Shown one piece after another: positions 1-64,000 of a stretch of DNA of 64,000 nucleotides. The DNA comes from a phage. The notes beneath the pieces were generated by a model. That model was given only the letters and a program-made list of their open reading frames with translations, did not search any database and had not been told where the DNA came from. A program made the translations under genes and the position numbers. Where the stretch lies: sequence record PQ536907.1. The stretch is one strand, 5' to 3'. Numbering within the stretch: position 1 is the stretch's first letter; each line of letters opens with the position of its first letter.

Positions 1-1546
1 CGAAGATATTTGGTTTAAGTGATGTCGATACGAAGTTCTTGAAATAGAACATTTTGTTTTCAATGTTATGACGCAAAGTTTTAAAGGTAACTTCTTGTCC
101 ACGGTAAAGTGTAGTTCCTGGAGGAAGAACTGATCCTTTGGCAAAGGCAGAATCTAACGTCTCGATGTGATTAATAGCTCTTTCCATGTATTCTTCACGG
201 GTAGAATCTGGTTTACCCAAAAGGAACGAGTTCATTTCAACATATGAATCTGCACAATAATCTTCAATTACATCAGATTCAGCCTGAGTCAGTCCTTTTG
301 GAGTTACTTCGGTGCTTGCGTATTCATATGCCTGAGCAGCAGATTCATTAATCAATTTATAAATGCCATTCATTACAAATTGAATAATAGCTGTCTTTTC
401 ATCTGATGTAGCTTTAGAATCTTTAACTAAATCATTGATAATTTTCTTAATAACATCAAAGCTATTAGAAATATTAATGTCAGCAAGATCGCTTAAAATT
501 TTATCAGTTTTATAATCAAAGAATTCTTTATTCTTTAAATATTCTTGAGAACCTTGATATGTTATATCGCTCTGCAGCTTGATAGATGGATCGCGTAAAC
601 GTGCATGGGTCAATGCAATATGATTTCGGAAACTTTCTAGTTCATAATCATTAGATTTAAAACGAGAAGCACTTCTCATACCACCGATAGCTCCTTTGCT
701 GAAGTTTGAACCAATCTGGATAACGCCAGAGTTCATTGGTCCTTCTGCTTTATATACCGGAACTTTAGATTCAAACTCTTGATATTTCTTGGCAGCGAAG
801 CTATCACCCTGAAGTGAAGCATCAACAGTAGAATATTGAGCTTGTGCTGCTAATCGACGACTAATTTTAGTTTTCTGAATAACAGCTTGATCAGTGCGCT
901 TATCATTTTCTAAAGCAATAGAAGCAGCAACAGCGACAGCTTTAGGAACAGCATTACCTGTTTTAACGTCTACATAAACATCACCAACCTTTGATTCAAC
1001 TTTTGTGAATAACTCAGTTGAAATAGGAGGTACACCTGGAATGTCTTCTAAATTGGCATTTTTACGGTAAACCATAATATATGCATATTTTTTATCATAG
1101 TCCCAGATTTCCTTTAAAAGAACATATCGACCTGCTCCCTTAGTACGTACTAAACGGTCAGCAATAACTTGCATTTGACGAGCTGCGCCATTTGTTTTAC
1201 TTTTTAGTACGCGGAATAGGCATGCGTCGATTTTATACTGTTTCATTGTTTGAAGAGCAGTATCAAAAACAGCATTAATGACGCCAATTGGATTTCCACC
1301 CAAGTTTCTAAGCTTAACCAGCGATAATTTCTCGTTGACACCTATCATTACGATATGCATCATTTTATCGCCCGGCTTAACGTTTTTATTTGTATCACCA
1401 CCGGAGGTGTATGTACAAAATCTAAATCCAGGAAGCACGCTTTCTTCGCCGACTTGAATAGCAAAAATTTGTGGTATTTTATGCTTAGGATTTAAGTTAA
1501 CAACCGGCGCCGAAGCGCCGTCAAATAATTCTGTAATAAGTTCCAT
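1..1546 (-). CDS. Alt-like ADP-ribosyltransferase paralog, N-terminal ~515 codons (3' end lies beyond window start)
   Basis: Minus-strand ORF starting ATG at 1546, 3 nt after the alt stop; translation MELITELFDGASAPVVNLNPKHKIPQIF... shares blocks with Alt (CTYTSGGDTN, GDKMMHIV, YKIDAC, GRYVLLKE.WDYDKKYAY, LEDIPGVP.ISTELFTKVESKVGDVY, LYRGQ, MFYFKNFVSTSL). Confidence 0.8.
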   Translation of the reverse strand, partial: MELITELFDGASAPVVNLNPKHKIPQIFAIQVGEESVLPGFRFCTYTSGGDTNKNVKPGDKMMHIVMIGVNEKLSLVKLRNLGGNPIGVINAVFDTALQTMKQYKIDACLFRVLKSKTNGAARQMQVIADRLVRTKGAGRYVLLKEIWDYDKKYAYIMVYRKNANLEDIPGVPPISTELFTKVESKVGDVYVDVKTGNAVPKAVAVAASIALENDKRTDQAVIQKTKISRRLAAQAQYSTVDASLQGDSFAAKKYQEFESKVPVYKAEGPMNSGVIQIGSNFSKGAIGGMRSASRFKSNDYELESFRNHIALTHARLRDPSIKLQSDITYQGSQEYLKNKEFFDYKTDKILSDLADINISNSFDVIKKIINDLVKDSKATSDEKTAIIQFVMNGIYKLINESAAQAYEYASTEVTPKGLTQAESDVIEDYCADSYVEMNSFLLGKPDSTREEYMERAINHIETLDSAFAKGSVLPPGTTLYRGQEVTFKTLRHNIENKMFYFKNFVSTSLKPNIF

Positions 1547-1549
1547 GAT

Positions 1550-3643
1550 TTATCCTTGAACGAACTTGTAAGGCATGTTTGTAATATCTATGCAAGACGC
1601 AATAATTCCAAGAGATGATTCTACTTTCTGTTTAACGTTTGATGAAACAAATGATGCAAAGTCAACTCTGTCTTCTACTTCAATATCACCTGTCATTGCA
1701 ACTACTTCACCGGTTTCCATTAAATGGTCTCCGTCATAGATTACCGATTCGGTGAGCTCTTCCGTAGTCATAACTTCAGCTTGAATGAGTTTTGTATTAT
1801 TAGATGTTGTTCCGTCATTATTAGAAGCATCAGTTATTTTATTAACTTTGACCATCAATCCACGCGGTAGAATAACTTCAGCTTCTGTTGCTATTCCGAG
1901 ACTTCCTGGATATACAACATTAACTTTATGAGCTCCATCAATTGCCCATCCTATTTGAACTTTAACGTATTCAGGATTTTCTTTATACGCTCTTATTTCG
2001 TTTGGATTAATAGTTATTCCTTCTTCATTTTTATCAACTGTCAATTCATTACGAGCTTCTGGTTCTAAAAGACCAATACCAGCATGTGTAATTCCAAAAC
2101 GCCCAAAAATGATAGGAGTTAAAGAAGTAGATACAAAATTTCTGAAATAGAACACTTTATTTTTAACTAGCGCTTCGTATATAGGAGCAGTCATACTTTG
2201 AGCACGATAAACTGTAATGCCTTCCGGTATGCGGTCACCATTTTCAAAAGCTGAATCTAAATTATTTATAGCAGATTCAATTTCTTTTTCACTCATTACA
2301 TCATATCGTTCTGGATTGTAACGACCTAAAAGAAGATTATTGATGTCAGTATATCCTGAACCACAATACTCTCTAATGCCGCGCTTTTGTGATGGAGTAT
2401 ATTTAGAACCATCACGGGCAATAGTAATATCAATCATTGGACCTGCACCAATTCCAGAAAAACTATAAATCATTCTTTTGAGGAATTTAGTTTTTGCTGC
2501 ATTCCAGGCATTTTTAGTTATTTCTTCCCAGACTTCATCTGGCTGCCCTTTACGAGTTTTATTATGTTTATCAAGCCAATTATCTTTATATTCTTCAAAG
2601 AGTTGATTAACAGCTGCTGCGTATTTCTCTAAACATTTTATTGAAGTAGTTGGTTCATTTTTAATCGCATTAAGAATTACATCTTTAATTTTTTCAGAAA
2701 CTTCATTAACCTCACTTTTTGAAAAGAATTTATAGTCATAATGAAGTTCATCTGCAGTTCCTTCAGCAATAATTTTTGCTGCCTTAGTTTTAGAAGCTAA
2801 TGAATTAATTCCAATTTTCATTTCTTCTGCTTCGGGAATTAAAGGTGCAGTAGCTGGTTTATTAAAATTAGCTGCTGTAGATTCATACTTCTGGAATAAT
2901 TCACTTTCAAATCTAGAAGATTCCAATGACTGGCTTTGTGCAATTGCTCTACGGGAAATTTTAACTTTAACGATTACAGCTTGGTCAGAACGTTTATCAT
3001 TTTCTTGTGCAATAGATGCTGCAATTGCCTCATTTTTGGTTACTTGGGCTCCAGTATCTTTATTGATATAAACATCACCGACTTTCGATTCAACTTTAGT
3101 AAAGAGCTCGGTACTAATTTCCGGAACTCCTGGAATGTCTTCTAGTGATACATTTTTACGATGTATAAGAATATATGCATACTTTTTATCGTAATCCCAG
3201 AGTTCCTTAAGAAGGACGTATCTGCCACCTGAACGACTACGGATAAGTCTATCAGCAATAACTTGAATTTGTCGAGCTTGACCAGCGGTTTTAGACTTAA
3301 GAATACGAAGCATACAAGCATCAATTTTATATTGACGCATTGTTTGCATTGCAACAGTAAAAACTGAATTGATATAATTAATTGGGCTTGGACCAAGACC
3401 TTTTAATTTAGCAATTGAACCTTTAGCAGTTAATGTAAAAGGAACGATATGCATCATTTTATCGCCCATTTTTAAATCGCGATTAGTATCACCTCCAGAT
3501 GTATACGTGCATAAACGAAAGCCTGGTTGTTCAATTGCATCATCAACATGAACTGAAAAAATTTGTGGTATTTTCTTCTTTGGATTTAAGTTTGTAATCG
3601 GAAGAGTAGTATCTTCGTCAAATAATTCTGTAATGAGTTCCAT
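1550..3643 (-). CDS. alt: Alt, packaged RNA polymerase ADP-ribosyltransferase
   Basis: 698-codon ORF (start taken at 2nd Met, MELITELFDEDTTLPITNL...), matches recalled T4 Alt; R / STS / E motifs (VYRAQS, FVSTSL, EAEVILP). Confidence 0.9.
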   Translation of the reverse strand: MELITELFDEDTTLPITNLNPKKKIPQIFSVHVDDAIEQPGFRLCTYTSGGDTNRDLKMGDKMMHIVPFTLTAKGSIAKLKGLGPSPINYINSVFTVAMQTMRQYKIDACMLRILKSKTAGQARQIQVIADRLIRSRSGGRYVLLKELWDYDKKYAYILIHRKNVSLEDIPGVPEISTELFTKVESKVGDVYINKDTGAQVTKNEAIAASIAQENDKRSDQAVIVKVKISRRAIAQSQSLESSRFESELFQKYESTAANFNKPATAPLIPEAEEMKIGINSLASKTKAAKIIAEGTADELHYDYKFFSKSEVNEVSEKIKDVILNAIKNEPTTSIKCLEKYAAAVNQLFEEYKDNWLDKHNKTRKGQPDEVWEEITKNAWNAAKTKFLKRMIYSFSGIGAGPMIDITIARDGSKYTPSQKRGIREYCGSGYTDINNLLLGRYNPERYDVMSEKEIESAINNLDSAFENGDRIPEGITVYRAQSMTAPIYEALVKNKVFYFRNFVSTSLTPIIFGRFGITHAGIGLLEPEARNELTVDKNEEGITINPNEIRAYKENPEYVKVQIGWAIDGAHKVNVVYPGSLGIATEAEVILPRGLMVKVNKITDASNNDGTTSNNTKLIQAEVMTTEELTESVIYDGDHLMETGEVVAMTGDIEVEDRVDFASFVSSNVKQKVESSLGIIASCIDITNMPYKFVQG

Positions 3644-3666
3644 CATATCCTCTCTAGTGTTTATTC

Positions 3667-3674
3667 TATTTATA
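3667..3674 (-). promoter_or_regulatory. T4 late promoter box TATAAATA upstream of alt, preceded by GC stem-loop (3682-3695)
   Basis: Minus-strand TATAAATAG about 30 nt upstream of alt ATG; hairpin aggcccgaaggcct just upstream. Confidence 0.5.
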
Positions 3675-3695
3675 AAATTAAAGGCCCGAAGGCCT

Positions 3696-3884
3696 TTAAT
3701 AATCTAGTGGTAAGAGAGTACGATATATTTCAAACTTTGGTCCTTTTTCATAGGCATCAAATGTTTCTGTAAATTTATTATAAGCGTATGCATCTACAAA
3801 TTCGAGAATGACTTGTGATACAGAAGTAGAAACATCTCCACCTTCTTTTTGAGCAATGACAATTGTTTCTAAGTAAGCTTTCAT
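3696..3884 (-). CDS. hypothetical protein (62 aa)
   Basis: ORF packed between ligase and alt, stop overlaps ligase start region. Confidence 0.5.
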   Translation of the reverse strand: MKAYLETIVIAQKEGGDVSTSVSQVILEFVDAYAYNKFTETFDAYEKGPKFEIYRTLLPLDY

Positions 3885-5344
3885 AGACCAGTTACCTCAT
3901 GAAAATCACCAAATACATCTTCGAATGTATTAGCTTTAGTTTTATCTTCACGTAAACGAATCGCAATCGGAAGAAATAATTTAACGTAATCAGTGCGGCC
4001 ATCAGATTTTAACCAACCGTTGCATTCGCACTCTAGAATTTTTCCAATATAATAATTTTGGTTTTCCATAATGCGAGTACGGTCAAGCTCATGTGATTTT
4101 ACGCCGGCTTTATCTTTTAAGCCTGAACCAGCATTTACTTTAATTTTTCCACACTCTGATTCAAGAATAAATCCACCTGCTTTAGTAGGGTCTTTACGGT
4201 GAGGATAAATTCCTACAATTTTTAAATCAACATCAATTACTTCTTTAAATTTATAGAGATTTTTTGAACGAGCATTTTCCCATAATCCATCGATATTTTT
4301 GAGAATAATACCTTCAAGACCTTGGTCAATATACTTTTTATAAATTACCTTAGCTTCATCTAGGTTATTTACTACTTGGTTTTCAATTAAAATTACTTTA
4401 TCATAGCCTGATGTCATTTGTTCTAGTTTAGAAAAACGTACATCATATTTTAAACGAAATGCTGGAAGACCGTATATTTCTACCAACGGAACATAATCCC
4501 AGACCTGAAACTTCATGCATTGAGCTTCTTTTTCTGAAATAGTTCCCTTTAAAGATTTATTAGCGATTCCATTAGAAGTAGTACGTGATTCAGCTACTTC
4601 AGCAAACTCTTTAGCTTTACTAATTTCAGGATAAGCATCAAAAAGAAAATCTAGGCCTTCTGGCTCCTTTTTAACTTGCTCATGGTATACCAATTCGCCA
4701 TCAATTAACACACCTTCTGGATGAATCTGGCGGGCTTCAGCGGTCATTTTGATTAACTCTTCCTTAAGAAGATCTAATCCTAGATATTCATTACCAGCTC
4801 GTGATAAAAGACGGACATCATCTAATTCATCACCTCTAACTTCAGCAAAACACCGAGCTCCATCTGCTTTTAATTGTGCAAAGGCTGGAAATTTGATATT
4901 CTTACTAATGCCTTTTTCATCATAAGAACTTGCGAGCATTTGAGGTTGTTCAGGAATTAAACCTGGCCAAACTTTGTTTGCAATAGATACTGAAGCACCA
5001 CATTCAAGGTCTCGCATCATCACTCGACGCAAAACTTCAACATCATCTTTTTTACCATCGGTGATATATCCAGATAATTCCTCAATTGCCGCATTTCCGG
5101 TCAATTTCCGAGTAGCTAACGTGAATTCAATGAAGTCAAGCATATCGGTAAGAGTCAACATTCCAAAACTCTGGGTAGCAATACCCGGTTTAGGCCATTT
5201 CTTGATATAATACTGTAACCCACGAGAATAAGTCAGACGATATACTCGTTTAAGCAATTCATTATCTTTATTCTTTTCAAGAATTGCTTGCTTCTGCTTA
5301 GTTGAACCAATAGATGCTATTTCGTTCAGAATTTTAAGAATCAT
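3881..5344 (-). CDS. 30: ATP-dependent DNA ligase
   Basis: 487 aa, MILKILNEIASIGSTKQKQAILEKNKDNELLKRVYRL... matches recalled T4 DNA ligase; adenylation lysine motif KADGAR. Confidence 0.95.
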   Translation of the reverse strand: MILKILNEIASIGSTKQKQAILEKNKDNELLKRVYRLTYSRGLQYYIKKWPKPGIATQSFGMLTLTDMLDFIEFTLATRKLTGNAAIEELSGYITDGKKDDVEVLRRVMMRDLECGASVSIANKVWPGLIPEQPQMLASSYDEKGISKNIKFPAFAQLKADGARCFAEVRGDELDDVRLLSRAGNEYLGLDLLKEELIKMTAEARQIHPEGVLIDGELVYHEQVKKEPEGLDFLFDAYPEISKAKEFAEVAESRTTSNGIANKSLKGTISEKEAQCMKFQVWDYVPLVEIYGLPAFRLKYDVRFSKLEQMTSGYDKVILIENQVVNNLDEAKVIYKKYIDQGLEGIILKNIDGLWENARSKNLYKFKEVIDVDLKIVGIYPHRKDPTKAGGFILESECGKIKVNAGSGLKDKAGVKSHELDRTRIMENQNYYIGKILECECNGWLKSDGRTDYVKLFLPIAIRLREDKTKANTFEDVFGDFHEVTGL

Positions 5345-5610
5345 TGTTCATCCTTTAGAGTTTGGTTTACAGCTCTATTATAAATCAATTCATCATTAAG
5401 CTCAGTCAAAGACCTGTGGTACGTGGTTCTAACTTTATTTCCTTGCATCCAATGCTTGACGTAAATGAAACCTTGCTCTACACATTTTTTAAAAATTCGT
5501 TCGTCTTTTTGAGCTCGGAATTCTGGATTGCATCTAAAAAATTGATTTACGTGACCGTAATCACGTGTAGTATTACCTTCATTTTCATAAATAGTGTGAA
5601 CAACAAACAT
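5341..5610 (-). CDS. hypothetical protein (89 aa; 30.1-like position)
   Basis: ORF, synteny with T4 30.x block. Confidence 0.5.
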   Translation of the reverse strand: MFVVHTIYENEGNTTRDYGHVNQFFRCNPEFRAQKDERIFKKCVEQGFIYVKHWMQGNKVRTTYHRSLTELNDELIYNRAVNQTLKDEQ

Positions 5611-6446
5611 TAGAATGCTCCTTGGAAAATATTATCACCACTAGTAGGTCTATTATACAAATACTCTATACCACCGGGTTTAATATAGTTCCATGTCTGA
5701 AACGGATGCGTCTGATATGGATGATATGGATTATAAGGATTAAATCCAGGAGTTCTCCAGGTAGTGTTCCAACGAAAAGAATCATTTTTAATCATCTTTT
5801 CAATTACATCTTTTATAGCTTTTTCACTATCAAAACTTTCTTTATTTTCCTTCGGTGAAAAAAGCTTATTCTCTACATCGTTCCATGTATAAACTCGCTG
5901 AGCGGTTTTTGGAATACTGTCACGTTCCCCTCGAGCCATCCAATACACAGGAACACGTAATATTTCACTCGCATGATCGCAGTGGTGAGCGAGATCGTCA
6001 ATATAACAAATTACGTTATATTTCTCTTTTGCCTTTTTGAACAACTCTTCTTTTGAAGAATCATGACCACACATCATTACTTCTGAGAAGGCACCAGGAA
6101 AAAGAGCATTCAAATTAAATTGACGATTCAACAGAGCGTCAATAGAATCACCCAATGCTGTAACAGCTACAAAATTATAATCTTCTTTTAATTTGTTAAT
6201 TACACACAGAGCATCTTTATATGGAGACAAGTAACGAATAAAATCTGATCGATTGTATTTTTCAATTAACTTGACGCCAAGTTCTTCATCACAATTAAAA
6301 AGTTTACCTGGAGAAATAAATTTTTCATCCTGGATCATTTTTAAAATATGTTCCAACGGAAGATTATATTTCTGAGCAAAATAAGGAAGGCCTGATTGCC
6401 AGCTTAAACATACTCCATCAATATCAGTTAAAATAGTAGGCTTCAT
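5610..6446 (-). CDS. HAD-superfamily hydrolase-like protein (278 aa; 30.2-like position)
   Basis: N-terminal ILTDIDGV resembles the HAD DxDG(T/V) motif I; call is motif-based only. Confidence 0.55.
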   Translation of the reverse strand: MKPTILTDIDGVCLSWQSGLPYFAQKYNLPLEHILKMIQDEKFISPGKLFNCDEELGVKLIEKYNRSDFIRYLSPYKDALCVINKLKEDYNFVAVTALGDSIDALLNRQFNLNALFPGAFSEVMMCGHDSSKEELFKKAKEKYNVICYIDDLAHHCDHASEILRVPVYWMARGERDSIPKTAQRVYTWNDVENKLFSPKENKESFDSEKAIKDVIEKMIKNDSFRWNTTWRTPGFNPYNPYHPYQTHPFQTWNYIKPGGIEYLYNRPTSGDNIFQGAF

Positions 6447-6907
6447 AGAGAGTCTCTTAATAGGTTTAACACATCAATAAATTCAGCTTCGGTTAGTATT
6501 GTATCATCTTTTGTTAGACCACTAGCCATGCTGTGCTTCAAAACTTTTCCTTTCGAGGCTTGTAATGCATCGCGAAAGCCCCTGTTTTGGAACGCTGCTT
6601 CAAAATATGCATTTGTGTATAATTCTTTCCACGCTGGAGAGTATCTTGAAAACGGAACTCCAAGCCAGAAGAGGGTCCCACGGTCCTGAGCTCTTGCATA
6701 AGACCTTCCAGCTTGTTGGGCGGCAAGACCGGATAACCCAAATATACGACGTTGCTGTTCAATATTTTTCACCTTACACCCTTGGAGGAATCCTTCGAGA
6801 CCTCCAAATTGGATACCATCCATAACAAAAGGCCATTGGGCGAAATTACTTAATGCGCATGATGGCCATCTAAAATTGCTTCTAATCTCTAACTCAGACA
6901 TTTTCAA
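6443..6907 (-). CDS. hypothetical protein (154 aa)
   Basis: ORF in 30.x block. Confidence 0.5.
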   Translation of the reverse strand: MKMSELEIRSNFRWPSCALSNFAQWPFVMDGIQFGGLEGFLQGCKVKNIEQQRRIFGLSGLAAQQAGRSYARAQDRGTLFWLGVPFSRYSPAWKELYTNAYFEAAFQNRGFRDALQASKGKVLKHSMASGLTKDDTILTEAEFIDVLNLLRDSL

Positions 6908-7100
6908 TACTTATAATTTCAACATCAGCCCAATGACCATAGCAAGGAAGACGAAATTCAACTGGCCAGTTAGGGTCCTTTTCTAATATAATAGACTTAA
7001 CTTGTGGTTCTTCGTGTTCATCAGTATATGGATTTTTATCTGTTACTTTATATGTGACCTTAATGTACTGAATTCCAAAAATCTTATTAATTATATTCAT
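6894..7100 (-). CDS. hypothetical protein (68 aa)
   Basis: ORF in 30.x block. Confidence 0.45.
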   Translation of the reverse strand: MNIINKIFGIQYIKVTYKVTDKNPYTDEHEEPQVKSIILEKDPNWPVEFRLPCYGHWADVEIISIENV

Positions 7101-7294
7101 ACTAATTCCTTTAATCCGTAAATAGGAGATAATTCATCGCCCATACGAAGGTCTTCATTTCCATCTACCCAGGAAACAATATAAGCCTCTTTTATTTGAA
7201 TACCACTCCATTTAAATGGAGGTAGAACCTTAGAAATTAATCCAGGTATACCAACTCCCTTTAATTCAACAGTTTGACCTAAAAAGAATTTCAT
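7097..7294 (-). CDS. hypothetical protein (65 aa)
   Basis: ORF in 30.x block. Confidence 0.45.
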   Translation of the reverse strand: MKFFLGQTVELKGVGIPGLISKVLPPFKWSGIQIKEAYIVSWVDGNEDLRMGDELSPIYGLKELV

Positions 7295-7581
7295 TAGAAC
7301 CTCATCTGAAAACCGTGCGATTTAACATTACCGCCGCCAATATCAGAAATGTTAATTTCGCGCGCAATTGAAGGGTCAATGTCAATTTCACGATTGAGTT
7401 TAGTGATAGCTAAAGTATCGCGCCCATTTACTGTACGGAATTTTAAAGGACAAACCACATCAACGTAGTTTTTAATCGATTCACTGGTAGGCTGCAAATG
7501 AGCAGGAAGGTCTTTAGGTGCCTTTGAGAAAACAACTTCACAGAAATTTTTGCGGGTGTCAAAATAAGTAGTCATAAACAT
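7294..7581 (-). CDS. hypothetical protein (95 aa)
   Basis: ORF in 30.x block; GC hairpin ggggctaaagcccc just upstream. Confidence 0.5.
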   Translation of the reverse strand: MFMTTYFDTRKNFCEVVFSKAPKDLPAHLQPTSESIKNYVDVVCPLKFRTVNGRDTLAITKLNREIDIDPSIAREINISDIGGGNVKSHGFQMRF

Positions 7582-7622
7582 AATATTTTCCTCAGTAAGG
7601 GGCTAAAGCCCCTCATTTTATT

Positions 7623-8000
7623 TTAAATATCAAATTCATTAAGAACTACATCAAAGATTGCTTCAAGATGCTCAGATTTGGCTTTGTTACTCAGAATATG
7701 ACGAATCCAAGTTTTAACTAAGAGTTTACGATTAACGCCATTCCAGCAAGGATGAGTCCCTAAATCGCGTTGACGGAAATCATCATCCAGAGCGATTTTA
7801 AAGTTGGAACCTTCCATTGTGATTGAAACCGTGATACCGTTTTCAAATCGCATATAAACGTAATTAGGAGTCATATACTGATCGATTTCGCATACTGATC
7901 CGTTTTGATGTTTCCAGAGGCAAATAGTATCAATAGAACCTGCAATACCATTAGAAACATATTTACGTTCAAAGTTGATGTAGTTCATTTTATTCTCCAA
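7623..8000 (-). CDS. hypothetical protein (125 aa)
   Basis: ORF in 30.x block. Confidence 0.5.
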   Translation of the reverse strand: MENKMNYINFERKYVSNGIAGSIDTICLWKHQNGSVCEIDQYMTPNYVYMRFENGITVSITMEGSNFKIALDDDFRQRDLGTHPCWNGVNRKLLVKTWIRHILSNKAKSEHLEAIFDVVLNEFDI

Positions 8001-8055
8001 GATGTTTAATTGCGGTACAGGTATATAATATCATATCCTGTACCAAAGTAAACAA

Positions 8056-8388
8056 TTATTTTACTACTTTCCAATGCTGCATGTCAAGTTTACCAACTTT
8101 TTTCATCTTCTCAATTAAGCGTTCGGCACGTTGGCGAGCTGTAACATAATGCCATTCGCCTAATTCATTTTGTTCAATTTTTCCAACGATTACTGTATTC
8201 AATTCATAAATCCAACCAGTAAAGAAATTATGAACTTGAATTGTAAAGGTGAAATCTGTTCCCATACCTTCTGTTGTTTCTACTTCAATAATATCACCTT
8301 CAACTGCCATTAAGAACCACATAGTTTCATCATATTTACCATTGAAGCATTTAGTTTTAACTGTAGCGTTCAGATTAATCGTTTTCAT
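8056..8388 (-). CDS. hypothetical protein (110 aa)
   Basis: ORF with SD AAAGGAG upstream; driven by cassette at 8416-8493. Confidence 0.5.
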   Translation of the reverse strand: MKTINLNATVKTKCFNGKYDETMWFLMAVEGDIIEVETTEGMGTDFTFTIQVHNFFTGWIYELNTVIVGKIEQNELGEWHYVTARQRAERLIEKMKKVGKLDMQHWKVVK

Positions 8389-8415
8389 TTTATTCTCCTT
8401 TGTTTGTGTAAGATA

Positions 8416-8493
8416 ATACTATCACAAAGGAACCGTACTGTAAACAACTTTGTGCAATCTTTGGAAAATAAAAAAGGACTCCCGAAGGAGTCC
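8416..8493 (-). promoter_or_regulatory. Early sigma70-type promoter (-35 GTTTACA, 17-nt spacer, -10 TAGTAT) with upstream GC stem-loop terminator (PeSL-like cassette)
   Basis: Minus strand: hairpin ggactcc-cgaa-ggagtcc (8476-8493) followed by T-run, then GTTTACA (8439-8445) and TAGTAT (8416-8421). Confidence 0.55.
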
Positions 8494-8498
8494 TCAAC

Positions 8499-8675
8499 TT
8501 ATGCTTTCTGCTTACCAAAACGAGAAGCATCATCTCGAAGAACCGCACGTGCTCGGCGCATGATCTTCTCAACAGTTTGATTGATACGAGAGTTCGACCC
8601 ACGCTTGTAACCAGCGCGTTTAGAATCACCAACTTTCTTTTCAACTGCTTTCTTTGCTTTAGCTTGTTTTGCCAT
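8499..8675 (-). CDS. small highly basic protein (58 aa, MAKQAKAKKAVEKK...)
   Basis: ORF track gives 72 aa from an upstream Met; start at MAKQ preferred because of a weak SD upstream; Lys/Arg-rich. Confidence 0.45.
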   Translation of the reverse strand: MAKQAKAKKAVEKKVGDSKRAGYKRGSNSRINQTVEKIMRRARAVLRDDASRFGKQKA

Positions 8676-8963
8676 TATAAATTCTCTTTTAAATGAAAAT
8701 GCAGGACTTATTGGCATTGCCTGCGCAAGCCCTCAAGGGGGTACTTAGGTTTTGAATATTTACCGACAGGATAACCATAAACCTCGTCATCATACCACCA
8801 AGACTTACACAGATAACACTTTTCTGACGCATGATAGTAACATTCAAGAGGTACACCGTAAAACTGCCGGGGTCTTAAAACTATAATGATTTGCGAATCA
8901 TTAATCAGACAGTTCGACGGCTCCTCGATTTAGCTCACACTAAGGCAGTGAATCTCCAATAAA

Positions 8964-9212
8964 TTACTTCAATGTTACCACAAAGTGACGAACTGCTTTT
9001 CGTGCAGCAGAAGCCAGAGACTTAGCATACTTAAGTTCATCTTTTTCCTGAAGCTCAGCAGCTAATGCAGTTTGAGCAGGATTCAGATGTTTGAAATAAC
9101 GCAGGATTTCAAGAGCTTCGGCTTCAACATCAATAGATGCGCCATAGTTTTCGTGACCATTATTCCATGCGTTTCGTTGCAGTTCAAGAGCGTGTTGTAA
9201 TTGTTTAATCAT
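8964..9212 (-). CDS. rIII: rIII lysis-inhibition accessory protein (82 aa)
   Basis: 82-aa ORF immediately preceding gene 31 in transcription order, as in T4; length matches. Confidence 0.65.
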   Translation of the reverse strand: MIKQLQHALELQRNAWNNGHENYGASIDVEAEALEILRYFKHLNPAQTALAAELQEKDELKYAKSLASAARKAVRHFVVTLK

Positions 9213-9338
9213 TTAAAAATTCTCGTTAGAGATTAAAACTCGGTAGTCACGTTCTTCTGAATTTCATCTTCTTTCGACAGATCTCTCAGTTGTAGACTAC
9301 CACATAGAATTGAAACTCAATTCATATTATTATTTATA

Positions 9339-9674
9339 TCACTTATAAAGACACGGAATAGCTTTATAGTGACAGGTAACAAATTTTTGTTTAATTTCTT
9401 TTGGCTGCTTAAGACCCAGAGCTACAAAAGGATGCGGAACGTTTCGAATTTGACCAACTGGAAGAGAAGTCAAATCACCAACTTCACAAAAACCTTCAGG
9501 AACATCAGGACCGACAGAGTGAATTACACACAGTTCAGGAACTTCACCTTGAACACGTTTACCGATAATAAGTCCTGATTCTGTAACTTCTTCATCACCG
9601 GCTTGTGCAGGTTCAGAAACTAAAATAACATATTCACCGACAGCACGAATTGGTAGCTGTTGTACTTCAGACAT
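9339..9674 (-). CDS. 31: gp31 co-chaperonin (GroES analogue)
   Basis: 111 aa, [30 protein letters not shown]... matches recalled T4 gp31. Confidence 0.95.
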
Positions 9675-9704
9675 CGTTTTTCCTTTTTGTTAACAGATGA
9701 ATTA

Positions 9705-9731
9705 ATAATAACAAATAATTCTTAAAGCATT
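9705..9731 (-). promoter_or_regulatory. Candidate MotA-dependent middle promoter for gene 31 (MotA box AATGCTTTA, 11-nt spacer, -10 TATTAT)
   Basis: Minus-strand read aaTGCTTTAagaattatttgtTATTAT about 25 nt upstream of the gene 31 ATG. Confidence 0.4.
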
Positions 9732-10039
9732 TATTTACCAATAAATTGGAGTAAATGCTCAACTTTCATACCATTAACAGAAATCAATTTGTCAATAGAA
9801 AAACCTCGCCATGCGCCAAGTTCAACATCAAATACTGGAATCATGTCAGTAGATTCTTTCCGAGTAGATTCAGTCAATTTACCAGTTTGCATGGTTGGCA
9901 TAAAGTCTGCATCACGCGTACCTTTCATAGTACGAATAGTACCATCAGACTTTTCAAAAACTACGTTTGAAACACCCATGGACAGTTTAGTTTTCAAAAT
10001 TTCACGAATTGCTACTTTCTGCTCAGTTGTCAGTTTCAT
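9731..10039 (-). CDS. hypothetical protein (102 aa; 31.1-like position)
   Basis: ORF, synteny. Confidence 0.5.
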   Translation of the reverse strand: MKLTTEQKVAIREILKTKLSMGVSNVVFEKSDGTIRTMKGTRDADFMPTMQTGKLTESTRKESTDMIPVFDVELGAWRGFSIDKLISVNGMKVEHLLQFIGK

Positions 10040-10276
10040 TTATTTACCTATCACAGTTTTAATATGAGTTGTTCCACGTTCTTTAAGGGTGGAAAGTAAT
10101 TTTTGGCATTTTTCTAAATCAGATTTCCAACTATATGGTCTATCAATACTAGTCCAATCAGTTTTATAATACTGTTTCCATTTAGAGAAAAAATACTTCT
10201 TATACTCTACAGCAAATGAAATGTTCTCGTTAGAATAAGAACTAATTGCTGTGAGCTGTACCAAACGAAATTTCAT
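10040..10276 (-). CDS. hypothetical protein (78 aa; 31.2-like position)
   Basis: ORF, synteny. Confidence 0.45.
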   Translation of the reverse strand: MKFRLVQLTAISSYSNENISFAVEYKKYFFSKWKQYYKTDWTSIDRPYSWKSDLEKCQKLLSTLKERGTTHIKTVIGK

Positions 10277-10857
10277 TATTCACCACAGAATTCGTTGATA
10301 TTTTCCCAATTTAACTTATTCAAGTTTTTCTTAGGAACATTAAACACTTCAATACCTGCATTTCGCAGAATATCATCCCAGCCAGGTTTATTTTTATCGT
10401 ATGTTTCACAATAAACCAGCTTTTTAATTCCAGATTGAGCTATCGCTTTTGCACAATCTGGGCAAGGAGAAAGTGTTACATACATAGTAGCACCTTCAAT
10501 AGAAGAACCATTTCGTGCAGCAAACAAAATCGCATTTAGTTCAGCGTGAATTTCATTTTTAGACGACCATTCAGAGTGAGCGCTACGGTGTTCTTTCGCC
10601 AAGACAAAACGATCAGTTGAACCAAACGATACGCATTCAGGCTTATGACCTTGAATGATAGTATGTTTAGGCTTGTTCAACAACCAGCCTTGTTCAGCAG
10701 CATAATCACAGCAATTCACACCACCAGCAGGTGAACCATTATATCCGGTAGAAATAATACGTCCATTCTTTTCAATTACTGCTCCTACCTTCCAGGAGCA
10801 GCATTTTGATTCTTGCGATACTAAATATGCAATTTGAAGTACTGTACTCGCTTTCAT
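10276..10857 (-). CDS. cd: dCMP deaminase
   Basis: 193 aa; zinc-dependent deaminase motifs (HAELNAI, SPCPDCAKAI). Confidence 0.9.
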   Translation of the reverse strand: MKASTVLQIAYLVSQESKCCSWKVGAVIEKNGRIISTGYNGSPAGGVNCCDYAAEQGWLLNKPKHTIIQGHKPECVSFGSTDRFVLAKEHRSAHSEWSSKNEIHAELNAILFAARNGSSIEGATMYVTLSPCPDCAKAIAQSGIKKLVYCETYDKNKPGWDDILRNAGIEVFNVPKKNLNKLNWENINEFCGE

Positions 10858-11192
10858 TTCATAATCACCAGATAAGCAGATTTAGCAGTTTCTACACGAT
10901 AAATTTCGTGACGAAGTTTAGTTATACTTTTAATAACAGAACTAATTATATTCTGCCCATCTTTAAAGCGGTTTTTCTTATCAATAAAAATTGCGCCAAC
11001 CAGCTTTTTGTGAAGCTCAACTGGATACTTCGTCACAATAATAGCATCATACACAGAAGGATGAATACTATTCACTAGAGTGTCATTCATTAAAGTTATT
11101 CTAATGAACTGTGCTGTTTCAGAGTCAAGCGCTCTATGATCGCCAGTATCATTTTCAAGACAATTATCAATTATATCAGTTAAATTCATCAT
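10854..11192 (-). CDS. hypothetical protein (112 aa)
   Basis: ORF in cd.x block. Confidence 0.5.
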   Translation of the reverse strand: MMNLTDIIDNCLENDTGDHRALDSETAQFIRITLMNDTLVNSIHPSVYDAIIVTKYPVELHKKLVGAIFIDKKNRFKDGQNIISSVIKSITKLRHEIYRVETAKSAYLVIMK

Positions 11193-11425
11193 AGTACGCC
11201 ATACACCCTTTGTGCTTCAACTAATCCATCAAAATCCAATTTGAGATGTGTTATTTGGTCACCATCACCTGGATTCACAATTACTAATACTGAACGAGGA
11301 GTTTCGGTAATAACGCGAACCGATGTTTCTGGAAATCGTTCAGAAACCTTATTTACCAATTCCTGAGCAAATAGTTTAACTTTTTCTTGGAATTCTTTAA
11401 CAGTAATTGGTTTTTCACTTAGCAT
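11189..11425 (-). CDS. hypothetical protein (78 aa)
   Basis: ORF; early-type promoter (GTTTAC 11480-11485, -10 near 11456-11461) upstream with inverted repeat ggtagag/ctctacc bracketing the -10. Confidence 0.5.
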   Translation of the reverse strand: MLSEKPITVKEFQEKVKLFAQELVNKVSERFPETSVRVITETPRSVLVIVNPGDGDQITHLKLDFDGLVEAQRVYGVL

Positions 11426-11487
11426 TTTGTTTTCCTCATTTGTTTTGGTAGAGCTATAATATCACAACTCTACCGTAAAGTAAACTG

Positions 11488-11763
11488 TTAAATTGCTTTG
11501 AATTCTGATGTCTGTGATTCAAAGCGAATATCGCCTTTGATGACTAGCTCAGCATCAAGACCAAATACGACAATGATATGCGCAGAACCTGGATACAGCG
11601 TAATGGCAATAGAATCCACCTGGTCTGGAAGCAAAGTGTTCAATACATGAGTCACTTGAGCATGAATTCGAAGCTCGGCTGCGTTATCAAGCTTTTCAAA
11701 CATATTATTAGCGATAATTTGGCTAAAAACTACTTCTACGATTTTAGAATAAGTCGGAAACAT
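11488..11763 (-). CDS. hypothetical protein (91 aa)
   Basis: ORF in cd.x block. Confidence 0.5.
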   Translation of the reverse strand: MFPTYSKIVEVVFSQIIANNMFEKLDNAAELRIHAQVTHVLNTLLPDQVDSIAITLYPGSAHIIVVFGLDAELVIKGDIRFESQTSEFKAI

Positions 11764-11765
11764 AT

Positions 11766-11958
11766 TTACCTCACATAATTTTCTTCAAGCCAATCAATAA
11801 CATCCAACGCATTATCAAAAGTTGAACCATCTACTTTGTCTTCTGTTTCATAATCAAGAACATCTAAGCCTACTCTTCCATCAACAATAGGCCATAAACA
11901 AAATAGATATTTCTTTTCTTTTTCAATTTTATCACAAAGTCGATAAATCTTTTCTATG

Positions 11959-11966
<8 letters not shown>
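11766..11966 (-). CDS. hypothetical protein (66 aa)
   Basis: ORF in cd.x block. Confidence 0.45.
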
Positions 11967-13381
<1,415 letters not shown>

Positions 13382-13615
13382 TTATTTTTTCTCAACCAAT
13401 GATTGAATATAATCATGCAGGTCTTTAGATGCTTTACCCCACTTATTTTGATATTCATTTTTGAGATTAGCGCGTGATTGAGCTAATAAAACATCATTAG
13501 TTGGAGGTAAAGATTCTAATCGCTGAATCTGGCGTCCATAAATCATTGCAGCCATCTCGGATTCATAAATCAATCCTTTAAGATGTTCAAATTGATGCCA
13601 TGAAATCATTTGCAT
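13382..13615 (-). CDS. hypothetical protein (77 aa)
   Basis: ORF in pseT.x block. Confidence 0.45.
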   Translation of the reverse strand: MQMISWHQFEHLKGLIYESEMAAMIYGRQIQRLESLPPTNDVLLAQSRANLKNEYQNKWGKASKDLHDYIQSLVEKK

Positions 13616-13905
13616 TTATCCTCTTTTAACTCTTGACGATAATAACATATCATAGTTTTCTGGTCATGTACATATCGTTTTACATCATTAAGCCAAATAC
13701 GAAATTCCTGGGAATCTTCAAATGGCATACCGACCCAAGCTTTACCATCAATAACTTTAACTTGCCAAGATAGTTTAGCTTCATCATATGACTTTATCTG
13801 CACAGGCCAATTAGGATGAACTGTTTCTTTCTTTACTTCTAGAGGCTTTGTCGAACAACCAACTAGAAGACCAATAGATAATATTACTGCTGATAGTCTA
13901 ATCAT
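13606..13905 (-). CDS. candidate outer-membrane spanin (lipoprotein, 99 aa)
   Basis: Signal peptide plus lipobox LLVGC near N-terminus; directly downstream of a single-TM protein; corresponds to the T4 pseT.2/pseT.3 spanin pair by position. Confidence 0.55.
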   Translation of the reverse strand: MIRLSAVILSIGLLVGCSTKPLEVKKETVHPNWPVQIKSYDEAKLSWQVKVIDGKAWVGMPFEDSQEFRIWLNDVKRYVHDQKTMICYYRQELKEDKCK

Positions 13906-14255
13906 TTAGAAAGGTCCTGGATGTCTTCTGCGAACTTGTTGAAGGAGTTATTGATTTGTTTTTCAACCAATCCTGGCTTATGAGCCACCACATCCGCCTT
14001 CTTTGCGTCTTTGCGCAGTTTTTCATTTTCACGCTCAATAGCAGCAATTGCCTCACGATTTTTATTATTCATCGCATCAATATAATTATACTGAATTCGC
14101 AAATTATTTAATGCTAAGGCGTTTTCATTGGCCGTTTTTGTAATTTCAGTAACCGATGTTTCTAATCTTTCTACCTTATTTTTTAAAATAATAGATGTTC
14201 CGCCAAATACTATTACAAGTAATAGCAAACCTGCTGTCGTATTACTTAATTGCAT
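13902..14255 (-). CDS. candidate inner-membrane spanin (117 aa)
   Basis: N-terminal transmembrane helix (AGLLLLVIVFGGTSIIL) followed by a charged, coiled-coil-like periplasmic domain. Confidence 0.5.
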   Translation of the reverse strand: MQLSNTTAGLLLLVIVFGGTSIILKNKVERLETSVTEITKTANENALALNNLRIQYNYIDAMNNKNREAIAAIERENEKLRKDAKKADVVAHKPGLVEKQINNSFNKFAEDIQDLSK

Positions 14256-14752
14256 AAAGTTTTAATAACCTCTATAATATCGTCTTGAGAAAGACCGTTA
14301 ATTAAAATATGATGTTCCGCCGGAGATTTAGAAATTTTAAAGCATGCCGCAACATCTTCTGCCATATCTGATGCACTACGATTTGGATTACTAATCCCAA
14401 GGCGGTGTTTTCCCGTTAAAGGATTAACGATGATATAGCATTTACAGTTGTTAATATGAACATTAGGTTGAGTCTGATTAATGAACACATCACAATCATA
14501 TTTCGCAAGCTGATTTTCTAAAAAGACTTTCATCTCCTCAACCGCATCAGGAAGCATATCACGGGCTTGCTCAAGACGACGATTTCGATATTCTTTAATG
14601 GTCGTTTTCCGCTTGACTTGCTTAGCTAAATCTTTCTTAAGATCGGTGATATATCCAACTCGACGATTTCCTTTGAATACAGAAATCCCATCTGTAGTAT
14701 CACCGTATGCTTCAACGACCATTTCAGTAGTAATAAGTTGTAAATCCATCAT
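14246..14752 (-). CDS. alc: probable Alc (host transcription unfolding/termination protein, 168 aa)
   Basis: Length and position (between pseT.x and rnlA) as in T4; sequence itself not recognised independently. Confidence 0.55.
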   Translation of the reverse strand: MMDLQLITTEMVVEAYGDTTDGISVFKGNRRVGYITDLKKDLAKQVKRKTTIKEYRNRRLEQARDMLPDAVEEMKVFLENQLAKYDCDVFINQTQPNVHINNCKCYIIVNPLTGKHRLGISNPNRSASDMAEDVAACFKISKSPAEHHILINGLSQDDIIEVIKTLCN

Positions 14753-14813
14753 AAAGTCCTCATGTTATGTCAGTAAGACTACTATAACACAACACGAGGA
14801 ACTTGTAAACAGC

Positions 14814-16401
<1,588 letters not shown>

Positions 16402-16428
16402 AATAAAATGGGCCTTGCGGCCCACTCC

Positions 16429-17607
16429 TTAAAAGTATTTTTTAAAACTCATCATAACTTTATCATCAACATCATTATCAATCTGCGCTACAAGGTAAGA
16501 TGACAGTTCTACTTCTTGCGGCGCGGATTGAACATTATCAGAATTAAGGTATTCACGAATCCAAGGATATGGATGTTTAACCGGAGCATCGGTAATTGGG
16601 CATGGAAGACCACACTGTTTCATACGAGATACAGTTAAGTAATCAATAAAGCTCCACATGCTATTTGTATTTAATCCAGGAACATCGCCATTTTTAAATA
16701 AATGAACTGCCCAATCTTTTTCTTGGCGGTTAACTTCCATGAAAATATCAACTGCTTCTTGTTCACACTCTTTGGCAATTTTAACCCATTCATCACCATC
16801 CGTGCCAAGTTGAAGTTGACGAATAATATATTGTGTACCTTTAAGATGAAGCTGCTCATCACGTGCAATGAACTTCATAATCTTGGCATTACCTTCCATG
16901 ATTTCCATGTTCTTATGGAAGTTAAAGGTACATGCGAAAGATACATAAAAACGAATAGCTTCCAATGCGTTGATTACGTGTAGGCAGAGGTAAAGAGAGC
17001 GCATTAGTTCACGTTTCCAATACATTTCATGCTCTATGGCATCTTTAATATCATCTTCGTCTGCATTAATTTCTTTTTGGTATTCGATATCAGCTTTAGC
17101 GTTTTCCCAATAACGAGTTTTAATCAGAACATCATCATAATAGCGTCCAATAGATTCGGCTCGTTTCATGATTGCTTCATCTAATACAATCTCATCAAAT
17201 ACCTTTGACGGATCAGTATAAAGATTTCGCATGATATGTGTATATGAACGACTGTGAATAGTTTCACTAAAAGTCCATGTAGCAACCCATGTATCAAGAC
17301 TTGGGTCTGAAATTAACGACATAAGTACAGCAGACGGTGCACGACCCTGAATGCTATCTAGAAGTGATTGATACTTCAGGTTATTAGTAAAAATATCTTG
17401 CTGATATTGAGGAAGCTTGTTAAATTGCGCAGCATCCATCATTAAGTTTACTTCTTCAGGACGCCAGAAAAATGACAACTGCTTTTCGGTTAAATCTTCA
17501 AAAACTTTATGACGTTGAATATCATAACGCGCAATACCAAGGCCTGAACCAAAAAACATAGGTTCTTTTAAAACATCAACTGGATTTGTATTAAAAACTG
17601 TGCTCAT
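16429..17607 (-). CDS. nrdB: ribonucleotide reductase small subunit (uninterrupted)
   Basis: 392-aa continuous ORF with diiron/tyrosyl radical protein features; no intron. Confidence 0.95.
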   Translation of the reverse strand: MSTVFNTNPVDVLKEPMFFGSGLGIARYDIQRHKVFEDLTEKQLSFFWRPEEVNLMMDAAQFNKLPQYQQDIFTNNLKYQSLLDSIQGRAPSAVLMSLISDPSLDTWVATWTFSETIHSRSYTHIMRNLYTDPSKVFDEIVLDEAIMKRAESIGRYYDDVLIKTRYWENAKADIEYQKEINADEDDIKDAIEHEMYWKRELMRSLYLCLHVINALEAIRFYVSFACTFNFHKNMEIMEGNAKIMKFIARDEQLHLKGTQYIIRQLQLGTDGDEWVKIAKECEQEAVDIFMEVNRQEKDWAVHLFKNGDVPGLNTNSMWSFIDYLTVSRMKQCGLPCPITDAPVKHPYPWIREYLNSDNVQSAPQEVELSSYLVAQIDNDVDDKVMMSFKKYF

Positions 17608-17658
17608 AAATTTTCCACTTAGTTAATAGATAGTGACTCGTCCATGAGTCAAATTATA

Positions 17659-19923
17659 TCATAATTTACAGGATGAACAATCTTCAGCTTTTGGAGTTTC
17701 TATTTCATAATCATCAGTACCAGAACCATCGCGGGTATTATGATAATAGAAATTTTTTCCGCCAAAATACCAAAAATACAAAAGGTCATCAATCATTATT
17801 GACATTGGAACCTTTCCTTTTGGAAAAATCTGCGGGTCATAATATGTATTCGCCGAAGCTGATTGACAAACCCATTTCAGCATAATAGCTACCTGCGTAA
17901 GATAAGGTTTATTACCTTTCTTAGCTAATTTCCATGTATAATCATAGAGGTCTATGTTATGCTCAATATTGGGCACGACTTGATTAAAGGAGCCCTCTTT
18001 TGATTCTTTAACAGAGACTGGTCCACGTGGAGGCTCGATACCGTTTGTACTGTTAGAAACTTGGGAAGATGACTCACATGGCATAAGTGCTGATAATGTG
18101 CTATTACGGATGCCAAAGAGCTTAAGGTCTTCCCGCAGCGACGACCAGTCACAAACGTATTTTGGAGCTGCGATTTGGTCAATCTTTTTATTGTACCAGT
18201 CGATAGGTAATTCGCCTCGAGACCAACGAGTGTCTGAATAATATTCGCAAGGTCCTTTTTCTTTGGCGAGCTTAATGGATGCTTTAATGAGTCCATACTG
18301 TAATCTCTCAAATAGTTCATGTGTTAAATCGTTAGCATCTTCATAAGAAGCAAAGTTACTTGCCAGCCAAGCTGCATAGTTAGTAACACCTACACCAAGG
18401 TTTCGACGCTTTTTAGCTTTTTCTGCTTCAGGAACTGGATATCCTTGGTAATCCAAAAGATTATCAAGAGCACGAACTTGAACTTCTGCCAATTCATTAA
18501 TTTTATCTTGGTCTTGCCAATCGAAGTTATCCAGCACAAATGCAGATAACGTGCACAATCCAATTTCAGCATCGGGGCTATTCACATCATTTGTTGGAAT
18601 AGCAATTTCACAGCACAAGTTACTCTGACGAATAGGTGCCTTTTCACGAATAAATGGAGTATAGTTATTCGTATTATCAATGAACTGTACATAAATCCTT
18701 GCTGTTCCTGAGCGTTCAGTCATGAGCAATTCAAATAGTTCACGGGCTTTAATACGCTTTTTACGAATATTAGGGTCTTTTTCTGCTGCTTCGTATAATT
18801 CACGGAAACGGTCTTGGTCTTTAAAATAAGAATAATAAAGCTCGCCACCCATTTCATGCGGACTGAACAAAGTAATGTAATCGTTCTTTCCGAATCGTTC
18901 CATCATCAAATCATTCAGCTGAACACCATAATCCATATGACGAATGCGGTTTTCTTCTACGCCTTTGTTATTTTTCAAAACGAGAAGATTTTCAACTTCC
19001 AAATGCCAAATAGGATAATAAGCAGTAGCAGCGCCGCCACGAATTCCACCCTGTGAACATGATTTAACTGCAGTCTGAAAATGTTTCCAAAAAGGAATAA
19101 CACCGGTATGGCGTACTTCACCCATGCCAATCTTAGAACCTTCAGCACGAATCATACCAACGTTAATACCAATTCCAGCGCGTTTAGAGATATATTCAAC
19201 AATTGAAGCGGAAGCCTTATTGATAGACTTTAATGAATCACCTGCCTCAATAACAACGCATGAACTAAACTGTCGAGTCGGAGTACGGCAACCAGCCATA
19301 ATAGGAGTTGGCAATGAAATCTGTCGAGTAGATACTGCTTCATAAAAACGGATAACATGTTTTAGTCTATCAACAGGTTCATCTTGATGCAGTGCCATTC
19401 CAATAGTCATAAATGCAAACTGTGGAGTTTCATAAATTTGACCGGTGGTTTTATCTTTAACTAGATATTTTTCTTTTAATTGCATCGCCCCGGAATAAGT
19501 AAATTCCATATCCCGCTCGTGCTTAATTTTTGATTCTAAAAATGTAATTTCTTCTGCTGAATATTTTGACAATAATTCAGGGTCATATTTACCTGCATTT
19601 ACACAATAAGAAATATGGTCAATAAATGAACGCGGTTCATACTGCCCATAAACATGCTTACGAAGAGCGAACATTAGACAACGTGCAGCTACATATTGAT
19701 AATCAGGCTCTTCAACCGAAATAGAATTCGCAGCGGCCTTAATGACAATAGTCTGAATATCATCAGTTGTCATTCCATCACGGAGATAAGATTTAATATT
19801 TTCATATAATTCATAAGGATCTACTGATGTTCCTTCAGCTGCCCAAGATAAAACTTTAATAATTTTTTGTGGGTCAAAGCTCTGAGAAACACCACTACTT
19901 TTGATAACATTGATTAATTGCAT
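17659..19923 (-). CDS. nrdA: ribonucleotide reductase large subunit
   Basis: 754 aa; class Ia RNR catalytic motifs (NLCCEI, C-terminal CSSCKL). Confidence 0.95.
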   Translation of the reverse strand: MQLINVIKSSGVSQSFDPQKIIKVLSWAAEGTSVDPYELYENIKSYLRDGMTTDDIQTIVIKAAANSISVEEPDYQYVAARCLMFALRKHVYGQYEPRSFIDHISYCVNAGKYDPELLSKYSAEEITFLESKIKHERDMEFTYSGAMQLKEKYLVKDKTTGQIYETPQFAFMTIGMALHQDEPVDRLKHVIRFYEAVSTRQISLPTPIMAGCRTPTRQFSSCVVIEAGDSLKSINKASASIVEYISKRAGIGINVGMIRAEGSKIGMGEVRHTGVIPFWKHFQTAVKSCSQGGIRGGAATAYYPIWHLEVENLLVLKNNKGVEENRIRHMDYGVQLNDLMMERFGKNDYITLFSPHEMGGELYYSYFKDQDRFRELYEAAEKDPNIRKKRIKARELFELLMTERSGTARIYVQFIDNTNNYTPFIREKAPIRQSNLCCEIAIPTNDVNSPDAEIGLCTLSAFVLDNFDWQDQDKINELAEVQVRALDNLLDYQGYPVPEAEKAKKRRNLGVGVTNYAAWLASNFASYEDANDLTHELFERLQYGLIKASIKLAKEKGPCEYYSDTRWSRGELPIDWYNKKIDQIAAPKYVCDWSSLREDLKLFGIRNSTLSALMPCESSSQVSNSTNGIEPPRGPVSVKESKEGSFNQVVPNIEHNIDLYDYTWKLAKKGNKPYLTQVAIMLKWVCQSASANTYYDPQIFPKGKVPMSIMIDDLLYFWYFGGKNFYYHNTRDGSGTDDYEIETPKAEDCSSCKL

Positions 19924-20240
19924 AAGTCCTCAACTTGAAAATCGTCTTTAAACAATCGGTTAACTATATGAGCTATTATATCACCATGACACGGCTTTGG
20001 TTTACATGTGCATCCTAGCCTCATTCCACGTAAAGGCTCTAAATGTGCTTTAGTTATTTCTCCGGATTTAATTCGACGTATAAAATCTTTTTTGAATAAT
20101 TCAATGGCAGCCTCCCGGCTGCCAGCATCTTTACCGACGTAATTTCCCCAAAATGTACCACGGTGAATATTAACATCAAAGTCGGATTTGTATTTATTCA
20201 CTACCCGGCATAGACGGCCCGGTTGGTAATAATTCTTCAT
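19914..20240 (-). CDS. hypothetical protein (108 aa; nrdA.1-like), DUF4326-like Cys motif
   Basis: C-terminal [11 protein letters not shown] motif. Confidence 0.5.
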
Positions 20241-20457
20241 ATTGTTTTTCCGTTAAAACAGTAATATCGTAGTAACAGTCAGAAGAAGTTTTAACTGTGG
20301 AAATTTTATTGTCAAAATACTCACGAGTCATTTTATGAGTATAGTATTTTTTACCATAAATGGTAATAGGCTGTTCTGGTCCTGGAACTTCTAACTCGCT
20401 TGGGTTAGGAAGTGTAAAAAGAACGACACCAGAAGTATCTTTAAATCGTAAAATCAT
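20194..20457 (-). CDS. hypothetical protein (87 aa; nrdA.2-like)
   Basis: ORF, synteny. Confidence 0.45.
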
Positions 20458-21314
20458 ATTGCCATTTTCCCTTTAATTGCTGGATGCGATTCATAATTTT
20501 CAAGGATAAAATCTTTCGGTTTCATGTATTCAGTTAACCAGTAAAGCTGTGTTTCGGTGTCACAATTTCCAAACTCTATAGGCCAATCAATTTTAAGTTC
20601 ACACAGTTCTTTAGGCTCACGACGTAAAATTTCTTTACATTGCTCAGTATGATTCATATAGATGTGAGTATTACCACCAGAAAATATCAAATCTCCTGGG
20701 ATAAGATTACACATCTTAGCCACAATATGCGTCAAGGCAGCGTACGAGGCAATGTTGAATGGCAAGCCCAAGAAAACATCTACACTTCTTTGGTACCATT
20801 GTAAATCAAGATAACCATTACGCACATTAAACTGATAGAACATATGACAGGGCGGTAATGCCATTTGATTGGTTTCAGCTGGATTCCATGCTGAAACGAT
20901 TTGACGTCGATCAGTTGGTAATTTTTTAATACGATCAATAGTTTCAACTAATTGATCCACACCACCGAAATCACGCCATTGTTTACCGTATATAGGACCA
21001 AGTTCACCACTATGATATCCTAGGTCTTTAGCCTGGTTTTCATAGTTATCGTCCCAAATAGTTTTACCTTGAATAAGACTACCATGAGTGCGAAGACGTA
21101 AATCATTAACATTGGTAGAACCGGAAATAAACCATAGAAGCTCAGCAATACATGCATTCCACGCAAGCTTCTTAGTTGTTACCGCAGGAAAACCTTTAGT
21201 TAAATCCCAGCGTAATTTAGTACCGAACAAAGCAATTGTTCCTGTGCCTGTTCGGTCATCGGTTTCATAACCATTTTCAAAAATGTCTTTAATTAAATCT
21301 TGGTATTGTTTCAT
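20454..21314 (-). CDS. td: thymidylate synthase (uninterrupted)
   Basis: 286-aa continuous ORF; TS active-site region [11 protein letters not shown]; no intron. Confidence 0.95.
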
Positions 21315-21358
21315 TTAGTACCTTATATAAATTATAATACATTTTATGAAGCTAATAA

Positions 21359-21706
21359 TCAATACGGTTTAGCATCAAATTTTCTCTCAATTTCAGGCGT
21401 GAAATATAATTCTTTACCGCGTTTGGAAAAGCGACCAATAATATGATAATTATTCTCATCAAACGTGATATTACCAATATCCATAGCTTTCAACCAAATA
21501 TCGATATTTCTATCCAGCTTTATGTCAAAATTCCAATACGGAGAACTATTACCGAAAATACTACAAGCGGATTCAGTGAAACAGCTACTATAAATCTTGT
21601 CTTTAGGAACTACTAATTGGTAGACACCTTTAATAAACTGAGGACCTTGCCATTTTGGCTGTTTCTCGTCTTTTTCTAACAGAATAGGGTAATAATTAAA
21701 ATTCAT
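21359..21706 (-). CDS. hypothetical protein (115 aa) inserted between frd and td
   Basis: ORF fills the 411-bp gap between frd stop (21726) and td start (21314); no recognisable motifs. Confidence 0.5.
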   Translation of the reverse strand: MNFNYYPILLEKDEKQPKWQGPQFIKGVYQLVVPKDKIYSSCFTESACSIFGNSSPYWNFDIKLDRNIDIWLKAMDIGNITFDENNYHIIGRFSKRGKELYFTPEIERKFDAKPY

Positions 21707-21725
21707 ATTTCCGCCACGCGTTATT

Positions 21726-22546
<821 letters not shown>

Positions 22547-22555
22547 TATATTTCC

Positions 22556-22798
22556 TCAAACAGACTTTTTCACAATTTTCCAATCAGATTTAAACTGGTC
22601 GACGTCAGAATGGTAAATCCAAAATCCTGCGCTTTCTCCGTCTTCATAAAGAGGGCACCCATCACATTCATCTTCCCATCCCATGCCACGTAAAAGGTGT
22701 TCAGCTTTTTCAACAAGTTCAGAATCTTTACCGATGATATTAAAATACCATTTACCTCTAACTTCCGAATCTTTGATGCTCTGACGTTGTAATCTCAT
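22556..22798 (-). CDS. hypothetical protein (80 aa)
   Basis: ORF with own early-type promoter (GTTTACA 22848-22854, TACTAT 22825-22830) and SD. Confidence 0.5.
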   Translation of the reverse strand: MRLQRQSIKDSEVRGKWYFNIIGKDSELVEKAEHLLRGMGWEDECDGCPLYEDGESAGFWIYHSDVDQFKSDWKIVKKSV

Positions 22799-22856
22799 TT
22801 TATTCTCCTCAAGTTGATAAGGCTATAGTATCATTACCATAGCCCGTTGTAAACAA

Positions 22857-23159
22857 TTATTTTTGAATTTTATCGAGCCACTTACCAAGCTTAATCATTT
22901 CTTTAGTAGCCTTTTCCATACTTCTGAACTTGACCAATAGAGGATAGGTATCGACACCCATAACTAAACTGGTTACAAGACTGTGTTCACCCACAAGCCA
23001 TAACGAATACGTTTGAATATCGAGCCCGTAATTTCTGTCTTTATGGACCCGTACACCCATCACTTCAAATTTCTCACTAGCTTTTTCTACCGCATCCAGG
23101 AAATCATCTTTAGTCATATTAGGCCTTAAAAGTTTTTCGCAAAAGTTCAATGATTTCAT
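22857..23159 (-). CDS. hypothetical protein (100 aa; start uncertain)
   Basis: ORF in frd-32 interval; overlaps next ORF so true start may be an internal Met. Confidence 0.45.
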   Translation of the reverse strand: MKSLNFCEKLLRPNMTKDDFLDAVEKASEKFEVMGVRVHKDRNYGLDIQTYSLWLVGEHSLVTSLVMGVDTYPLLVKFRSMEKATKEMIKLGKWLDKIQK

Positions 23160-23499
23160 CTACATTGTTTTCGTCAACAATGCAGTGAATTTTTGTTACG
23201 CCAGAAACCTTGTCTTTGACTTCATCTTCTTCAGAAGTCGGTTCTTTATACTCACGAAAACAATGAAATTCATCTTCGCAAATTTCTAAAAGTCTATCTT
23301 TGAGGTAAAAATGCTTTCCATTTGCGCATTCAATGTGTTTTACTGCTTTATATCCATTAGCGACGGAAACTTCTTTAACTTCAAACCATCCGCCATTCTC
23401 TCGAATGGCTTTAACTATTGATGAATTAGAACGTGGGCTATAATTAATAAATGTATCAATAAGTCTTGGAACAAGTTCATACTTTTTACCGGTATACAT
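23119..23499 (-). CDS. hypothetical protein (126 aa)
   Basis: ORF in frd-32 interval; GC hairpin aggggcttgatagcccct upstream. Confidence 0.5.
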   Translation of the reverse strand: MYTGKKYELVPRLIDTFINYSPRSNSSIVKAIRENGGWFEVKEVSVANGYKAVKHIECANGKHFYLKDRLLEICEDEFHCFREYKEPTSEEDEVKDKVSGVTKIHCIVDENNVDEIIELLRKTFKA

Positions 23500-23543
23500 T
23501 ACGGTTTCCTCATTTTAATAGGGGCTTGATAGCCCCTTGATAA

Positions 23544-23771
23544 TTATTGTTCAATCAGTCCCATGTAAAATTCTGCGTCTTCAGAATCCATACCATCACA
23601 ATATTCATTAGCCATAAAGCGGGTGAGGTCTTCAAGAGGACCTTCAATAACGATTTGAATACTCCAAAACTTAGAATCTTGCACGCTTGTGATACTAAGT
23701 TCAGGATAACGATTACGAATAATTTCTTCGATATATTCAAAATCAACGATGTCAATATCAACTTTAGCCAT
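23544..23771 (-). CDS. hypothetical protein (75 aa, [13 protein letters not shown]...)
   Basis: ORF-track start is a TTG inside the promoter; ATG at 23771 with SD AAAGAGGA is preferred. Confidence 0.5.
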
Positions 23772-23809
23772 ATTATTTTCCTCTTTAATCATCAGCAGTA
23801 TTGCCGATA

Positions 23810-23895
23810 GTTGTATAGTACCATGGAAGGACAAGGATGTAAACCGTTTTGTGAAAAAATTTTTGAAATAAAAAAGGGGACCCTAGAGGTCCCCA
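23810..23895 (-). promoter_or_regulatory. PeSL-like cassette: gene 32 terminator stem-loop followed by early promoter (-35 GTTTACA, -10 TACTAT)
   Basis: Hairpin ggggacc-ctaga-ggtcccc (23876-23894) plus T-run on minus strand; GTTTACA 23838-23844; 17-nt spacer; TACTAT 23815-23820; A/T-rich block between. Confidence 0.6.
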
Positions 23896-23916
23896 ATTAA
23901 TTAGTAATATAATCTA

Positions 23917-24825
23917 TTAAAGGTCATTCAAAAGGTCATCTAGGTCCGTGTCATCAGCACTAGATGAACTGCCAGAGCTTGAGCTCATAAAATCATCTTC
24001 AGTTTTTGTATTGAAGTCATCAACATTGAATGCATCCAAATCATCAGCAACTTTATCAGCTTTCTTAGCAGCAGTTGCAGCGGCACCGCCCATCACAGCA
24101 GTTCCCATGACTTGACCGAATTTAGTGCTCAGTTCTTCAAACGATTTGAATTTATCTTTAGAAGTCATTTCAGAAAGGTCAACCATTTGTTCGAACAGTT
24201 CTTTCTGGAAAGATTCATCGTCAATGTTTGGAATCGCAGATTGATTTAGGAATTTAGATTCATCGTAGTTACTAAATCCAGAAACCTGTTTAACTTTCAG
24301 TACAAAGTTAGCACCTTCCCACGGACAAGTTACATCAACTGGAGTTTCACCCATTTCAACATCAACCGCAATCATCGCGTTGATTTTATCCCAGATTTTC
24401 TTACCGAAACGATATTTAAATACTTTACCTTCATTTTCTGGAGCAGCTGGGTCTTTTACAACAAGAATGTTAGCCCAGTAAGAAGTTTTACGTTTAACAA
24501 GACTGTACTCTTTATTGTCAGTGTTGTACAGATCATTTTTACTGATGTACTGACATACTGGGCAAGAATCGTAATCACCGTGGGTAGATGAACAGTTTTC
24601 AATATACCATTTACCATTTTTCTTGAAACCGTGATTTACAAGAATTGCGAATGGTGCTTGTTCATCATTTTTAGACGGAAGAAAACGAATTACTGCTTGA
24701 CCGTTACCCGCATTGTCGAGTTTCAGTTTCCACTCGCCTTTATCTTCAGAAGAAAAACCACCTTTATTTCCAGCCAGTTTAGCCATTTGTGCAGCGAGTT
24801 CAGCAGTAGATTTACGTTTAAACAT
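23917..24825 (-). CDS. 32: gp32 single-stranded DNA-binding protein
   Basis: 302 aa, [17 protein letters not shown]...; acidic Ser/Asp-rich C-terminal tail; matches recalled T4 gp32. Confidence 0.95.
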
Positions 24826-24916
24826 TTTTATTTCCTTTTTAATTTAATTAACAGTTGGTGCTATGACGATGTATGACCTCATAGCTGGTCAGTGAGATAA
24901 TTATAATCTATTTATA
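24826..24916 (-). promoter_or_regulatory. Gene 32 5' leader: AU-rich autoregulatory operator, candidate pseudoknot, and late promoter TATAAATA
   Basis: Minus-strand leader ...ctcactgaccagctatgaggtcatacatcgtcatagcaccaactgttaattaaattaaaaaggaaataaaaATG; TATAAATAG at 24909-24916. Confidence 0.55.
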
Positions 24917-24924
24917 ATAAGCAA

Positions 24925-25578
24925 TTAATACTTGCAAGATTTCACAGTTTCAATAAAAACTTTTTTAGCTTCCTGTGAATCAATATTTAAAATTTTTCTA
25001 TAAGCCTTTAACTTTATAGAATAATTATTCCAGACTAAATTATCAGTCTGTTCATCATGTTTATCAATTATATTTAAAAACGAATCAAGCAAGATAAACG
25101 TTTCAAACGAAATTATGTTCGATTGCAGAAGTTTAAAAATATAACTTGACTGAACCTTTGGATTATATTCAAAGATTTCTTTAAAAGCAGAAACTTCAAC
25201 TTTTTTACTAAAATAATAAATGTTGCGAATATCTTCTTCAAACTTAAATTTAATTTGCTTTAAGCGTCCGATATATTCACGATAAAACACAAGTGCATCA
25301 GCGTCAGAGATGTCACCAATCCAAGCATCTTGGTTAGCAACCAAATTACTTATAAAGATTAAAGCAAGTTCCTTTAATTTATATTTTTCTGATAACTTCT
25401 GGAAAAAATACTTATCCCTTCGCTTTTGATAAGCGGCATCAGACACCCGCATGCACCAATTATACTTAATTACATCATACTTTCCATTCATATGCTGTTT
25501 TATCATTAAGTATAATTTATAAACTGATTTACCATCAATATATCTTTCACCACCAGCAGGCATGCGGAGTTTAATCAT
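24925..25578 (-). CDS. 59: gp59 helicase loader
   Basis: 217 aa; position between 32 and 33; matches recalled T4 gp59. Confidence 0.9.
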   Translation of the reverse strand: MIKLRMPAGGERYIDGKSVYKLYLMIKQHMNGKYDVIKYNWCMRVSDAAYQKRRDKYFFQKLSEKYKLKELALIFISNLVANQDAWIGDISDADALVFYREYIGRLKQIKFKFEEDIRNIYYFSKKVEVSAFKEIFEYNPKVQSSYIFKLLQSNIISFETFILLDSFLNIIDKHDEQTDNLVWNNYSIKLKAYRKILNIDSQEAKKVFIETVKSCKY

Positions 25579-25913
25579 AGCAGAAAGTCTAACGTATTCG
25601 TTTTTTCACATCTAACAACAGAAGGGCGTAAAAGATTTTCGTCAATAGCTTCTGACTGAATTTTTTCAATTATACCCGAAGGAATAAATTTAGCAAATTG
25701 AGTTTCAGGAATAGAGTTTTCTTCCAAGAATGCTGTCGTAGCTTCAAGATAACTCATTCCAAATTCTTCTACCATTTTTTCAATAATAAATCCATTTTCT
25801 TGGCGGTCAAGAAGCTTTGCAATTTCATCCTTTTCTTTCTTAATTGAAAGTTCTTTTTCTGAAAGCCCGGCCTCATCGACCGGGCGAATATCATTTAGAG
25901 AAAACTGTGTCAT
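25575..25913 (-). CDS. 33: gp33 late transcription co-activator
   Basis: 112 aa from MTQFSLNDIRPVDE... Confidence 0.85.
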   Translation of the reverse strand: MTQFSLNDIRPVDEAGLSEKELSIKKEKDEIAKLLDRQENGFIIEKMVEEFGMSYLEATTAFLEENSIPETQFAKFIPSGIIEKIQSEAIDENLLRPSVVRCEKTNTLDFLL

Positions 25914-26160
25914 AAAGTTCAACTACCTCTTCGGTTTCAGCTTCAAACACATCACGGTTATCTTTATGATATAGAGCCAAAAGACGATTAAACATCTTGC
26001 CATCAACACCAAGTTCATCTTTGGCACGAATTCGAATATCTTTAATCAATTCATTATAACCAGAAATTTTCAGTTTATGATCAGATGCTTCTTTAATAAA
26101 TTTAGCCAAATCTTCGCCATGGATAGCTTCATCAAATTCAACCATTTCTTTTTTAGCCAT
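25891..26160 (-). CDS. dsbA: DsbA double-stranded DNA-binding protein
   Basis: 89 aa; position between rnh and 33. Confidence 0.8.
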   Translation of the reverse strand: MAKKEMVEFDEAIHGEDLAKFIKEASDHKLKISGYNELIKDIRIRAKDELGVDGKMFNRLLALYHKDNRDVFEAETEEVVELYDTVFSK

Positions 26161-26168
26161 TATTCACC

Positions 26169-27086
26169 TCAAAATTCATTAATGCTATTAGTTAATTTAG
26201 AAAGACCCGCTTTTACAAAATATGAATAAATTTTGCCACGCGGTGGTAATTTATATGAATTATAGTAATTCACAATGTTTGAAGCAATATTATCAGGAAT
26301 ATAATCAAAATCAATTAGAACTAGATTTTCTTTATAACGATTATATTCAGATTCTGTGAGAAGCACCTTAGCTTGCTCACGGTCATTAGCAATAGCTTCA
26401 ACGATTGAAGTTTTCATTGAAGGAGTTCGTTCACCTTCAACTTTGGTAAACCAAAAGTCAGATCGTACTTTAACTGAAGCAACGTTATCCTTTTTGTCGC
26501 CTTTAAGGATTTTAGTCATACAGTCAATTTCAGCAGAACCGCTTTTAATTTTAACCCATTTCTTGTGCATCGGTGACCATTGCTTAACATTTGGGTATTT
26601 GTGAAGCTGTGTAAAGTCACCATCCGACGAAATGATTAAAATCTTATGTCCTTCTAAAGAGAACTTTTTAACAAGAACAGCAATGTGGTCATCTGCTTCA
26701 TACTTATCAATATCCATAACAATGTATGGCATATAAGCTTTCAATTCATCTATAACTTTATGACTGGATTCAAAATAACCTTCCCAGTCCCAAGTCGATT
26801 CTTCTCGTGCTTTTCCACGGTTTTTCTTATAATAATAAGCGAAATCACGACGCCAGTATCCAGATTTCGCGTTATCAATACACAGTACAATTTTAGTGTA
26901 TCCAAGCGTTTTTGCTTTTTTGACATTAAACTTAATTGAGTTCAATATCAAATGACGAACCATTGATAAATTAATTTTTTCTTTATCTGGGAAGTTTACT
27001 AAAGCAGTTGAAAGCGCAATTTGACTAAAGTCAATAAAGCAAATTCCTTCTTTGTAATCTTCATCCAGCATCATTTCTAAATCCAT
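26169..27086 (-). CDS. rnh: RNase H (5'-3' exonuclease, FEN-1 family)
   Basis: 305 aa from MDLEMMLDEDYKEG...; matches recalled T4 RNase H. Confidence 0.9.
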   Translation of the reverse strand: MDLEMMLDEDYKEGICFIDFSQIALSTALVNFPDKEKINLSMVRHLILNSIKFNVKKAKTLGYTKIVLCIDNAKSGYWRRDFAYYYKKNRGKAREESTWDWEGYFESSHKVIDELKAYMPYIVMDIDKYEADDHIAVLVKKFSLEGHKILIISSDGDFTQLHKYPNVKQWSPMHKKWVKIKSGSAEIDCMTKILKGDKKDNVASVKVRSDFWFTKVEGERTPSMKTSIVEAIANDREQAKVLLTESEYNRYKENLVLIDFDYIPDNIASNIVNYYNSYKLPPRGKIYSYFVKAGLSKLTNSINEF

Positions 27087-27115
27087 ATGAACCTCGTTCA
27101 ATTAGTGAGATTTCT

Positions 27116-27156
27116 ATTATATACCATCCAAATCTTAAAGTAAACAAGTATAAATA
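27116..27156. promoter_or_regulatory. Back-to-back divergent promoters: rnh early promoter (minus) and gene 34 late promoter TATAAATA (plus)
   Basis: Minus strand GTTTAC (27140-27145), 16-nt spacer, TATATAAT (27116-27123); plus strand TATAAATA at 27149-27156, 35 nt before the gene 34 ATG. Confidence 0.55.
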
Positions 27157-27190
27157 CTTATTATTGAAAACACAATAGGAGCCCGGGAGA

Positions 27191-30100
27191 ATGGCCGAGA
27201 TTAAAAGAAAGTTCAGAGCAGAAGACGGTCTGGACGCAGGTGGTGATAAAATAATCAACGTAGCTTTAGCTGATCGTACCGTAGGAACTGACGGTGTTAA
27301 CGTTGATTACTTAATTCAAGAAAACACAGTTCAACAATACGATCCAACTCGTGGATATTTAAAAGATTTTGTAATCATTTATGATAACCGCTTTTGGGCT
27401 GCTATAAATGATATTCCAAAACCGGCAGGAGCTTTTAATAGCGGACGCTGGAGAGCATTACGTACCGATGCTAACTGGATTACGGTTTCATCTGGTTCAT
27501 ATCAATTAAAATCTGGTGAAGCTATTTCGGTTAACACCGCAGCTGGTAATGATATTACATTTACTTTACCATCTACCCCAATTGATGGTGATACTATCGT
27601 TCTCCAAGATATTGGAGGAAAACCTGGAGTTAACCAAGTTTTAATTGTAGCTCCGGTGCAAAGTATTGTAAACTTCAGAGGTCAACAAGTACGTTCAGTA
27701 CTAATGACTCATCCAAAATCGCAGATAGTTTTAATTTTTAGTAATCGTCTGTGGCAAATGTATGTTGCTGATTATAGTAGAGAAGCTGTAGTTGTAACAC
27801 CAGCAAGTCTCTATCAGGCGCAATCTAATGATTTTATCGTACGTAGATTTACTTCTGCTGCACCAATTAATGTTAAACTTCCAAGATTTGCTAATCATGG
27901 CGATATTATTAATTTCGTTGATTTAGATAAACTGAATCCACTTTATCATACAATTGTTACTACATACGATGAAACGACTTCAGTACAAGAAGTTGGAACT
28001 CATTCCATTGAAGGCCGTACATCAATTGACGGTTTCTTGATGTTTGATGATAATGAGAAATTGTGGAGATTGTTTGACGGGGATAGTAAAGCACGTTTAC
28101 GCATTATAACGACTAATTCTAATATTCGTCCAAACGAAGAAGTCATGGTATTTGGTGCGAATAACGGAACAACTCAAACAATTGAGCTTCAGCTTCCAAC
28201 TAATATTTCTGTTGGTGATACTGTTAAAATTTCCATGAATTACATGAGAAAAGGACAAACAGTTAAAATCAAAGCTGCGGGCGAAGATAAAATTGCTTCT
28301 TCAGTTCAATTACTGCAATTCCCAAAACGCTCAGAATATCCACCTGAAGCTGAATGGGTTACAGTTCAAGAATTAGTTTTTAACGGTGAAACTAATTATG
28401 TTCCAGTTTTACAACTTGCTTATATAGAAGATTCTGATGGAAAATACTGGGTTGTACAGCAAAACGTTCCAACTGTAGAAAGAGTTGATTCTTTAAATGA
28501 TTCTACTAGAGCAAGATTAGGCGTAATTGCTTTAGCTACACAAGCTCAAGCTAATGTCGATTTAGAAAATTCTCCACAAAAAGAATTAGCAATTACTCCA
28601 GAAACATTAGCTAACCGTACTGCTACTGAAACTCGCAGAGGTATTGCAAGAATAGCAACTACTGCTCAAGTGAATCAGAACACCACATTCTCTTTTGCAG
28701 ATGACCTTATCATTACTCCTAAAAAGCTGAATGAAAGAACTGCTACAGAAACTCGTAGAGGTGTTGCTGAAATTGCTACGCAGCAAGAAACTAATGCAGG
28801 AACCGATGATACTACAATCATCACTCCTAAAAAGCTTCAAGCTCGCCAAGGTTCTGAATCATTATCTGGTATTGTAACTTTTGTATCTACTGCAGGTGCT
28901 ACTCCGGCTTCTAGCCGCGAATTAAATGGTACCAACGTTTATAATAAAAACACTAATAATTTAGTTGTTTCACCTAAAGCTTTGGATCAGTATAAAGCTA
29001 CTCCAACGCAACAAGGTGCAGTAATTTTAGCAGTTGAAAGTGAAGTAATTGCTGGACAGAGTCAAGAAGGATGGGCAAATGCTGTTGTAACGCCAGAAAC
29101 GTTACATAAAAAGACATCAACTGATGGAAGAATTGGTTTAATTGAAATTGCTACGCAAAGTGAAGTTAATACAGGAACTGATTATACTCGTGCAGTCACT
29201 CCTAAAACTTTAAATGACCGTAGAGCAACTGAAAGTTTAAGTGGTATAGCTGAAATTGCTACACAAATTGAATTCGACGCAGGCGTCGACGATACTCGTA
29301 TCTCTACACCATTAAAAATTAAAACCAGATTTAATAGTACTGATCGTACTTCTGTTGTTGCTCTATCTGGATTAGTTGAATCAGGAACTCTCTGGGACCA
29401 TTATACCCTTAATATTCTTGAAGCAAATGAGACACAGCGTGGTACACTTCGTGTAGCTACACAGGTCGAAGCTGCTGCAGGAACATTAGATAATGTTTTA
29501 ATAACTCCTAAAAAGCTTTTAGGTACTAAATCTACCGAATCACAGGAAGGTGTTATTAAAGTTGCAACTCAGTCTGAAACTGTGACTGGAACGTCAGCAA
29601 ATACTGCTGTATCTCCAAAAAATTTAAAATGGATTGTGCAGAGTGAACCTACCTGGGCAGCTACTACTGCGATAAGAGGTTTTGTTAAAACTTCATCTGG
29701 TTCAATTACATTCGTTGGTAATGATACAGTCGGTTCTACCCAAGATTTAGAACTGTATGAGAAAAATAGCTATGCAGTATCACCATATGAATTAAACCGT
29801 GTATTAGCAAATTATTTGCCGTTAAAAGCAAAAGCTGTAGATAGTAATTTATTGGATGGTCTAGATTCATCTCAGTTCATTCGTAGGGATATTGCACAGA
29901 CGGTTAATGGTTCACTAACCTTAACCCAACAAACGAATCTGAGTGCCCCTCTTGTATCATCTAGTACTGCTGCGTTTGGTGGTTCAGTTTCGGCAAATAG
30001 TACATTAACTATTTCTAATACTGGAACGGCAACTCGTCTGATTTTTGAGAAAGGACCTCAAACTGGAACTAACCCAGCACAGACGATGACTATTAGAGTT

Positions 30101-31060
30101 TGGGGAAATCAGTTTGGCGGCGGTTCAGATACAACACGTTCTACTGTATTTGAAGTTGGTGATGAAACGTCTAGTCATTTTTATTCCCAGCGCAATAAAG
30201 CTGGAAATATAACATTTAATATCAACGGTACAGTAACACCGATAAATGTGAATGCTTCAGGCACATTGACTGCGAATGGTGTAGCAACATTCGGTAGTTC
30301 AGTCACAGCAACTGGTGAAATTATATCTCGAAACGCAAATGCTTTCCGTGCTATTAACGGAAATTATGGTTTCATTGTTCGCAATGATGGGTCAGTAACG
30401 AATTTTATGCTTACTGCATCTGGTGATCAGACCGGTGGATTTAATGGATTACGTCCATTATCAATTAATAATCAATCCGGTCAAGTCACAATTGGTGAAA
30501 GCTTAATCATTGCCAAAGGTGCTACTATAAATTCAGGTGGTTTGACTGTTAACTCGAGAATTCGTTCTCAGGGTACTAAAACATCTGATTTATATACCCG
30601 TGCGCCAACATCTGATACTGTAGGATTCTGGTCAATCGATATTAACGATTCAGCCACTTATAACCAGTTCCCAGGTTATTTTAAAATGGTTGAAAAAACT
30701 AATGAAGTGACTGGGCTTCCATACTTAGAACGTGGCGAAGAAGTTAAATCTCCTGGTACACTGACTCAGTTTGGTAACACACTTGATTCGCTTTACCAAG
30801 ATTGGATTACTTATCCAACGACACCAGAAGCGCGTACCACTCGTTGGACACGTACATGGCAGAAAACCAAAAACTCTTGGTCAAGTTTTGTTCAGGTATT
30901 TGACGGAGGTAACCCTCCTCAGCCGTCTGATATCGGTGCTTTACCATCTGATAATGCTACAATGGGGAATCTTACTATTCGTGATTTCTTACGAATTGGT
31001 AATGTTCGCATTATTCCTGACCCAGTGAATAAAACGGTTAAATTTGAATGGGTTGAATAA
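27191..31060 (+). CDS. 34: gp34 long tail fibre proximal subunit
   Basis: 1289 aa; matches recalled T4 gp34; internal ~38-aa tandem repeats. Confidence 0.95.
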   Translation: MAEIKRKFRAEDGLDAGGDKIINVALADRTVGTDGVNVDYLIQENTVQQYDPTRGYLKDFVIIYDNRFWAAINDIPKPAGAFNSGRWRALRTDANWITVSSGSYQLKSGEAISVNTAAGNDITFTLPSTPIDGDTIVLQDIGGKPGVNQVLIVAPVQSIVNFRGQQVRSVLMTHPKSQIVLIFSNRLWQMYVADYSREAVVVTPASLYQAQSNDFIVRRFTSAAPINVKLPRFANHGDIINFVDLDKLNPLYHTIVTTYDETTSVQEVGTHSIEGRTSIDGFLMFDDNEKLWRLFDGDSKARLRIITTNSNIRPNEEVMVFGANNGTTQTIELQLPTNISVGDTVKISMNYMRKGQTVKIKAAGEDKIASSVQLLQFPKRSEYPPEAEWVTVQELVFNGETNYVPVLQLAYIEDSDGKYWVVQQNVPTVERVDSLNDSTRARLGVIALATQAQANVDLENSPQKELAITPETLANRTATETRRGIARIATTAQVNQNTTFSFADDLIITPKKLNERTATETRRGVAEIATQQETNAGTDDTTIITPKKLQARQGSESLSGIVTFVSTAGATPASSRELNGTNVYNKNTNNLVVSPKALDQYKATPTQQGAVILAVESEVIAGQSQEGWANAVVTPETLHKKTSTDGRIGLIEIATQSEVNTGTDYTRAVTPKTLNDRRATESLSGIAEIATQIEFDAGVDDTRISTPLKIKTRFNSTDRTSVVALSGLVESGTLWDHYTLNILEANETQRGTLRVATQVEAAAGTLDNVLITPKKLLGTKSTESQEGVIKVATQSETVTGTSANTAVSPKNLKWIVQSEPTWAATTAIRGFVKTSSGSITFVGNDTVGSTQDLELYEKNSYAVSPYELNRVLANYLPLKAKAVDSNLLDGLDSSQFIRRDIAQTVNGSLTLTQQTNLSAPLVSSSTAAFGGSVSANSTLTISNTGTATRLIFEKGPQTGTNPAQTMTIRVWGNQFGGGSDTTRSTVFEVGDETSSHFYSQRNKAGNITFNINGTVTPINVNASGTLTANGVATFGSSVTATGEIISRNANAFRAINGNYGFIVRNDGSVTNFMLTASGDQTGGFNGLRPLSINNQSGQVTIGESLIIAKGATINSGGLTVNSRIRSQGTKTSDLYTRAPTSDTVGFWSIDINDSATYNQFPGYFKMVEKTNEVTGLPYLERGEEVKSPGTLTQFGNTLDSLYQDWITYPTTPEARTTRWTRTWQKTKNSWSSFVQVFDGGNPPQPSDIGALPSDNATMGNLTIRDFLRIGNVRIIPDPVNKTVKFEWVE
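28590..29630 (+). repeat. Tandem ~38-aa coding repeats within gp34 (TPKKL..R.ATE...G...IATQ.E...GTD.T.I)
   Basis: About eight consecutive repeat units visible in the translation. Confidence 0.6.
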
Positions 31061-31068
31061 GAGGTATT

Positions 31069-32184
31069 ATGGAAAAATTTATGGCAGAGTTTGGACAAGG
31101 ATATGTCCAAACGCCATTTTTATCGGAAAGTAATTCAGTAAGATACAAAATAAGTATAGCGGGTTCTTGCCCGCTTTCTACAGCAGGACCATACGTTAAA
31201 TTTCAGGATAATCCTGTAGGAAGTCAAACATTTAGCGCAGGCCTTCATTTAAGAGTTTTTGACCCTTCCACAGGAGCATTAGTTGATAGTAAGTCATATG
31301 CTTTTTCGACTTCAAATGATACTACATCAGCTGCTTTTGTTAGTTTCATGAATTCTTTGACGAATAATCGAATTGTTGCTATATTAACTAACGGAAAGGT
31401 TAATTTTCCTCCTGAAGTAGTATCTTGGTTAAGAACCGCCGGAACGTCTGCCTTTCCATCTGATTCTATATTGTCAAGATTTGACGTATCATATGCTGCT
31501 TTTTACACTTCTTCTAAACGAGCTATTGCATTAGAACATGTTAAACTGAGTAATAGAAAAAGCACAGATGATTATCAAACTATTTTAGATGTTGTATTTG
31601 ACAGTTTAGAAGATGTCGGAGCTACCGGGTTTCCAAGAAGAACGTATGAAAGCGTTGAGCAATTTATGTCAGCGGTTGGTGGAACTAATAACGAAATTGT
31701 GAGATTGCCAACTTCAGCTGCTATAAGTAAACTCTCTGATTATAATTTAATTCCTGGTGATGTTCTTTATCTTAAAGCACAGCTATATGCTGATGCTGAT
31801 TTACTTGCACTTGGAACTACAAATATATCTATCCGTTTTTATAATGCATCTAATGGATATATTTCCTCGACACAAGCTGAGTTTACTGGGCAAGCTGGGT
31901 CATGGGAATTAAAGGAAGATTATGTAGTTGTTCCAGAAAACGCAGTAGGATTTACGATATATGCACAAAGAACTGCACAAGCTGGCCAAGGCGGCATGAG
32001 AAATTTAAGCTTTTCTGAAGTATCAAGAAACGGCGGCATTTCGAAACCTGCTGAATTTGGCGTCAATGGTATTCGTGTTAATTATATCTGTGAATCCGCT
32101 TCACCTCCGGATATAATGGTACTTCCTACGCAAGCATCGTCTAAAACTGGTAAAGTGTTTGGACAAGAATTTAGAGAAGTTTAA
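31069..32184 (+). CDS. 35: gp35 long tail fibre hinge protein
   Basis: 371 aa; SD GAGG 8 nt upstream; translationally coupled to 34. Confidence 0.9.
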   Translation: MEKFMAEFGQGYVQTPFLSESNSVRYKISIAGSCPLSTAGPYVKFQDNPVGSQTFSAGLHLRVFDPSTGALVDSKSYAFSTSNDTTSAAFVSFMNSLTNNRIVAILTNGKVNFPPEVVSWLRTAGTSAFPSDSILSRFDVSYAAFYTSSKRAIALEHVKLSNRKSTDDYQTILDVVFDSLEDVGATGFPRRTYESVEQFMSAVGGTNNEIVRLPTSAAISKLSDYNLIPGDVLYLKAQLYADADLLALGTTNISIRFYNASNGYISSTQAEFTGQAGSWELKEDYVVVPENAVGFTIYAQRTAQAGQGGMRNLSFSEVSRNGGISKPAEFGVNGIRVNYICESASPPDIMVLPTQASSKTGKVFGQEFREV

Positions 32185-32189
32185 ATTGA

Positions 32190-32213
32190 GGGAGCCTTCG
32201 GGTTCCCTTTTTC
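32190..32213 (+). terminator. Rho-independent terminator after gene 35
   Basis: Hairpin gggagcc-ttcg-ggttccc followed by TTTTTCTTT. Confidence 0.6.
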
Positions 32214-32215
32214 TT

Positions 32216-32223
32216 TATAAATA
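32216..32223 (+). promoter_or_regulatory. T4 late promoter TATAAATACTATT for gene 36
   Basis: Exact TATAAATA 24 nt upstream of the gene 36 ATG. Confidence 0.7.
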
Positions 32224-32246
32224 CTATTAAAATAAAGGGGCATACA

Positions 32247-32912
32247 ATGGCTGATTTAAAAGTAGGTTCAACAACCGGAGGCTCTGTCATTTGGCATCAA
32301 GGAAATTTTCCATTGAATCCAGCCGGTGACGATGTACTCTATAAATCATTTAAAATATATTCAGAATATAATAAACCACAAGCTGCTGATAACGATTTCG
32401 TTTCTAAAGCTAATGGTGGTACTTATGCATCAAAGGTAACATTTAACGGCGGTGTTCAAATACCATATGCTATAAACAATACAAATCAATCTGGTATTTA
32501 TCCTGGTAATGGAGATGCAGCTACTTTTGCTACAGCAAATATTGATATTGTTTCATGGTATGGTATTGGTTTTAAATCATCACAGGGTTCAGCAGCCAGA
32601 ACTGTAGTAATCAATACACGTAATGGTGATATTAGTACAAAAGGTGTTGTATCCGCTGCAGGTCAAGTAAGAAGTGATATGCCGACGCCAATTGCGGCGA
32701 ATGACCTTACTAGAAAGGACTATGTTGATGGAGCAATAAATACTGTTACAGCAAATGCGAACTCTAGAGTGTTGCGTTCTGGCGACACTATGACAGGTAA
32801 TTTAACCGCGCCAAACTTTTTCTCGCAGAATCCCGCATCTCAACCTTCACATGTTCCACGATTTGACCAAATCGTAATTAAGGATTCTGTTCAAGATTTC
32901 GGCTATTATTAA
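32247..32912 (+). CDS. 36: gp36 long tail fibre distal connector
   Basis: 221 aa; position between 35 and 37. Confidence 0.9.
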
Positions 32913-32920
32913 GAGGACTT

Positions 32921-35900
32921 ATGGCTACTTTAAAACAAATACAATTTAAAAGAAGCAAAACCGCAGGTGCACGTCCTGCTGCTTCAGTATTAGCCGAAGG
33001 TGAATTGGCTATAAACTTAAAAGATAGAACACTTTTTACTAAAGATGATACAGGAAATATCATTGATTTAAGTATTTCCGCTGGCGGTAATATCAGTGGA
33101 AATATCACTCAAACTGGTGATTATTTACAAAATGGAACATATAATCTTAATGGAAACCAGTTTGTTTATGCTGGTAAATATATTGAATTCCTGCCTAAAA
33201 CCGCGGGTAATGGTGCTTGGGCAAACCAACATAAAAATAAAGCTCCTATCTTTACCGATTTGAGTTCAACTACTTCTACTTCAGAATACCATCCGCTAAT
33301 TAAACAACGCTATAAAGATGGAACTTTTTCTGTTGGTACGTTAGTAAATGAAGGAAGTTTTAAAATTCAATATATCAATGAATCTGGTGATTCAAAATAT
33401 TGGACTTTTAATCGAAACGGTAGTTTTATTGTAGATAATGGCAATATTAAAGTTCGTGCTGGTAATATTTCCGCTTCAGGCAATATTAATTCAGCTACTG
33501 GGATGGTTTCTGCTCCACAGATTAATACAAAAACCATAGTTTTTAATACAAAAGCATTCGGACAATATGATTCGCAGTCATTAGTTCAATATGTTTATCC
33601 TGGAACAGGTGAAACAAACGGAATCAATTACCTTCGCAAATTCCGTGCTAAATCTGGTGGTACAATTTATCATGAATTAGCTTCTGCGCAAACCGGAAAA
33701 AGTGATGAACTTTCTTGGTGGACTGGTAATACAGCGGTTAATAAACAAATGGGCCTTCGCAATGATGGGTCTTTAGTACTACGACGTTCACTTGCAATTG
33801 GTACAATTACAACAGATGAAAACATCAATAACTACGGTTCCACTGGAGCAATGGGCAAATGTTATATAGTTATCGGTGATGCATCAACGGGTTTATCATA
33901 CAAAAAAACTGGGGTATATGACTTAGTTGCTAGTGGTCTTTCTGTAGCATCTATTACTCCTGATAGTTTCCGTAGTACGCGCAAAGCGATTTTTGGACGC
34001 TCGGAAGACCAAGGTGGTACGTGGATTCTTCCTGGTCAAAACGCAGCTCTTCTTTCAGTTCATACTGAAGTTGACCAAAACAATAATGGAGATGGTCAGA
34101 CACATATTGGCTATAATAGTAATGGTAAATTTTATCATTATTTTAGAGGCAGAGGAAGAATGGCCATTGGAATGGCCGAAGGACTTATTGTTGAACCAGG
34201 AATTTTAGATATTAAAACTGGTTCAAATACATTAAGTTTGCGTGCTGATGGTACCGTCGCTTCTGTTCAAACATTAAAGCTTAATAATGGATTATATTTT
34301 AATAGTGATGGAACTAACGCTTCTCTAATTTTTAAAGCAGCTTCAGGTATTGATGGTACTAAACAAATACTTTGGGAAGGTGGTACTCGTGCTGGGCAGA
34401 ATAAGAGCTATGTAACTGCTAAAGCTTGGGGAAATTCATTTAATTCATCTGGCGATCGTAATCGTGAAACGGTTTTTGAAGTATCAGATGGACAAGGATA
34501 TTATTTTTATGCTCAACGTGTAGCTCCTGCACCAGGTTCAACAACTGGAGTAGTTCAATTTAGAGTTGCTGGAGCATTATTAACTTCTGGTGGCATTACA
34601 TCATCCGGTTCTATTGTTACTGAATCTAGTTTAGTTGCTAATAATGGATTATCTGTAAATGGTCAAGCTAAATTTGGTGGAACAGCAGATGCATTAAGAA
34701 TTTGGAATGCTGAATACGGCGCAATTTTCCGTCGTTCAGAAGCATCATTACATATTATCCCGACTCCTAAAGATGCTGGTGAAAGTGGTGGAATAAGTAA
34801 TCTCCGCCCGCTAAGTATTAGTCTTAATAATGGTATGGTACAAATGCGCCATTCTGTTACGTTAGGCGATGATGGCACTGGCGGTAATATGATTACTGTG
34901 GACAACGATAACAAACGTGTTGTTGTTGCTAGTAATAGTCGTATTGCTCCTAATTTCAGAATGCAATTAGGACAATCATCTTATATTGATGTAGAATGTA
35001 CTGATGCTGCTCGCCCAGCCGGTGCAGGTTCATTTGCATCCCAGAATGACGCAAACGTAAGAGCTCCAATTTATATGAATATAGAGCGTACTGCTGCTTC
35101 TGAATATATTCCAATTGTTAAACAGCGGTATGTAAATGGTGATAGTACTTATTCTATTGGCACCTTAATTTCTCAAGGAGACTTTCGCGTTCATTATCAC
35201 CAGGGTACTAGTACTACCGGTACTGATTTAAGCTGGGAATTCCGTCGCAATGGTGATTTCCGCGCGGCAGGTAAAATTATTGCCGGTGCTGCTACTTTTG
35301 GCACTGATGGTAATATTACTGGTGGTTCAGGAAACTTTGCCAACTTAAACAGCACAATTGAATCACTTAAAACTGATATTGTTTCAAGTTATCCTATTGG
35401 GGCTCCTATTCCATGGCCAACGGATACTCCTCCTGACGGTTACGCTATTATGGAAGGCCAGACCTTTGATAAGTCTGCGTATCCAAAGCTAGCTGTTGCA
35501 TATCCTAGTGGCGTTATTCCGGATATGCGCGGGCAAACTATTAAAGGTAAACCGAGTGGTCGTAATGTATTAAGCGCGGAAGCTGATGGTATTAAGTCTC
35601 ATACCCATGGAGCATCTGCATCCAATACAGATTTAGGTACTAAAACTACATCAAGCTTTGATTATGGCACTAAGACCTCTTCAAGTTTTGACTATGGTAC
35701 TAAAACCAGTAATACCACAGGTAACCACTCTCATACTGTAAGCGGTACTACGAGTTCTGCTGGTGCACACCAACATGCGCGCTCAGGTCCTCAGTTACAA
35801 GCCGGCATACCCAATAACATATTCTATGACGGATATAATACTGTAGGTGCAAACGCCAACGCTAAAATCACCGGATCTGTGAGCGGTGCTACTGCAGGGT

Positions 35901-36145
35901 CAAATATAGCCAAAACTTCTTCAGACGGTGCTCATACTCATACTTGGTCTGGTACTACAAGCACTACAGGTAACCATGCTCACACAGTAGGTATTGGTGC
36001 TCATACCCATACTGTAGGTATCGGTGCTCATACCCACACGGTAGCAATTGGCTCGCATGGTCATACTATCACTGTAAATAGTACAGGTAATACAGAAAAC
36101 ACGGTTAAAAACATCGCTTTTAACTATATCGTTCGTTTAGCATAA
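32921..36145 (+). CDS. 37: gp37 long tail fibre distal subunit (receptor-binding tip)
   Basis: 1074 aa; C-terminus ...[11 protein letters not shown]; His-box repeats [14 protein letters not shown]; T4-type, with the chaperone gp38 downstream. Confidence 0.9.
35597..36075 (+). repeat. His-rich repeat region of gp37 tip (HxH boxes; GTKT.SSFDY and GAHTHTVGI tandem repeats)
   Basis: Direct nucleotide and amino-acid tandem repeats in the C-terminal domain. Confidence 0.6.
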
Positions 36146-36172
36146 GGAGAGGGGCTTCGGCCCCTTCTGAAC
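36145..36172 (+). promoter_or_regulatory. Gene 38 translation-initiation region: SD AGGAGA separated from ATG by a GC hairpin (split ribosome-binding site)
   Basis: aggaga-ggggcttcggcccc-ttctgaacATG; the hairpin would bring SD and ATG to normal effective spacing. Confidence 0.5.
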
Positions 36173-36724
36173 ATGAAAATTTATCATTATTATTTTGACA
36201 CTAAAGAATTTTATAAAGAAGAAAATTATAAACCAATTAAAGGATTAGGTCTTCCTGCACATTCAACAACTAAAAAACCTTTAGAACCTAAAGAAGGATA
36301 TGCGGTTGTATTTGATGAAAGAATTCAAGATTGGATTTATGAAGAAGACCATCGCGGCAAACGAGCATGGACTTTTAATAAAGAAGAAATTTTTATAAGT
36401 GACATTGGAAGCCCGGTTGGTATAACCTTTGATGAGCCCGGCGAATTTGATATATGGACTGATGACGGTTGGAAAGAAGACGAAACATATAAACGCGTTT
36501 TAATTCGCAATAGAAAAATTGAAGAATTATACAAAGAATTCCAAGTTTTAAATAATATGATTGAAGCTTCTGTCGCGAATAAAAAGGAAAAATTCTATTA
36601 TAAAAACCTTAAGCGGTTCTTTGCTCTTTTAGAAAAGCATGAGCATTTAGGTGGTGAATTCCCTTCATGGCCTGAAAAAGAACGGAAACCTTGGTATAAG
36701 CGTTTATTCAAGCATTACGTATAA
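36173..36724 (+). CDS. 38: gp38 tail fibre assembly chaperone (T4-type)
   Basis: 183 aa, MKIYHYYFDTKEFYKEENYKPIKGLGL... matches recalled T4 gp38. Confidence 0.9.
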   Translation: MKIYHYYFDTKEFYKEENYKPIKGLGLPAHSTTKKPLEPKEGYAVVFDERIQDWIYEEDHRGKRAWTFNKEEIFISDIGSPVGITFDEPGEFDIWTDDGWKEDETYKRVLIRNRKIEELYKEFQVLNNMIEASVANKKEKFYYKNLKRFFALLEKHEHLGGEFPSWPEKERKPWYKRLFKHYV

Positions 36725-36727
36725 ATA
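36720..36727 (+). promoter_or_regulatory. T4 late promoter TATAAATA for holin gene t (overlaps gene 38 stop)
   Basis: TATAAATA 17 nt upstream of SD AAGGAGG and the t ATG. Confidence 0.6.
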
Positions 36728-36744
36728 TCTTAAAAGGAGGGTCT

Positions 36745-37401
36745 ATGGCAGCACCTAGAATATCATTTTCGCCCTCTGATATTCTATTTGGTGTTCTAGA
36801 TCGCTTGTTCAAAGATAACGCTACTGGGAAAGTTCTTGCTTCCCGGGTAGCTGTCGTAATTCTTTTATTTATGATGGCGATTGTTTGGTATAGGGGAGAT
36901 AGTTTCTTTGAGTACTATAAGCAATCAAAGTATGAAACATACAGTGAAATTATTGAAAAGGAAAGAAATGCACGCTTTGAATCTGTCGCCCTGGAACAAC
37001 TCCAGATAGTTCATATATCATCTGAGGCAGACTTTAGTGCGGTGTATTCTTTCCGCCCTAAAAACTTAAACTATTTTGTTGATATTATAGCATACGAAGG
37101 AAGATTACCTTCAACAATAACTGAAAAATCACTTGGAGGATATCCTGTTGATAAAACTATGGATGAATATATAGTTCATTTAAATGGACGTCATTATTAT
37201 TCTGACTCAAAATTTGCTTTTTTACCAACTAAAAAGCCTACTCCCGAAATAAACTACATGTACAGTTGTCCATATTTTAATTTGGATAATATCTATGCTG
37301 GAACGATAACCATGTACTGGTATAGAAATGATCATATAAGTAATGACCGCCTTGAATCAATATGCGCTCAGGCGGCCAGAATATTAGGAAGGGCTAAATA
37401 A
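36745..37401 (+). CDS. t: holin
   Basis: 218 aa; single N-terminal TM segment (VAVVILLFMMAIVWY) and large periplasmic domain; matches recalled T4 holin T. Confidence 0.9.
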   Translation: MAAPRISFSPSDILFGVLDRLFKDNATGKVLASRVAVVILLFMMAIVWYRGDSFFEYYKQSKYETYSEIIEKERNARFESVALEQLQIVHISSEADFSAVYSFRPKNLNYFVDIIAYEGRLPSTITEKSLGGYPVDKTMDEYIVHLNGRHYYSDSKFAFLPTKKPTPEINYMYSCPYFNLDNIYAGTITMYWYRNDHISNDRLESICAQAARILGRAK

Positions 37402-37674
37402 TTATTTGTTCGTATACATCTCTAGATATCGATATACACCCTCAAAACCCTCGTTGAATTCGTCGATGAGGGTTTTCTTATCTTCTTGAGTTAATTCAGA
37501 AACAATTTTACGGAATGAATTCTGATTTAATTTTCTACCTTCATGCGTTACTCCAATCTCATTCAGAAATGCAATAAAATTAGCACGATTCTCAACAATA
37601 TCTTCTCTGGAAAATTTAATCAAAATAGACGCAACAGTAATAATTTCACGAACTGTATCAATGTTTTTATTCAT
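37402..37674 (-). CDS. asiA: AsiA anti-sigma70 factor
   Basis: 90 aa, MNKNIDTVREIITVASILIKFSREDIVENRANFIAFLNEIGVT... Confidence 0.9.
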   Translation of the reverse strand: MNKNIDTVREIITVASILIKFSREDIVENRANFIAFLNEIGVTHEGRKLNQNSFRKIVSELTQEDKKTLIDEFNEGFEGVYRYLEMYTNK

Positions 37675-37686
37675 TAACTATACCAC

Positions 37687-37839
37687 TCAATTAGTTGACT
37701 TTGTTATAATATCATCAGACGCTTGATTTGTAAACTGGTCTGTGTTATTTTCTTCAAAAATTTTTTCTACGAATTCCTTGAACGACTTACGTTCCTGAGC
37801 TACATTATGCTCGATTACTTTTTCAAGATTATGACTCAT
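37687..37839 (-). CDS. small ORF (50 aa, MSHNLEKVIEHNVAQERKSFKEF...), below the ORF-track length cut-off
   Basis: Found by manual translation; its ATG overlaps the arn stop (ATGA). Confidence 0.35.
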   Translation of the reverse strand: MSHNLEKVIEHNVAQERKSFKEFVEKIFEENNTDQFTNQASDDIITKSTN

Positions 37840-38114
37840 TCGAAATAATCTTCAATTTCATAATCATGGACGTAAATCATTATAGTTTTTAATACATCAT
37901 CAATACTTTTTCCTGGAGCTGGAATTACGTAGAAATATCCTGCTTTTGAGAGGTCTTTATAAGTTCCAATCAAGAAATCATTATTCTCAAGATGTAGTTC
38001 TTCAACTAATTCATTAACAATTGAATGGTATAGGTTTGGTAGAAACTTATATAGCTTTTCTAGAATATCAATTTTGATTGTGTATTGAACCACGGATTGA
38101 GAATCAATAATCAT
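37836..38114 (-). CDS. arn: Arn anti-restriction (McrBC inhibitor)
   Basis: 92 aa; length and position next to asiA as in T4. Confidence 0.7.
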   Translation of the reverse strand: MIIDSQSVVQYTIKIDILEKLYKFLPNLYHSIVNELVEELHLENNDFLIGTYKDLSKAGYFYVIPAPGKSIDDVLKTIMIYVHDYEIEDYFE

Positions 38115-38197
38115 AGACCTTCCCCTTATGTTTCTGTTTGCGATTAGATTCTTTAAACGCTTTCTTCTTATCCTTATGAACAGAAGCTTTATTAAAA

Positions 38198-38416
38198 TTA
38201 TGTTTTGCGACTAAATTGTTCATAGTGCTGAATTACCTCTCTCAAACATTTGCATGTGAATGAAAACTTTTTAGCTACACCACATTCAAATATATGTTCT
38301 CTTAAATCGTGTGTATCCGTATATCCCATCTCAACAATAAAATGCCGTATTAGATTTTTATCTTTATCATTGAGAGAATTAAAATAATCAGATTTTGAAT
38401 TAATTTCCCTGGCCAA
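38198..38416 (-). CDS. hypothetical protein (72 aa), Cys-containing
   Basis: ORF in arn.x block. Confidence 0.45.
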   Translation of the reverse strand: MAREINSKSDYFNSLNDKDKNLIRHFIVEMGYTDTHDLREHIFECGVAKKFSFTCKCLREVIQHYEQFSRKT

Positions 38417-38696
38417 ATTGAATCACCTTCAGTTGACGTTTTAATTCTTTTATCATTTCTTCGTTCATCGCAATATAAAGATCGCGTAAAGCAGGTTTTA
38501 GCATGTCATTTATTATAGAACTAAATGGACATACATAATCTTTTCCTACGAGCTTTTTGGTGAATTCCATATCACAGAACTTAAATCCCGGCTCATTGGT
38601 ATAAATTCCCCAATTAGTTGACATCATTTTATTGGCATATTCTAGTGCCTGGATTTGATTCATAATTCCATCAATTTGAAACTTTTTAATATTCAT
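38400..38696 (-). CDS. hypothetical protein (98 aa)
   Basis: ORF in arn.x block. Confidence 0.5.
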   Translation of the reverse strand: MNIKKFQIDGIMNQIQALEYANKMMSTNWGIYTNEPGFKFCDMEFTKKLVGKDYVCPFSSIINDMLKPALRDLYIAMNEEMIKELKRQLKVIQFGQGN

Positions 38697-39157
38697 TAGT
38701 AAAGGTCCTCAGAGTAAAGTTCTTTTTCACTACCACCACGTTCAATACGTACTTGTCCAGCGTAAGTTGCAATAATCATTGCTTCTTCACGTGTCCAATA
38801 ATTACTATATTGGTCAATAAACCCTTGGTCATCATCACAAACTTGTTGAGTAACTAATTGGGGTTTAACTACATCTAAAACTTCTGCCATATCTTTAGAA
38901 TAATGACGAGCACCTGGAATAATAAGAGTTCGTCCATCTTTTAATTTAAACCGATTAGCAGCACATACAATTCGTCGTTGATACTTTTGGTTTTCATCCC
39001 AATATGCAGTCTGCCAACAGATTTCAGGAACTTCTTTCAGAATATCTTCTTCTGTGCATTTATAACCGTGTGCTTTAAATTTTTGAACAAGACTTTCTGG
39101 AGTCTCGCGAGATAAAGGAACATTCAGCATTTTTAAACGATTAACAAACGGGTTCAT
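38696..39157 (-). CDS. hypothetical protein (153 aa)
   Basis: ORF in arn.x block. Confidence 0.5.
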
Positions 39158-39483
39158 TTAAACCATCCTTTAATACGTTGCCACAAAGTTTTCTGTTGAG
39201 CTTTGTTAACACCAATTGAACGAATAACTGGTTGAGATTCCTGGAATTCTTTATAATCAGCAAGGTAAATTTCGTAAGCTGCATCCGTAAATGAACTTAT
39301 CGCTGCCATAAAATTATTACGAATACCTACTGGAGCATCTTTACTTTCACGAATAATCATGTATTTACCAGTCTTAATCTTTACGATAGTTCCAAGATAA
39401 GCTCCATGATACCAGATGTCCCAACCCTCTTGGGTAGGTTCTGCACAACGACGAAGTTCATTAACAATTTCTAACTTGTTCAT
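39154..39483 (-). CDS. hypothetical protein (109 aa)
   Basis: ORF in arn.x block. Confidence 0.5.
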
Positions 39484-39493
39484 TATTTATTCC

Positions 39494-40129
39494 TCACAGT
39501 TCAGATGCTACAGTGATTACTGCTTCAATGTTTTCTACCGAGCGTTTAATGTCAAGATACACATTACCGTTTTTAGCGATTTTACATGACATTCCGATGT
39601 CAGTAAATTTCTGAATATGATGTTCCATCATTTTGTATCCAAAAATTCGCATGTTTCCATTGTTGTTAATTTCAAAATTACGAATTCCGTGAGTGCGTTT
39701 TTCTAAAATGGCAAGATAATTACTACGATAAGTTTCAACCTTTTTAAGAACAAATCCATTTTCATCTAAAAGTTTTAACATGAGGTCTTTATCTTCTTCC
39801 ATATCGGAAGTAATCTCGCGAGCTTTACGAGTTGCTCGTTTTTTCAGTAGTTCCGGAGCATTTTCCTGTGCATATAAAGTTGCTGCATTTGAAATAATAT
39901 CCTGAGCTTCACCAGTAATGATTAATCCATCACCAGATTTCTCCACCAGGCCTTTTTTAATCAATACCCCAATATTACTATTAACTACTGCGTTACCTAA
40001 ATCTGGATGCACCTCACGAACTTCTGCAGCTGTAATGAAATCTTTCTTAGCAATAGTAATTAAAATCGCAGCAGTTTTTTCATTCAGAACATCGTTAGAA
40101 GCTTTGATGATGTAAGTTACTTTAGACAT
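39494..40129 (-). CDS. motA: MotA middle-transcription activator
   Basis: 211 aa, MSKVTYIIKASNDVLNEKTAAILITIAKKDF... Confidence 0.95.
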   Translation of the reverse strand: MSKVTYIIKASNDVLNEKTAAILITIAKKDFITAAEVREVHPDLGNAVVNSNIGVLIKKGLVEKSGDGLIITGEAQDIISNAATLYAQENAPELLKKRATRKAREITSDMEEDKDLMLKLLDENGFVLKKVETYRSNYLAILEKRTHGIRNFEINNNGNMRIFGYKMMEHHIQKFTDIGMSCKIAKNGNVYLDIKRSVENIEAVITVASEL

Positions 40130-40164
40130 TTTTTAATCTCCGTAATTCTGTATCAGTAGTTGAT

Positions 40165-40252
40165 AGTTGTATAGTACCACAGTATGCTTTGGTTGTAAAC
40201 CGTTTTATGAAAAAATTTTTGAAATAAAAAAGGGAGAGCCGAGGCTCTCCCT
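40165..40252 (-). promoter_or_regulatory. PeSL-like cassette: terminator stem-loop plus early promoter driving motA
   Basis: Hairpin gggagagcc-gag-ggctctccc (40232-40251) plus T-run; GTTTACA 40194-40200; 17-nt spacer; TACTAT 40171-40176; nearly identical to the cassette at 23810-23895. Confidence 0.6.
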
Positions 40253-40256
40253 AAAA

Positions 40257-40406
40257 TTACTGCATGACTGTGATAACTGTCATGATAACACGTTGAATGC
40301 CGAACGCAAGAAGACCTCCTGCTACGGCTGGAACAACACCTACCCCCGCTAGTAAAATGCCGCCAGATACTAATGCAGCGCTTGTAATACCAATGAATGG
40401 ACTCAT
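40257..40406 (-). CDS. small hydrophobic ORF (49 aa), below ORF-track cut-off
   Basis: Manual translation MSPFIGITSAALVSGGILLAGVGVVPAVAGG...; ATG overlaps gene 52 stop. Confidence 0.35.
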   Translation of the reverse strand: MSPFIGITSAALVSGGILLAGVGVVPAVAGGLLAFGIQRVIMTVITVMQ

Positions 40407-41731
40407 TTGATTTCCTCTAAATCTTTAGTGTATTCTGTAACTACATCAGTAGTTTTCCAATATTCGTTTTCTTCTTTTTTAGCTTTAGCTTCTTCAGCAA
40501 GTTTCTTTGCTTCATCAGAAGTCATATGAAAAATATTCATTCCAACTAGTTTATCAACATAAGAAGAATACATCTCAATTTTAGAAAGTTCTTCGGTCAG
40601 TTCTTTACGAGTTTTACCCTGTACAACAATTTCACCTGAAATTACTTTCTTAATGAAATGCGCCTTGGCAAAGGCTAAACGAAATGCTGATTCAGTTTCT
40701 TTGATTTTGTTATCAATTCGTTTTTGGACATAAGTTTTACGAACTTCAACGAAGTCTTTGATTAAATCAACTACGTTATCGTAAACTTGTAGCTTTCCTT
40801 TCTCATTAATAACCGTAATATTCTGAGAACGACGCTCAATCAACCCGAAGTCTTTCATAATTTTTGCATGGCGTTCTTCTTCATTATCGCTCAAAGAATA
40901 TTCTTTACGGAATTTAACTTTAAAGCCAAAACCATGCTCACCACAAGCATCATCCCACGTAATGAAGCCTTTATCTTCAAGTGGGTCTAAGATTTTACTC
41001 ACATAAGTTTCACGATCATACTTATACGGAATCTCAGTGATATGCATTTGAGTTCGTGAAGTAAACTTGTATGTTCCACGAATTTCATATTGCCCATCAA
41101 TCTCAACGACTTCACCACGAAATTCTGGGAATTCTACCTTCGGTTTAGTTACTTTCTTTCCTTGAAGAGCTTGCAGTACAGCTTTCTTGACAGAAGAAAC
41201 ACTATGAGGAAGAATGTAAGTTGCATAACCAGTTGCAATACCGGAAACACCATTAAGAAGAACAGTAGGAATAATAGGCAAATAGAAAGCAGGCGGAATG
41301 TGTTCTTTATCTTGATGTACTGGAGCATATTCAGTATCTTTATATACGTTATAGAAATTTTTACTTACACGAGCAAAAATATAACGACTAGCTGCTGCCT
41401 TTTGGACAGTACGAGAACCAAAGTTTCCTTGACCATCTAACAAAGGAAAGTTATTATTCCAAGTGTTAGCCATCAAAGCACCTGCGTCTTGCGCAGAGTT
41501 TTCACCATGATGATATCCAAGGTCTGCTACACCGCCTGCAATAGAAGCGAGTTTGTGAAACTTATCTTTATTTCCTCGTGCCAAATCAAGAGCTCGAGCA
41601 ATAACAAATCGTTGAACTGGCTTAAATCCATCAATCATATTTGGGATAGCACGATTTTCAACCGTGTACATAGCATAAGCCAATGCTTCATTATCAATGA
41701 TACTTTTTAAATCGCGATTATTCAGTTGCAT
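40403..41731 (-). CDS. 52: gp52 DNA topoisomerase II medium subunit (GyrA-like)
   Basis: 442 aa; topo IIA DNA-binding/cleavage-type sequence with Tyr region; matches recalled T4 gp52. Confidence 0.95.
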   Translation of the reverse strand: MQLNNRDLKSIIDNEALAYAMYTVENRAIPNMIDGFKPVQRFVIARALDLARGNKDKFHKLASIAGGVADLGYHHGENSAQDAGALMANTWNNNFPLLDGQGNFGSRTVQKAAASRYIFARVSKNFYNVYKDTEYAPVHQDKEHIPPAFYLPIIPTVLLNGVSGIATGYATYILPHSVSSVKKAVLQALQGKKVTKPKVEFPEFRGEVVEIDGQYEIRGTYKFTSRTQMHITEIPYKYDRETYVSKILDPLEDKGFITWDDACGEHGFGFKVKFRKEYSLSDNEEERHAKIMKDFGLIERRSQNITVINEKGKLQVYDNVVDLIKDFVEVRKTYVQKRIDNKIKETESAFRLAFAKAHFIKKVISGEIVVQGKTRKELTEELSKIEMYSSYVDKLVGMNIFHMTSDEAKKLAEEAKAKKEENEYWKTTDVVTEYTKDLEEIK

Positions 41732-41735
41732 AAAT

Positions 41736-41876
41736 TTACCATACTAGTGAATGTAGTGCCATAATAACATCAGAAATGAAAAGCACGACTTGAATTAATC
41801 CGAACATTACTCCATAATATAGTGCTACCAATAAAGTAGCAAGGGCTAATGAATAGCCCAAGATTTTCTTAATCAT
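41736..41876 (-). CDS. small hydrophobic ORF (46 aa), below ORF-track cut-off
   Basis: Manual translation MIKKILGYSLALATLLVALYYGVMFGLIQVV... Confidence 0.3.
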   Translation of the reverse strand: MIKKILGYSLALATLLVALYYGVMFGLIQVVLFISDVIMALHSLVW

Positions 41877-42027
41877 TAGTAGATAACAACACAAATGTTA
41901 AATATGCACACATACCCTGGGCTAAAGCTTGTGAAAACACACTGCTAGCATCGATACAGATAGTTAAAACACATGCTACTATCCAACAAATAAATGAAAT
42001 AACTCCTAATAATTTTGCGATATTCAT
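41869..42027 (-). CDS. Ac-like small membrane protein paralog (52 aa)
   Basis: MNIAKLLGVISFICWIVACVLTICIDASSVFSQALAQGMCAYL... is clearly paralogous to the downstream 51-aa ORF. Confidence 0.45.
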   Translation of the reverse strand: MNIAKLLGVISFICWIVACVLTICIDASSVFSQALAQGMCAYLTFVLLSTND

Positions 42028-42037
42028 AATATTCTCC

Positions 42038-42193
42038 TCAACTATTTTTAGAACCAATGTACGCGAATAATGATAAAATCGCTAATACGCCCTGAGCTGA
42101 TGCTTGCAAAAATACTGAAGTTTCTCCGGTTATTACTGTTCCGATGCATAAAAAGAACCAACAGAAAAAGGCTATACCGTGAACAAATTTCAT
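42038..42193 (-). CDS. ac: probable Ac (acridine sensitivity) small membrane protein, 51 aa
   Basis: Manual translation MKFVHGIAFFCWFFLCIGTVITGETSVFLQASAQGVLAILSLFAYIGSKNS; 51 aa, immediately upstream (in coordinate) of stp as in T4. Confidence 0.5.
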   Translation of the reverse strand: MKFVHGIAFFCWFFLCIGTVITGETSVFLQASAQGVLAILSLFAYIGSKNS

Positions 42194-42200
42194 ATTTTCC

Positions 42201-42281
42201 TCACTGGCGTCCGAAGACGCCTTTGGTTTTAAGATTGTTACGATAGAACTGCATCACATGTTCGTTATGGAAATTACTCAT
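42201..42281 (-). CDS. stp: Stp peptide (26 aa), activator of host PrrC anticodon nuclease
   Basis: Manual translation gives [26 protein letters not shown], matching recalled T4 Stp; not in ORF track. Confidence 0.75.
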
Positions 42282-42739
42282 TAATATGCCTGCAAAACAA
42301 ATTTAAAGTTATCAGCCAACATACGGTTCATTTCTTCAAGTGTTTGATACTCAGAATGATGATTACGAGTAAACGCTAAAGCTAACTGTCCTTTTCCAAA
42401 TCCCGTCGTCAAAGGTTTCATCTTAGAAGCAGGCAGATAAAATACTGTGTATGGAACATTGTTATTTGCAATAGTACGTGCAAGTTGAGACCGGCGTTGA
42501 CGAATATGACTTAGAACTGCACTGAATCCTTGCTTAGAACGCTGATTACCTACATAAAATCGTGCAGACACACATGGATTACTAAATGGACGACCATCTA
42601 ATTTACACACTAAAAAGTAAAATCCAGGTTTAGATAAAATATCTTTATGCGGAGTTCCCAAAAACCACTCACCACCCTTGATTGTACCAATAACAGTAGC
42701 GCCTGCATTGTTCAGATCAGTAACAGTCATGTATTTCAT
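42281..42739 (-). CDS. ndd: Ndd nucleoid-disruption protein
   Basis: About 152 aa from internal Met [18 protein letters not shown]... Confidence 0.85.
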
Positions 42740-42799
42740 AATAATTTCCTCTAAATTATTTTCTACTCCAAGGCCGCATGAATACACACGGCCATTAAA

Positions 42800-43015
42800 T
42801 TAATCGTCGCAGTCGACGCTCAATTCCCAAAACTCTTCTACGGTATAAGTTTCAGTATCATTTTCAATACAGAAACGTTCATTACTGTTATTTGCTAAAG
42901 TAGCGTTAACTGTCGGTTTCTCGCTAGTGCTCTTAAGAGGTGAAATACGAATTAACTGATCACCGTTATCTAAACAGAAAATTTCACCAACTTTTACATC
43001 TTTAAAAATTTTCAT
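42800..43015 (-). CDS. hypothetical protein (71 aa)
   Basis: ORF in ndd.x block. Confidence 0.45.
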   Translation of the reverse strand: MKIFKDVKVGEIFCLDNGDQLIRISPLKSTSEKPTVNATLANNSNERFCIENDTETYTVEEFWELSVDCDD

Positions 43016-43130
43016 AATTCACCTCAAGGAGTATAAAATCCGAATGCAGTTGTTGACCATCCCATCCAATATGGAAAATTTGCACCAATGTAAAACATAA
43101 GAATATAAAACCAACCGCTCAGCAAATTCA

Positions 43131-43349
43131 TCATTTTACACCATTCCAAATTGTTTCAACCACAGATTTTAAACCATTTTGATGAATATCAATTCCGACT
43201 ACTGTCATCAAATAGATTCCAACTACAACTGAACCTAAGGCAAAAATCAGCATGAAAATGAATAAAGCCGGAAAAATATTATCGAAAAACCATTCAATAA
43301 ATGTAAAAGCACTGCGTTTACGCTTCATATTTTCCTCACATAAATCCAA
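43131..43349 (-). CDS. hypothetical membrane protein (72 aa)
   Basis: Hydrophobic segment FPALFIFMLIFALGSVVVGIYLMTVVGI. Confidence 0.45.
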   Translation of the reverse strand: MDLCEENMKRKRSAFTFIEWFFDNIFPALFIFMLIFALGSVVVGIYLMTVVGIDIHQNGLKSVVETIWNGVK

Positions 43350-43449
43350 AGTAAACGTTTAATACATCAATCATTAAAACGATTGGGAATATACACAAAA
43401 CTGTTAGTATTATAACTACATTCCATATAGCTTTAACAATCTTTTTCAT
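43336..43449 (-). CDS. small hydrophobic ORF (37 aa; ORF-track version extends upstream through a promoter)
   Basis: Internal ATG with SD; early-type promoter (GTTTACA 43501-43507, TACTAT 43478-43483) lies inside the longer track ORF. Confidence 0.3.
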   Translation of the reverse strand: MKKIVKAIWNVVIILTVLCIFPIVLMIDVLNVYFGFM

Positions 43450-43692
43450 TTTCTGTTCCTCCGTAGTTGATAGTTGTATAGTACCACAGAGGAACAGTCT
43501 TGTAAACAACTTTTTTAAAAATATTCGTAATAAATGTGAATACCAATCACTACTGCCGAAACTTGTGCAACCAACCATGCACACGCAATAAGTACAGAAT
43601 TCAAAATTTTCATAATAACCTCATCACAAAAGTAAATGTTAAACAAATTACTGGAATACTAATTAACCAAACAAAACACCACCATAATGAAC

Positions 43693-43956
43693 TCATAGTT
43701 CAATCTCAACGATTTCCAGGTGTTTTTGTTTTATTGCCTTTTTAACACAATCATGGACTAAATATGACCATGAATCATTATATTCTCCATTAACTAATCG
43801 TTGGAGATCTTCACGTGATGATAAGTAAGGTTGATCTGATTCCCATTTTGATAAAAATACTGCAGTAAAAATATCTCCTTCACCTGTAGTTGAAGTCGTA
43901 AATGCAATAAATTCACCGGTAATTTTATGTTTAGCGTAATAAAATTTAAATTTCAT
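43693..43956 (-). CDS. hypothetical protein (87 aa from MKFKFYYAKHK...)
   Basis: SD GGAGGAG upstream of internal ATG; promoter at 43984-44013. Confidence 0.45.
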   Translation of the reverse strand: MKFKFYYAKHKITGEFIAFTTSTTGEGDIFTAVFLSKWESDQPYLSSREDLQRLVNGEYNDSWSYLVHDCVKKAIKQKHLEIVEIEL

Positions 43957-43983
43957 TTTTACTCCTCCGTAGCTGATAGTTGT

Positions 43984-44038
43984 ATAGTACCACGGTCCTT
44001 GTGGTATGTAAACCATTTTGTGAAATTTTTTTTTTTTT
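43984..44038 (-). promoter_or_regulatory. Early promoter (-35 GTTTACA, -10 TACTAT) with upstream A13 tract
   Basis: GTTTACA 44007-44013; 17-nt spacer; TACTAT 43984-43989; 13-nt homopolymer 44026-44038 directly after the denB stop. Confidence 0.5.
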
Positions 44039-44594
44039 AAATGGAAAGATACCATCCGTTGTAGTTGCTTTTTCTTACAACCTTACGAAGGTCTTCTCTG
44101 TCACCGATGAACTTCGGAGTGTACTGGATGACACCTGGATGAATTTCTTTAGTGTTGAATATAATTATACAGTCAGCGACTTGATGATTTAGAATGGGCC
44201 CTAGATTTATTCCAGAACCGTATGGATACTCTCCGCTGCATCCTGTTGTTACAGAAATCCAACGTGAGTCAGTTTGGTGTGTCTTAACTTCTACACGAAG
44301 CCCGCAGTATCTTGGATGCGCCAATACATCCCATGCGTATGTATACGGGTCATTAACATCCTCTTGGCCTTTATTAACATACCCGCTTAACCAATCTGCT
44401 ACAAAAAATTCTGCGTACACAGCGATACGGCATCTTTCGATAACTTCTGCTTTATCCTGGTTCGGGTTTTGTTTTAAAGAGTATCTTGCTGTATCAGCAA
44501 TTTTGACCTTCATTTCACTAGTCAAGTCACTGTTCGATAGGGTAAATGTCGGAATCTGAAATAGTCTCTGTAAACCCGGATTCGTTTTCTGCAT
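44037..44594 (-). CDS. denB: endonuclease IV
   Basis: 185 aa; position adjacent to rIIB; matches recalled T4 EndoIV. Confidence 0.85.
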   Translation of the reverse strand: MQKTNPGLQRLFQIPTFTLSNSDLTSEMKVKIADTARYSLKQNPNQDKAEVIERCRIAVYAEFFVADWLSGYVNKGQEDVNDPYTYAWDVLAHPRYCGLRVEVKTHQTDSRWISVTTGCSGEYPYGSGINLGPILNHQVADCIIIFNTKEIHPGVIQYTPKFIGDREDLRKVVRKSNYNGWYLSI

Positions 44595-44657
44595 TTAAAC
44601 TTTCCTTTATGTCGGAATCATAATTTCTCTTAAAACAAAAGGGCCGAAGCCCTTATT

Positions 44658-44852
44658 TTATTTGAATTGTGCGATTCTTTTCTCTAGACACTCAGCATAA
44701 GATTTCATTGAGATGAACTGTGAAAGCAGCAGTTCTTGCTCAACTGCACTAACCGTTAGAAACTTTGTGCTTTCTAAAAATTTGCTCAGTGCATTAATTT
44801 TGAGCATTAATTGATCGTATTCTTCTTTTACTCGTGCTTGATAACCTAACAT
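44658..44852 (-). CDS. hypothetical protein (64 aa; denB.1-like)
   Basis: ORF flanked by GC hairpins gggccgaagccc on both sides. Confidence 0.5.
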   Translation of the reverse strand: MLGYQARVKEEYDQLMLKINALSKFLESTKFLTVSAVEQELLLSQFISMKSYAECLEKRIAQFK

Positions 44853-44884
44853 AATTTTCCTTAATATGATAAGGGCCGAAGCCC

Positions 44885-45823
44885 TTATTTAAATTGTTCA
44901 GTAACGTCTTCAACTACTTCGTATTGGCAGGTACGCATTTTAGCATCGTTGTAATCAATCGGAATTGATACTACATCACGTGGATGTACTTTAACTTTTA
45001 CAACTCGGCTGGTTGAACTGCCAAAGTGACGAATATAAGATTTAGAACACACATGCAGACCACGAGAACAAGTTTGTGTATCATCGTCATTCACACGAGT
45101 ACGCGGCATTTTAACTACTTTACCAGGACTGTTATCAAAGGTGTTTGAGTGACAGTCAAAGTAGTTGTCACGAACTACTTTCCAAGCATAGAAGTAACCA
45201 TCTTCTGTAATTTCAATATCGTTTGCTACCAAGAAATCAAAGAGTCGAGATACCGCTTTCTGGCTTGGGTTTTCCAGCAGATTTTCCAAGAACGGAAAAT
45301 AAAATTCAAAGTTTTCACCTTTTTCCATCGAATCGAGAATACGATCAACTAAACCAGACCGTAATTCGATATTTTGATAGAACAAGCTTCCGCCTTCAAT
45401 TCGAACATCGCCGGAAATATATTTTTCAACAGCGCGACGAACATTAATTTTTTGCGCAGCTTCTTCCAGCTTATCTGCTACAAGCAGATTAAGAATTTCC
45501 TGGAAGTTTGAATGAGTATTAGGAGTTGCGTTATAAGTTACACCGTCAACAGTAATTGAAATGAATTTTTTAGATGCATTCCAAATAATGTCAGATTTAG
45601 CAACTGGAGCAATAACTGCATCGCTATTAACTTTAACTGTAATATCACCGCTAATAGTAACTTTAGGGCGTTTAGCTTCTTCAGCATTTTTCAAAACACG
45701 ACGAATTGTGTCAACCGATACACCTTGCCAATCAGCCAATTCCTGTTGGGTGTAATTACCACTTGAATACAGCTTAACAATTTCAGCTTGTTCGTTTTTG
45801 GTCAGGCATTTAATATTGTACAT
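44885..45823 (-). CDS. rIIB: rIIB membrane-associated protein
   Basis: 312 aa, MYNIKCLTKNEQAEIVKLYSSGNYTQQELADW... Confidence 0.95.
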   Translation of the reverse strand: MYNIKCLTKNEQAEIVKLYSSGNYTQQELADWQGVSVDTIRRVLKNAEEAKRPKVTISGDITVKVNSDAVIAPVAKSDIIWNASKKFISITVDGVTYNATPNTHSNFQEILNLLVADKLEEAAQKINVRRAVEKYISGDVRIEGGSLFYQNIELRSGLVDRILDSMEKGENFEFYFPFLENLLENPSQKAVSRLFDFLVANDIEITEDGYFYAWKVVRDNYFDCHSNTFDNSPGKVVKMPRTRVNDDDTQTCSRGLHVCSKSYIRHFGSSTSRVVKVKVHPRDVVSIPIDYNDAKMRTCQYEVVEDVTEQFK

Positions 45824-45834
45824 AATTTTCCTTA

Positions 45835-48012
45835 TTAGGCCGCAAGGGCCTTCATAGTTTTAGCGATTTGGGAAACTTCATCATCACTTAAAGAGTTGCG
45901 ATAACCGATGAAGTCGGAAACAATACGGAATTTCTTGGTAAACTCAGCAACCATTTTATCACTATTTTTTGAAGCATTACGTGATAATTCATCAAAGAGA
46001 TTAGTTACTGTCCAGATATCATGACCGATGGTATCTTTTCCACCATTGAAATACACACCGCGTAATGAACTAACCATATTACCAAGTCGTGTATATTCTT
46101 CAGAAACTTCATCTGTACTGAAGTACTTCATCATAAAATCTAGTTCAGGATACTTGATAATTTTATCAATATATCGTTGAGCTGAACTTGAATAACCTAC
46201 ATACTTATCATAATCTACATCATCAAAAGCATCTACATATAAATCACGCAAAGCTTCAAAAATACATTGGCACTGACCAAGCTCTTTTACCTTTTTCTGC
46301 AAAAGCGGACGAATAACATAAAATTCATTAATGCCAATAAGATTAGCCATACGAATCAAAATATTCATAGATGGATGACAAAGAGATGTAGTACCATCCA
46401 TAGAGAAAATATCAGAACGATGCATATACGCTACATAACCAGTAATTTCATCTGCTTCTGACGTGAGTGTAAATAGTTCCTCTTTTTCCCATCGTCCATC
46501 TTTAATTTCAAATTTAAATGCTGTAGCAGCTTTAGGACGAGGAGCTTTACTTTTAACTACCTTTGGAATATAGCTTTTAACTAAAGCTTCAATTTCTGAC
46601 AAATAATGAATGTTAACTTCATCACTTTCAAACATTGCCATAATATCAGGTAGTAAATCAATCTGCGATTCTACTTCCGGATTAATAAACAGAAGACGCT
46701 CATTGTGATGAATATTTAAAGTGTTATTAAATTCACTATCATCTAACGCATGCGCTAATCCACGGACAATATTAACACGATTTTTAATATTATCAATAAC
46801 GATATTAATTTTTGTTGTATTAATACCAAACAGACGATAACTTGATGCAACGGCTGAAGTTTCATGGCTTTGCTTAATGCGTTTCAGTCGAGGGTCAAGA
46901 TTTACTTCATACACAACTCCTGCATTGCATAACTTACTGTCAGGTTCAAACATGCTCTGCATCTTTTTATATGACAGATTTTTAGTCGTGAATTTGACTG
47001 AATTACTAATCATATAATCTCGAGCAGAATACCCCATCTTCATTAATTCACGATATGTGTGACGAGGAGATGTAGATTCTTTAAATCGTTTTACATCTTC
47101 ATTAAATGCTTTCTCACTGAGTTCTTTAACTCGTTCAATAATATTTTTACGAGTACGATCATCCAGTGAAAGAGCCTCGCGAGATGGAGCAATATCAAGT
47201 GAACCCATTGGAAACTTAATGTAATTCACTTCATTGCGAATGCTTAGCCAGTTACGGTCTCTAATAACACCATCGATAGGATAAACAATACCGCCATAGA
47301 TAGCATATAATCCACCACGATCAGGCCAGTATCTTTCTGGATTTACACCATAATAATCATCAAAATCAGGAAAATAATCAATTTCGCGGTCAAGACCATT
47401 AATGATAGCCAAATCTTTGAACGGTCGCATGATATAAGAAACTTCATAAGCAAAGTTTCTAAAGTCTTTTTCTTCAACTGGAACTACGATTTCAATACCA
47501 GTTTTATCATTTGGACCCATTTCTTTTACGAATGTAGGTTTAATTTGTGGACCATCGCCATCCATGTAAGCTACATAACCACGAATTTCGCCTTTATGAT
47601 ATGAAGTAATACTAAATGTATCAGTATAACTAAACGGAGATTTAGAACCTAAACCAAATCCGCCAATGAAATCGTTAGATTCAGCCTTAGATGAACTAAA
47701 GTATGAATTATACAACCCAGGAGAATTATCATCACCTTGAATATCAAAATCGCTCATACCCGGACCAAAATCTCGGCAAACAAATCGCGGATCTAATCGT
47801 CCTGGAACTTGAATGATAAATTTTTCAGGATTTCCATTAAGAGCATGGGCATCAATCATGTTGGTAATCAATTCACGGACTACTGCGCGAATCTTGTTTG
47901 TATACAAATCAGATGACAGAATTTTAAATACTTTAGGATTTGCTGCGATGCTAAATGCTTTTGATTTAGCACCATTACCAAGAATTGTTTCTTTTTCAGT
48001 AGTGATAATCAT
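45835..48012 (-). CDS. rIIA: rIIA protein
   Basis: 725 aa; position and length as in T4. Confidence 0.95.
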
Positions 48013-48022
48013 AATTTCCTCA

Positions 48023-48226
48023 TTAATTCATATTGCGTTTAATAACTTCAGCAACTTCTAGTAGTTCATCTTTAGTTGCGGTGTCGGATTGAATTTTATC
48101 TCTAATATCCTTAAAGCGGTTTTTAAACTCTTCGGCTTCTCCCATATCGAAAAAGCGTTGAATGATTCTATATTCTCGATGAACTGCTTTATCAAAAAGT
48201 TCTAAATTTACTTTATATGATTTCAT
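48023..48226 (-). CDS. hypothetical protein (67 aa; rIIA.1-like)
   Basis: ORF; early-type promoter upstream (GTTTAC 48276-48281, TATAAT 48252-48257). Confidence 0.5.
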
Positions 48227-48280
48227 TTCAATATCCTCATTTGCCCAATTAATTATACCACATCCTTGTGGTAAAGTAAA

Positions 48281-50098
48281 CTACTGGCTCATCCATTCTT
48301 TACGAAGGTCAGCATTATCTCCCATGAGCATTTCAAAAAGCTCTTTCCAGTTCTCAGGAAGTTTAACAACATCATATACTGGATTTTGAATCATCTCACG
48401 ATATTCAGATTTTTCCAAAGAGCCAAGTCCTTTAATATAACGGATGCTATGTTTAGGTAGAGCATCTTTGGCACTCTCATATTCAGCGACTGTATAAAAC
48501 CATTCTTGTTTTTTACCGACCTGAGCGATGATTACCGGAGTTTTGACAAAGCGAATTCGTCCTTGCTCAAACAATTCTGGCCAATTACTAAAAAACCCGA
48601 GCAGAGAAGGATAAATGCTTCCTAGACCATCATGGTCAGCATCAGTCATAATAGCAATATTGCGATAATTCAAGTTTTCAGCCTTTTCACCAAGAACTAG
48701 ACCAGTGATTGCGCAAATATCAAATAGTTCTTTGTTTTTAAGCATATCAGCATATGACATACCCCAACTGTTGAGAACTTTACCACGCAATGGATAACCA
48801 CCATGAAGTTCTTTATCACGAACATCAATAAGATATCCGATAGCCGAATCACCCTCAGTCAGGAAAAGAGTAGTGTCAGCATCTTTACCACAAAGATTCG
48901 CTTTGATATGTTTATGAACTTTAGCTTTAGAAGCCTTTTTAGCTGCTTTAGTTTCAGCTGCTTTTTCTGCTGCCAATTTACGGGCCAAGGCAGCTTCAAT
49001 AATTGGCATCAAAATAGCTTCATTATTTAGAATAGCGCGTGAAATCTTTTTAGCATCAAGCTGAATATGACTACGAATTTCGCCAAATGGAGAAGTCAAA
49101 CGCTCTTTAGTTTGAGAATCAAATCGCATGTTTTTCATATCACGAACAAACATAACGATAGTCAAACATTCTTTAACACGTGCTTTAGTTACATCAATTT
49201 TGAACTTACGTTTGATTTGTGGAATAAGGTCTTCACAAATATCATCCATAACACAGTCAATGTGATGGCCACCATTCTTAGTGTGAATGTTATTCACGTA
49301 AGTTAATTGACGAAATCCATCCGGTGAACGACCAACCGCAATAGAACAATTTTCTTGTTCTTGAACAATAGCATGTTCATCATACTGTCGTGCATATTTC
49401 TTAAAATTGCCCTGAACCTTTTTACCATTAAAGGTAAATTGAATATCAGGATAAACAACAGCAAGTGTCTGGAGACGATCTAGTGTAATGTCAAGATAAA
49501 CTTGGGACAGCTCATTAGTTTCAAATGACATAAAATCTGGAATGAAAGTAACACGAGTTCCTTTCCATTTTCCAGGAATAGTTTCCCAGGATTTATTTTC
49601 CATGCCATTTGAACAACGAACTACAATATTATTTTGACCATCGCCAGTTTCACCGACAAACATCACAGAAAAAATGTTAGTTAAACTAGAACCAACACCA
49701 TTCATACCACCGGTGACACGTTCTTTATCATCACCAAAGTTACCACCCGCTTTTGGAATAGTCCAAGCAGCAACTGGACCAGGAATTTCTTCACCGGTAG
49801 GTGTTTTAACCATCGCTTGTGGAATACCACGACCGTTATCTTCAACTGTTACTTGATTGTTTTTAATAGTAACATTAATTTTATTTGCGAATTTAAACTT
49901 AGTACGAATACCTTCATCGACTGAGTTATCGATAATTTCATCAATAAGCTTAACAAGACCAGGTACATACTGAACACTTTCCCATTTACCAAACAGAAAG
50001 CGCTCATGCATTTCATTAGCAGAAGAGCCAATGTACATGCCACTACGCTTTTTGATATGTTCAATATCGCTCAGAATTTTAATTTCATTCTTAATCAT
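48281..50098 (-). CDS. 39: DNA topoisomerase II large subunit (GyrB-like), unsplit form
   Basis: 605 aa from MIKNEIK...; continuous through ...NIAIMTDADHDGLGSIYPSLLGFF..., covering what T4 encodes as gp39 plus gp60. Confidence 0.9.
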   Translation of the reverse strand: MIKNEIKILSDIEHIKKRSGMYIGSSANEMHERFLFGKWESVQYVPGLVKLIDEIIDNSVDEGIRTKFKFANKINVTIKNNQVTVEDNGRGIPQAMVKTPTGEEIPGPVAAWTIPKAGGNFGDDKERVTGGMNGVGSSLTNIFSVMFVGETGDGQNNIVVRCSNGMENKSWETIPGKWKGTRVTFIPDFMSFETNELSQVYLDITLDRLQTLAVVYPDIQFTFNGKKVQGNFKKYARQYDEHAIVQEQENCSIAVGRSPDGFRQLTYVNNIHTKNGGHHIDCVMDDICEDLIPQIKRKFKIDVTKARVKECLTIVMFVRDMKNMRFDSQTKERLTSPFGEIRSHIQLDAKKISRAILNNEAILMPIIEAALARKLAAEKAAETKAAKKASKAKVHKHIKANLCGKDADTTLFLTEGDSAIGYLIDVRDKELHGGYPLRGKVLNSWGMSYADMLKNKELFDICAITGLVLGEKAENLNYRNIAIMTDADHDGLGSIYPSLLGFFSNWPELFEQGRIRFVKTPVIIAQVGKKQEWFYTVAEYESAKDALPKHSIRYIKGLGSLEKSEYREMIQNPVYDVVKLPENWKELFEMLMGDNADLRKEWMSQ

Positions 50099-50167
50099 CA
50101 CTTATCCTCGTTTGGTTTCGGGAATATTATACTCCGGTAATCATAAAGCTAAAGGCCCGAAGGCCTT

Positions 50168-50437
50168 TTATTTAAAACGAATAGTTGAATCCTTAAAGAA
50201 CAGCCCAGAACATACTGTTCCTTCTACTTTCTGCCCGGTAGGTCCAATAGCACGAAATCCAGTATGTTGGAAATCATTTTCAGAGCAACCGAACCAGTTA
50301 TATCCAGTGATTTCAATATTAGTAAAACCGCTTGAAGATAAAACTTTGGTTGCATTATCAGCATCAGTACATCCTACTAAAGATACTGCTAATACTAATG
50401 CTGCAATAGAACGATTAATATATTTCATAATTTTCAC
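50168..50437 (-). CDS. putative lipoprotein (89 aa)
   Basis: Signal peptide with lipobox LVGC. Confidence 0.5.
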   Translation of the reverse strand: MKIMKYINRSIAALVLAVSLVGCTDADNATKVLSSSGFTNIEITGYNWFGCSENDFQHTGFRAIGPTGQKVEGTVCSGLFFKDSTIRFK

Positions 50438-50805
50438 TTAAATTTAATGGCTTGAAGAAGACTAATAATTCTCAAGCGACTTCTTTCATCTTTAACTGTA
50501 AAAGAAAGAGGGTCACCAGATTTCATAGTAATAGTACATTCAAAATCAAAATCTTCGGGAACTTCTTCGAATAGGTCAAATTCTTCATCATAAATTAGAA
50601 CATTACTCTGAAAACTGTGAAGAATTTTTCCATCATTTCCAGATGCTGTACTAATCATTGTAACATTATTACCTTTCATATCTTCAACGATAAATTCGCT
50701 TGTAGATATTACATTACTAATAGAACCATTCCTATAAATAGCAGAAAATAGATATTTCTTTTCTTCACCTTCGCGAATACGATACTTCTTACCGATTTTA
50801 AACAT
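50434..50805 (-). CDS. hypothetical protein (123 aa)
   Basis: ORF. Confidence 0.5.
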   Translation of the reverse strand: MFKIGKKYRIREGEEKKYLFSAIYRNGSISNVISTSEFIVEDMKGNNVTMISTASGNDGKILHSFQSNVLIYDEEFDLFEEVPEDFDFECTITMKSGDPLSFTVKDERSRLRIISLLQAIKFK

Positions 50806-50807
50806 AA

Positions 50808-50984
50808 TTACCCTTTAAGTAAGTCGTAAAAACCGCCATTCACATGCTTAGGAGCAGAAGGCCGACGAGTAGACAGACGATGACATTTAGGACAAACATC
50901 ATTTTCTCGTTCAGAAATCTTTTTAATTTTTTCATATTCATGCCCGCAATCTTCGGATTGGCATTTATAATCATACATTGGCAT
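50808..50984 (-). CDS. FmdB-family zinc-ribbon protein (58 aa), below ORF-track cut-off
   Basis: Manual translation MPMYDYKCQSEDCGHEYEKIKKISERENDVCPKCH...; CxxxxC...CPxC resembles the FmdB zinc ribbon. Confidence 0.4.
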   Translation of the reverse strand: MPMYDYKCQSEDCGHEYEKIKKISERENDVCPKCHRLSTRRPSAPKHVNGGFYDLLKG

Positions 50985-50986
50985 AA

Positions 50987-51412
50987 TTATTCCTTAAAGT
51001 GTGCTTTCAACATCTGATACAAGGACCATGCCTGTTCATTATTTTCAATAGTAACTTTCATGACCGGGAATTCTGTGAAATCTTCTATTTGTTCTTGCTC
51101 TTGCTCTTCCTGCTCTTGCTCTTCAGCTGCCTGATATGGATTTTCCACTTCATCAAAGAACTCGGCTTCGTTAGTAGAGAGCCAGATAAAGTTTTCGTCA
51201 AGGATATCACCATGTGTTGCATATCCAATTGTGCCAGTAAATGACATAATTTTAGTAGGACGACCAAGATGGTCAACATCTAAAATTTTAAAAGGATGCA
51301 TACCTAAACGTCGTGCATAAATTCCGTTATCAGTATGGTCTTTAATAAAAGCTTCTTGAGCTTGTTTATTTTTAAATTGATACCATTTATTAACTTCAAA
51401 TTTAATAGCCAT
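50987..51412 (-). CDS. hypothetical acidic protein (141 aa), possibly goF/comC-alpha by position
   Basis: Length and position between 39 and cef; [11 protein letters not shown] acidic repeat. Confidence 0.45.
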
Positions 51413-51627
51413 TAATAAATTTCCTTCCAGTAAGTTGTACCGTCTTCAGTGATTTCACGGAATACACCATAAATCGGTTGTTTATCACCAACCTTTTCAT
51501 ACACATAAACCGAAGTCAAGTGAGTAAACTTGATGGTGTGTTCCTTTTGAACTACTACCAAATCTGGATCAAATAATACATCTTCAAATTCGTCATTAGT
51601 GCAATTCTGAACAATTTTACGTTTCAT
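51412..51627 (-). CDS. cef: probable Cef (modifier of suppressor tRNAs), 71 aa
   Basis: 71 aa from internal Met [11 protein letters not shown]...; position as in T4. Confidence 0.45.
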
Positions 51628-51640
51628 TACAATTTCCTCA

Positions 51641-51922
51641 TTAATTGAACAGTGGAGCAATGCGTTTCAGAAGAGTAGCAGCACCTTTGGCGAATTTTAC
51701 ATCATGAAAAACAGTTTCTTCTTCCGTTACAACACGAGCTTTAATGTTTTCACAATCCCAATTTTTACGAACAATCTTCAAAAGCTGCAGTAAATCTTTA
51801 CATTCAGCAATATCGATAACACATCCACGAGAATCTTCCATTATCGCACGATAACCATAAGCCATACCATAATCGTTGAAAGATTGCTCGATGATAATTA
51901 AGTTTTCCATTTTATTCTCCAA
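51641..51922 (-). CDS. hypothetical protein (93 aa)
   Basis: ORF; 13-bp inverted repeat (51936-51948 / 51966-51978) bracketing a -10-like TACTAT upstream. Confidence 0.5.
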   Translation of the reverse strand: MENKMENLIIIEQSFNDYGMAYGYRAIMEDSRGCVIDIAECKDLLQLLKIVRKNWDCENIKARVVTEEETVFHDVKFAKGAATLLKRIAPLFN

Positions 51923-52007
51923 GTTGTTTTCTGTATCAGTAGTTGATATTGATATAGTACCATAATCAACTACTGATGTATATAGTTTTATGAAAAAATT
52001 TTAAACT

Positions 52008-52499
52008 TTATGCATAGCGAGCTTTGCTATAGTGTTTAATCCAACTTTCAGGAATGACTTTATATGTTCCTAAAAATACCGTGTTGTACAGCTTAACACC
52101 GTCTTCTACCCATTGATCGGTAATGTATGCACACATAGCGCGAGTACGGTTAACAACACCTTCCTCACCTTCAGTAAATTCAAACTCATAAGGAGCAACG
52201 AACTTGATAGCTTGACCGAGTTTCCACTTAAAGTCTACACCTACATGCGAAGTATCAATCGTTTCAATTCCTTTAGCGGGAACAGCTTTCAAAAACGCAG
52301 GCTCAAGAAATTTCCATCGAACATAACCAAACTGAGGTTTAGACATTCCATCTTTAGGAATGATACGCACTTTTACTTCAGAATCTTCATCTTTAACACC
52401 ATGTTTAAGCTGAATGCTTACGACTTCAACCAATTTTCCTGCTGCTTTAGAACGGGATTTATCAGATACACGAGCAATTTCACCGATATTAATATTCAT
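52008..52499 (-). CDS. motB: probable MotB (163 aa)
   Basis: Length and position between cef and dexA; promoter GTTTACA 52567-52573, TATAAT 52544-52549. Confidence 0.5.
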   Translation of the reverse strand: MNINIGEIARVSDKSRSKAAGKLVEVVSIQLKHGVKDEDSEVKVRIIPKDGMSKPQFGYVRWKFLEPAFLKAVPAKGIETIDTSHVGVDFKWKLGQAIKFVAPYEFEFTEGEEGVVNRTRAMCAYITDQWVEDGVKLYNTVFLGTYKVIPESWIKHYSKARYA

Positions 52500-52572
52500 A
52501 ATTATCTCTCACTTGTTAAAAAGATTTTATACTCCGCAGGACCATTATACTCTGGTCCCAAGAGTTTGTAAA

Positions 52573-53076
52573 CTAGCTTACACGAACATTAATCACTGCG
52601 CTGCGAGGAACTACAGAGTACTCTCCAGCATGAACTACGTTCAGAAGTTCAACGCCATCTTCAATCCACTGGTCAGTTACCCAACCACCGACCGGATTCG
52701 CGAATGGACGACGAATGTAAACCGCCTTACACAACAAATCAGTCGGGTCTTCAATTTTTTCAACTGGTGCCACATACATAGAAACTAAATCCATATCAAT
52801 ATGGAATTTTTCCTGTTCTTCTTTTTCAATTTCTGTCAATAGACTAAAATCTTTTTCATAAATAATAAGCGATGACACCATTCCATAATAGTTTCTAATT
52901 TCAATATACATCATGCCGATAAGAATTCCGCTATTAACACTAATAACAGTAAAAGGATATCCGCCAGTTAAAGCAAGAAGTTCACAAAACTTATTATGAG
53001 ATGTATTAGACAGTACCGGAAAATTCTTAATTTCATCAAATTTTTTCAATTGATAAACAGCATTATTTTTAATCAT
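52573..53076 (-). CDS. MotB-paralog-like protein (167 aa)
   Basis: Shares C-terminal motif with preceding ORF (TDQW.EDGV.L.N.V..G.Y.V.P.S). Confidence 0.5.
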   Translation of the reverse strand: MIKNNAVYQLKKFDEIKNFPVLSNTSHNKFCELLALTGGYPFTVISVNSGILIGMMYIEIRNYYGMVSSLIIYEKDFSLLTEIEKEEQEKFHIDMDLVSMYVAPVEKIEDPTDLLCKAVYIRRPFANPVGGWVTDQWIEDGVELLNVVHAGEYSVVPRSAVINVRVS

Positions 53077-53086
53077 AATTTTCTCT

Positions 53087-53599
53087 TTAATCTAAGGTAA
53101 TAAAGCCTTTTAATTCGGCATGCGATTTGCGGAACATTACTTGATGTCCGCCAATGATAACTTGGTCATCTGGCACTTCATAAATCGCAATGTACATTCC
53201 ACGTTCTTTTAAGTCTTCACGCTCTTCTCGAGTGAACCATCTCATCATATCATATTCACTAGCGAAAGCAAAATGATATAATGCAATAAACCATAATGGA
53301 ATATAATTTTCAATTCGTGAATAATCTTTATTCCATTTAGTTTTAATAACATCATTAGCATTTTCAACTAATAACTTATCATCGTGTGGAATAGGAATAC
53401 TTTCATGGCTTTCATAATTATCGCTATGATGATGAAATGACGATGAATTAATACCGCAAAATTTTAGCCAAGTTCGAGTTTTCATAGAATCAAATCCACG
53501 ATAAGGAGTTGATTGAACGCATAACTCTTGCCTAATTTTGACTATACCACTATCATCATTTAATGCGCTAAACGATGATTCAACACGATAAATTTTCAT
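53087..53599 (-). CDS. hypothetical protein (170 aa from MKIYRVESS...)
   Basis: ORF-track start is non-ATG; internal ATG with SD GAGGA preferred; promoter GTTTAC 53651-53656. Confidence 0.5.
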   Translation of the reverse strand: MKIYRVESSFSALNDDSGIVKIRQELCVQSTPYRGFDSMKTRTWLKFCGINSSSFHHHSDNYESHESIPIPHDDKLLVENANDVIKTKWNKDYSRIENYIPLWFIALYHFAFASEYDMMRWFTREEREDLKERGMYIAIYEVPDDQVIIGGHQVMFRKSHAELKGFITLD

Positions 53600-53662
53600 T
53601 TTATTATCCTCAGTAGCTATGGTGTTATAATACCACAACTAACCGAGGAAGTAAACAACTTT

Positions 53663-54346
53663 TTATCGTTTTGTTGGAAGAGACAGAGGATCGCAATCTT
53701 CCTCTGACGGAGCATCTTCAAGACCCATAGCGTATCGCAAAGCATACTTCATCATCAGGATGTCTTTCGCACAGTCATGAATAGAATCATGTGCAACGAA
53801 TCCATCTAAAGTTCCCTTTGGAAGAGGACACGTGGTCATATCACGAACAAGCAGAAGTGCTTCAATTCTGGTACGAATATCACGCTGATTCCAGAATTTA
53901 CATGGTTCTAACTTAAATGTATCAAGCTCATTCTCGGAAACGCCATTAAGACGTTGAATATCGCGAATGAGATCGACTAAAATTGGAAAATCAAACGACA
54001 TTCCACGGCACCAGCCTTGAGATTTCCAAGGATCGATATTATGTGCATTGATGTAATCGTTGAATTTTGCAATACCATCAATGGTGCTTACATCTTCATC
54101 GGATGGTGCAATATTTTTTCGAGCTTCAGGAGACTGATTTTTCCACCATTCGATAGTGCTTTTAGTAAAAAGACGATGTCCTTTTTGGCTTTTTAAATCA
54201 AATTTGATTTTAATGCCACGTGAAACTAGTTCATCGAATGATTCAACTACTTCTGGGTTAGGGTCAAAAGCAATTACAGCCAAATCAATAACAGCTGCTT
54301 TTTCACCGCTTCCCATTGTTTCAAAATCTATAATAAAATCAAACAT
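53663..54346 (-). CDS. dexA: exonuclease A
   Basis: 227 aa, MFDFIIDFETMGSGEKAAVIDLAVIAF...; DEDD-type exonuclease motif. Confidence 0.9.
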   Translation of the reverse strand: MFDFIIDFETMGSGEKAAVIDLAVIAFDPNPEVVESFDELVSRGIKIKFDLKSQKGHRLFTKSTIEWWKNQSPEARKNIAPSDEDVSTIDGIAKFNDYINAHNIDPWKSQGWCRGMSFDFPILVDLIRDIQRLNGVSENELDTFKLEPCKFWNQRDIRTRIEALLLVRDMTTCPLPKGTLDGFVAHDSIHDCAKDILMMKYALRYAMGLEDAPSEEDCDPLSLPTKR

Positions 54347-54603
54347 TAAATTTTCCTCGCTAAATCACGAATTTGGCCTACAGTATAGTCTTGAATATAA
54401 ACTTTATTAATAGGCTCATCAATAAATTTTGCCATAGATTCAATATCTTTTTGTATCTCTTCAAGACTGTATACTATCTTTAAAGCTTTTTCGCGAATAG
54501 TAACATTATCAGGTCCTGAATTTTCTTGAATGACAGCTTTAACATTTGCCATAAGAGATTTAAACTGGTACCAACTTAATTCAATCATTAATAATCGCCT
54601 CAT
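54346..54603 (-). CDS. hypothetical protein (85 aa), member of tandem paralog trio
   Basis: Similar length and pattern to the next two ORFs. Confidence 0.5.
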   Translation of the reverse strand: MRRLLMIELSWYQFKSLMANVKAVIQENSGPDNVTIREKALKIVYSLEEIQKDIESMAKFIDEPINKVYIQDYTVGQIRDLARKI

Positions 54604-54841
54604 AAAGATAGCTAATTTCGCCTAAAACGTAATCATTGATTGTAACAGTTTTCACTTCACCACAAAAGAATTCTAACGCAATTAAATCTCGTTCAATTTC
54701 TTCTAATTGAAGCATCAACTTACTAGATTCAATTTTTACAGTTTCACGATTTTTACCATGAGCAATTTCATAAATTTCGCTCACTTTATCCTGAAGAAGA
54801 TAAAACTGATCTTTAGTTATTTCCACGAATAGCTTCCTCAA
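54581..54841 (-). CDS. hypothetical protein (86 aa), member of tandem paralog trio
   Basis: ORF. Confidence 0.5.
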   Translation of the reverse strand: MRKLFVEITKDQFYLLQDKVSEIYEIAHGKNRETVKIESSKLMLQLEEIERDLIALEFFCGEVKTVTINDYVLGEISYLYEAIIND

Positions 54842-55073
54842 ATTTAATTAGTAATTTACAGACACTTTCATCTAGTGTAATTACCGTATCTGTATTACTG
54901 TGATATGATTGTTTTTCAATTCGTTTAATTGCTAATATAGTATCACTTATAAGATAAAGCTTATGAAGGAGCTCAGCTCCTGTTACCATAACATTAAGAT
55001 TATCTTGCTTATTAGTATGCTTCCTTATACCATCTATTAGACGATTTAAATATTTTGAATTGATGTTAATCAT
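54813..55073 (-). CDS. hypothetical protein (86 aa), member of tandem paralog trio
   Basis: ORF. Confidence 0.5.
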   Translation of the reverse strand: MININSKYLNRLIDGIRKHTNKQDNLNVMVTGAELLHKLYLISDTILAIKRIEKQSYHSNTDTVITLDESVCKLLIKFEEAIRGNN

Positions 55074-55079
55074 ATATCC

Positions 55080-56399
55080 TCACACATAAAACACATCATA
55101 ACGACCACGGGTAACACCAACATAAAGAAGTTGTTGGGCCAATTCAGCATCTGCATAATGAATACAAGGCGTATAAATGAAAGCACGGTCTACAGACATA
55201 CCCTGAGCTTTATGGAATGTTGATGCAGGAAGTGCTTTCACTTTACTAAACTGTGATTTAGCATCCCAAAAATCACTCCACGGAGCTTTTCCGCCTTTGT
55301 TCCAATTTTTATAAGTTTCTGCAGTTTTACCTAAAAATAGGTTAAACTTATATAGCTCTTCATCAGATGAAATTATTTTAATCTTTTCACGATAATATTC
55401 ATCATCGCCGTAAGTTTCTACTGTTAAATCCCAATGACGAATTAAGTATTCTCCAGGAACACCACGGGCTTTAACAAACGTTGATGTATACTCTGCTTCT
55501 ATAATACGAACTAATTGTCCGTTATTAAAAATAATTTCTGACACAGGCTTTCCATCAATTTTATATGTTTTAATTAATGGTTCCTGCATTACAATAATTT
55601 CACCTACAATAAAATCTTTATCAGTTTCAAAAATCTTTTTACGAATAATGCTATTTAACTTGTCAACAGATTTATTCGTAAATGCCATTACGCGATTTTC
55701 AAACAAATCATCTAGAGATTTGACGATTGAAAAATAATTTACCATAAAATCGCGTAAAGCGGTATCACCTGTAAATCCACGTACTCCATGCCCGTCAACA
55801 ACTTTATCATAAATCCACTTACCGTTGCGAACATCAGTAGCTACATCAATAATAGGAGCATTACTGCGTTTAACTTCAGTAAGTTCACACTGATAAAAAT
55901 CTTTGTGTATAAAGAATGGACTGATATAAGCAGTATTTTCTCCTGGATCAACAGGTCTAATTTGCTTATTATCCCCTATTCCAATTATGGTACACCATGG
56001 CGGGATAGTTGAAAGCAGAATTTTAAATAGCTTTCTATCATACATTGACACTTCGTCGCAGATTAATACCCTGCATTTAGCTAAATCTGGTACTTCTTTT
56101 TGTTCAAAAAGAACGTTTTCTTCATATGTTACTGGGTTAATTTTAAGAATACTATGAATAGTACTCGCTTCTTTCCCTGATAGTTTTGAAAGAATCTTTT
56201 TAGCCGCATGCGTAGGAGCTGCTAAAATAATACCAGTTTCACCCGTAGATATTAAAGCTTCAATGATGAATTTAGTAAGAGTAGTCTTACCGGTACCAGC
56301 AGGTCCATTAATAGTTACATGATGTTTCTTTTCTTTAATAGCCTTCATAACAATGTTAAAGGCATTTTTCTGGCCTTCGGTCAAATCATCAAATGTCAT
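55080..56399 (-). CDS. dda: Dda DNA helicase (SF1B)
   Basis: 439 aa; Walker A GPAGTGKTT; matches recalled T4 Dda. Confidence 0.95.
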   Translation of the reverse strand: MTFDDLTEGQKNAFNIVMKAIKEKKHHVTINGPAGTGKTTLTKFIIEALISTGETGIILAAPTHAAKKILSKLSGKEASTIHSILKINPVTYEENVLFEQKEVPDLAKCRVLICDEVSMYDRKLFKILLSTIPPWCTIIGIGDNKQIRPVDPGENTAYISPFFIHKDFYQCELTEVKRSNAPIIDVATDVRNGKWIYDKVVDGHGVRGFTGDTALRDFMVNYFSIVKSLDDLFENRVMAFTNKSVDKLNSIIRKKIFETDKDFIVGEIIVMQEPLIKTYKIDGKPVSEIIFNNGQLVRIIEAEYTSTFVKARGVPGEYLIRHWDLTVETYGDDEYYREKIKIISSDEELYKFNLFLGKTAETYKNWNKGGKAPWSDFWDAKSQFSKVKALPASTFHKAQGMSVDRAFIYTPCIHYADAELAQQLLYVGVTRGRYDVFYV

Positions 56400-56707
56400 C
56401 GGAAAGTCCCTGCAATTGGAATACTAACAATACGCCCAGTATCTAAAATTCGCTGATATAATCTTTGTGTGTCTACGTCAGGCTTAACATGTTTAACTTC
56501 TATTTTATTAAACCAAAACTTGCGTGGAGTCTCAACTAATCTTGGAATTCCCTTACCTAAAGCTAATCGATACTGCTCTTTAAGAGTAGTAAATACTTTA
56601 TCAGCAATATTCCATTCAAAAAATACAGCAGGACGATGTTCATCAAGTGGAACTGGCGCCGTAAATCCGTCTTTGTCTCGGTAAACTATCGCATATACAT
56701 AAACCAT
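56396..56707 (-). CDS. hypothetical protein (103 aa; dda.1-like)
   Basis: ORF. Confidence 0.5.
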   Translation of the reverse strand: MVYVYAIVYRDKDGFTAPVPLDEHRPAVFFEWNIADKVFTTLKEQYRLALGKGIPRLVETPRKFWFNKIEVKHVKPDVDTQRLYQRILDTGRIVSIPIAGTFR

Positions 56708-56708
56708 A

Positions 56709-57455
56709 TTATCCTCGGATAAGTTTAAAAATTGAACAATTTAGCGGGTATCCTCTTTTCAGTTTAAGTTTATCAATAAAAGACAAGTTTTGATACCGCT
56801 CTACACCTTGAATAATTTTATCACACATATCATATTGCATTTCTGCTTCTGACAACTTTTTCACAATTTTCCAATCCGAGCCTTTAAGAAGAACGTTCAG
56901 TTTAACAACTTCAGCGCCTTCTGCTATGCGAGAACCATCAATACGAGCTTTAAGTGCTATAATTCTTAGCTTAATGTCAGAGGTCTGTTTTGATTTAGAA
57001 AGCTGAGAAATGTGTTCAATTCGGTTTTCACGTTTTTTCTGTATAGCTTTAATTTGATTATAAGTCTTTTTGATTTTAGCCCATTTCTTTTCATCTAAAT
57101 TTAGTTTATGAACTTTTTTCGCAGATGAACGACCAATTCGCAAAGCAAATAAATCCCGTTTTTCAATCAACTCCTCTAAAGTATAATCAGAACGAAATGT
57201 ATTATACTTTTTCTTTACTGCAATAACATTCCCTTTAATGTATCCAACGTTATTATCAAAACGTTCTAATGATAATTTCTCTCCTTCAATACGATTATCA
57301 AAAGGTTCTCCCGAGTAAGCACAAACTTTTTGATCTAAAATGTTCTTAATGTAATTGAAGTCTAAGTTAAAATCTTTAGAACGTCTTTTTGCAGATGCCT
57401 GAGTATGCTCTAAACGACGTTTAATTTTACGAATTTGATTATTAGACAGCTTCAT
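56709..57455 (-). CDS. srd: probable Srd (248 aa)
   Basis: Position between dda and modA; length consistent; promoter GTTTACA... TTTACA 57515-57520, -10 57492-57497. Confidence 0.6.
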   Translation of the reverse strand: MKLSNNQIRKIKRRLEHTQASAKRRSKDFNLDFNYIKNILDQKVCAYSGEPFDNRIEGEKLSLERFDNNVGYIKGNVIAVKKKYNTFRSDYTLEELIEKRDLFALRIGRSSAKKVHKLNLDEKKWAKIKKTYNQIKAIQKKRENRIEHISQLSKSKQTSDIKLRIIALKARIDGSRIAEGAEVVKLNVLLKGSDWKIVKKLSEAEMQYDMCDKIIQGVERYQNLSFIDKLKLKRGYPLNCSIFKLIRG

Positions 57456-57578
57456 ATTTTTCTCACATCTTACGGACGGTTAACTACTTATACTATAACA
57501 TTTTTACCTTAACTTGTAAACAACTTTATGTAAAAATGCTTTAAAACTTTCATGGTATAATGAATCTAAGTCCTTCCA

Positions 57579-58181
57579 TTATAGATTAAATCCTTCAAAA
57601 TCAAGAGTATAGATAGTGTATGTTGAATACTTTTTATACTCATATCTATCTGCAATTCTAAATACACTTCCAGCTGGTATCATTACTTCTTGTTCATCTG
57701 AAACTAATTCCATATTACGATAACGATGGCTATCCGGAAACTTAAAGTTTGGATTGTATTCTTTACAGCGTAGAGCTTTTATAGCATACTCCTGGAAATT
57801 GAATACCATAGGAGCTTTGAATTCAAAAATAACCTGTGTGTTATACTCTAAACCGGAAGCAAAATGTAGAGCTATATTTTTATCATATGAAGCTGATACG
57901 ACTTTATCAAATGTAATAATATCAATTCCTTGATTTAACACCTGCTTAGTCTCAGCTGGAACACCTCTCCAAAGAGGTTTATCGTTTGGAACCAAACGAG
58001 ATTTGATTATTTCATTTAACCAAGTATGGTCATCTGGCTTATTAGTAATACAATGAATTAAAAGTTCAATTTCAGATAAATTAAACCCTTCAGAAAGCAA
58101 TTCTTCACGAATAGAAGCACGCACCGATGCATCCATTGATTTTATTTTAAAATCTTTTAGTTGCATTACTGAGTATTTCAT
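57579..58181 (-). CDS. modA: ModA ADP-ribosyltransferase
   Basis: 200 aa; R / S-x-S / E-x-E motifs (LWRGV, VSASY, EQEVMIP). Confidence 0.85.
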   Translation of the reverse strand: MKYSVMQLKDFKIKSMDASVRASIREELLSEGFNLSEIELLIHCITNKPDDHTWLNEIIKSRLVPNDKPLWRGVPAETKQVLNQGIDIITFDKVVSASYDKNIALHFASGLEYNTQVIFEFKAPMVFNFQEYAIKALRCKEYNPNFKFPDSHRYRNMELVSDEQEVMIPAGSVFRIADRYEYKKYSTYTIYTLDFEGFNL

Positions 58182-58801
58182 TCAACTACCTCAATATCAT
58201 AAACTTTAAATGTTCCAAACGAATCGTGTAATTTTTCTTTTGAAATAGAAGTTATTCTATACTTTCCAATTGGAATCATCCATTCTTGTTCACGCACAAT
58301 CATCATTAAGTTATCAGTACGCTCTGAATCTAGCCCATCAGTATCTTCATACGTGTACTTGAACTCAGTATTAGGAGAAGAAAGTATAATATCGCTGATA
58401 TGGTCAGAATAATTAAAAGCTTTATCAGTTTTTAAGCGAAGTATTATTTTAGTAAAATATTCAGCATAAGAAAAAGAACATGCTGTGAGTAAACTAGTAG
58501 TAAATGAATCTACCCTGTTCGTTGAAAACACTTCTCCAACTTGTAAATCTTTAATAAGTTCTTCTGTTGATTTTGATATACCACGATATAACTGATAAGG
58601 TGATTTAGTTAAATGCTTTTTAATGATTTTATTCAACTGCCGATGAAGAGCTTCATTCTTTTTGGCTTCCATACATTGCCAAAGAACAGACTGCTCAAAG
58701 TCAGTAAATTTTTCACAGACTTTTTTATACATATCATATTGAAAATCAACGCTTTCAGCTTTTATAGATAACTGTTCAACATCTGCAGGATTAATAATCA
58801 T
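58178..58801 (-). CDS. modB: ModB ADP-ribosyltransferase
   Basis: 207 aa; motifs LYRGI, FSTNR, EQEWMIP; tandem with modA. Confidence 0.85.
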   Translation of the reverse strand: MIINPADVEQLSIKAESVDFQYDMYKKVCEKFTDFEQSVLWQCMEAKKNEALHRQLNKIIKKHLTKSPYQLYRGISKSTEELIKDLQVGEVFSTNRVDSFTTSLLTACSFSYAEYFTKIILRLKTDKAFNYSDHISDIILSSPNTEFKYTYEDTDGLDSERTDNLMMIVREQEWMIPIGKYRITSISKEKLHDSFGTFKVYDIEVVE

Positions 58802-58868
58802 GATAGCCTCCGTATACTTCAGAAGCTATCATATCATCGTTAGAAAGGAAAGTAAACAACTTTTTGAA

Positions 58869-59051
58869 TTATTTTGCCCAGGGAGCCCAAGGCGGAGGGT
58901 CAAGATGGTATGAAGCTAGTTCTTCTAGAAGAGCATCTGGGGCTTCAATTCCATAATTCTGTAATACTATACGGTACTCTTTCTTATAATCACTAGAATC
59001 ATTCTGGTTATTCGTAGAATGATTATCTTCTAACATCTCAAATAAATCCAT
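58869..59051 (-). CDS. hypothetical protein (60 aa)
   Basis: ORF. Confidence 0.4.
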   Translation of the reverse strand: MDLFEMLEDNHSTNNQNDSSDYKKEYRIVLQNYGIEAPDALLEELASYHLDPPPWAPWAK

Positions 59052-59059
59052 ATTAATTC

Positions 59060-59530
59060 CTAGCGATAAAAACCAAAGTGACGATTAGCTTCAACAATCT
59101 TTCTTTCTTCTTCGGACATTCTCCAGCGTAGTCCAACATCAAAATGAGCCCAGACCATCTTAACAAATGCGTTTATATCTTTAATATCTTCAATAATGAA
59201 TGTTTTACTTTTAGAAGGTTGACTCGCTAATTTAACTTTATCGTCTTCAAACATGTCAAAAAGACCATATTCATGAGCTCTTTTATAGCCTTTAATAGTT
59301 AAAGCTTCAGAAGAAGAAAATGGTGAATCTGTATTCTGCAAAATATCTTCAGTATGCTTTATAATTAGAATAACATTTTCTGGATATTTTCTTTCTTTTA
59401 TATCTTTAATTAAAATATCCGGATTTTCTGCTAAAGGAATAATTAACGAGCATTTTTTATCAAGTGTATTTACTGATTTACCTTCTTTAGACATAAATTC
59501 TATTGAATATAATTTTGCTACTTCAATCAT
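59060..59530 (-). CDS. hypothetical protein (156 aa)
   Basis: ORF. Confidence 0.5.
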
Positions 59531-59687
59531 GTGATTTCCTTTTGCCTACTAATGGACCGTCAGGAATTTTGTTTTCCTGAATGTATTTCTCATTTTCTTC
59601 CATCATTTTACTACCGATTTTAAGAAGCAAATCTAAGGCTTCATTTGCTTTAGCTTTAGCCTCTTCTAACGTCATGTTCTTGTTCAT
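59523..59687 (-). CDS. small ORF (54 aa, [25 protein letters not shown]...), below ORF-track cut-off
   Basis: Manual translation; ATG overlaps upstream stop. Confidence 0.3.
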
Positions 59688-59887
59688 GATTTATCCCCAT
59701 AGATATCTCTCATCAATTTAAGTGCTGAGCGTTCTAATTTCTTTTCTTTCTCAGCACTAATCATTGATTTCATCCATTCTTCCGATTCGTTCTGCATTTC
59801 TTTATTTGCCTGTTCAACCCAACCATCGTCAATATACATTGAGTTTGGTCTACTGAACCATTCAAGCATCTTCTTCAGAACTTTCAT
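59684..59887 (-). CDS. hypothetical protein (67 aa)
   Basis: ORF. Confidence 0.45.
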
Positions 59888-60380
59888 TTGTTTTACCTAA
59901 AACAATAGTAGGAGCATCGTCAAATTCATGAATTTTTAGCAATTTTGGATTTAAATTATTCCATACATAATAAATAAAGTATGATAAAGCATCTTCACTC
60001 GCAATTATAAATTTATTTCCTTCATTTATTTTCCAGTCATATACTGAATCGTACGAATAAAAAGATAAAGGATTACCATTATATTGTTCTGCGCTAACAT
60101 TAATGTATTCGGATTTAGTAAATGCTTCAATTGCTCTAAACGGACTATTTGGCACAGTTTCAATAATTCCGATCTTTTTAAGTTTTATTTCAACATCTTC
60201 TGGAACTGGCATTGAAACGAAATTTTCTACGAGATACATAGGGTTACAATAACCCTTATCAATCACTACGGCTACAGTAATTGGAACATCTTTAGCAAAC
60301 AACATGCTATTACTGCTAATATACATTTCAAACAAAATCGCTTCCATAATTTTCCTCAATCGCAAGATGTAGATGAACAA
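59862..60380 (-). CDS. hypothetical protein (172 aa)
   Basis: ORF in modB-soc interval. Confidence 0.5.
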
Positions 60381-60850
60381 CCAGAATCACAAGAACTTCC
60401 ACATGAATCACCAGTCCAAGAACTAACAGCCGTGACTGTTATAATAGGAGCGGTATCGATATAGCTTTCTGAACGTCTTGAATCTAAATGTTCTTTTAAC
60501 TTTTTAGAATTCAATGGAAGCGCACCTGCACCAACATTACCAGCTTTTTCTGGTTGACGAATAATTTCTTCCATCGTATCGTCGCTCGCATAAACATTAG
60601 TATCATATGAATCAGAACTAGACTGTGTATTAGATGATGTAGTAGGTACTGACCAGCGCCAAGGATTTTTATAATATTCTTGGGCTTCTTCATAAGTCAT
60701 AGTAACTGCTTCTACTGTTCCATCTCCCATATAAACATACTCAACTACAGTTAAAGGAAGGTAGTCATTTGAAATAGGAACTACACCTTCTCCCGGAGTT
60801 GTAGAGAAAAAATCTGTAAAGAAATTTTTAAACCAATTAAAGATAAACAT
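60356..60850 (-). CDS. hypothetical protein (164 aa) with Ser/Cys-rich C-terminus
   Basis: C-terminal [20 protein letters not shown]. Confidence 0.5.
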
Positions 60851-61062
60851 TACAAAAAGCCTCTTTGAAATTCGACTCTTTGAAATCCACCCCAGTCAGT
60901 ATATCGCATTTCAGCATTGAACTCGACTGAACCATCTGCATGCATCATGAATGAATGCGTGACGACATCACAATCCCAGCTTTTCATACCCCATTTATCA
61001 GAGATAGCTTTATCAAGAACCTTCTGAAGGTCTTCATTTGGTTTAATCCAACGATTTAACAT
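60850..61062 (-). CDS. hypothetical protein (70 aa)
   Basis: ORF driven by cassette at 61089-61151. Confidence 0.5.
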   Translation of the reverse strand: MLNRWIKPNEDLQKVLDKAISDKWGMKSWDCDVVTHSFMMHADGSVEFNAEMRYTDWGGFQRVEFQRGFL

Positions 61063-61088
61063 AGTGTTCTCCTCTATAAGATATTTTT

Positions 61089-61151
61089 ATTATACCACAC
61101 TCATTTTGACATGTAAACCATAAAATGAAAAAAGGAATCCCGAAGGATTCC
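61089..61151 (-). promoter_or_regulatory. PeSL-like cassette: soc terminator stem-loop plus early promoter (-35 GTTTACA, -10 TATAAT)
   Basis: Hairpin ggaatcc-cgaa-ggattcc (61134-61151); GTTTACA 61112-61118; 17-nt spacer; TATAAT 61089-61094. Confidence 0.6.
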
Positions 61152-61160
61152 TTAAATTAT

Positions 61161-61418
61161 TTAACCACCTACACCAGGTGTAGGTGTAACAGTCCAAAGA
61201 CCTTCATTAGCAGTGATCCATTCAGTACGCTGATTTTCTTCATATACTGTAGAATATGCTGCTTTTTCAGAAGGGAATGTCTGATAATGAGCACCAGAAA
61301 TTTTGTGAACATCAGAATAAAGAGGGAAAGCTACAGAAATTTCTTTACCCTGAATTGTACCACCATCAACTGCTTGGTCAAATGTTTTAATATTAACATA
61401 ACCGCGAGTACTAGCCAT
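61161..61418 (-). CDS. soc: Soc small outer capsid protein
   Basis: MASTRGYVNIKTFDQ...; matches recalled T4 Soc. Confidence 0.9.
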   Translation of the reverse strand: MASTRGYVNIKTFDQAVDGGTIQGKEISVAFPLYSDVHKISGAHYQTFPSEKAAYSTVYEENQRTEWITANEGLWTVTPTPGVGG

Positions 61419-61434
61419 GTAATTCTCCTTTTAT

Positions 61435-61644
61435 TTAAATTACATGATTATTTATAATAAATTCTCGCGGAACGTTAAAATACCCGATTTTAGTTAATAT
61501 AACAACATCACCGTTAATAATTACCGGAGAATAATCTTCTGGAGCATTAAATTTCCAATGGGCTCTAATATTATATCCATCAGAACCAAATGCTCGAGTA
61601 GCCGGTCTCCCGGCTTTTTGCCACGCGTAGAAATCAAATTTCAT
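61435..61644 (-). CDS. hypothetical protein (69 aa)
   Basis: ORF in soc-56 interval. Confidence 0.45.
   Translation of the reverse strand: MKFDFYAWQKAGRPATRAFGSDGYNIRAHWKFNAPEDYSPVIINGDVVILTKIGYFNVPREFIINNHVI
61449..61456 (-). promoter_or_regulatory. T4 late promoter TATAAATA for soc
   Basis: Minus-strand TATAAATAAT about 30 nt upstream of the soc ATG. Confidence 0.6.
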
Positions 61645-61835
61645 TTTGAATGATCTATAATTAATTTTAAATCTTCTTCACTGACAAAAATTTCGTCAGG
61701 ACCTTCTATAACTTCAACCATACGAAGTTGATTAGTTAAGAGCTCACATACGAGCTCCTTGTTATAATCTTTAAATAGCTGGTCAATACGTTTCTTATGG
61801 GCTTTCTTAAGCTGACGCTTATTTAAACGAGCCAT
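61641..61835 (-). CDS. hypothetical protein (64 aa)
   Basis: ORF in soc-56 interval. Confidence 0.45.
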   Translation of the reverse strand: MARLNKRQLKKAHKKRIDQLFKDYNKELVCELLTNQLRMVEVIEGPDEIFVSEEDLKLIIDHSK

Positions 61836-62353
61836 TAATAACCTCGGTCTTGACGAGCGAAGTTTTCAGCATTTTTCAGGTAATAAAGTTTAAAGATTTC
61901 TTCAGCTGACATTCCAAGAGCAATAAATTTATTCATGAAAAAATGAAATTGGTCAATAAGTTCAAATTTAATTTCAAGCTGATCTTCGGGAGATAAATCT
62001 TGAATTTTCTTGGATTGCATTTCAGAATAACGTTTCTTCCAAGGTTTCCATACAGCAGAAGCTTCTTTTTCGCCATTACTCATACCACCGAGAGAAGTAT
62101 ATAGCTCGCGAGTTTCGTCTGCGATATAATCGTCTTGGTTTCGCAGCCAAGCAAGAACTTCTCCTGCAGTTTCAAGTGAATCAGGATGACGATTTGTTTC
62201 TGGTTTATCATTAGCCAAACGAATCTGTAAATGCCGCTGCATATCAAGCATAACCTGCAGTGGGTCAATATTGTGCATAATATTCTCAGCATATGCACGA
62301 TTTGCTTTATCAACACCTTCGATCAAATGAGCACATTCATTAAAGTAAGCCAT
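61835..62353 (-). CDS. 56: dCTP pyrophosphatase (dCTPase/dUTPase, MazG-like)
   Basis: About 172 aa from internal Met MAYFNECAHLIEGV...; candidate MotA box plus TATAAT upstream. Confidence 0.9.
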   Translation of the reverse strand: MAYFNECAHLIEGVDKANRAYAENIMHNIDPLQVMLDMQRHLQIRLANDKPETNRHPDSLETAGEVLAWLRNQDDYIADETRELYTSLGGMSNGEKEASAVWKPWKKRYSEMQSKKIQDLSPEDQLEIKFELIDQFHFFMNKFIALGMSAEEIFKLYYLKNAENFARQDRGY

Positions 62354-62424
62354 TATTTTTCCTTTCAATTCATGGGTTAGTAGATTAATTATACAATAAA
62401 TATATAAAGCAATAAGGAGGACAT

Positions 62425-62625
62425 ATGGTACAAAAATTAATGGCACTTGTTAATGCCATAAAAGGTAATAAAAAACGTATAGCTTTTACTATTTCTGCTA
62501 TGGTAGGAATTTTACTCTGGAACTTTATTCTATCACCTATTGCAATTGCACATGGTATTAATATTCCAGTAGTTACTATTGATACATTCGTAGATCTAGC
62601 ATTTGCTTTAGTTGGGTTAATTTAA
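62425..62625 (+). CDS. small hydrophobic protein (66 aa) on the opposite strand between 56 and 61
   Basis: Strong SD AAGGAGG 5 nt upstream of ATG; two hydrophobic segments; ORF exactly fills the 56-61 gap; stop overlaps gene 61 stop. Confidence 0.45.
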   Translation: MVQKLMALVNAIKGNKKRIAFTISAMVGILLWNFILSPIAIAHGINIPVVTIDTFVDLAFALVGLI

Positions 62626-63650
62626 ATCTTGGCATATTTAGATAGCCGCATTTTAGCCATCAACCCCTGGGCAATATTATTTTTCATATATTCCATAATT
62701 TGTTCAGGGGTTGCACCTTCCTTTCTAATCATATCATTGACATCTTTTGATTTCCAGGGAGATTTATCCCAAAACATAACCCTTTCTCCTGCATCAACTA
62801 ATTTAGTCATTCGTTTGATAGTGTCAGGGTGACGAGGTTCATTATCTAAAACCCACACTCGTCTATCTTTAAATGGAACAACTTCTAGGTCTAATTGACC
62901 GCCAGTAATGGCTATACCATTTTCAATAAAAAGTGAATCTATAGGTCCTTCTAGAACATATACATCACCATCTTTAACTCGTTCGACTCCATATATTTTT
63001 GTTGCCTCAGGATAAGCTTTAATGGTGATATATTTTTGAGGAGCATCTTTCTTTAATGCACGTCCTTGAAAAGACTCAGCTTTTCCGTTAGCATTATAAA
63101 TTGGAATAACAAGACGAGGCTCAGAAATTTCCTTTTTGTATGTTCCTGGTGCTATGCTATTAACTAATTTAGGCCATTCGGTTGTAAACCAAAGATATTT
63201 CCATTTATCCTTTGGAATACAACGAGCTTTTACATATTTTATAATTGGATGGTCTTCCGCCAGTTTATCTAATCTAACACATGACGGAAGAGATTTAATT
63301 ATTTTCTTCTCAGGTTGTTTAGGAAGTTCTTTAGGTTTTTCTACTGGACGACTTTTACCTTTTTCTTTTCTTATTTCAAAGATATACTCACGATATAAAT
63401 CAGGTTCAAACTCCTTTAAATATATTCCGATTGGTGCATGATAGTTACAGTTATAACAATGAATATTTCCTTCATTATTATCACCATAATACCATCCACG
63501 AGCTTTATTCTGATCGGTTTTTGAATCTCCACAAACAGGGCATCTAAACCGCAATTTAAAAGTTGAACTATTATTTACTTGTGTGAATTTAGGTAAATGA
63601 GCTAATGCACGATACGCAAACTCATTATCAATCCAAGGTATTGATGACAT
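62622..63650 (-). CDS. 61: DNA primase
   Basis: 342 aa; zinc ribbon CPVCGD...CYNC and Toprim region EGPIDSLF; matches recalled T4 gp61. Confidence 0.95.
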   Translation of the reverse strand: MSSIPWIDNEFAYRALAHLPKFTQVNNSSTFKLRFRCPVCGDSKTDQNKARGWYYGDNNEGNIHCYNCNYHAPIGIYLKEFEPDLYREYIFEIRKEKGKSRPVEKPKELPKQPEKKIIKSLPSCVRLDKLAEDHPIIKYVKARCIPKDKWKYLWFTTEWPKLVNSIAPGTYKKEISEPRLVIPIYNANGKAESFQGRALKKDAPQKYITIKAYPEATKIYGVERVKDGDVYVLEGPIDSLFIENGIAITGGQLDLEVVPFKDRRVWVLDNEPRHPDTIKRMTKLVDAGERVMFWDKSPWKSKDVNDMIRKEGATPEQIMEYMKNNIAQGLMAKMRLSKYAKI

Positions 63651-63652
63651 TT

Positions 63653-63817
63653 TTACTCTTCTTTTTCTTTAGATTCCTCTTTTTTCTTTTTAGGAATCTG
63701 TTCAGGACCTTTATTTACTACAGCGCCCGACGTTGTTCCAGTAGAGATATTTTCAGGATTACAACCTGAATCTCCAGCAACCATATCTTCTTTAATAAAT
63801 TCTTTATATGTTTTCAT
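63653..63817 (-). CDS. small ORF (54 aa, MKTYKEFIKEDMVAGDSGCNPEN...), below ORF-track cut-off
   Basis: Manual translation; SD GAGG upstream; lies immediately upstream of primase. Confidence 0.3.
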   Translation of the reverse strand: MKTYKEFIKEDMVAGDSGCNPENISTGTTSGAVVNKGPEQIPKKKKEESKEKEE

Positions 63818-63818
63818 A

Positions 63819-64000
63819 TTAACCTCTATTCATAAAAGCATTAAAAATTTGGTCATCAATCGATGGAATAGCAACTTTTTCTGCATCATTTAGCAAATCA
63901 TTAATTTCATCAGATAGCATAACACATGTACCTTTATTTCCTGTAATTGTTACTGCGCAATTACGAACGTTTTCTTTATTAAATTTTAAGTTAATATTTT
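63819..64000 (-). CDS. partial ORF, C-terminal ~60 codons (5' end beyond window end)
   Basis: Open frame to window edge ending ...DDQIFNAFMNRG; identity not determined. Confidence 0.4.
   Translation of the reverse strand, partial: NINLKFNKENVRNCAVTITGNKGTCVMLSDEINDLLNDAEKVAIPSIDDQIFNAFMNRG

Follow-up and report, generated by a model that had tools for sequence, protein, structure and literature searches.

Two genes of bacteriophage T4, 38 and 25, have been described in which the Shine-Dalgarno sequence and the AUG lie too far apart and an intervening RNA structure makes the distance functional (PMC3014915). The spacing was reported to be shortened from 22 to 5 nt at gene 38 and from 27 to 11 nt at gene 25, and destabilizing mutations to lower initiation; for the mutations, the work referred to there is the gene 25 paper (Nivinskas et al., 1999, J Mol Biol 288:291; cited in PMC3014915). 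The split region of gene 25 is situated at the 26-25 junction (Malys and Nivinskas, 2009; summarized in PMC3014915), and its structure is kept among close T-even phages (PMC3014915). As at gene 38, the Shine-Dalgarno sequence is too distant from the AUG and a structure in between reduces the spacing; unlike gene 38, a different and longer structure is involved, in another gene that lies outside the stretch of DNA considered here and without sequence similarity to it. With the thrS operator of Escherichia coli (Sacerdot et al., in PMC3936740), the ribosome likewise tolerates a hairpin between two parts of its binding site, and the hairpin stays folded. However, thrS is a cellular gene, its hairpin is much larger and also binds a repressor protein, and the split falls between a standby region and the part comprising the Shine-Dalgarno sequence and AUG, whereas at gene 38 it separates the Shine-Dalgarno sequence from the AUG.

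The DNA analyzed here, referred to in its full length as the window, comprises 64,000 nt (sequence record PQ536907.1) of a T4-like phage (Tequatrovirus). Over the 37-38-t stretch, which has its genes in that order, it shares 97.8-98.0% identity with Shigella phage ESh17 and the T4-type phage TuIb, and a 171-nt piece around the 37/38 junction is 100% identical to Serratia phage PhiZZ30. An initial annotation had likened the start of gene 38 to the unusual initiation region of its T4 counterpart, and the likeness is exact: the Shine-Dalgarno sequence and hairpin are base-for-base those of resequenced T4, TAAGGAGAGGGGCTTCGGCCCCTTCT being identical in OZ209023.1 (resequenced T4) and KJ477686.1 (T4 GT7). 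The two regions have in common the gene, its position, UAAGGAGA followed by GGGGCUUCGGCCCC, and the proposed mechanism; the window differs from resequenced T4 only in two bases of the spacer (CUGAAC vs CUAAAU). The T4 reference AF158101.6 reads GGGGCTTCGGCCC, with three Cs and hence a 3' arm one C shorter, whereas OZ209023.1 and KJ477686.1 read GGGGCTTCGGCCCC, with four Cs as in the window. The three-C reading reflects either a compression artefact of the older sequencing or a real difference between strains, and because AF158101.6 has one C fewer, the published shortening from 22 to 5 nt corresponds to one from 23 to 6 nt here.

Judged by its sequence, this region of the window is orthologous to the initiation region of T4 gene 38. 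It probably represents the "split" initiation region of T4 in a close relative of that phage, with the hairpin bridging the Shine-Dalgarno sequence and the AUG. The device itself is already known from T4 gene 38 (PMC3014915), and a textbook oddity of T4 translation that is present unchanged in a T4 relative carries little weight for this window. What comparison adds is modest, namely compensation in the stem across four genera, a hairpin that pre-dates or outlives the split arrangement, and an apparently undescribed instance before denA.

Anatomy and predicted fold of the gene 37/38 junction

The features of the junction, whose full sequence is gcaTAAGGAGAGGGGCTTCGGCCCCTTCTGAACATG, are listed in Table 1. 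T4 gp38 and the gene 38 product of the window share 97.8% protein identity, and the latter also hits PHROG 105 (tail fiber assembly, E = 2e-44); searched against Pfam, it matched no family at E up to 1e-3. The C-terminal part of gp37 has matches to the Pfam families Collar and Phage_fiber. The window gp37 has 1074 aa vs 1026 aa in T4 (AF158101.6, 156542-159622), and GxHxH motifs are repeated near its C-terminus; the comparison suggests that the receptor-binding tip differs from that of T4 despite the identical 37/38 junction.

Table 1. Location of the gene 37/38 junction features, late promoter motifs and other hairpins in the window
Feature	Position	Strand	Basis
Gene 37, distal long tail fibre subunit, 1074 aa	32921..36145	+	ORF; BLAST matches annotated long tail fiber distal subunit
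Outer-helix 5' arm GUUUAG (last codons of gene 37)	36135..36140	+	Predicted with 36167-36172; optional, unproven
Gene 37 stop codon TAA	36143-36145	+	End of ORF
Shine-Dalgarno sequence UAAGGAG of gene 38	36143..36149	+	Full complement to 16S rRNA 3' end; gene 37 TAA inside
Putative bridging hairpin	36149..36166	+	Folds, pair probabilities, compensatory changes in relatives
Predicted stem extension	A36150-U36165, G36149·U36166	+	Minimum-energy fold
Hairpin core GGGGC/GCCCC	36151-36155 with 36160-36164	+	Five G-C/C-G pairs
UUCG loop of gene 38 hairpin	36156-36159	+	Sequence
Residual spacer CUGAAC, hairpin foot to start codon	36167..36172	+	Sequence
Gene 38, tail fibre assembly chaperone, 183 aa	36173..36724	+	ORF; ATG at 36173
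Gene t	36745-37401	+	ORF
Late promoter motif TATAAATA before gene 36	32216..32223	+	Motif scan; nearest upstream of gene 38
Late promoter motif TATAAATA before gene t	36720-36727	+	Motif scan
C(UUCG)G hairpin	32188-32209	+	Hairpin scan of window
C(UUCG)G hairpins	61153-61132, 50168-50151, 44888-44869, 44654-44639	-	Hairpin scan of window
C(UUCG)G hairpins	42221-42206, 8495-8474, 3700-3677	-	Hairpin scan of window
nrdB/denA junction, second site of same layout	16401-16428	-	Survey and pattern scan

The initial annotation had placed AGGAGA at 36145-36150, a 14-nt hairpin with a UUCG loop (GGGGCTTCGGCCCC) at 36151-36164, and the ATG of gene 38 at 36173-36175, 22 nt beyond AGGAGA; all three are borne out by the sequence, the stem consisting of five G-C/C-G pairs. 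The Shine-Dalgarno sequence is followed by GGGGCUUCGGCCCC (36151-36164), then by UUCUGAAC and the AUG at 36173, such that the last G of GGAG stands 23 nt from the AUG and AGGAGA 22 nt (36151-36172), with the gene 37 stop only 27 nt ahead of it. The spacer CUGAAC holds no motif resembling a Shine-Dalgarno sequence, nothing lying nearer to the gene 38 AUG than UAAGGAG, and no ATG, GTG or TTG occurs among the in-frame codons from the TAA at 36143 to the ATG at 36173. A gp37-gp38 fusion by read-through of the stop codon was considered, as the two genes share a reading frame here, with 30 nt separating stop from ATG; it was ruled out by the distances in relatives, which are 29, 30, 32 or 33 nt and do not conserve the frame.

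RNA folding predicted the stem that had been proposed between the Shine-Dalgarno sequence and the ATG. The minimum-energy fold gives a 7-bp stem that leaves 6 nt (CUGAAC) to the AUG, and the residual spacing would be 8 nt if the 5-bp core alone forms. The 18-nt hairpin has a predicted free energy of -12.5 kcal/mol (z = -3.1), equaled by no shuffle. Across three sequence contexts (88-231 nt), probabilities of the five core pairs are 0.98-0.999; those of the extension are lower, at 0.70-0.90 for A36150-U36165 and 0.30-0.75 for G36149·U36166, the latter engaging the last G of GGAG. For bases 36143-36148 of the Shine-Dalgarno sequence, a mostly unpaired state is predicted (0.69-0.97 in the two contexts with gene 37 sequence upstream; 0.41-0.99 with 36143 as the first base of the fold). 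A 6-bp outer helix, formed by 36135-36140 with 36167-36172 (GUUUAG/CUGAAC), is predicted with a probability of 0.56-0.68; in this helix the Shine-Dalgarno sequence would form a bulge, and the 3' arm would stop directly before the AUG. Pairing with GUUUAG is still possible for the T4 spacer CUAAAU and impossible for Mosigvirus-type spacers. An Rfam scan of 35900-36400 (E up to 10) returned no match at the hairpin and two chance snoRNA matches elsewhere.

Chance does not account for the hairpin arrangement at gene 38. With two or fewer mismatches allowed, the 14-mer has five matches in the window vs 0.02 expected. In a crude survey of 78 window ORFs, well-paired Shine-Dalgarno sequences were mostly 2-9 nt from the start, and a strong one at about 22 nt was found only for gene 38 (best anti-Shine-Dalgarno duplex, -9.3 kcal/mol) and denA (-8.7 kcal/mol). 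A pattern scan for a Shine-Dalgarno sequence, hairpin and ATG in that order, with no proximal Shine-Dalgarno sequence, also returned only these two genes with an ATG start. Gene 38 thus has a strong Shine-Dalgarno sequence more than 15 nt from its AUG and none nearer, and a stable stem-loop wholly between the two, with a residual spacing in the range of about 5-9 nt.

The junction in T4-type relatives and in outgroups

The 37/38 junctions of 20 T4-type records or contigs, representing 14 distinct sequences from Tequatro-, Mosig-, Dhaka- and Gaprivervirus, were compared, together with five outgroups: Citrobacter phage Moon, Yersinia phage vB_YenM_281, lambda, Klebsiella phage RCIP0034 and Erwinia phage LS-2018a. 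TAAGGAGA was unchanged in all 14 distinct junctions, whereas the preceding Ala codon varies (GCA, GCT or GCC); each of the 14 also has a hairpin and a GGAG-to-AUG distance of 22-26 nt. The hairpin is retained while the spacer ranges from 5 to 10 nt among relatives. Stems of GGGGC/GCCCC, GGGAC/GUCCC and GGGCC/GGCCC were observed, as was the intermediate GGGGC/GUCCC, and the loops were UUCG, UUAG, UUCU, UUAU and GUUA; what the relatives keep is the stem, with loops differing.

With an 18-column alignment that takes in the Moon and Yersinia hairpin copies too, 97.4% of cells were paired vs at most 76% with the 3' arm slid, and the covariation score was 0.283 vs 0.154 in shuffles. Stem pair 6-13 is GC in six sequences, AU in three, and CG and GU in one each. 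The compensatory change in the stem spans four genera and comprises few independent events (two at one pair) in closely related phages, so it is supportive rather than decisive. These results on the stem, its compensation and the invariance of the Shine-Dalgarno sequence are a new addition to the known T4 device. Wider sampling was less productive: a protein-based harvest of gene 38 loci from IMG/VR gave two loci only, and scans of IMG/VR and metagenome DNA with TTTAACTATATCGTTCG gave 41 stretches, six of them true junctions, with no new hairpin variant.

In Mosigvirus-type junctions, the stem is followed by UUUUUAUAAU. The extended stem in the window already pairs the last G of GGAG; with the U-run of the Mosigvirus-type junctions, pairing could reach deeper into the Shine-Dalgarno sequence, an effect that would be inhibitory and not helpful. 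The UUAU loop of E. coli O157 typing phages 6 and 13 makes an in-frame AUG 9 nt after GGAG and 18 nt upstream of the conserved MKLYHYYF start; this loop AUG is annotated as the gene 38 start in the records of phage 6 (RefSeq) and phage 13 (GenBank). As to annotation, the gene 38 start should not be "corrected" for want of a nearby Shine-Dalgarno sequence.

The same hairpin is found in phages that do not have the split arrangement. With T2, the junction reads TAA-A-AGAGGGC-UUCG-GCCCUCU-AAGGA-UUUUUA-AUG (6050-6090 of the T2 stretch compared): a C(UUCG)G hairpin is again present between genes 37 and 38, and the Shine-Dalgarno sequence is downstream of it at normal spacing. The coding sequences on both sides are unrelated, the T2 gene 37 end being unrelated to that of T4 and its gp38 being of the adhesin type. 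Moon carries an identical GGGGCUUCGGCCCC followed by GAGGAAACU-AUG (340-380 of the Moon stretch compared), also with the Shine-Dalgarno sequence downstream of the hairpin at normal spacing. In the 50-kb, non-T4 phage vB_YenM_281, GGGGCTTCGGCCCC flanked by AAA and a T-run follows a gp37-like gene (445-480 of the stretch compared). There is no gene 38 after it and similarity to the window ends at the end of the hairpin; with its G+C-rich stem and U-tract, this copy has the form of a plain canonical terminator. In lambda, RCIP0034 and LS-2018a, the homologous fibre and assembly genes overlap at TAATG, without a hairpin. An overlapping TAATG is a classic layout for translational coupling.

The window itself contains twelve C(UUCG)G hairpins, whose stems measure 4-10 bp, most of them just after stop codons and usually in the order stop codon, hairpin, Shine-Dalgarno sequence, AUG. 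Four of the twelve have terminator-like U-runs and two directly precede TATAAATA motifs. Intercistronic C(UUCG)G hairpins are reportedly a feature of T-even phages, an observation credited to Tuerk and colleagues in 1988; like that of gene 38, they have the same extra-stable tetraloop and are placed between genes. Unlike that of gene 38, the other copies in the window are upstream of the Shine-Dalgarno sequence or terminator-like, and the 37/38 copy shares its place between a Shine-Dalgarno sequence and the cognate AUG with just one other hairpin, the GCAA-loop one before denA. Because T2, Moon and vB_YenM_281 carry the hairpin without a split Shine-Dalgarno sequence, bridging cannot be its sole or original role. 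Most likely, the hairpin began as a general intercistronic element and, in the T4-type lineage, the Shine-Dalgarno sequence came to lie on its 5' side; the hairpin would thereby have become necessary for initiation. A residual role in stabilizing or ending the gene 37 message may persist.

Proposed bridging and its alternatives

The motif TATAAATA, which marks late promoters in T4, occurs on the + strand of the window at 27149, 32216 and 36720, and no copy was found on that strand between 32216 and 36720. Since gene 38 has no late promoter motif of its own, it would be read from a 36-37-38 polycistronic mRNA, through the hairpin. On this late mRNA, UAAGGAG would be too far from the AUG, at 23 nt, for a 30S subunit to hold both on linear RNA. 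Folding of the C(UUCG)G hairpin (36149-36166) would take 17-18 nt out of the path, and the gap would become about 6 nt (CUGAAC) plus the width of the helix foot. The 30S subunit would then bind UAAGGAG and start with the folded hairpin protruding and the AUG in the P-site. Each ribosome that terminates on gene 37 would open the 5' arm, with the hairpin refolding in its wake. The proposal of the initial annotation that the hairpin gives a functional spacing is thus supported by the predicted fold, the comparative data and, for T4, the literature (PMC3014915). That the structure enhances initiation comes from the literature on T4 (PMC3014915), and by analogy it would do the same in the window phage.

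Intrinsic terminators were defined as a G+C-rich hairpin followed directly by at least 5 U in 8 nt. The tail after the gene 38 stem is UUCUGAAC, without a terminator-like U-tract, and a terminator scan of 35500-37500 did not list the site. Termination as the main role in the window was ruled out by this missing U-tract and by the lack of a promoter for gene 38; the hairpin here would be a poor terminator, which fits a role in translation. A broader reading is that the hairpin is firstly a general T-even intercistronic C(UUCG)G element (a 3'-end stabilizer, weak terminator or insulator) and that the split Shine-Dalgarno sequence is a secondary accommodation to it. The two roles can coexist, and this reading is possible, if rather doubtful. 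It draws on the twelve hairpins of the window, mostly after stops and four with U-runs; on T2 and the distant relative Moon, which keep the hairpin with the Shine-Dalgarno sequence downstream; on vB_YenM_281, where hairpin and T-run follow a gp37-like gene with no gene 38 next; and on UUUUUAUAAU after the stem in Mosigvirus-type junctions. However, the window tail and the terminator scan speak against it, efficient termination would abolish expression of gene 38, which lacks its own promoter, and the invariant upstream TAAGGAGA and absent downstream Shine-Dalgarno sequence would be left unexplained.

Gene 38 might instead be translated mainly by termination-reinitiation from gene 37, the hairpin being irrelevant or tuning the rate. 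The gene 37 stop codon, embedded in the Shine-Dalgarno sequence and separated from the AUG by only 27 nt, would suit such coupling, as would the overlapping TAATG that joins the homologues of lambda, RCIP0034 and LS-2018a. Yet a stem with compensatory change is unexpected of an irrelevant hairpin, the literature gives the structure a function (PMC3014915), and the hairpin persists while the spacer varies from 5 to 10 nt, all of which make this explanation unlikely. Shine-Dalgarno-independent initiation through an A/U-rich spacer, with the upstream GGAG incidental, is very improbable. Most relatives do have A/U-rich spacers (e.g., UUUUUAUAAU and UAAAU), but CUGAAC in the window is not especially A/U-rich, and TAAGGAGA is invariant in 14 of 14 junctions, against a background of variation in the neighboring codon, stem, loop and spacer.

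A second site before denA

The other site recovered by the survey and pattern scan is at the nrdB/denA junction (Table 1), denA being the gene for endonuclease II. The nrdB stop codon (16428-16426, minus strand) lies inside UAAGGAG, which is followed by U-GGGCC-GCAA-GGCCC-A (a 6-bp hairpin), UUUUAUU and the denA AUG at 16401; GGAG is 23 nt from the AUG. A 61-nt denA region has a predicted free energy of -18 kcal/mol (z = -4.1), and its minimum-energy fold pairs GGAG with the U-run, so that this Shine-Dalgarno sequence may be masked. The layout is kept in five lineages (four genera and a Klebsiella phage) with quite different stems: GGGAC/GUCCC in PhAPEC2 (Mosigvirus), AGGGGC/GCCCCU in Klebsiella phage Roth51, AGGGC/GCCCU in Salmonella phage KM16 (Moonvirus) and GGGGC/GCCCC in MN04 (Dhakavirus), the stem of fPS-2 (Tequatrovirus) being identical to that of the window. 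In none of the five was a Shine-Dalgarno sequence found after the hairpin.

No description of this hairpin and Shine-Dalgarno site was found in the searchable literature, nor were relevant T4 Term-seq data. We tentatively suggest that the layout shared with gene 38, in which a stop codon inside UAAGGAG is followed by a tetraloop hairpin, a short A/U-rich spacer and the AUG, may be a recurrent, partly undescribed T-even design, and possibly a bifunctional one. In such a module, the hairpin would terminate or stabilize part of the upstream message; on read-through transcripts, its geometry would allow translation of a downstream gene required at a lower level. The gene 38 and denA cases are natural tests of the 30S subunit accommodating a hairpin between Shine-Dalgarno sequence and start codon. 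Several genome records annotate the hairpin at the denA site as a terminator.

Follow-up and report, generated by a model that had tools for sequence, protein, structure and literature searches.

The window, the whole 64,000-nucleotide stretch of phage DNA that we analysed, carries two adjacent, very short hydrophobic open reading frames (here ORF-A and ORF-B) directly after stp, at a locus where T4 has a single copy of the acridine-sensitivity gene ac. This raises the question of whether the two are true duplicates, which of them corresponds to ac, how the pair came about, and what a second copy might do. Across bases 41600-42400, the match to Escherichia phages vB_Eco_Geo and TB37 is 100%, and several hundred Tequatrovirus records match at 95-99% identity; the source is a Tequatrovirus (a T4-like phage) in which the two lineages of the Phage_T4_Ac family stand side by side.

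Two Ac-family genes between stp and gene 52

The tandem lies on the minus strand within the early gene string ndd-stp-ac-52.1-52. Read along that strand, ndd (42281-42739, 152 aa) is followed by stp (42201-42281, 26 aa), whose translation is identical to annotated T4 Stp, which activates the anticodon nuclease PrrC of the host. Stp is separated by 7 nt from its downstream neighbour ORF-A (42038-42193, 51 aa, beginning MKFVHGIAFF), and ORF-A by 10 nt from ORF-B (41869-42027, with its ATG at 42027; 52 aa, beginning MNIAKLLGV). The end of ORF-B overlaps the start of gene 52.1 by 8 nt (41736-41876, ATG at 41876; a 46-aa membrane protein), and 4 nt separate 52.1 from gene 52 (40403-41731, 442 aa). 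A GAGGA Shine-Dalgarno box is found 4-5 nt upstream of the ORF-A ATG and another 7-8 nt upstream of that of ORF-B. This layout of three short frames on one strand bears out an earlier note on this DNA, which had described tandem paralogous small membrane proteins beside stp.

Scanning the region for promoters and terminators gave matches at background level only. One element picked up by the terminator-like scan, and also visible in the sequence by eye, is a GGCGUC-UUCG-GACGCC hairpin with a UUCG tetraloop (42206-42221, minus strand), which occupies the final codons of stp, immediately ahead of the Shine-Dalgarno box of ORF-A, and may have a role in mRNA stability or processing. The hairpin is kept in T4, RB14, RB32, ECO78 and Shfl2, and in RB68 with one stem substitution; in T6 and TOPO13 a deletion has removed it.

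ORF-A and ORF-B are true paralogs. They are 43% identical over 40 aa (BLASTP, E = 6e-10), and their alignment scores 85 by Smith-Waterman, where the best of 20,000 composition-preserving shuffles scores 66, so hydrophobic bias is not the cause of the match. Both frames also match the whole of phrog_2501 (E = 4.9e-26 for ORF-A, whose residues 1-50 align with the 50-position profile; E = 3.7e-25 for ORF-B), in agreement with the earlier assignment to the ac (acridine-sensitivity) family, and PF26944 (Phage_T4_Ac) is recorded in the precomputed annotations of three close homologues (P0004, P0007 and P0009). The possibility that these are chance reading frames is ruled out by their conservation, their Shine-Dalgarno boxes and their family profile matches.

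The 46-aa frame had been placed beside the pair as a third hydrophobic ORF; it is indeed present, but it is not related to the other two. It encodes gp52.1, matching Pfam DUF7396 (PF24129; E = 3.5e-23, residues 1-46 of the 46-position profile) and phrog_3595 (E = 1.2e-25) and differing from T4 gp52.1 at one residue. Tried as a third paralog, it scored at shuffle level against both ORF-A and ORF-B and was rejected.

As to which copy is ac, the earlier note had favoured the 51-aa one, an assignment that our comparison reverses. ORF-B differs from T4 Ac by a single inserted Thr, all 51 T4 residues being identical, and it is 100% identical to RB14 Ac. In T4 and RB14, stp is followed directly by ac and then by 52.1, and that ac aligns with the 52-aa ORF-B; the 51-aa ORF-A instead lies on an extra 166-bp segment (~42029-42194, minus strand) that is absent from both genomes, the flanking sequence being otherwise near-identical in the three-way DNA alignment. 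The segment was delimited from this alignment together with an eight-way one and a comparison of junctions. ORF-B is thus the T4 ac orthologue, and the 51-aa length common to ORF-A and T4 Ac is a coincidence. Like T4 Ac (gene ac, 51 aa; PF26944; phrog_2501), ORF-B sits directly upstream of 52.1 and overlaps it. ORF-A resembles T4 Ac in family, length, predicted two-helix shape and invariant residues, including the Gly changed in the G38R mutant discussed below, but it is only 43% identical to it and has TGETS in the turn where T4 Ac has IDASS. Because the edges of the indel lie where the Shine-Dalgarno/start sequence is repeated (TGAGGAAAATATGAA at 42203-42189 and TGAGGAGAATATTATGAA at 42040-42023), its boundaries are ambiguous by a few nucleotides.

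The Ac family is small, and its members with examined context all come from T4-like phages. A word-index protein search returned 7 close relatives only, and an exhaustive profile search of 1.84 billion representatives returned 6 short Ac-family representatives; two further profile matches, to short repeated stretches in very long proteins, were judged spurious. In the records examined, the family's place between ndd/stp and 52.1/gene 52 is conserved, and the tandem fits it. An alignment of 11 sequences (from Tequatrovirus, Mosigvirus, Jiaodavirus and two metagenomic T4-like contigs) yields six invariant residues, W, T, V, Q, Q and G (T4 W15, T22, V30, Q33, Q37 and G38), all kept in both ORFs; in ORF-A they are W12, T19, V27, Q30, Q34 and G35, the last corresponding to T4 G38.

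Distribution and history of the two lineages

ORF-A, the extra copy, belongs to the type of ac found in RB32, RB68 and RB69. It is 71-76% identical to the single-copy "ac" of RB32 and RB68, and the RB32 annotation itself calls its ac "more similar to RB69". Genes of this type share with ORF-A the stp/Shine-Dalgarno start junction and the core TGETSVFLQA-AQG; however, the RB32/RB68 gene ends in KND* and overlaps 52.1, whereas ORF-A has KNS* at its end, with a further Shine-Dalgarno box and a T4-type ac downstream. A-like single copies also occupy the ndd-to-52 slot in Mosigvirus HX01, in Jiaodavirus KP1079 and in a more distant metagenomic T4-like contig. This A type is the only ac in RB32, RB68, Shfl2 and the Mosigvirus and Jiaodavirus phages, and the T4 type (B) was seen only in Tequatrovirus-like records—a distribution from which A looks like the older and more widespread form and B like a derived one. 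One metagenomic protein is intermediate between the two: P0009 (locus L012, 912-1064; Logan SRR8048111) combines an A-like turn, TGES, with a B-like second helix, TCAYLTF, and is encoded by a single-copy gene adjoining a 52.1-like gene. This allele is relevant to the question whether duplication or allelic divergence gave rise to the T4-type Ac.

Related phages are found in all three states—A, B and tandem—across Tequatrovirus records, so that conservation of these small frames in relatives is borne out. A query spanning the tandem junction was covered to at least 80% in 51 of 501 matching records, and an independent search with P0009 found two Ac places in 49 records. Among sequenced relatives, ~10% carry the tandem, ~80% B only and roughly 10% A only. 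The tandem carriers belong to several named species, and among them are phages named for Escherichia, Shigella, Yersinia and Citrobacter. The identical records vB_Eco_Geo and TB37 label the pair "Acridine resistance (x2)", and ORF-A is labelled "Acridine resistance" in the identical record OZ034685.

Other genomes carry traces of a former tandem. In T6 (L008, AP018814, 532-618) and TOPO13 (L009, 532-618), the stretch equivalent to window positions 42023-42281 encodes a 28-aa hybrid Stp, which agrees with T4 Stp over its first 18 residues and whose tail, NFGILG(F/S)KNS, comes from an ORF-A-like 3' end; downstream of the hybrid gene lies sequence matching the A-B junction. Judged by its sequence, this stp fusion is a deletion remnant of ORF-A, which would mean that the tandem predates the T6 lineage. 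ORF-A thus appears to have been lost at least twice and in different ways, by clean deletion in the T4 type and by stp fusion in the T6 type; its repeated loss suggests that it is often dispensable. A second tandem variant, in T4_ev151 (L014, LR597660, 508-663), has an ORF-A 88% identical to that of the window, with all 11 nucleotide differences in the first ~65 nt of the 156-bp gene and identical flanks. The pattern indicates allele exchange, with a recombination tract within the first transmembrane helix (TM1).

The two lineages also differ in how freely they vary. Among the window phage, T4, RB14, T6 and TOPO13, the differences in the B type (up to 5) are all synonymous, whereas A-type pairs have dN/dS values of 0.19-0.59, with changes mostly in TM1 and the C-terminal tail. 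The "diversifying" function proposed for the pair in the earlier note accordingly fits the A type, with these values and its mosaic TM1, and fails for the B type, which is without non-synonymous change in five phages.

We propose that the tandem arose by unequal recombination or by duplication of a ~166-bp unit consisting of a Shine-Dalgarno box and an ac gene; the A-B junction is similar to the stp tail/Shine-Dalgarno region and also to the place where ac meets 52.1. ORF-A would later have been lost repeatedly, in T4-like genomes through clean deletion from one Shine-Dalgarno/ATG repeat to the other, and in T6-like genomes through a deletion fusing stp to the ORF-A tail. The single-copy intermediate P0009 allows capture of a foreign allele as an alternative to duplication in place, and the 166-bp indel may be either an insertion or a deletion.

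Predicted hairpins and their proposed action on the host membrane

The earlier note had described both products as single-pass peptides, which is probably wrong. AlphaFold2 models built from shallow alignments place helices at residues 2-22 and 27-50 of ORF-A (pLDDT 76) and at residues 3-24 and 28-51 of ORF-B (pLDDT 77), with a break of 3-4 residues giving a helix-turn-helix in both. The hydropathy profile is in keeping with this, each ORF having ~50 aa with two hydrophobic helices and a short polar turn, and an ESMFold description of T4 Ac in a 2025 preprint agrees on two helices with a short break. The charge distribution, with Lys at the termini and Glu/Asp in the turn, suggests that both ends are cytoplasmic.

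Functional data on the family concern the T4/T2-type Ac, that is, the ORF-B type, only. According to the 2025 preprint, T4 with an ac knockout plates on acriflavine, G38R in T4 Ac abolishes acriflavine sensitivity, the natural extra Thr (found in PP01, and also in ORF-B) leaves sensitivity unchanged, and expression of Ac sensitises E. coli to acriflavine by ~3 logs. Its authors propose that Ac raises intracellular acridine by blocking AcrAB-TolC efflux, not by increasing uptake, and a 2026 PNAS paper restates the efflux block as an assumption (PMC13250531). Given its sequence, ORF-B should act exactly like T4 Ac. ORF-A keeps every invariant residue and therefore probably shares the activity, although its partner specificity may differ, given its different TM1 and C-terminal tail.

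Following that proposal, each product would be a ~5.5 kDa inner-membrane hairpin, its ends probably cytoplasmic and its acidic turn periplasmic, with a conserved face (W...T / VFxQAxxQG) that would bind a component of the host inner membrane. One preprint puts forward the AcrAB-TolC pump as the hypothetical target; binding would lower efflux, acridines would accumulate, and phage DNA replication would be blocked. Efflux interference by a membrane hairpin appears to be the most likely mechanism for both copies. Taken as a whole, the best explanation of the locus in our judgement, held with moderate confidence, is that both Ac lineages stand in tandem through duplication or recombination and act by an efflux block.

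A likeness to a host protein is worth setting out here. AcrZ, an AcrB-binding protein of 49 aa in the E. coli inner membrane, is similar to Ac in size and location. It is, however, a single bent helix that assists efflux; Ac has two helices and would, as proposed, impair efflux. An Ac profile gave 0 matches to PDB sequences at E <= 10 and a Foldseek search against the PDB gave 0 matches; the solved structures include AcrB-AcrZ complexes. AcrZ and the Ac family show no detectable homology in sequence or fold, and the likeness is one of analogy, not of family membership. If the published hypothesis is right, both would bind the transmembrane domain of an RND pump.

The main rival to an efflux block goes back to Silver's original idea, in which the hairpins oligomerise into, or induce, an envelope leak that raises the influx of cationic dye with efflux left unblocked; in a phage with two diverged copies, the pores would be homo- or hetero-oligomers. 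Within these otherwise hydrophobic two-helix hairpins, conserved polar residues (T, E/D, S, Q and Q) speak for such a leak, and small channel-forming viral proteins likewise have polar residues within hydrophobic helices. So does early work on T2 and T4, which, as summarised in the 2025 preprint, ascribed sensitivity to higher acridine uptake after infection. Expression of Ac by itself is not reported to be lethal, however, and it also sensitises cells to ampicillin, a drug with a periplasmic target, which the preprint authors read as an efflux defect; on balance we think a leak unlikely. Far less probable still is a role for both peptides in superinfection exclusion or membrane immunity, which the earlier note had raised and for which we found nothing in support. 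The products are small early inner-membrane proteins within a cluster of membrane-protein genes, and T4 Imm and Sp are precedents for exclusion and immunity roles; yet neither ORF has any similarity to Imm or Sp, the family matches are only to Ac, and drug sensitivity is the sole documented phenotype of the family.

Whether the second copy matters to the phage is a separate issue from how either copy acts. ORF-A might be a redundant passenger, left by unequal recombination between ac alleles, that brings little or no fitness gain and is being lost. The tandem is, after all, kept in only ~10% of records and has suffered at least two independent losses (clean deletion in the T4 type, the stp::A' fusion in the T6 type), the A type evolves under looser constraint than the B type, and the tandem genomes are 98-100% identical across the region, so that the intactness of an ORF says little about selection. 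Set against this are the state of ORF-A itself, which is intact, has a strong Shine-Dalgarno box and keeps all six invariants; the purifying selection on the single-copy A type across genera; the tandem ORF-A of T4_ev151, whose different but intact TM1 represents continued allele exchange, not decay; and the presence of the tandem in phages of several named species and several hosts. We regard passenger status as possible but doubtful. At the other extreme, A and B might be non-redundant, the T4-type Ac being a neofunctionalised offshoot of the older A type and the two acting on distinct targets in the host inner membrane (such as separate efflux pumps or variants of a pump) or forming a hetero-oligomer. 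This too seems improbable to us; if true, tandem phages would affect the host envelope more broadly or more strongly, and would give rise to spontaneous acridine resistance far less often than T4.

The ac label and the neighbouring genes

The tandem is an ordinary feature, a known family in a known arrangement of which public genomes already annotate both copies. Our literature searches found no paper on tandem ac copies or on two ac lineages, and the comparative picture is thus a small addition, not a discovery; it changes little for phage biology. What it does affect is the reading of annotations. The "ac" labels in T4-like phages span two lineages that are ~43% identical, with phenotype evidence from the T4 type only, so the acridine phenotype of the "ac" genes of RB32, RB69 and Klebsiella phages is putative. 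Phages with both copies are a natural test of whether the lineages are redundant, which matters where ac serves to report forward mutation or as a counter-selection marker, and for the value of Ac to the phage.

The ndd-to-gene-52 interval is also a hot spot for the gain and loss of other small membrane-protein genes. An extra hydrophobic ORF of 35-57 aa, with an end of the form ...FER(I/L)(A/C)K/T..CGV(Y/S)E, lies upstream of stp or ac in Shfl2 (L011, 354-527), in the Klebsiella phage KP1079 (L006, 1403-1510) and in a metagenomic contig (L013, 2831-3004). The contig that encodes P0009 has a different small hydrophobic ORF in that upstream slot (L012, 720-902), and L013 carries another small ORF, similar to that of L012, downstream of its ac. 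At the upstream border of the locus, Ndd is 152 aa long here and 151 aa in T4, with a small indel and a cluster of substitutions at residues ~45-50 (CKLDGRPF here, SKLGGPF in T4).

Follow-up and report, generated by a model that had tools for sequence, protein, structure and literature searches.

The locus considered here is best read against what is already recorded for phage T4. Transcripts of T4 ndd.2–ndd.6 are classed as early, and the time-course proteome that detected the ndd.1 protein early detected no product of ndd.2–ndd.6 (PMC9697503 Table S2). We regard this non-detection as weak counter-evidence to translation, since tiny hydrophobic peptides are poor targets for mass spectrometry. 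Knock-downs of ndd.2–ndd.6 in T4 are scored 'Not Fit', with no fitness cost (PMC11879866 supplement), all of them are 'Non-essential' by transposon sequencing (bioRxiv 10.1101/2025.11.20.689424), and a genome-reduced T4 does without ndd.3–ndd.6. Two neighbouring T4 proteins, Ac and gp52.1, resemble these peptides in being encoded in the same early non-essential region and in being short (46–52 aa), hydrophobic and predicted to be membrane proteins, but in sequence neither is significantly similar to any of the five (best p ~0.02 over 21 comparisons).

With respect to regulation, T4 genes e, soc, 49 and I-TevI carry hairpins that sequester the ribosome binding site and contain an internal promoter; this promoter is late or middle, and the arrangement provides temporal control. 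A further system is that of the PeSL cassettes of T4-like phages, mobile units that combine an early promoter with a stem-loop (Arbiol 2010, PMC2839356; PMC4122927), for which the PST/T4 early-promoter consensus is TTTACW-N17-TAYWAT and for which Comeau et al. 2014 use the ndd.4/.5 region as an example (PMC4122927).

The window that we analysed is a stretch of 64,000 nucleotides of phage DNA (sequence record PQ536907.1). The initial annotation had pointed to a cluster of small hydrophobic ORFs between ndd and denB. Indeed, five back-to-back minus-strand ORFs of 36, 65, 37, 32 and 28 aa lie at 43024–43696, with the flanks as it gave them (Table 1); of its size range of 28–72 aa, the upper value proved to be a TTG-extended reading of the 65-aa ORF. 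The interval additionally holds orf87 and ndd.1, which is acidic, soluble and non-hydrophobic. Each of the five ORFs has a PHROG profile match (E = 1.7e-24 for ndd.2, 3.5e-29 for the 65-aa ORF, 1.2e-20 for ndd.4, 4.4e-25 for ndd.5 and 1.6e-17 for ndd.6), and all lie between ndd/ndd.1 and denB in the expected order on the early-transcribed strand, as compared with the annotation tables of T4, T4T, T2, T6, RB3, RB14 and others. The position from ndd/ndd.1 to denB, the strand and the order are the same in T4 (NC_000866 T4p270–T4p275), whose proteins are 92–100% identical. Judged by these profiles and by gene order, the cluster is the Tequatrovirus orthologue of T4 ndd.2, ndd.2a/ndd.3 (one 65-aa gene), ndd.4, ndd.5 and ndd.6. 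The five ORFs are therefore not a discovery, having been in the T4 annotation for decades and being covered by PHROG (all) and by Pfam (one). The Pfam search gave DUF7248 as its sole match, and none of the seven ORFs had an NCBIfam or PADLOC profile match at E ≤ 0.1.

Table 1. Features of the ndd–denB interval and its surroundings (positions in the window)
Feature	Position	Strand	Details
ndd	42281..42739		flank of the interval
Two GC-rich hairpins between ndd.1 and ndd	42805–42818, 42772–42793 (span 42772..42818)	minus	second is the X75802 stem_loop
ndd.1	42800..43015	minus	71 aa; phrog_2183; next same-strand gene downstream of the cluster
ndd.2	43024..43134	minus	36 aa, MMNLLSGWFY...; phrog_4135
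ndd.2a/3 (65-aa gene)	43131..43328	minus	PF23906, phrog_2401
ndd.4	43336..43449	minus	37 aa; phrog_3098
ndd.4 hairpin (predicted)	43453..43497	minus	15 bp; promoter spacer forms the 5' arm and the ndd.4 SD region the 3' arm, -10 hexamer in the loop
Internal early promoter	43471..43507	minus	GTTTACA, 17 nt, TACTAT; second X75802 promoter, 6 mismatches
ndd.5	43515..43613	minus	32 aa; phrog_5011
ndd.6	43610..43696	minus	28 aa; phrog_8851
orf87	43693..43956	minus	87-aa soluble ORF; phrog_2390; RB69ORF270c homologue
Upstream early (sigma-70) promoter	43977..44013	minus	GTTTACA, 17 nt, TACTAT; 0 mismatches to the X75802 annotation
denB	44037..44594		flank of the interval

The 65-aa ORF matches DUF7248 (PF23906) over profile positions 4–57 of 58 (E = 6.5e-19; 68 bits against a cut-off of 27), and the GLKSV..W.G motif at its C-terminus is invariant in a cross-genus alignment of four divergent members of the family. 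The family is very small: an exhaustive HMMER search for remote homologues of the 65-aa ORF returned 7 matches among 1.8 billion cluster representatives, three of which, in proteins of 820–6,939 aa, are probably spurious. It is at this gene that the RefSeq genome of T4 differs from the window, having ndd.3 (26 aa) and ndd.2a (40 aa) where the window has one ORF. The split comes from a one-base gap confined to X75802 (the 1994 entry) and its derivatives AF158101 and NC_000866; the gene is intact in resequenced T4 and in 18 of the 20 compared loci. We checked the gap with a 71-nt DNA query spanning the site in place of tblastn, because the T4 frame stays open and tblastn is blind to the frameshift. 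A literature search on the name 'ndd.2a' gave no match. In RefSeq T4, ndd.3 is a phantom gene and ndd.2a a truncated one, and recent genome-wide T4 screens have targeted both separately. T4 departs from the window in two further respects: its ndd.4 is annotated from an upstream ATG (42 aa), whereas the conserved start gives 37 aa, and it keeps only 8 codons of the 87-aa gene that the window has upstream of ndd.6.

How far these genes extend was judged on 20 loci of annotated GenBank phages, chosen because a scan of IMG/VR with Ndd gave only 5 loci. Across the sampled Tequatrovirus genomes the five ORFs show 89–100% DNA identity and are intact in nearly all of the 20 loci, and the 65-aa ORF is present in 495 phage records. 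Natural disruptions do occur now and then: T2 has a stop codon in the 65-aa ORF, L003 has 2 nt inserted in ndd.6, and in P0003 ndd.4 is fused in frame to the 65-aa ORF. All differences in gene content among the sampled Tequatrovirus loci sit directly downstream of the upstream promoter, in a slot that holds one of two orf87 alleles (~68% identical), an RB32ORF266c insertion or a deletion; orf87 is absent from T4, T2 and RB3, its last 8 codons being kept. Between genera the gene content of the interval differs. The description of the interval as hypervariable is hence apt for the slot next to denB and for comparisons between genera, but not for the five ORFs, which are nearly invariant within Tequatrovirus.

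Homologues of ndd.6, ndd.4, ndd.2 and DUF7248 are found in the same interval of other Tevenvirinae genera, often unannotated. For ndd.6 (MSSLWWCFVWLISIPVICLTFTFVMRLL), syntenic homologues in Mosigvirus, Dhakavirus and Kanagawavirus leave W6, W10, I14, P15 and I17 invariant. The ndd.4 homologues in Dhakavirus and Kanagawavirus have 58% identity, and in PEi20 a 41-aa ORF adjoining ndd.4 shares a ..PYW.G motif with ndd.2. Counted from its second ATG, ndd.2 is 35 aa long; several phages have ATA in place of the first one. We also considered relationships among the peptides themselves. A resemblance of the C-terminus of the 65-aa protein (LKSVVETIWNGV) to the N-terminus of ndd.4 (MKKIVKAIWNVV) is unsupported, and paralogy among the five peptides and with Ac, assessed by Smith-Waterman comparison against 1,000 shuffles, gave best p values of ~0.02–0.04 in the 21 comparisons, none of them significant once corrected; a clear relationship is seen only between the two Ac copies.

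The hydrophobic character of the products is more than a chance property of the region. It holds five same-strand ATG ORFs of at least 28 aa, four of which are strongly hydrophobic; 300 dinucleotide-preserving shuffles averaged 0.21, with a maximum of 2, and four were seen in 0 of 300. The best 19-residue Kyte-Doolittle means are 2.71 for the 65-aa ORF, 2.96 for ndd.4, 2.43 for ndd.5 and 2.33 for ndd.6, each of which has a single hydrophobic stretch spanning some 19 residues or more. The value for ndd.2, which has no charged residues, is aromatic-rich and is weakly hydrophobic, reaches 1.17, and its assignment as a single-pass (bitopic) membrane peptide is for this reason doubtful. The claim that nearly all are single-pass membrane peptides is accordingly upheld, as a prediction, for four ORFs and put in question for the fifth.

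The 65-aa ORF begins with a basic stretch (MKRKRS) followed by a hydrophobic segment of ~29 residues, and its AF2 single-sequence model is one helix over residues 5–64 (pLDDT 90). A basic N-terminus (MKKIVK) and one predicted hydrophobic helix are likewise found in ndd.4. By the positive-inside argument the basic N-termini of both proteins would lie on the cytoplasmic side; the 65-aa protein would then present its conserved GLKSV..W.G tail to the periplasm. Altogether, we infer that the products are helical peptides of 28–65 residues with one hydrophobic segment each, most likely inserted in the inner membrane. Some databases label them 'outer membrane' or 'periplasmic'; these labels go back to old predictions, one of which used the truncated 40-aa ndd.2a. 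A lipobox-like LIAC at residues 8–11 of ndd.5 is conserved in Tequatrovirus. However, we do not class ndd.5 as a lipoprotein, because no more than 10 residues precede the lipobox and because, in RB69, the ORF at the ndd.5 position lacks one.

It had also been stated that each ORF has its own SD. A clear one precedes the 65-aa gene (GAGGA, before the ATG at 43328), ndd.4 (GGAGGA) and ndd.5 (GAGG), while those of ndd.6 and ndd.2 are weak, and the starts of these two overlap the upstream stop codon (ATGA). Such ATGA overlaps join the orf87 stop to the ndd.6 start and the ndd.6 stop to the ndd.5 start, and the start of ndd.2 either overlaps the 65-aa gene's stop or lies directly next to it. It seems reasonable to propose that translation would begin either from a gene's own SD (65-aa gene, ndd.4, ndd.5) or by coupling at the overlaps (orf87 to ndd.6, ndd.6 to ndd.5, 65-aa gene to ndd.2). 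All phages without orf87 retain an 8-codon mini-ORF, MKI[AV]EIEL, that overlaps the ndd.6 start, and this retention fits translational coupling to ndd.6.

As to transcription, of the promoters described as interspersed among the ORFs, one is inside the cluster and the other lies just outside it. Both T4 promoters have been annotated since 1994 (X75802). The upstream promoter drives orf87, ndd.6 and ndd.5, and the internal one drives ndd.4, ndd.2a/3, ndd.2, ndd.1 and possibly ndd; both would yield polycistronic mRNAs within the first minutes of infection. The early-promoter consensus is matched at 43507..43478 and 44013..43984, and its form GTTTACW-N17-TAYWAT occurs 13 times in the window, always on the minus strand, against an expectation of 0.02. 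We did not retain a third promoter-like site at 43307..43278, inside the 65-aa ORF: it has 10 of 12 matches, is not annotated in T4 and comes from a promoter scan that also picked up the upstream promoter but whose 11 sites compare with 9.9 expected by chance. Downstream, between ndd.1 and ndd, the two hairpins may form an attenuator or mark an RNA end.

The two promoter copies share a 38-nt repeat of 89% identity that includes the 5' leader and the SD. The arrangement resembles PeSL cassettes in that both promoters fit the published early-promoter consensus and the slot after the upstream copy, with its insertions, deletions and replacements between close relatives, is where the genomes differ. 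As for the stem-loops, the internal copy has the 15-bp ndd.4 hairpin (minimum free energy -23.2 kcal/mol, z = -4.4) and the upstream copy a weak 7-bp one (z = -2.3). Their placement is not that of the published layout, which has an upstream terminator: the internal stem-loop surrounds the -10 box, and its pairing partner is the SD that lies downstream. Also in contrast to PeSL cassettes, the five hydrophobic ORFs are not shuffled within Tequatrovirus.

The ndd.4 hairpin also resembles those of e, soc, 49 and I-TevI, in that here too the SD pairs with sequence upstream of the internal promoter's start site, so that the structure would form on read-through transcripts only. It may hide the ribosome binding site of ndd.4 on transcripts that read through from the upstream promoter and leave it free on those from the internal promoter. 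The difference is that both promoters are early here, and that compensatory covariation is lacking. Across 13 phages, 99% of cells are paired and four pairs vary by C/U opposite G, but no pair changed on both sides; the structure is thus not demonstrated, and its conservation could reflect constraints on the promoter and the SD alone.

Given the failure of proteomics to find any peptide, one has to ask whether the ORFs are translated at all. The sequence could be kept for its promoters, for mRNA structure or as recombination cassettes, two promoter cassettes being in or beside the region, and the hydrophobicity could follow from a T-rich coding strand (40% T). We disagree with this reading for several reasons. 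Substitutions are concentrated at third codon positions (2/2/11 polymorphic sites by codon position in ndd.5), and pooled pN/pS is 0.11 in frame but 2.5 and 1.3 in the other two frames. By gene, the in-frame values are 0.14 for ndd.2, 0.08 for the 65-aa ORF, 0.13 for ndd.5 and 0.14 for ndd.6, next to 0.10 for ndd.1. Within Tequatrovirus ndd.4 gives 0.85 from only 9 polymorphic sites, and its coding constraint is seen only in the cross-genus comparison with Dhakavirus, where dN/dS is 0.21–0.24 and the off frames exceed 1; for ndd.6 against Dhakavirus dN/dS is 0.4–0.8, barely better than one off frame. The lengths of the ORFs are kept, the sole in-frame change being a 3-nt deletion, and protein homologues persist at 41–58% amino-acid identity where the DNA is ~72% identical or undetectable. 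Thus the outcome that the initial annotation had named beforehand as its refutation, dN/dS near 1, was not observed. Together with the absence of the ORF pattern from all 300 shuffles, the frame-specific constraint and the Dhakavirus values already contradict an untranslated region, to which we give hardly any credence. By these substitution patterns, the five ORFs are genuine genes under purifying selection.

Given the T4 screens, ndd.2–ndd.6 are accessory genes, dispensable on laboratory E. coli and kept by purifying selection, and their role is most likely an early adjustment of host envelope physiology. Being laboratory-dispensable yet under purifying selection would also suit inner-membrane factors for counter-defence or exclusion, acting against membrane-bound abortive-infection or exclusion systems of particular hosts or prophages or against superinfecting phages; genes with such a role would bring no benefit on K-12 or B laboratory strains but would be selected in nature. 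They do lie in a non-essential early region beside rIIB, stp and ac, with host-interaction and membrane functions, and gene content that varies between genera is typical of host-adaptation loci. However, arms-race genes often diversify, and these peptides hardly vary within Tequatrovirus. HIDEN-SEQ, which covered RexAB, RnlAB, CBASS, DarTG1, DarTG2 and minimal medium, reported only expected or named genes and no ndd.x. No PADLOC defence-system model is matched either, although PADLOC does not test anti-defence proteins. In our opinion a counter-defence function is unlikely. The peptides may instead be host-shut-off membrane toxins of the type I toxin or pinholin-like kind, which would perturb proton-motive force or permeability early; their size (28–65 aa), the single predicted hydrophobic helix and the early expression would suit this, and a T4 review notes that many small immediate-early genes kill the host when cloned. 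On the contrary, Pfam, NCBIfam and PADLOC revealed no relationship to a known toxin family, and uncontrolled depolarisation would be costly for a phage such as T4 that needs an energised membrane through most of infection, which makes toxins of this kind very unlikely to us.

The reading that we prefer, namely that the cluster consists of the orthologues of T4 ndd.2–ndd.6, coding for early accessory membrane peptides whose translation starts from an SD or by coupling, is in our opinion probable as a whole. Within an adjustment of envelope physiology, one old phenotype deserves mention. That infection stimulates phosphatidylglycerol synthesis has been known since 1968–69, and this phospholipid stimulation is lost in the saΔ9 deletion, which takes out 52.1 through denB (PMC6071114); the review maps the effect only to this 3.4-kb deletion. 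That at least one of the peptides underlies the stimulation lost in saΔ9 is a tentative suggestion and rather unlikely. The bolder version, in which one or several of the micro-proteins, perhaps in concert or with 52.1 and Ac, are the determinant that redirects host phospholipid synthesis toward phosphatidylglycerol, we consider quite unlikely. Against both, saΔ9 also removes 52.1, ac, stp, ndd and denB, and the review reports that stimulation of phosphatidylglycerol synthesis was likewise missing in a mutant without dCTPase, endonuclease IV (denB) and Alc, a result that speaks against the small ORFs.

If a lipid role were true, the ndd peptides would be small phage proteins that regulate a lipid enzyme of the host inner membrane, and for the old phosphatidylglycerol phenotype the cluster represents a short candidate list. 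The comparative evidence indicates that even ORFs of 28–37 aa are real genes; the annotations of RB69, Dhakavirus and Kanagawavirus genomes lack several of them, most notably ndd.6. The cluster also represents a compact natural set for the study of phage micro-proteins at the bacterial inner membrane.

The cluster of very small hydrophobic ORFs that the initial annotation described between ndd and denB is not new: it is a gene set already annotated in T4 and catalogued in protein families. In a megablast search the 1.4-kb stretch hit 506 phage records, in 490 cases with at least 80% of its length covered. By name almost all are enterobacterial T4-like phages; all those fetched are Tequatrovirus, and the closest is vB_Eco_TB37 (99.7%). 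By base-by-base alignment the window and T4 are collinear across the interval, where RefSeq T4 lists ndd.1, ndd.2, ndd.2a, ndd.3, ndd.4, ndd.5 and ndd.6. Each of the seven ORFs in the ndd-denB interval matches a PHROG family, and the 65-aa ORF matches nearly the whole Pfam profile DUF7248; NCBIfam and PADLOC profile searches of the ORFs gave no matches. The interpretation offered initially is supported as a whole, for genes that had been annotated before.

The genes in this part of the window all lie on the minus strand. There are indeed five small ORFs, four of them strongly hydrophobic (Kyte-Doolittle mean 2.3–3.0 over a 19-residue window); the best such mean in ndd.2 is only 1.17, and this peptide has no charged residues. 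The three peptides quoted at the outset are ndd.2, ndd.4 and ndd.5, and the upper end of the size range then given, 28-72 aa, is the 65-aa ORF in a TTG-extended reading. After 300 shuffles of 43018–43700 that preserved dinucleotide composition, the mean count of hydrophobic ATG ORFs 28 aa or longer was 0.21 and the maximum two, against four observed, which confirms the cluster and rules out a by-product of a T-rich strand.

Features of the ndd-denB interval, with corresponding features of other phages (pairwise pN/pS in the annotated frame)
Feature	Position	Strand	pN/pS	Remark
denB	44037..44594	-		flank
upstream early promoter	44013..43977	-		first element in transcription order after denB
87-aa ORF	43693..43956	-		soluble
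mini-ORF region	43693–43719			T4 (L001) about 4494–4520; T2 (L011) about 1294–1320
ndd.6	43610..43696	-	0.14	28 aa
ndd.5	43515..43613	-	0.13	32 aa
internal (second) early promoter	43507..43471	-		between ndd.5 and ndd.4
ndd.4	43336..43449	-		37 aa
65-aa ORF	43131..43328	-	0.08	
ndd.2	43024..43134	-	0.14	36 aa
ndd.1	42800..43015	-	0.10	71 aa, acidic, soluble
two GC-rich hairpins				between ndd.1 and ndd
ndd	42281..42739	-		flank
T4 ndd.3	L001 (NC_000866) 4049–4129			26 aa
T4 ndd.2a	L001 (NC_000866) 3933–4055			40 aa
ndd.6 homologue, Mosigvirus RB69	L026 1501–1587			unannotated
ndd.6 homologue, Dhakavirus LHE83	L013 1771–1848			unannotated
ndd.6 homologue, Dhakavirus IME08	L012 1759–1848			unannotated
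ndd.6 homologue, Kanagawavirus PEi20	L027 about 1384–1467			unannotated

Beyond ndd lies a tandem pair of Ac-like (acridine resistance) paralogues, at 42038–42193 (-) and 41869–42027 (-). One equals T4 Ac at 51 of 52 residues; the other, which T4 lacks, sits between ac and stp and shows about 35% identity. At the opposite flank, 13 consecutive T residues (A when read on the coding strand; 44026–44038) extend from within the denB stop codon toward the upstream promoter, in a run whose length and composition vary by phage (6 A in T4, 9 in TB37).

That the ORFs are non-coding is, in our opinion, excluded for practical purposes. We compared the window with 20 loci (T4, TB37, T2, T6, RB3, RB14, five IMG/VR contigs and others), in which the small ORFs are almost always intact. 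The exceptions are a stop codon in the 65-aa ORF of T2 (L011 732–929), a 2-nt insertion at the ndd.6 end in one contig (L003 2369–2457), an in-frame 3-nt deletion in FL33, an ndd.1 split by a 44-bp insertion in fFiEco06 (L008 401–660) and a one-base frameshift of the 65-aa ORF in the T4 reference. Polymorphic sites concentrate in third codon positions (5/2/23 in the 65-aa ORF), and pooled pN/pS computed likewise for the two off frames is 2.5 and 1.3. For ndd.4 the value within Tequatrovirus, 0.85, is uninformative because it comes from just nine polymorphic sites; against its Dhakavirus homologue (58% amino-acid and about 72% DNA identity) dN/dS is 0.21–0.24 in the annotated frame and exceeds 1 in the off frames. 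Neutral ratios near 1, which the initial annotation had named as speaking against coding, are thus not what we find, and these are real coding genes.

The frameshift in the T4 reference deserves separate mention. At the site of the 65-aa ORF, RefSeq T4 has ndd.3 and ndd.2a, overlapping by 7 nt, and in the alignment one G of codon 2 is absent from it (window ATGAAGCGT, T4 ATGAA-CGT). A 71-nt query over the gap site matches at 100% only X75802 (the 1994 T4D entry), AF158101 and NC_000866. The remaining records among the matches listed have 72 nt, including KJ477684 (T4 'wild', independently sequenced), KJ477685 (T4 GT7), HM137666 (T4T) and two recent T4 assemblies; we verified the G and an intact 65-aa ORF in T4 wild and T4T. 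From the restriction of the gap to three records and the G in resequenced T4 we conclude that the 26-aa ndd.3 is a phantom and that ndd.2a, labelled 'periplasmic', represents the C-terminal portion of a single 65-aa gene. The source is a one-base error or a stock-specific mutation, passed on from the 1994 entry. In the T4T annotation 'ndd.3' is already 198 nt long, the 26-aa ndd.3 is a singleton in PHROGs, and the lifted-over ndd.3 in the annotation used for HIDEN-SEQ (T4 transposon sequencing) is 82 nt, which is no multiple of three. Recent genome-wide T4 screens still count ndd.3 and ndd.2a as separate genes.

The description of the interval as hypervariable is apt for the locus when genera are compared, and for one slot, but it does not fit the five hydrophobic ORFs within Tequatrovirus, where their DNA identity is 89–100%; the 65-aa ORF occurs in 495 phage records, with protein identity above 90% in nearly all. 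The variable part there is the slot directly after the upstream promoter. It holds either of two alleles of the 87-aa gene (about 68% DNA identity, with flanks over 95% identical, loci L003–L020), lacks that gene, or carries an inserted RB32ORF266c with or without it. The 87-aa gene belongs to phrog_2390 and to the RB69ORF270c family. Comeau et al. (PMC4122927, Fig. 6A) illustrated cassette exchange mediated by PeSL, the promoter plus stem-loop cassette, with this region. We also note a public 62-aa protein (P0003) in which ndd.4 residues 1-31 are fused in frame to the last 31 of the 65-aa protein, which implies that in some phage a deletion has brought the two genes together.

Gene content shifts further between genera. 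The Dhakavirus interval has ndd.1, ndd.4, ndd.6 and the 87-aa gene in one or two copies (a tandem duplicate of 88 and 85 aa in LHE83), without ndd.2, the 65-aa ORF and ndd.5. RB69 retains no more than the 87-aa gene, ndd.6, ndd.1 and a hydrophobic ORF of 36 aa. This 36-aa ORF, unannotated and ATGA-coupled, stands at the ndd.5 position (L026 1584–1694). Homologues of ndd.4 occupy the same interval in Dhakavirus and Kanagawavirus, and PEi20 has an ndd.2-like ORF sharing the motif PYW.G as well as a DUF7248 member; the C-terminal motif of that family, GLKSV..W.G, is unchanged in four divergent members. The ndd.6 homologue of RB69 starts with ATG in an ATGA overlap with RB69ORF270c, while in Dhakavirus and PEi20 a TTG start overlaps the stop of the upstream gene. 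M1, S3, W6, W10, I14, P15 and I17 are invariant among these homologues.

X75802 carries annotations of both early promoters; the window matches the upstream one exactly and departs from the internal one at 6 of 37 positions. A 38-nt repeat (89% identity) common to both copies runs through the 5' leader into the SD. The pattern GTTTACW-N17-TAYWAT, which is the PST/T4 PeSL consensus TTTACW-N17-TAYWAT of Comeau et al. (PMC4122927) with a leading G, has 13 matches in the 64-kb window (11456 to 61118) against 0.02 expected; all 13 are on the minus strand, so the window is part of the early, counter-clockwise transcribed region. Inside the 65-aa ORF there is also a promoter-like site at 43278–43307 (-) (TTTACA, 18 nt, GATAAT; 10 of 12 matches), without T4 annotation and from a scan whose overall count is at chance level.

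The claim that each ORF has its own SD is correct for ndd.4 (GGAGGA), the 65-aa ORF (GAGGA) and ndd.5 (GAGG), as it is for ndd.1 (GAGGTG), but ndd.6 and ndd.2 have weak SDs and starts overlapping the preceding stop (ATGA). Phages without the 87-aa gene (T4, T2, RB3) all keep its final eight codons as a mini-ORF, MKI[AV]EIEL, which overlaps the ndd.6 start (ATGA). In T4 two ATGAAA repeats flank the deletion. We infer that selection for translational coupling into ndd.6 keeps the mini-ORF.

At the internal promoter a predicted 15-bp hairpin (-23.2 kcal/mol, z = -4.4) has the promoter spacer as one arm and the ndd.4 SD in the other. Transcripts from the internal promoter would lack its 5' arm, while read-through transcripts from the upstream promoter would carry it and hide the SD. 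This logic resembles the hairpins known to sequester the ribosome-binding sites of T4 genes e, soc, 49 and I-TevI. Among 13 distinct sequences pairing holds in 99% of cells, and at four pairs the only variation is C/U opposite G; since no pair changes on both sides, the data are consistent with the putative structure but do not prove it.

As for function, the T4 transcripts of ndd.2, ndd.2a, ndd.3, ndd.4, ndd.5 and ndd.6 are of the early class and their proteins were not detected, while Ndd.1 is detected early (Wolfram-Schauerte et al., PMC9697503 Table S2). CRISPRi-ART scores every ndd.x knock-down 'Not Fit', that is, fitness is unaffected (PMC11879866 supplement), and transposon sequencing in T4 finds all ndd.x genes non-essential. 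The genome-reduced clone T4_583L (MZ375356.1, L025; 151.8 kb) is missing ndd.3–ndd.6 as well as some of the 65-aa gene, which is consistent with their dispensability. In databases the labels 'outer membrane protein' and 'periplasmic protein' go back to old predictions, one based on the truncated ndd.2a, and they probably do not apply to single hydrophobic helices. In a single-sequence AF2 model the 65-aa protein forms one unbroken helix (residues 5–64, pLDDT 90), and given the N-terminal MKRKRS its conserved C-terminal tail most likely lies in the periplasm.

The sole phenotype linked to the region is that of saΔ9, a deletion of 52.1, ac, stp, ndd, ndd.1–6 and denB, in which the stimulation of phospholipid synthesis after infection, especially of phosphatidylglycerol, is lost (Kutter et al., PMC6071114). 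The same review gives the ndd.1–ndd.6 products as unknown, and reports that phosphatidylglycerol is also unstimulated in a dCTPase/endonuclease IV/Alc mutant, so the lipid gene may lie outside the small ORFs. To connect the ORFs with this stimulation is a guess, and we doubt it. A counter-defence or exclusion role seems to us about equally likely; transposon sequencing reported no ndd.x hits under RexAB, RnlAB, CBASS, DarTG1, DarTG2 or minimal medium. We give a toxin-like role a lower probability.

Several by-products are worth keeping: the correction of the T4 reference, the ndd.6 homologues left unannotated in other genera, the retained mini-ORF with its putative coupling role and the hypothesis of an SD-sequestering hairpin. 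In the reading we adopt, the cluster itself is an immediate-early polycistronic set of helical micro-proteins, partly translationally coupled, which most likely insert into the inner membrane of the host and modify the physiology of its envelope, and which are dispensable on laboratory strains yet kept by selection.

Follow-up and report, generated by a model that had tools for sequence, protein, structure and literature searches.

In T-even phages, the gene for the large subunit of DNA topoisomerase II is known in an unsplit form, gene 39 of T2 and T6, and in T4 the same enzyme is encoded by split genes 39 and 60, which come with a MobA/50-nt bypass cassette (Huang et al. 1988; Bonocora et al. 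2011; Manning & Atkins 2022). According to the papers cited here, published descriptions of the unsplit arrangement go back to the 1980s. Manning & Atkins (bioRxiv 10.1101/2022.08.31.505936) describe it as the parental form that the MobA element entered. This element of ~1.1 kb did so in six clades independently, and 55-75 nt of the gene were replaced. On the 5' side, the points of insertion are within nt 1399-1419 (aa 466-473, RB14 numbering), the 3' end falls just after D490/G491, and in the T4 clade the element reaches 9 nt past the bypass cassette (bioRxiv 10.1101/2022.08.31.505936). As Bonocora et al. 2011 are summarized in the same preprint, MobA nicks gene 39 of T2 within the segment that is replaced and moves the split and the bypass together; the preprint's account puts the nick site inside the replaced stretch, ~20 nt upstream of the bypass site. 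For the T6 topoisomerase, cryo-EM structures (PDB 8ylu and others, Nat Commun 2024) and relaxation activity have been reported (PMC11461880).

We analyzed a window of 64,000 nt, the whole stretch of phage DNA taken from record PQ536907.1. It belongs to a T4-like phage (Tequatrovirus), and its nearest records in our collection are ~96-97% identical over 24 kb. The topoisomerase genes lie on the minus strand, where the gene order is gp52, ndd, denB, rIIB, rIIA, rIIA.1, gene 39, 39.1 (Table 1). Gene 39 is almost certainly the ordinary, uninterrupted gene of a Tequatrovirus, from which the MobA/bypass cassette is absent, and no result of the analysis speaks against this.

Table 1. Coordinates of gene 39, of landmarks in the gene and its product, and of related loci in the window
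Feature	Position	Strand	Description and basis
Gene 39, unsplit, topoisomerase II large subunit	48281..50098	minus	605 codons + stop; ORF listing, homology
Upstream signals of gene 39	50099..50170	minus	Putative hairpin, -10, MotA-box-like motif, Shine-Dalgarno; by eye
Codon 473, GCT, Ala	48680..48682	minus	Last codon common with T4 gene 39
Parental stretch swapped for the cassette in T4	48617..48680	minus	64 nt; alignment
Codons 491-492, GGT CTA, Gly-Leu	48623..48628	minus	Equivalent of the T4 bypass site
DNGRGIP	residues 87-93		GHKL ATPase; motif search
GGMNGVG	residues 130-136		GHKL ATPase, Gly-rich ATP-lid motif; motif search
QTK loop	residues 329-331		Transducer; motif search
EGDSA	residues 415-419		TOPRIM, acidic E; motif search
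DADHDG	residues 486-491		TOPRIM, DxDxD metal-binding residues; motif search
Gene 52, topoisomerase II medium subunit, 442 aa	40403..41731	minus	DNA-cleavage partner of gp39; homology
Sites of absent T4 homing elements	16429..17607 (nrdB), 17607..17663, 20454..21314 (td), 24888..24924, 61457..61871

Reading frame, domains and partner of the gene 39 product

The open reading frame was listed as 606 aa from a GTG (48281..50101), with an ATG one codon downstream at 50098. The start is this ATG, judging from the genes of T4, T2, T6 and slur02, which begin there too with MIKNEIK. By eye, a Shine-Dalgarno sequence GAGGA is placed 7 nt 5' of the ATG. Further upstream, a putative hairpin GGCCTTCGGGCC follows gene 39.1, and a candidate -10 element TATAAT is preceded by the MotA-box-like GCTTTA. 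An open frame of 605 codons in DNA of 36% G+C is far beyond chance, and its homologies mark it as a real gene. It has matches to Pfam domains and to PHROG 543, annotated as 'DNA topoisomerase II large subunit', which covers residues 1-605 (E = 2e-295).

All three domains expected of such a subunit are found in a single chain. The GHKL ATPase is detected by Pfam HATPase_c (E = 1.9e-9, over the curated cut-off) and the transducer domain by Pfam DNA_gyraseB (E = 1.5e-13), while TOPRIM_C spans residues 519-604. The Pfam Toprim model itself gave no score at E ≤ 0.001 on the gene 39 protein. The TOPRIM domain is continuous: both EGDSA and DADHDG are in the same chain, and the alignment of the TOPRIM region is unbroken against T6 gp39, human TOP2A/B and ParE. 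With ATPase, transducer, TOPRIM and partner subunit all found, the predicted protein fits the ATPase/TOPRIM subunit of a type IIA topoisomerase (GyrB, ParE or phage gp39).

The partner, gp52, matches PHROG 551 and is colinear over its full length (1-442) with the solved gp52 of T4/T6 (8ylu_A/8yo3_A, E ~5e-297). Together with a gp39 that carries the ATPase, the transducer and the complete TOPRIM in one chain, it would form an A2B2 type IIA topoisomerase like that of T2/T6. The large subunit would be made by normal triplet decoding, and neither ribosomal bypass nor a third subunit would be needed. We infer the assembly of the enzyme and its relaxation activity from the near-identity (99.7%) to the solved, active T6 enzyme.

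The genes 39 of T2 (AP018813) and T6 (MH550421) have 1818 nt, the same length as the gene in the window, and no indels separate them from it. The gap-free alignments give 96.6% nucleotide and 99.5% amino acid identity with T2, and 97.3% and 99.7% with T6; in 8ylu_C, the T6 gp39 chain solved by cryo-EM, residues 1-605 pair with residues 1-605 of the product. The differences are F70L and T173D against T2 and Q526H against T6, and both phages have H479 at the position of R479 in the window. In slur02, the protein is identical to that of the window (100%), and the gene aligns without gaps at 99.2% nucleotide identity. R479 (codon CGC) is thus common to the window and slur02, and H479 of T2 is encoded by CAT. 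The gene order rIIB, rIIA, rIIA.1, 39, 39.1 is also the same in T2/T6 and in the window, as is the partner subunit gp52. We conclude with near certainty that the gene is a gene 39 of the unsplit, 'parental' T2/T6 type. These results bear out the earlier note, which had described one 605-codon frame reading through the junction: the frame runs from the ATG at 50098 to a stop, and the alignment with T2/T6 gp39 that the note had proposed as a check is colinear over 1818 nt and free of gaps.

Comparison of the junction with the split genes of T4

The position of the T4 cassette was mapped with NC_000866 as the reference for T4. Residues 1-473 correspond to residues 1-473 of T4 gp39 (98% identity) and residues 472-605 to residues 27-160 of T4 gp60 (96%); beyond the split point, residues 474-605 match gp60 from its residue ~29 on. 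The last 43 residues of T4 gp39 and the first ~29 of gp60 are specific to T4 and have no counterpart in the window. At the nucleotide level, window 50190..48681 matches T4 5420..3911 (96.5%) and window 48616..48203 matches T4 2793..2380 (99.0%). Between these flanks are 1117 nt in T4 (2794..3910) and 64 nt in the window (48617..48680). The 1117 nt of T4 contain the gp39 tail, mobA/60.1, the gp60 leader, a recoded segment and the 50-nt coding gap, and right after codon 473 the T4 sequence goes on with the 43-aa C-terminal extension of gp39, mobA/60.1 and the N-terminal extension of gp60. The junction coordinates coincide with those of the 'parental' Topo2L genes, such as that of RB14, which are the unsplit partners of each MobA-bearing clade, with ~64 nt replaced and no difference in kind.

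The peptide AENLNYRNIAIMTDADHDGLGSIYPSLLGFF, quoted in the earlier note, is found at residues 473-503 of the gene 39 product. It takes in the point of the T4 39/60 split, which follows A473, as well as the T4 bypass site, whose equivalent lies between G491 and L492. At the bypass site, T4 reads GGA [TAG...50 nt...GGA] TTA GGT TCT, whereas the window reads GGT CTA GGA AGC. Codon 491, GGT, occupies 48628-48626 and is directly adjoined by CTA, with no stop and no gap. The last residue of the TOPRIM motif DADHDG coincides exactly with the T4 take-off codon. In T4, the split leaves the TOPRIM glutamate in gp39 and the DxDxD motif in gp60, and the coding gap comes immediately after DxDxD. Beyond the bypass site, the next 9 nt (CTA GGA AGC) are of the parental type as against TTA GGT TCT in T4, which agrees with the published 9-nt extension of the element in the T4 clade.

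The stretch that the cassette replaces in T4 is close to that of other unsplit genes; over 63 nt it is identical to slur02 and differs at 2 positions from T2 or T6. The recoded T4 segment, 'homR', differs from the window at 12/47 positions, mostly synonymous (a 46-nt piece aligns at 76%), and is the only part inside the T4 insert that resembles the window. A blastn comparison of the T4 insert with the window gave, besides homR, chance matches of 12-21 nt only.

Other remnants of the cassette were sought throughout the window. In tblastn searches of the 64 kb, the intact MobA of HY01 (272 aa) and the C-terminal extension of T4 gp39 and N-terminal extension of gp60 gave no match at E ≤ 10. With the threshold at E ≤ 1e-3, T4 gp60.1 and the annotated MobA fragment were likewise without a match. 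For the 50-nt bypass sequence, no 50-mer within 12 mismatches was detected on either strand of the window. With all of these searches combined, the sole homology is the expected one, that of the T4 recoded segment to codons 472-496. The RNA predicted from window 48590..48690 folds with a minimum free energy of -18.6 kcal/mol (z = -0.08 vs shuffles) and has neither the 5' nor the take-off stem-loop, whereas both are seen in the T4 region (z = -1.97). Base composition has no discontinuity across the locus, and the flanking genes rIIA.1 and 39.1 are syntenic and contiguous.

The earlier note had further claimed that gene 60, the mobile insertion and the bypass element are all missing, and the null blast searches, the 50-mer scan and the junction comparison agree with it. 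Aligning with T4 gp39 and gp60, as it had suggested, located the split point and the insertion exactly, and both are absent here. Its expectation that there would be no take-off and landing GGA codons held only in part. The gene has GGT at the take-off position and lacks a coding gap, but GGA does occur in frame at 8/46 Gly codons, one of them codon 493, the second after the bypass site. These codons are without significance in the absence of a gap.

A fused Topo2L of the 'hit-and-run' kind known from the Aeromonas clade was considered as a separate candidate and set aside, as residues 473-491 include no sequence beyond that of T2/T6 and have no similarity to either extension.

Frequency and origin of the unsplit gene

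The frequency of the two arrangements was assessed in a collection of phage records with a 241-nt junction probe, and a junction was counted as uninterrupted when at least 80% of the probe was covered in one piece. By this measure, 455 records have an uninterrupted junction. With the T4 insert as the probe, 43 records match, and in 41 of these the match extends over 80% or more of the insert. The split and unsplit groups add up to the 496 records with any match to the junction probe, which makes the unsplit gene the majority form (~92% of records, an unsplit to split ratio of ~10 to 1) and T4 the exception, with the mobA/bypass element in ~8-9% of sequenced Tequatrovirus genomes. A first count, in which 494/522 records matched a 2.4-kb query over 80% or more of its length, was discarded, because the search joins pieces up to ~1.7 kb apart and cannot separate split from unsplit genes.

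Outgroups support the view that the unsplit state is ancestral. The predicted protein aligns continuously through TOPRIM with human TOP2A/B and ParE, from residues 6-10 to residue 603, and the alignment with yeast Top2 covers residues 241-605. The reading of the locus as the ancestral arrangement, already put forward from inspection of the sequence, is upheld by this continuity and by the description of the parental form in the literature (bioRxiv 10.1101/2022.08.31.505936).

Two departures from this account were weighed jointly: that the gene is a clean reversion from a cassette-bearing ancestor, or that R479 alters the susceptibility to MobA homing. That either applies is very unlikely in our estimate. 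Around the nick site, R479 is the only nearby difference from T2, and the window and T2 are identical from codon 480 through the bypass site; moreover, polymorphisms in the segment alone reportedly did not stop MobA nicking, as cited in bioRxiv 10.1101/2022.08.31.505936. If one or the other were true, it would bear on why the mobA/bypass element stays at its low frequency.

Secondary reversion taken by itself, which we hold to be highly improbable, would make the unsplit gene derived: the cassette would have been present in an ancestor and then cleanly removed, as could happen through recombination in a cell co-infected by an unsplit relative. Losses of the endonuclease and cassette are known in the Aeromonas 'hit and run' and the Campylobacter clades, but these leave C- and N-terminal extensions (bioRxiv 10.1101/2022.08.31.505936), and none are present here. 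T-even phages do recombine freely, and the window is a mosaic ~96% identical to several relatives. Per-segment mismatches against T2, T6, slur02 and T4 are uninformative on co-conversion or recombination in the flanks, since the last 336 nt are near invariant in all of them (at most 4 mismatches per 168 nt). The replaced stretch and the 9 nt past the bypass site argue against reversion too, as both are of parental type and the stretch is far closer to slur02, T2 and T6 than to the T4 recoded segment. So does the predominance of unsplit genes, and the complete protein identity to slur02 suggests a placement among them.

An artifact of assembly or annotation, in which a genome split as in T4 would appear unsplit through mis-assembly or reads from a co-infecting phage, has a negligible probability given the same uninterrupted junction in hundreds of independent genomes, T2 and T6 among them (94-99.6% identity), the contiguous, syntenic flanks and the even composition. 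No evidence in favor of such an artifact was found.

Homing elements and other differences from T4

We found that the mobA cassette is one of several T4 homing elements that the window lacks. Five others are absent: the nrdB intron with I-TevIII, nrdB.1 + mobE, the td intron with I-TevI, segG and segF. A tblastn search with each T4 protein gave no match in the window at E ≤ 1e-3, and nrdB (392 aa) and td (286 aa) each form one continuous ORF. The missing cassette thus fits into a wider absence of T4 homing elements from these 64 kb. A patchy spread of homing-endonuclease elements is familiar among T-even phages.

The dam methyltransferase gene, which T4 has between genes 56 and 61 (16846..17625), is not found in the corresponding interval of the window (62446..62622). 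T4 Dam has no tblastn match anywhere in the window, and dam may lie elsewhere in the genome. This arrangement looks common, since at least 160 phage records cover at least 80% of the gene 56-61 region in one piece and a methyltransferase is annotated in 0/10 of those listed.

Several smaller differences from T4 were also observed. An extra ORF of 123 aa (50434..50805, minus strand) lies between 39.1 and 39.2; it belongs to PHROG 622, as does goF (50987..51412), and looks like a goF paralogue. T4 is without this ORF and T6 has it, annotated as 'similar to RB69ORF005c'. Gene 39.1 (50168..50437, minus strand) encodes 86 aa from an ATG, the length annotated in T6, or 89 aa from a GTG, as against 65 aa in T4; its N-terminus has a lipoprotein-like signal, MKYINRSIAALVLAVSLVGC, and it matches no Pfam family. 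Two ORFs on the minus strand, one of 106 aa beside pseT (13061..13381) and one of 115 aa between td and frd (21359..21706), have neither a T4 counterpart nor a Pfam match. The distal part of gene 37 (32921..36145), at 33078..36001 on the plus strand, has no megablast match to T4 and is 2924 nt long, compared to 2781 nt in T4. This part of the long tail fibre gene is the usual hypervariable region for host range. The gp38 gene downstream (36173..36724) is of the T4 type.

One further difference lies in gene 39 itself, before the QTK loop. Codons 326-328 read L-I-R in T4 NC_000866 and F-D-S in the window (49121..49113), T2, T6, HY01 and the resequenced T4 MT984581. The two readings are related by a compensating -1/+1 indel pair, CGATTGATTCGT against CGATTTGATTCT, and the L-I-R of the T4 reference is probably an old error or a strain-specific change.

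The description of gene 39 as unsplit is correct but already known. Such genes are routinely annotated, and the window adds one more genome with the parental allele. The importance of the result is mainly in correct annotation: the gene should be entered as one CDS, 'DNA topoisomerase II large subunit' (gp39, T2/T6 type), without a programmed bypass. Some records name the unsplit gene gp60plus39 or 60plus39. For the phage, a two-subunit topoisomerase is to be expected. The unsplit allele is the natural target of MobA homing, and that of the window is probably susceptible, given its identity to the nicked T2 substrate from codon 480 through the bypass site. Such a phage could act as a recipient in homing crosses, like T2.

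Follow-up and report, generated by a model that had tools for sequence, protein, structure and literature searches.

The soc–56 interval of a T4-like phage holds soc.1 and soc.2 at the site of T4 segF

In phage T4 (NC_000866), the interval between soc and gene 56 carries segF (15606–16280). The DNA analysed here, a 64,000-nucleotide stretch of phage record PQ536907.1 (the window), runs colinear with T4, starting at about 123 kb of the T4 record, crossing its end and start and reaching about 19 kb, mostly with 94–97% nucleotide identity. The question raised by this locus is what stands between soc and 56 in the window and how the lack of segF can be explained. A preliminary description, which correctly gave the position of segF in T4, claimed that the interval contains only two small open reading frames (ORFs), of 69 and 64 aa, with no nuclease motif, and that every T4 mobile element expected in the window is missing.

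The genes located between 60.8 and 63.7 kb are oriented in the minus direction throughout, with the exception of dam.1, a small plus-strand ORF between genes 56 and 61. The gene mrh.2 (60850–61062, −), with 59% amino acid identity to T4, neighbors soc (61161–61418, −), which encodes the small outer capsid protein of 85 aa (Pfam Soc, PF16855, E = 2.7e-45). This is a T2-type allele, and the Soc protein is 96.5% identical to that encoded by T2 soc' and 82% identical to T4 Soc. The sizes and coordinates of the two small ORFs were described exactly. The first of them, soc.1 (61435–61644, −), encodes a 69-aa protein of the DUF7422 family (PF24197, E = 4.2e-46; phrog_5773). The second, soc.2 (61641–61835, −), encodes a 64-aa protein with a basic helical N-terminus (phrog_5782, E = 8.4e-38) and bears the name “soc.2” in GenBank record AF374619. 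Gene 56 (61835–62353, −), also a T2-type allele, encodes a dCTPase/dUTPase of 172 aa recognized with Pfam and PHROGs (phrog_173, E = 2.4e-44). The product of dam.1 (62425–62625, +; 66 aa; phrog_2024) is probably a membrane protein, and gene 61 (62622–63650, −) encodes gp61, which is 99.4% identical to T4 gp61.

The stop codon of gene 56 overlaps the ATG of soc.2 (TAATG), and the stop codon of soc.2 overlaps the ATG of soc.1 (ATGA). An exact string match upstream of gene 56 (62388–62411, −) revealed a middle-promoter-like element composed of the MotA box TGCTTTA, 11 nt and TATAAT; the equivalent positions of AF374619 are annotated as a “middle promoter motif box” and a “Pribnow box”. The T4-type late promoter motif for soc, TATAAATA, is located within the 3′ end of soc.1 (61449–61456, −; exact motif match), and AF374619 has a “late promoter” annotation at the equivalent position. 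This motif, which marks the left boundary of the interval, is common to the window and to the two relatives checked, T4 and AR1. Downstream of soc, a terminator scan detected an intrinsic terminator, AAGGAATCCTTCGGGATTCCTT, followed by a T-run (61132–61153, −), and a terminator is annotated at the homologous position in the record of phage GiZh. Because of the overlapping starts and stops, the MotA/−10 element, the late promoter within soc.1 and the terminator after soc, genes 56, soc.2 and soc.1 are predicted to form a single early/middle, translationally coupled transcript, and soc would be expressed late.

A blastn comparison of the window with NC_000866 delimited a segment without DNA homology to T4 (61457–61871). 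It corresponds to T4 positions 15611–16306, which comprise segF and the 3′-terminal 37 bp of gene 56, so that 415 bp are found here in place of 696 bp. On the left, the break coincides exactly with TATAAATA, homology to T4 stopping at 61456, and on the right it lies 37 bp within the 3′ end of gene 56, where homology resumes at 61872. No DNA homology to T4 segF was detected in the soc–56 interval with blastn. Searches with Pfam, PHROGs, NCBIfam and PADLOC found no GIY-YIG or HNH domain in either ORF, which bears out the claim that they lack a nuclease motif; for soc.2, Pfam gave no significant family. Both proteins, of 69 and 64 aa, fall short of the length of a free-standing GIY-YIG endonuclease (an ORF of about 200–260 aa).

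The whole 64-kb window was searched using tblastn with 14 T4 queries (SegA, SegF, SegG, I-TevI, I-TevII, I-TevIII, MobA to MobE, gp60.1, NrdB.1 and Dam). For the eleven queries that are T4 homing endonucleases or remnants of them, there was no significant match anywhere in the 64 kb. The preliminary description had proposed such a search with SegF, MobE, I-TevI and I-TevIII, and no seg or mob homologue was found within the window. The alignment of SegF residues 47–157 with positions 3202–2867 (E = 0.019) lies in frame inside a T4-like alt gene and is attributed to chance, given the 14 queries. The only other alignments with E-values below 1, those of I-TevI residues 53–88 with positions 8298–8182 (E = 0.44) and of MobB residues 36–94 with positions 45139–45315 (E = 0.71), are not significant.

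A megablast search with the locus pointed to AF374619, described as Enterobacteria phage T2 dCTPase (56), soc.2, soc.1 and soc', with 95.1% nucleotide identity over 1314 bp. As in the window, the T2 genes are arranged in the order 56/soc.2/soc.1/soc on one strand; the late promoter again lies in the 3′ end of soc.1, and 56 is preceded by a middle promoter. AF374619 is reportedly the record that accompanied the SegF study of Belle, Landthaler and Shub (2002). A passage of PMC5931544 cites Belle et al. (2002) for segF and the T2 locus. The soc.1 gene of the T2 record differs in a 1-nt deletion (alignment column 828), which shortens the product to 40 aa, while soc.1 of the window is intact. An intact 69-aa soc.1 is also present in GiZh and in most other genomes, and the 1-nt difference could reflect either a genuine frameshift in T2 or a mistake in early sequencing.

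The corresponding T4 region (15331–16785) resembles the window in its flanking genes (mrh.2, soc, 56 and 61), in the soc late promoter, in the ribosome-binding region and in the direction of transcription. In contrast, T4 possesses the 224-aa GIY-YIG endonuclease SegF where the window has soc.1 and soc.2, a gene 56 allele with 73.6% nucleotide identity to that of the window, and dam between 56 and 61. The characterization of the structural and replication proteins as near-identical to those of T4 is thus accurate for gp61 and in line with the 94–97% nucleotide identity of most of the window, but it does not apply to gp56 (69% amino acid identity) or to Soc (82%).

The comparison leads to the conclusion that the interval is, with high confidence, the endonuclease-free “T2-type” allele of the T-even soc–56 locus. 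Since the adjacent gene 56 is of the T2 type and not the diverged one found together with segF, segF would never have invaded the locus in this lineage, or any invasion would have been replaced wholesale. The layout with soc.1 and soc.2 is already known, having been named and published for phage T2, and it is also the commonest one among T4 relatives; hence, the finding is correct but ordinary.

The frequency of the layout was estimated in a collection of 50,697 phage records. The full interval with soc.1 and soc.2 (at least 80% coverage) was found in 205 of them. Ninety-five records in the search matched it at an identity of at least 99%, one of them at 100%, and the 401-bp interval is 100% identical in phage AdolfPortmann. 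The arrangement with soc.1 and soc.2 is therefore the majority state among Tequatrovirus genomes, with about 205 genomes versus about 50 that contain segF.

Other contents of the interval were found between the same flanking genes. In phage AR1, with soc and 56 as in the window, the interval is almost empty (1285–1352 of the extracted locus), keeping about 20 nt of a degenerate soc.2 5′ end and 36 nt from the 3′ end of soc.1. As these remnants of both genes are retained, the empty interval of AR1 is a deletion derivative. Phage vB_EcoM_G10400 carries soc.2 and an unrelated ORF of 57 aa within the same soc and 56 flanks. Yersinia phage PYPS2T encodes a 278-aa HNH endonuclease in the soc–56 interval (660–1496 of the extracted locus) and a second, MobE-like homing endonuclease on the other side of 56, between 56 and dam.1 (1974–2657). 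Gene 56 is thus flanked by two landing sites for homing endonuclease genes (HEGs), as PYPS2T carries one such gene on each side. The soc–56 interval is a polymorphic hot spot whose commonest variant is the one in the window.

Homologues of soc.1 were found on T4-like phage contigs only, about 165–170 kb in size, and the same is true of all 83 homologues of soc.2, which share the invariant N-terminus MxRLNKRQLKKAxKK. The strongly conserved positions indicate that soc.1 and soc.2 are real genes. The AlphaFold2 models are of low confidence (pLDDT of 52 for soc.1 with an alignment of 8 sequences and 61 for soc.2 with 17 sequences). The matches of the family profiles to PDB sequences appear to be due to chance, both for soc.1 (E = 0.4) and for soc.2, where 18 residues were aligned with helices of a designed TIM barrel (E = 0.0025). 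A Cas2 match of soc.2 (15.8 bits) is below the cutoff of 24.5 bits and is likewise attributed to chance. Our best guess for the two proteins is an accessory early/middle role that the phage can dispense with.

There is a small chance that the pair means more than this. In that case, soc.2 and soc.1 would constitute a selected accessory module whose small early/middle products act, e.g., on host functions or together with the dCTPase/nucleotide-precursor complex, or they would have been the earlier residents of a hot spot in which at least five alternative cassettes are swapped between the conserved 3′ end of 56 and the soc late promoter. The prevalence of soc.1 and soc.2 over segF speaks in favor of this possibility, as do the conservation of both ORFs and their presumed translational coupling to gene 56, and the “empty” sites of the AR1 type, which are deletion derivatives of the module.

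A role of soc.1 and soc.2 as proteins of the capsid or virion is very improbable, despite the names found in databases (“head protein”, “virion structural protein” and “putative small outer capsid protein”), the PHROG category “head and packaging” and the position of the two genes next to soc. Neither protein could be aligned with Soc in BLASTP at E ≤ 100, and the only match to the Pfam Soc model in the window is 61161–61418, i.e. soc itself, with none in soc.1 or soc.2. In addition, both ORFs are situated upstream of the soc late promoter and appear to be coupled to the early/middle gene 56, unlike the structural genes of T4. On sequence comparison, soc.1 and soc.2 are neither nucleases nor relatives of Soc. 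As they have no similarity to Soc, the capsid-type names were probably propagated from the names of the loci, and database entries widely mislabel the two proteins as belonging to the capsid.

The T2-type reading of the interval extends to gene 56. The gene 56 of the window is identical to that of T2 at 97.3% of nucleotides and 98.8% of amino acids; the respective values for T4 are 73.6% and 69.2%. In the collection of 50,697 records, 51 contain the T4-type allele (at least 90% identity to T4), and 440 contain a gene 56 with 60–80% identity to T4, so the alleles are bimodal. T4 segF was found in 50 records of the same collection (46 of them at an identity of at least 95%). The contiguous T4-type segF–56 junction is present in 47 records, and the remaining matches of the junction consist of gene 56 alone at 60–80% identity. 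Because of this pattern and the bimodality of the alleles, segF appears to travel with its own diverged, T4-type allele of gene 56, as judged from the counts and the junction search rather than from a per-genome table.

Gene 56 of the window differs from that of T2 at 14 of 519 positions, and positions 283–365 of the gene are identical. The SegF cleavage site of T2, which we take to lie some 210 bp upstream of the point where segF is inserted, would fall inside this identical block. Judging by its sequence, the present gene 56 belongs to the T2-type allele class, i.e. the type targeted by SegF, and conservation of the target is suggested by the 97.3% nucleotide identity to T2. Table 1 of PMC2988022 gives soc/56 as the insertion site of segF and gene 56 as its target, and PMC2330249 summarizes that, in crosses of T4 with T2L, gene 56 of the latter is excluded owing to SegF. 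By analogy with the published T4 × T2 crosses, SegF would be expected to cut the present gene 56 if a phage with segF infected the same cell. Using the T4 copy as the template, repair could then replace 56, soc.2 and soc.1 with T4 56 and segF, resulting in localized marker exclusion.

The same data bear on the possibility of a secondary loss, in which an ancestor had segF that was later deleted, leaving two ORFs as fragments. HEGs do decay in T-even phages, as mobA and I-TevIII are annotated as defective in T4, and the AR1 remnants demonstrate that deletions happen at the soc–56 locus. However, the 415 bp do not resemble segF at either the DNA or the protein level, the best match being a 34-aa chance alignment (E = 9.9). 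The two ORFs, which T2 shares, are intact and each represents a separate conserved family, and the flanking gene 56 is of the T2 type rather than the allele accompanying segF. The high similarity of gp56 to T2 and not to T4, although gp61 is almost identical to that of T4, also argues against a deletion from a T4-type locus. A secondary loss of segF is very improbable and can be considered effectively refuted.

No exact match to the window was found in the databases; compared in 25-kb pieces, the closest genomes reach 96–98% identity, and a different genome ranks first from piece to piece. An artefact, either an assembly gap or a T4 laboratory deletion strain, has nothing specific in its favor and a negligible probability, since the same interval occurs at 96–100% identity in about 200 independent phage genomes, including AdolfPortmann, and the window differs from T4 by 3–6% throughout and is mosaic relative to all database genomes. 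For the same reasons, the window can be assigned to a distinct natural Tequatrovirus and, in practical terms, classed as one with a T2-type soc–56 locus.

The endonuclease-free state attributed to the soc–56 locus is shared by the other sites of T4 mobile elements in the window. Alignment and tblastn demonstrated that all six T4 mobile elements of the colinear stretch are absent within the 64 kb, as the preliminary description had stated for segF, the introns, mobE and the gene 60 insertion; segG and mobA, which it did not list, are missing as well. The nrdB intron with I-TevIII (T4 138458–139057) has no counterpart at the intron-less junction (16931–16934, −), and nrdB is an uninterrupted ORF of 392 aa (16429–17607). 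The spacer between nrdA and nrdB is 51 bp long (17608–17658, −) and lacks nrdB.1 and mobE (T4 139720–140419). The td intron with I-TevI (T4 143544–144564) is likewise absent from the td junction (20762–20767, −), the gene being an uninterrupted ORF of 286 aa (20454–21314). The absence of the introns, mobE and the gene 60 insertion is evident from the intact nrdB and td ORFs and from the blastn gaps relative to T4. The segG gene (T4 147919–148541) is missing from the 99-bp spacer between genes 32 and 59 (24826–24924, −). The gene 60 bypass, 60.1 and mobA (T4 2794–3910) are missing at a junction within gene 39 (48616–48681, −), which encodes the large subunit of topoisomerase as one uninterrupted ORF of 606 aa (48281–50101, −). 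The T4 segment 2794–3910, with the 50-nt translational bypass of gene 60, 60.1 and mobA, corresponds to 65 bp in the window. In a co-infection with T4, loss of the soc–56 locus and of the five other HEG-free sites of the window by marker exclusion would be predicted.

The stretches of the window that are absent from T4 were also screened for endonucleases. They contain eight or nine small ORFs, all assigned to PHROG families of unknown function, with no significant Pfam match to a nuclease. Small ORFs without a T4 DNA counterpart are located on the minus strand at 13061–13381, 21359–21706, 22304–22546, 22857–23159, 42038–42193, 43693–44055, 50434–50805 and 54813–55073. An example of an ORF absent from T4 is one of 115 aa between td and frd.

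This picture matches the published view. Table 5 of PMC2993671 gives HEG counts of 15 for T4, 1 for T2 and none for RB26 and RB69, and a passage of PMC2988022 refers to T4, with its 15 HEGs, as an “oddity”. T2, RB26 and RB69 are, like the phage of the window, close to T4 without its introns and free-standing endonuclease genes, a comparison that covers 64 kb of the present phage. According to a passage of PMC5931544, the T4 seg, mob and I-Tev genes are also absent from phage vB_EcoM-UFV13. Endonuclease-poor close relatives are the rule and T4 is unusually rich, so that the window reproduces a textbook contrast: T4 abounds in homing endonuclease genes, and its T2-like relatives mostly lack them.

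Several other features distinguish the window from T4. The dam gene (T4 16846–17625, between 56 and 61) is absent at 62393–62414, with dam.1 kept, and the tblastn search with T4 Dam found nothing in the whole 64-kb window. The dam-less 56–61 junction is common, being present in 294 of the 506 phage records that matched. To the left of the segF site, divergence from T4 continues through soc, mrh.2 and mrh.1; the mrh.1 gene (60356–60850, −) encodes 164 aa versus 113 aa in T4, with a Ser/Cys-rich C-terminal tail and a match to Pfam DUF7206.

Two tandem alt-like genes of ADP-ribosyltransferases are located at the beginning of the window (2–1546, − and 1550–3646, −). One of the products is 70% identical to T4 Alt, and the second, a paralogue cut by the window start, is 44% identical; at the position of the second alt, T4 retains nothing but the remnants alt.-1 and alt.-2. 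Gene 37 of the distal tail fibre (32921–36145, +) encodes 1074 aa versus 1026 aa in T4 and is strongly diverged from T4 between 33076 and 36002 (68–74% nucleotide identity), which is ordinary host-range mosaicism. Gene 38, located downstream of 37 (36173–36724; 183 aa), is of the T4 type.

Follow-up and report, generated by a model that had tools for sequence, protein, structure and literature searches.

The dam-less interval between genes 56 and 61 of a T4-type phage carries dam.1, a conserved and putatively late gene for a predicted membrane protein

The 64,000-nucleotide stretch of phage DNA analysed here (sequence record PQ536907.1; hereafter the window) is a segment of a Tequatrovirus (T4-type) genome. 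Its interval between genes 56 and 61 very probably represents an ancestral, empty variable slot that holds the middle promoter of gene 56, a late-promoter motif of the gp55 type followed by a ribosome binding site, and a short plus-strand gene, dam.1, which runs stop-to-stop with gene 61. Comparison of homologous loci at the codon level shows that dam.1 truly encodes a protein and that purifying selection acts on it in at least seven lineages. The layout is an ordinary one, of the T6 type, and hundreds of GenBank records already annotate the ORF; nothing described here is new to the databases.

The coordinates of the features are listed in Table 1. An earlier note on this DNA, made from its letters, had the start of gene 56 at position 62353 and the stop of gene 61 at position 62622, and both were confirmed by the ORF coordinates and by PHROG matches. 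The ATG assigned to gene 56 is homologous to the start of T4 gp56 (the mechanically defined ORF reaches a GTG at 62446), and the gene 61 product is near-identical to T4 gp61. The non-coding gap between the two genes (62354..62621) measures 268 bp, where the note had given ~270 bp. The 66-codon ORF that it had placed on the opposite strand behind a strong Shine-Dalgarno (SD) sequence, AAGGAGG, was found as described, with a translation identical to the one quoted; this ORF is dam.1. It is convergent with gene 61 and the two stop codons overlap by 4 nt inside the palindrome ATTTAAAT. The genes around dam.1 are all early or middle genes encoded by the minus strand; dam.1 is the only plus-strand gene of this early block and lies on the strand of most late genes. 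The 71 bp found between the start codons of gene 56 and dam.1 form a compact back-to-back promoter region.

Table 1. Features of the 56-61 interval (window coordinates) and examples of orf186 in other records (coordinates of those records or loci).
Feature	Position	Strand	Basis or remark
Gene 56, dCTPase/dUTPase, 172 aa	61835..62353	-	phrog_173, E 2.4e-44
Gene 56 middle (MotA-type) promoter, putative	62388..62414	-	read from the sequence; homology to T4
Late-promoter-like motif AATAAATA	62395..62402	+	A(-13) variant of TATAAATA, 22 nt before the dam.1 ATG
dam.1 Shine-Dalgarno, AAGGAGG	62414-62420	+	4 nt before the ATG
dam.1, 66 aa	62425..62625	+	phrog_2024, E 9e-31; homologues; selection tests; AlphaFold2
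Inverted repeat ATGGCActtgttaaTGCCAT (ATGGCA-N8-TGCCAT)	62440..62459	.	within codons 6-12 of dam.1
Gene 61, DNA primase, 342 aa	62622..63650	-	phrog_47, E 1e-106
orf186 in L007 (IMGVR_UViG_2974787500_000001)	1841..2401	-	
orf186 in T2 (LC348380.1)	16015..16551		
orf186 in L024	1935..2507		

The same order and orientation of genes, soc - T6ORF029 - soc.2 - 56 - dam.1 - 61, is found in phage T6 (MH550421, 14970..17456), whose DNA is 93.9% identical to that of the window over 2.7 kb. Both phages are without dam and without segF, both have the 4-nt stop overlap of dam.1 and gene 61, and the T6 record names the ORF 'Dam.1; dam.1'. T6 differs by an ATT (at about position 16231; L015, 2232..2234) that replaces the ATG start codon of the window, T4 and other phages. 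Translation of dam.1 in T6 would thus need a rare start codon or the internal Met6, from which the T6 protein is annotated with a length of 61 aa; its SD and promoter motif are intact. T4 (NC_000866, 16270..18963; X01416) resembles the window in genes 56 and 61 and in the middle promoter of gene 56, and its 66-aa dam.1 has 94% identity to the one of the window. This T4 gene is located at 17738..17938, between dam and gene 61, and is unannotated in NC_000866 and AF158101. T4 carries in addition ~0.9 kb that comprises dam, a 28-codon remnant of a 186-aa ORF (orf186, see below) and an GATAAATA motif. Because T4 has dam and dam.1 together, the plus-strand ORF is no stand-in for dam, and the earlier suggestion that it fills the place of dam does not hold. 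The reversed orientation of the small membrane gene, which the note had thought unusual, is not peculiar to this genome either: it is fixed and conserved across the family, and the ORF was found in 709 phage records (tblastn).

On the other side of gene 56, between it and soc (window positions 61435..61835, minus strand), there are two small ORFs of 69 and 64 aa (phrog_5773 and phrog_5782). They are the T6ORF029 and soc.2 of T6; T4 has the homing endonuclease gene segF in their place. The soc-56 locus of the window is of the T2/T6 type rather than of the T4 type.

Comparison with NC_000866 agrees with the note in placing T4 dam (16846..17625) between genes 56 and 61, and the note's reading that dam is absent here also stood. 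A tblastn search of the whole 64-kb window with T4 Dam found no homologue (best E = 3.5). The region from soc to gene 61 (61161-63650) contains, as the note had stated, no Dam-like ORF of the Dam/D12 class, defined by T4 Dam homology and the FxGxG and DPPY motifs, and the three matches to [DNS]PP[YFW] in the window are all located in unrelated ORFs. A Dam homologue was likewise not found in the whole T6 genome (best tblastn E value 0.059, on the wrong strand). Work from the 1960s and 70s is reported to have found that T6 induces no DNA adenine methylase. As a separate observation, GATC is the most under-represented 4-base palindrome of the window, with 63 sites versus 212 expected under a second-order Markov model (ratio 0.30); in T6 the numbers are 225 and 575 (ratio 0.39), and the T6 genome and the window are both without dam.

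The dam-less state is common. Of the 506 phage records that match the 401-bp dam-less junction to any extent, 323 contain it contiguously, while a T4-type Dam (at least 90% identity) is found in 182 records and the dam.1 ORF in ~503 Tequatrovirus records (tblastn). The dam-less share of Tequatrovirus is ~64%, which makes it the majority state. The window phage could still carry dam in another locus, as other T4-related genera do, in the ~100 kb of its genome that extends beyond the 64-kb window and includes the nrdC region. A Dam homologue is encoded between denB and ndd in Klebsiella phage SmallBear (SmallBear_ER8); in RCIP0006 and Krischvirus FL04 it adjoins nrdC and gene 49. In T4_ev240, a single record of Tequatrovirus size, a remote and partial match to Dam is located elsewhere. 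We nevertheless regard a displaced dam as highly unlikely. The window extends over the rIIB side of the map, where denB-ndd should be included, and has no Dam; T6, whose junction is of the identical type, has none in its whole genome; and the records with T4-type Dam and those with the dam-less junction (182 + 323) sum to about the 503-506 Tequatrovirus records that carry dam.1 or the junction, so that dam and the dam-less junction look mutually exclusive.

Outside Tequatrovirus the slot is also without dam in Mosigvirus, Gaprivervirus, Karamvirus, Kanagawavirus, Klebsiella phage Potts1 and an S16-like Salmonella phage. These six lineages all keep the plus-strand dam.1 against gene 61, and the Dam homologues of other T4-related genera occupy other loci. 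The empty slot is therefore most simply taken as ancestral and dam as a mobile accessory gene; it is the outgroup comparison alone that gives this direction, insertion of dam as opposed to its loss. According to this scheme dam would be an accessory cassette present in some Tequatroviruses between the gene 56 promoter and dam.1, with no damage involved, and T6, the window phage and most of their relatives would never have acquired the cassette or would have lost it through recombination.

The cassette usually comprises a second gene. In 155 of the ~182 dam-plus records (~85%), T2 included, orf186 is encoded by the minus strand directly upstream of dam with a stop/start overlap, while the T4 sequence retains just its last 28 codons (...QNVLVLLSNTYDEELYNSFFAAINERI). 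The slot is thus found in three allelic forms: empty (T6 and the window), with orf186 and dam (T2), and with dam and a truncated orf186 (T4). The insertion is bounded on the left just past the MotA box of the gene 56 promoter and on the right just before the SD of dam.1. Phage SmallBear carries the orf186-dam pair at another locus (orf186 42% identical, Dam 60% identical). orf186 has weak matches to type II restriction endonucleases (PADLOC REase_II, E 9e-5; Pfam DpnII, E 0.0045, below the family cutoff) and contains an FD...EIK motif. It may be a GATC-nuclease partner of the phage Dam.

It was also considered that the dam-less state of the window phage is secondary, an ancestor with orf186 and dam having lost both either through a deletion or in a recombination with a co-infecting phage that had no dam. 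Such events are plausible in Tequatrovirus genomes, which are mosaic (the best 24-kb matches are only 95-97% identical and come in several pieces); among very close relatives some are dam-plus and others dam-less, and the cassette of T4 itself has undergone a partial internal deletion. Against this origin, neither dam nor orf186 has left a remnant in the window, the junction sequence is as in T6 and, like that of the Gaprivervirus outgroup, places the middle promoter of gene 56 back-to-back with the promoter and SD of dam.1, and the slot is empty in every other lineage examined. A secondary loss appears rather unlikely to us, and the ancestrally empty slot is the reading that we prefer.

The length of dam.1 is not sufficient to define it as a gene: in DNA as AT-rich as this, 66 codons can stay open by chance, and antisense ORFs of similar size occur inside gene 61. 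Its assignment is based on conservation, codon-level selection and the promoter motif. The product matches phrog_2024 over its full length (E 9.1e-31; residues 2-66 versus profile positions 1-65 of 65) and shows no feature that distinguishes it from this family. Homologues from Tequatrovirus are 88-98% identical, those from Mosigvirus 50-56%, from Gaprivervirus 46-51% and from Karamvirus and Kanagawavirus ~30-35%; phage PEi26 also has the gene, unannotated. A profile search yielded 114 protein clusters, most of them 57-69 aa long with few shorter fragments, and the clusters with a named source all come from T4-like phages of Enterobacterales. The scan of viral_contigs gave 5 loci, and sequence diversity was therefore taken from the annotated phage collection. 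Convergence with gene 61 and the 4-nt overlap of the two stops, as seen in the window, are shared by T4, T6, Mosigvirus, Karamvirus, Klebsiella phage Potts1 and the S16-like phage. The dam.1 frame is the sole one of the six that is open in 10/10 lineages examined. Its dN/dS ranges from 0.10 to 0.40 within Tequatrovirus (overall about 0.1-0.5) and its pN/pS from 0.15 to 0.65 in seven comparisons within and between genera, versus ratios of 0.72 and 1.35 for control shifted frames. MN01b and Potts1 keep 88% amino-acid identity at a pS of 0.85 (pN/pS 0.15), and the proteins of CkP1 and the S16-like phage are 77% identical with a dN/dS of 0.12. A pN/pS of ~1 was obtained versus the two most distant homologues (Potts1 and CkP1; 22-29% identity), which are too distant to inform. 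Literature searches (T4 ribosome profiling, 'dam.1' and T4 transcription start maps) returned nothing relevant and no expression, proteomic or genetic support for dam.1.

A second copy of the gene was seen in two Gaprivervirus genomes. In MN01 (L011, 1495..1901) a dam.1 paralogue of the Escherichia-phage type and another of the Klebsiella-phage type stand in tandem; the downstream copy starts 8 nt behind the upstream one and is without a separate promoter motif. The second dam.1 copy of VR20 (L010, 1693..1895) reads ATG TGA and looks inactivated.

The signals found upstream of dam.1 suggest that its transcription is late and runs counter to that of the early genes around it. The late-promoter sequence TATAAATA, which spans -13 to -6 from the transcription start, is present as its A(-13) variant, within the spacer of the middle promoter that serves gene 56 on the other strand. 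Of 50 T4 late sites, 32 are perfect and 9 have A(-13), the commonest variant (Geiduschek and Kassavetis, PMC2988020), and position -13 is poorly conserved in related phages (Nolan et al., PMC1524935). NATAAATA or a version with one mismatch is found at -22 to -30 in 12/13 homologous loci, and GGAGG or GGAG precedes the dam.1 start in the same proportion, the exception being in both cases the second copy of MN01. In most lineages the base at -13 is A, G or C and not T; a further mismatch (ATTAAATA) is found in Karamvirus and the S16-like phages, and Klebsiella phage Potts1 has a perfect TATAAATA. In dam-plus genomes the spacer of the gene 56 promoter is without the motif and a separate GATAAATA is found at the right end of the cassette. 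The presence of a motif at the same distance in DNA that is not homologous between dam-plus and dam-less genomes argues for its function.

ATAAATA is a rare sequence, with 58 occurrences on the two strands of the 168.7-kb T6 genome and 10 on the plus strand of the window, where three of them precede an ATG-initiated ORF with an SD: a 221-aa ORF (32.2 kb), the holin gene t (36.7 kb) and dam.1. A perfect TATAAATA located 17-30 nt upstream of soc (85 aa), of the 221-aa ORF and of the 218-aa holin t provided the internal positive controls of the scan. These control sites are at 61455 (minus strand), 32217 and 36721 (plus strand).

In the gene 56 promoter, the -10 element TATAAT is the reverse complement of 62388-62393 and the MotA box TGCTTTA that of 62405-62411; the box is preceded by a T/A-rich segment (TAT, 62412-62414) and separated from the -10 by an 11-nt spacer. 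The arrangement aligns with T4 P(M)16.53, the mot-box and -10 upstream of 56/69 (annotation of Macdonald and Mosig, X01416), and is presumably functional as a middle promoter. The inverted repeat inside dam.1 is followed on the minus strand by a T-run (TAATTTTTGT), which gives it the appearance of a terminator downstream of gene 61. Its significance is doubtful; there is one site where 0.7 are expected by chance, identical in T4 and unconserved in other genera. The scan of the interval for sigma-70 promoters and terminators found no excess over the shuffled expectation.

These features allow to weigh the possibility that dam.1 is a chance open frame in DNA that owes its conservation to something else, for example the 3' end of gene 61 or its terminator, the dam and 56 promoters or the neighbourhood of oriA. 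The abundance of ORFs of ~66 codons in this DNA, the omission of dam.1 from the T4 reference annotations, the loss of its ATG in T6 and the terminator-like hairpin that it contains would all agree with a chance frame. We give this explanation hardly any weight. The frame is uniquely open in lineages that have diverged to 22-50% amino-acid identity, the protein is kept despite saturated synonymous sites and with a pN/pS of 0.15-0.5, below the shifted-frame controls, three of its residues are invariant (W32, N33 and P38), and a strong SD and NATAAATA are found at a fixed distance in non-homologous flanks, while the hairpin is not conserved outside Tequatrovirus.

The prediction for the dam.1 product is a single-pass inner-membrane protein in N-in/C-out orientation, with a basic, cytoplasmic N-terminus and a periplasmic tail of ~23 residues. 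Its hydropathy maximum spans residues 23-41 (Kyte-Doolittle 19-residue mean of 2.02). In the AlphaFold2 model (27-sequence alignment; pLDDT 83) a short helix (2-12) is followed by the basic patch KGNKKR, the membrane helix (16-42), the loop AHGINIPVV and a C-terminal amphipathic helix (52-63), which is too polar for a second membrane span in the Klebsiella, Karamvirus and Kanagawavirus forms. The N-terminal flank of the membrane helix has 5-6 Lys/Arg and the C-terminal flank 0-1 Lys/Arg and 1-2 acidic residues (10/10 lineages), a bias that by the positive-inside rule places the N-terminus in the cytoplasm and the C-terminus outside. Besides the three invariant positions, G44, P48 and G64 are nearly invariant in the alignment and position 53 is always acidic. 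The window protein has the resulting family signature, W-N-x4-P followed by G-x3-P and an acidic residue (W32, N33, P38, G44, P48 and D53). Polar residues in membrane helices are a known basis of helix-helix association. The pairing of the invariant Asn with Trp midway along the helix, together with the Pro, suggests a specific association of this kind, and the Trp-Asn...Pro motif would bind either itself or a larger membrane protein of the phage or the host.

Scans of the ORF and the interval with Pfam, NCBIfam and PADLOC gave no match and the Rfam scan of the interval a chance miRNA match alone. An exhaustive phmmer search against 1.8 billion representative proteins returned, besides family members, only three long repeat proteins (PQQ-propeller-like and SH3-like), which were rejected as spurious: their repeated 'LLWNF...SP.A.G' strings mimic the motif. 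Foldseek against viral structures returned only homologues, one of them automatically named 'Holin', and noise, so that neither these structures nor Pfam, NCBIfam and PADLOC pointed to a function. Enterobacteria encode small bitopic regulatory membrane proteins such as MgrB and AcrZ. Dam.1 resembles these two in its similar size, single membrane helix, positive-inside N-terminus and conserved aromatic and polar helix residues, and differs from them in being phage-encoded and putatively late and in having no sequence similarity to them; the parallel is an analogy and not a family assignment.

A small, putatively late membrane protein could be a holin or an antiholin, that is, a membrane protein of lysis timing. 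Dam.1 has the transmembrane domain that a holin requires (at least one), its invariant polar Asn would suit oligomerisation, and there is the UniProt homologue with the automatic name. The charged C-terminal tail, curated-family match or linkage to endolysin or spanin genes expected of holins was not found for Dam.1. Its C-terminal flank has no Lys/Arg, two Asp and a hydrophobic end (...AFALVGLI), whereas a typical holin tail is charged and cytoplasmic. There is no match to a holin family in Pfam or NCBIfam, the fold search found matches to its own family only, the genes adjoining dam.1 code for a dCTPase and a primase, and the canonical holin gene t, a 218-aa ORF with a perfect TATAAATA, is present at ~36.7 kb in the window. 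We consider it unlikely that dam.1 codes for a holin or antiholin. The description that we retain is a putatively late, small, bitopic inner-membrane protein that would act through another membrane protein or through itself. It might tune lysis timing or lysis inhibition, or take part in membrane-bound morphogenesis; any one of these options is a guess with a small chance of being right. As a speculative mechanism, to which we attach a low probability, late-expressed Dam.1 would bind an envelope protein of the phage or the host via its Trp-Asn/Pro motif and thereby measurably affect lysis timing, lysis inhibition or membrane assembly.

For the biology of T-even phages, the absence of dam means that dam-less members should leave GATC unmethylated, a difference that should be visible in the sensitivity of their DNA to 6mA-dependent or 6mA-blocked nucleases once the cytosine modification is removed. 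The slot between gene 56 and dam.1 offers, for T4-type genomes, a clean natural case of a cassette gained and lost between promoters that stand back-to-back. dam.1 itself is probably a late gene of T4 that is conserved across Tevenvirinae and absent from the T4 reference annotation, and omics work relying on that annotation (NC_000866, AF158101) will miss it.
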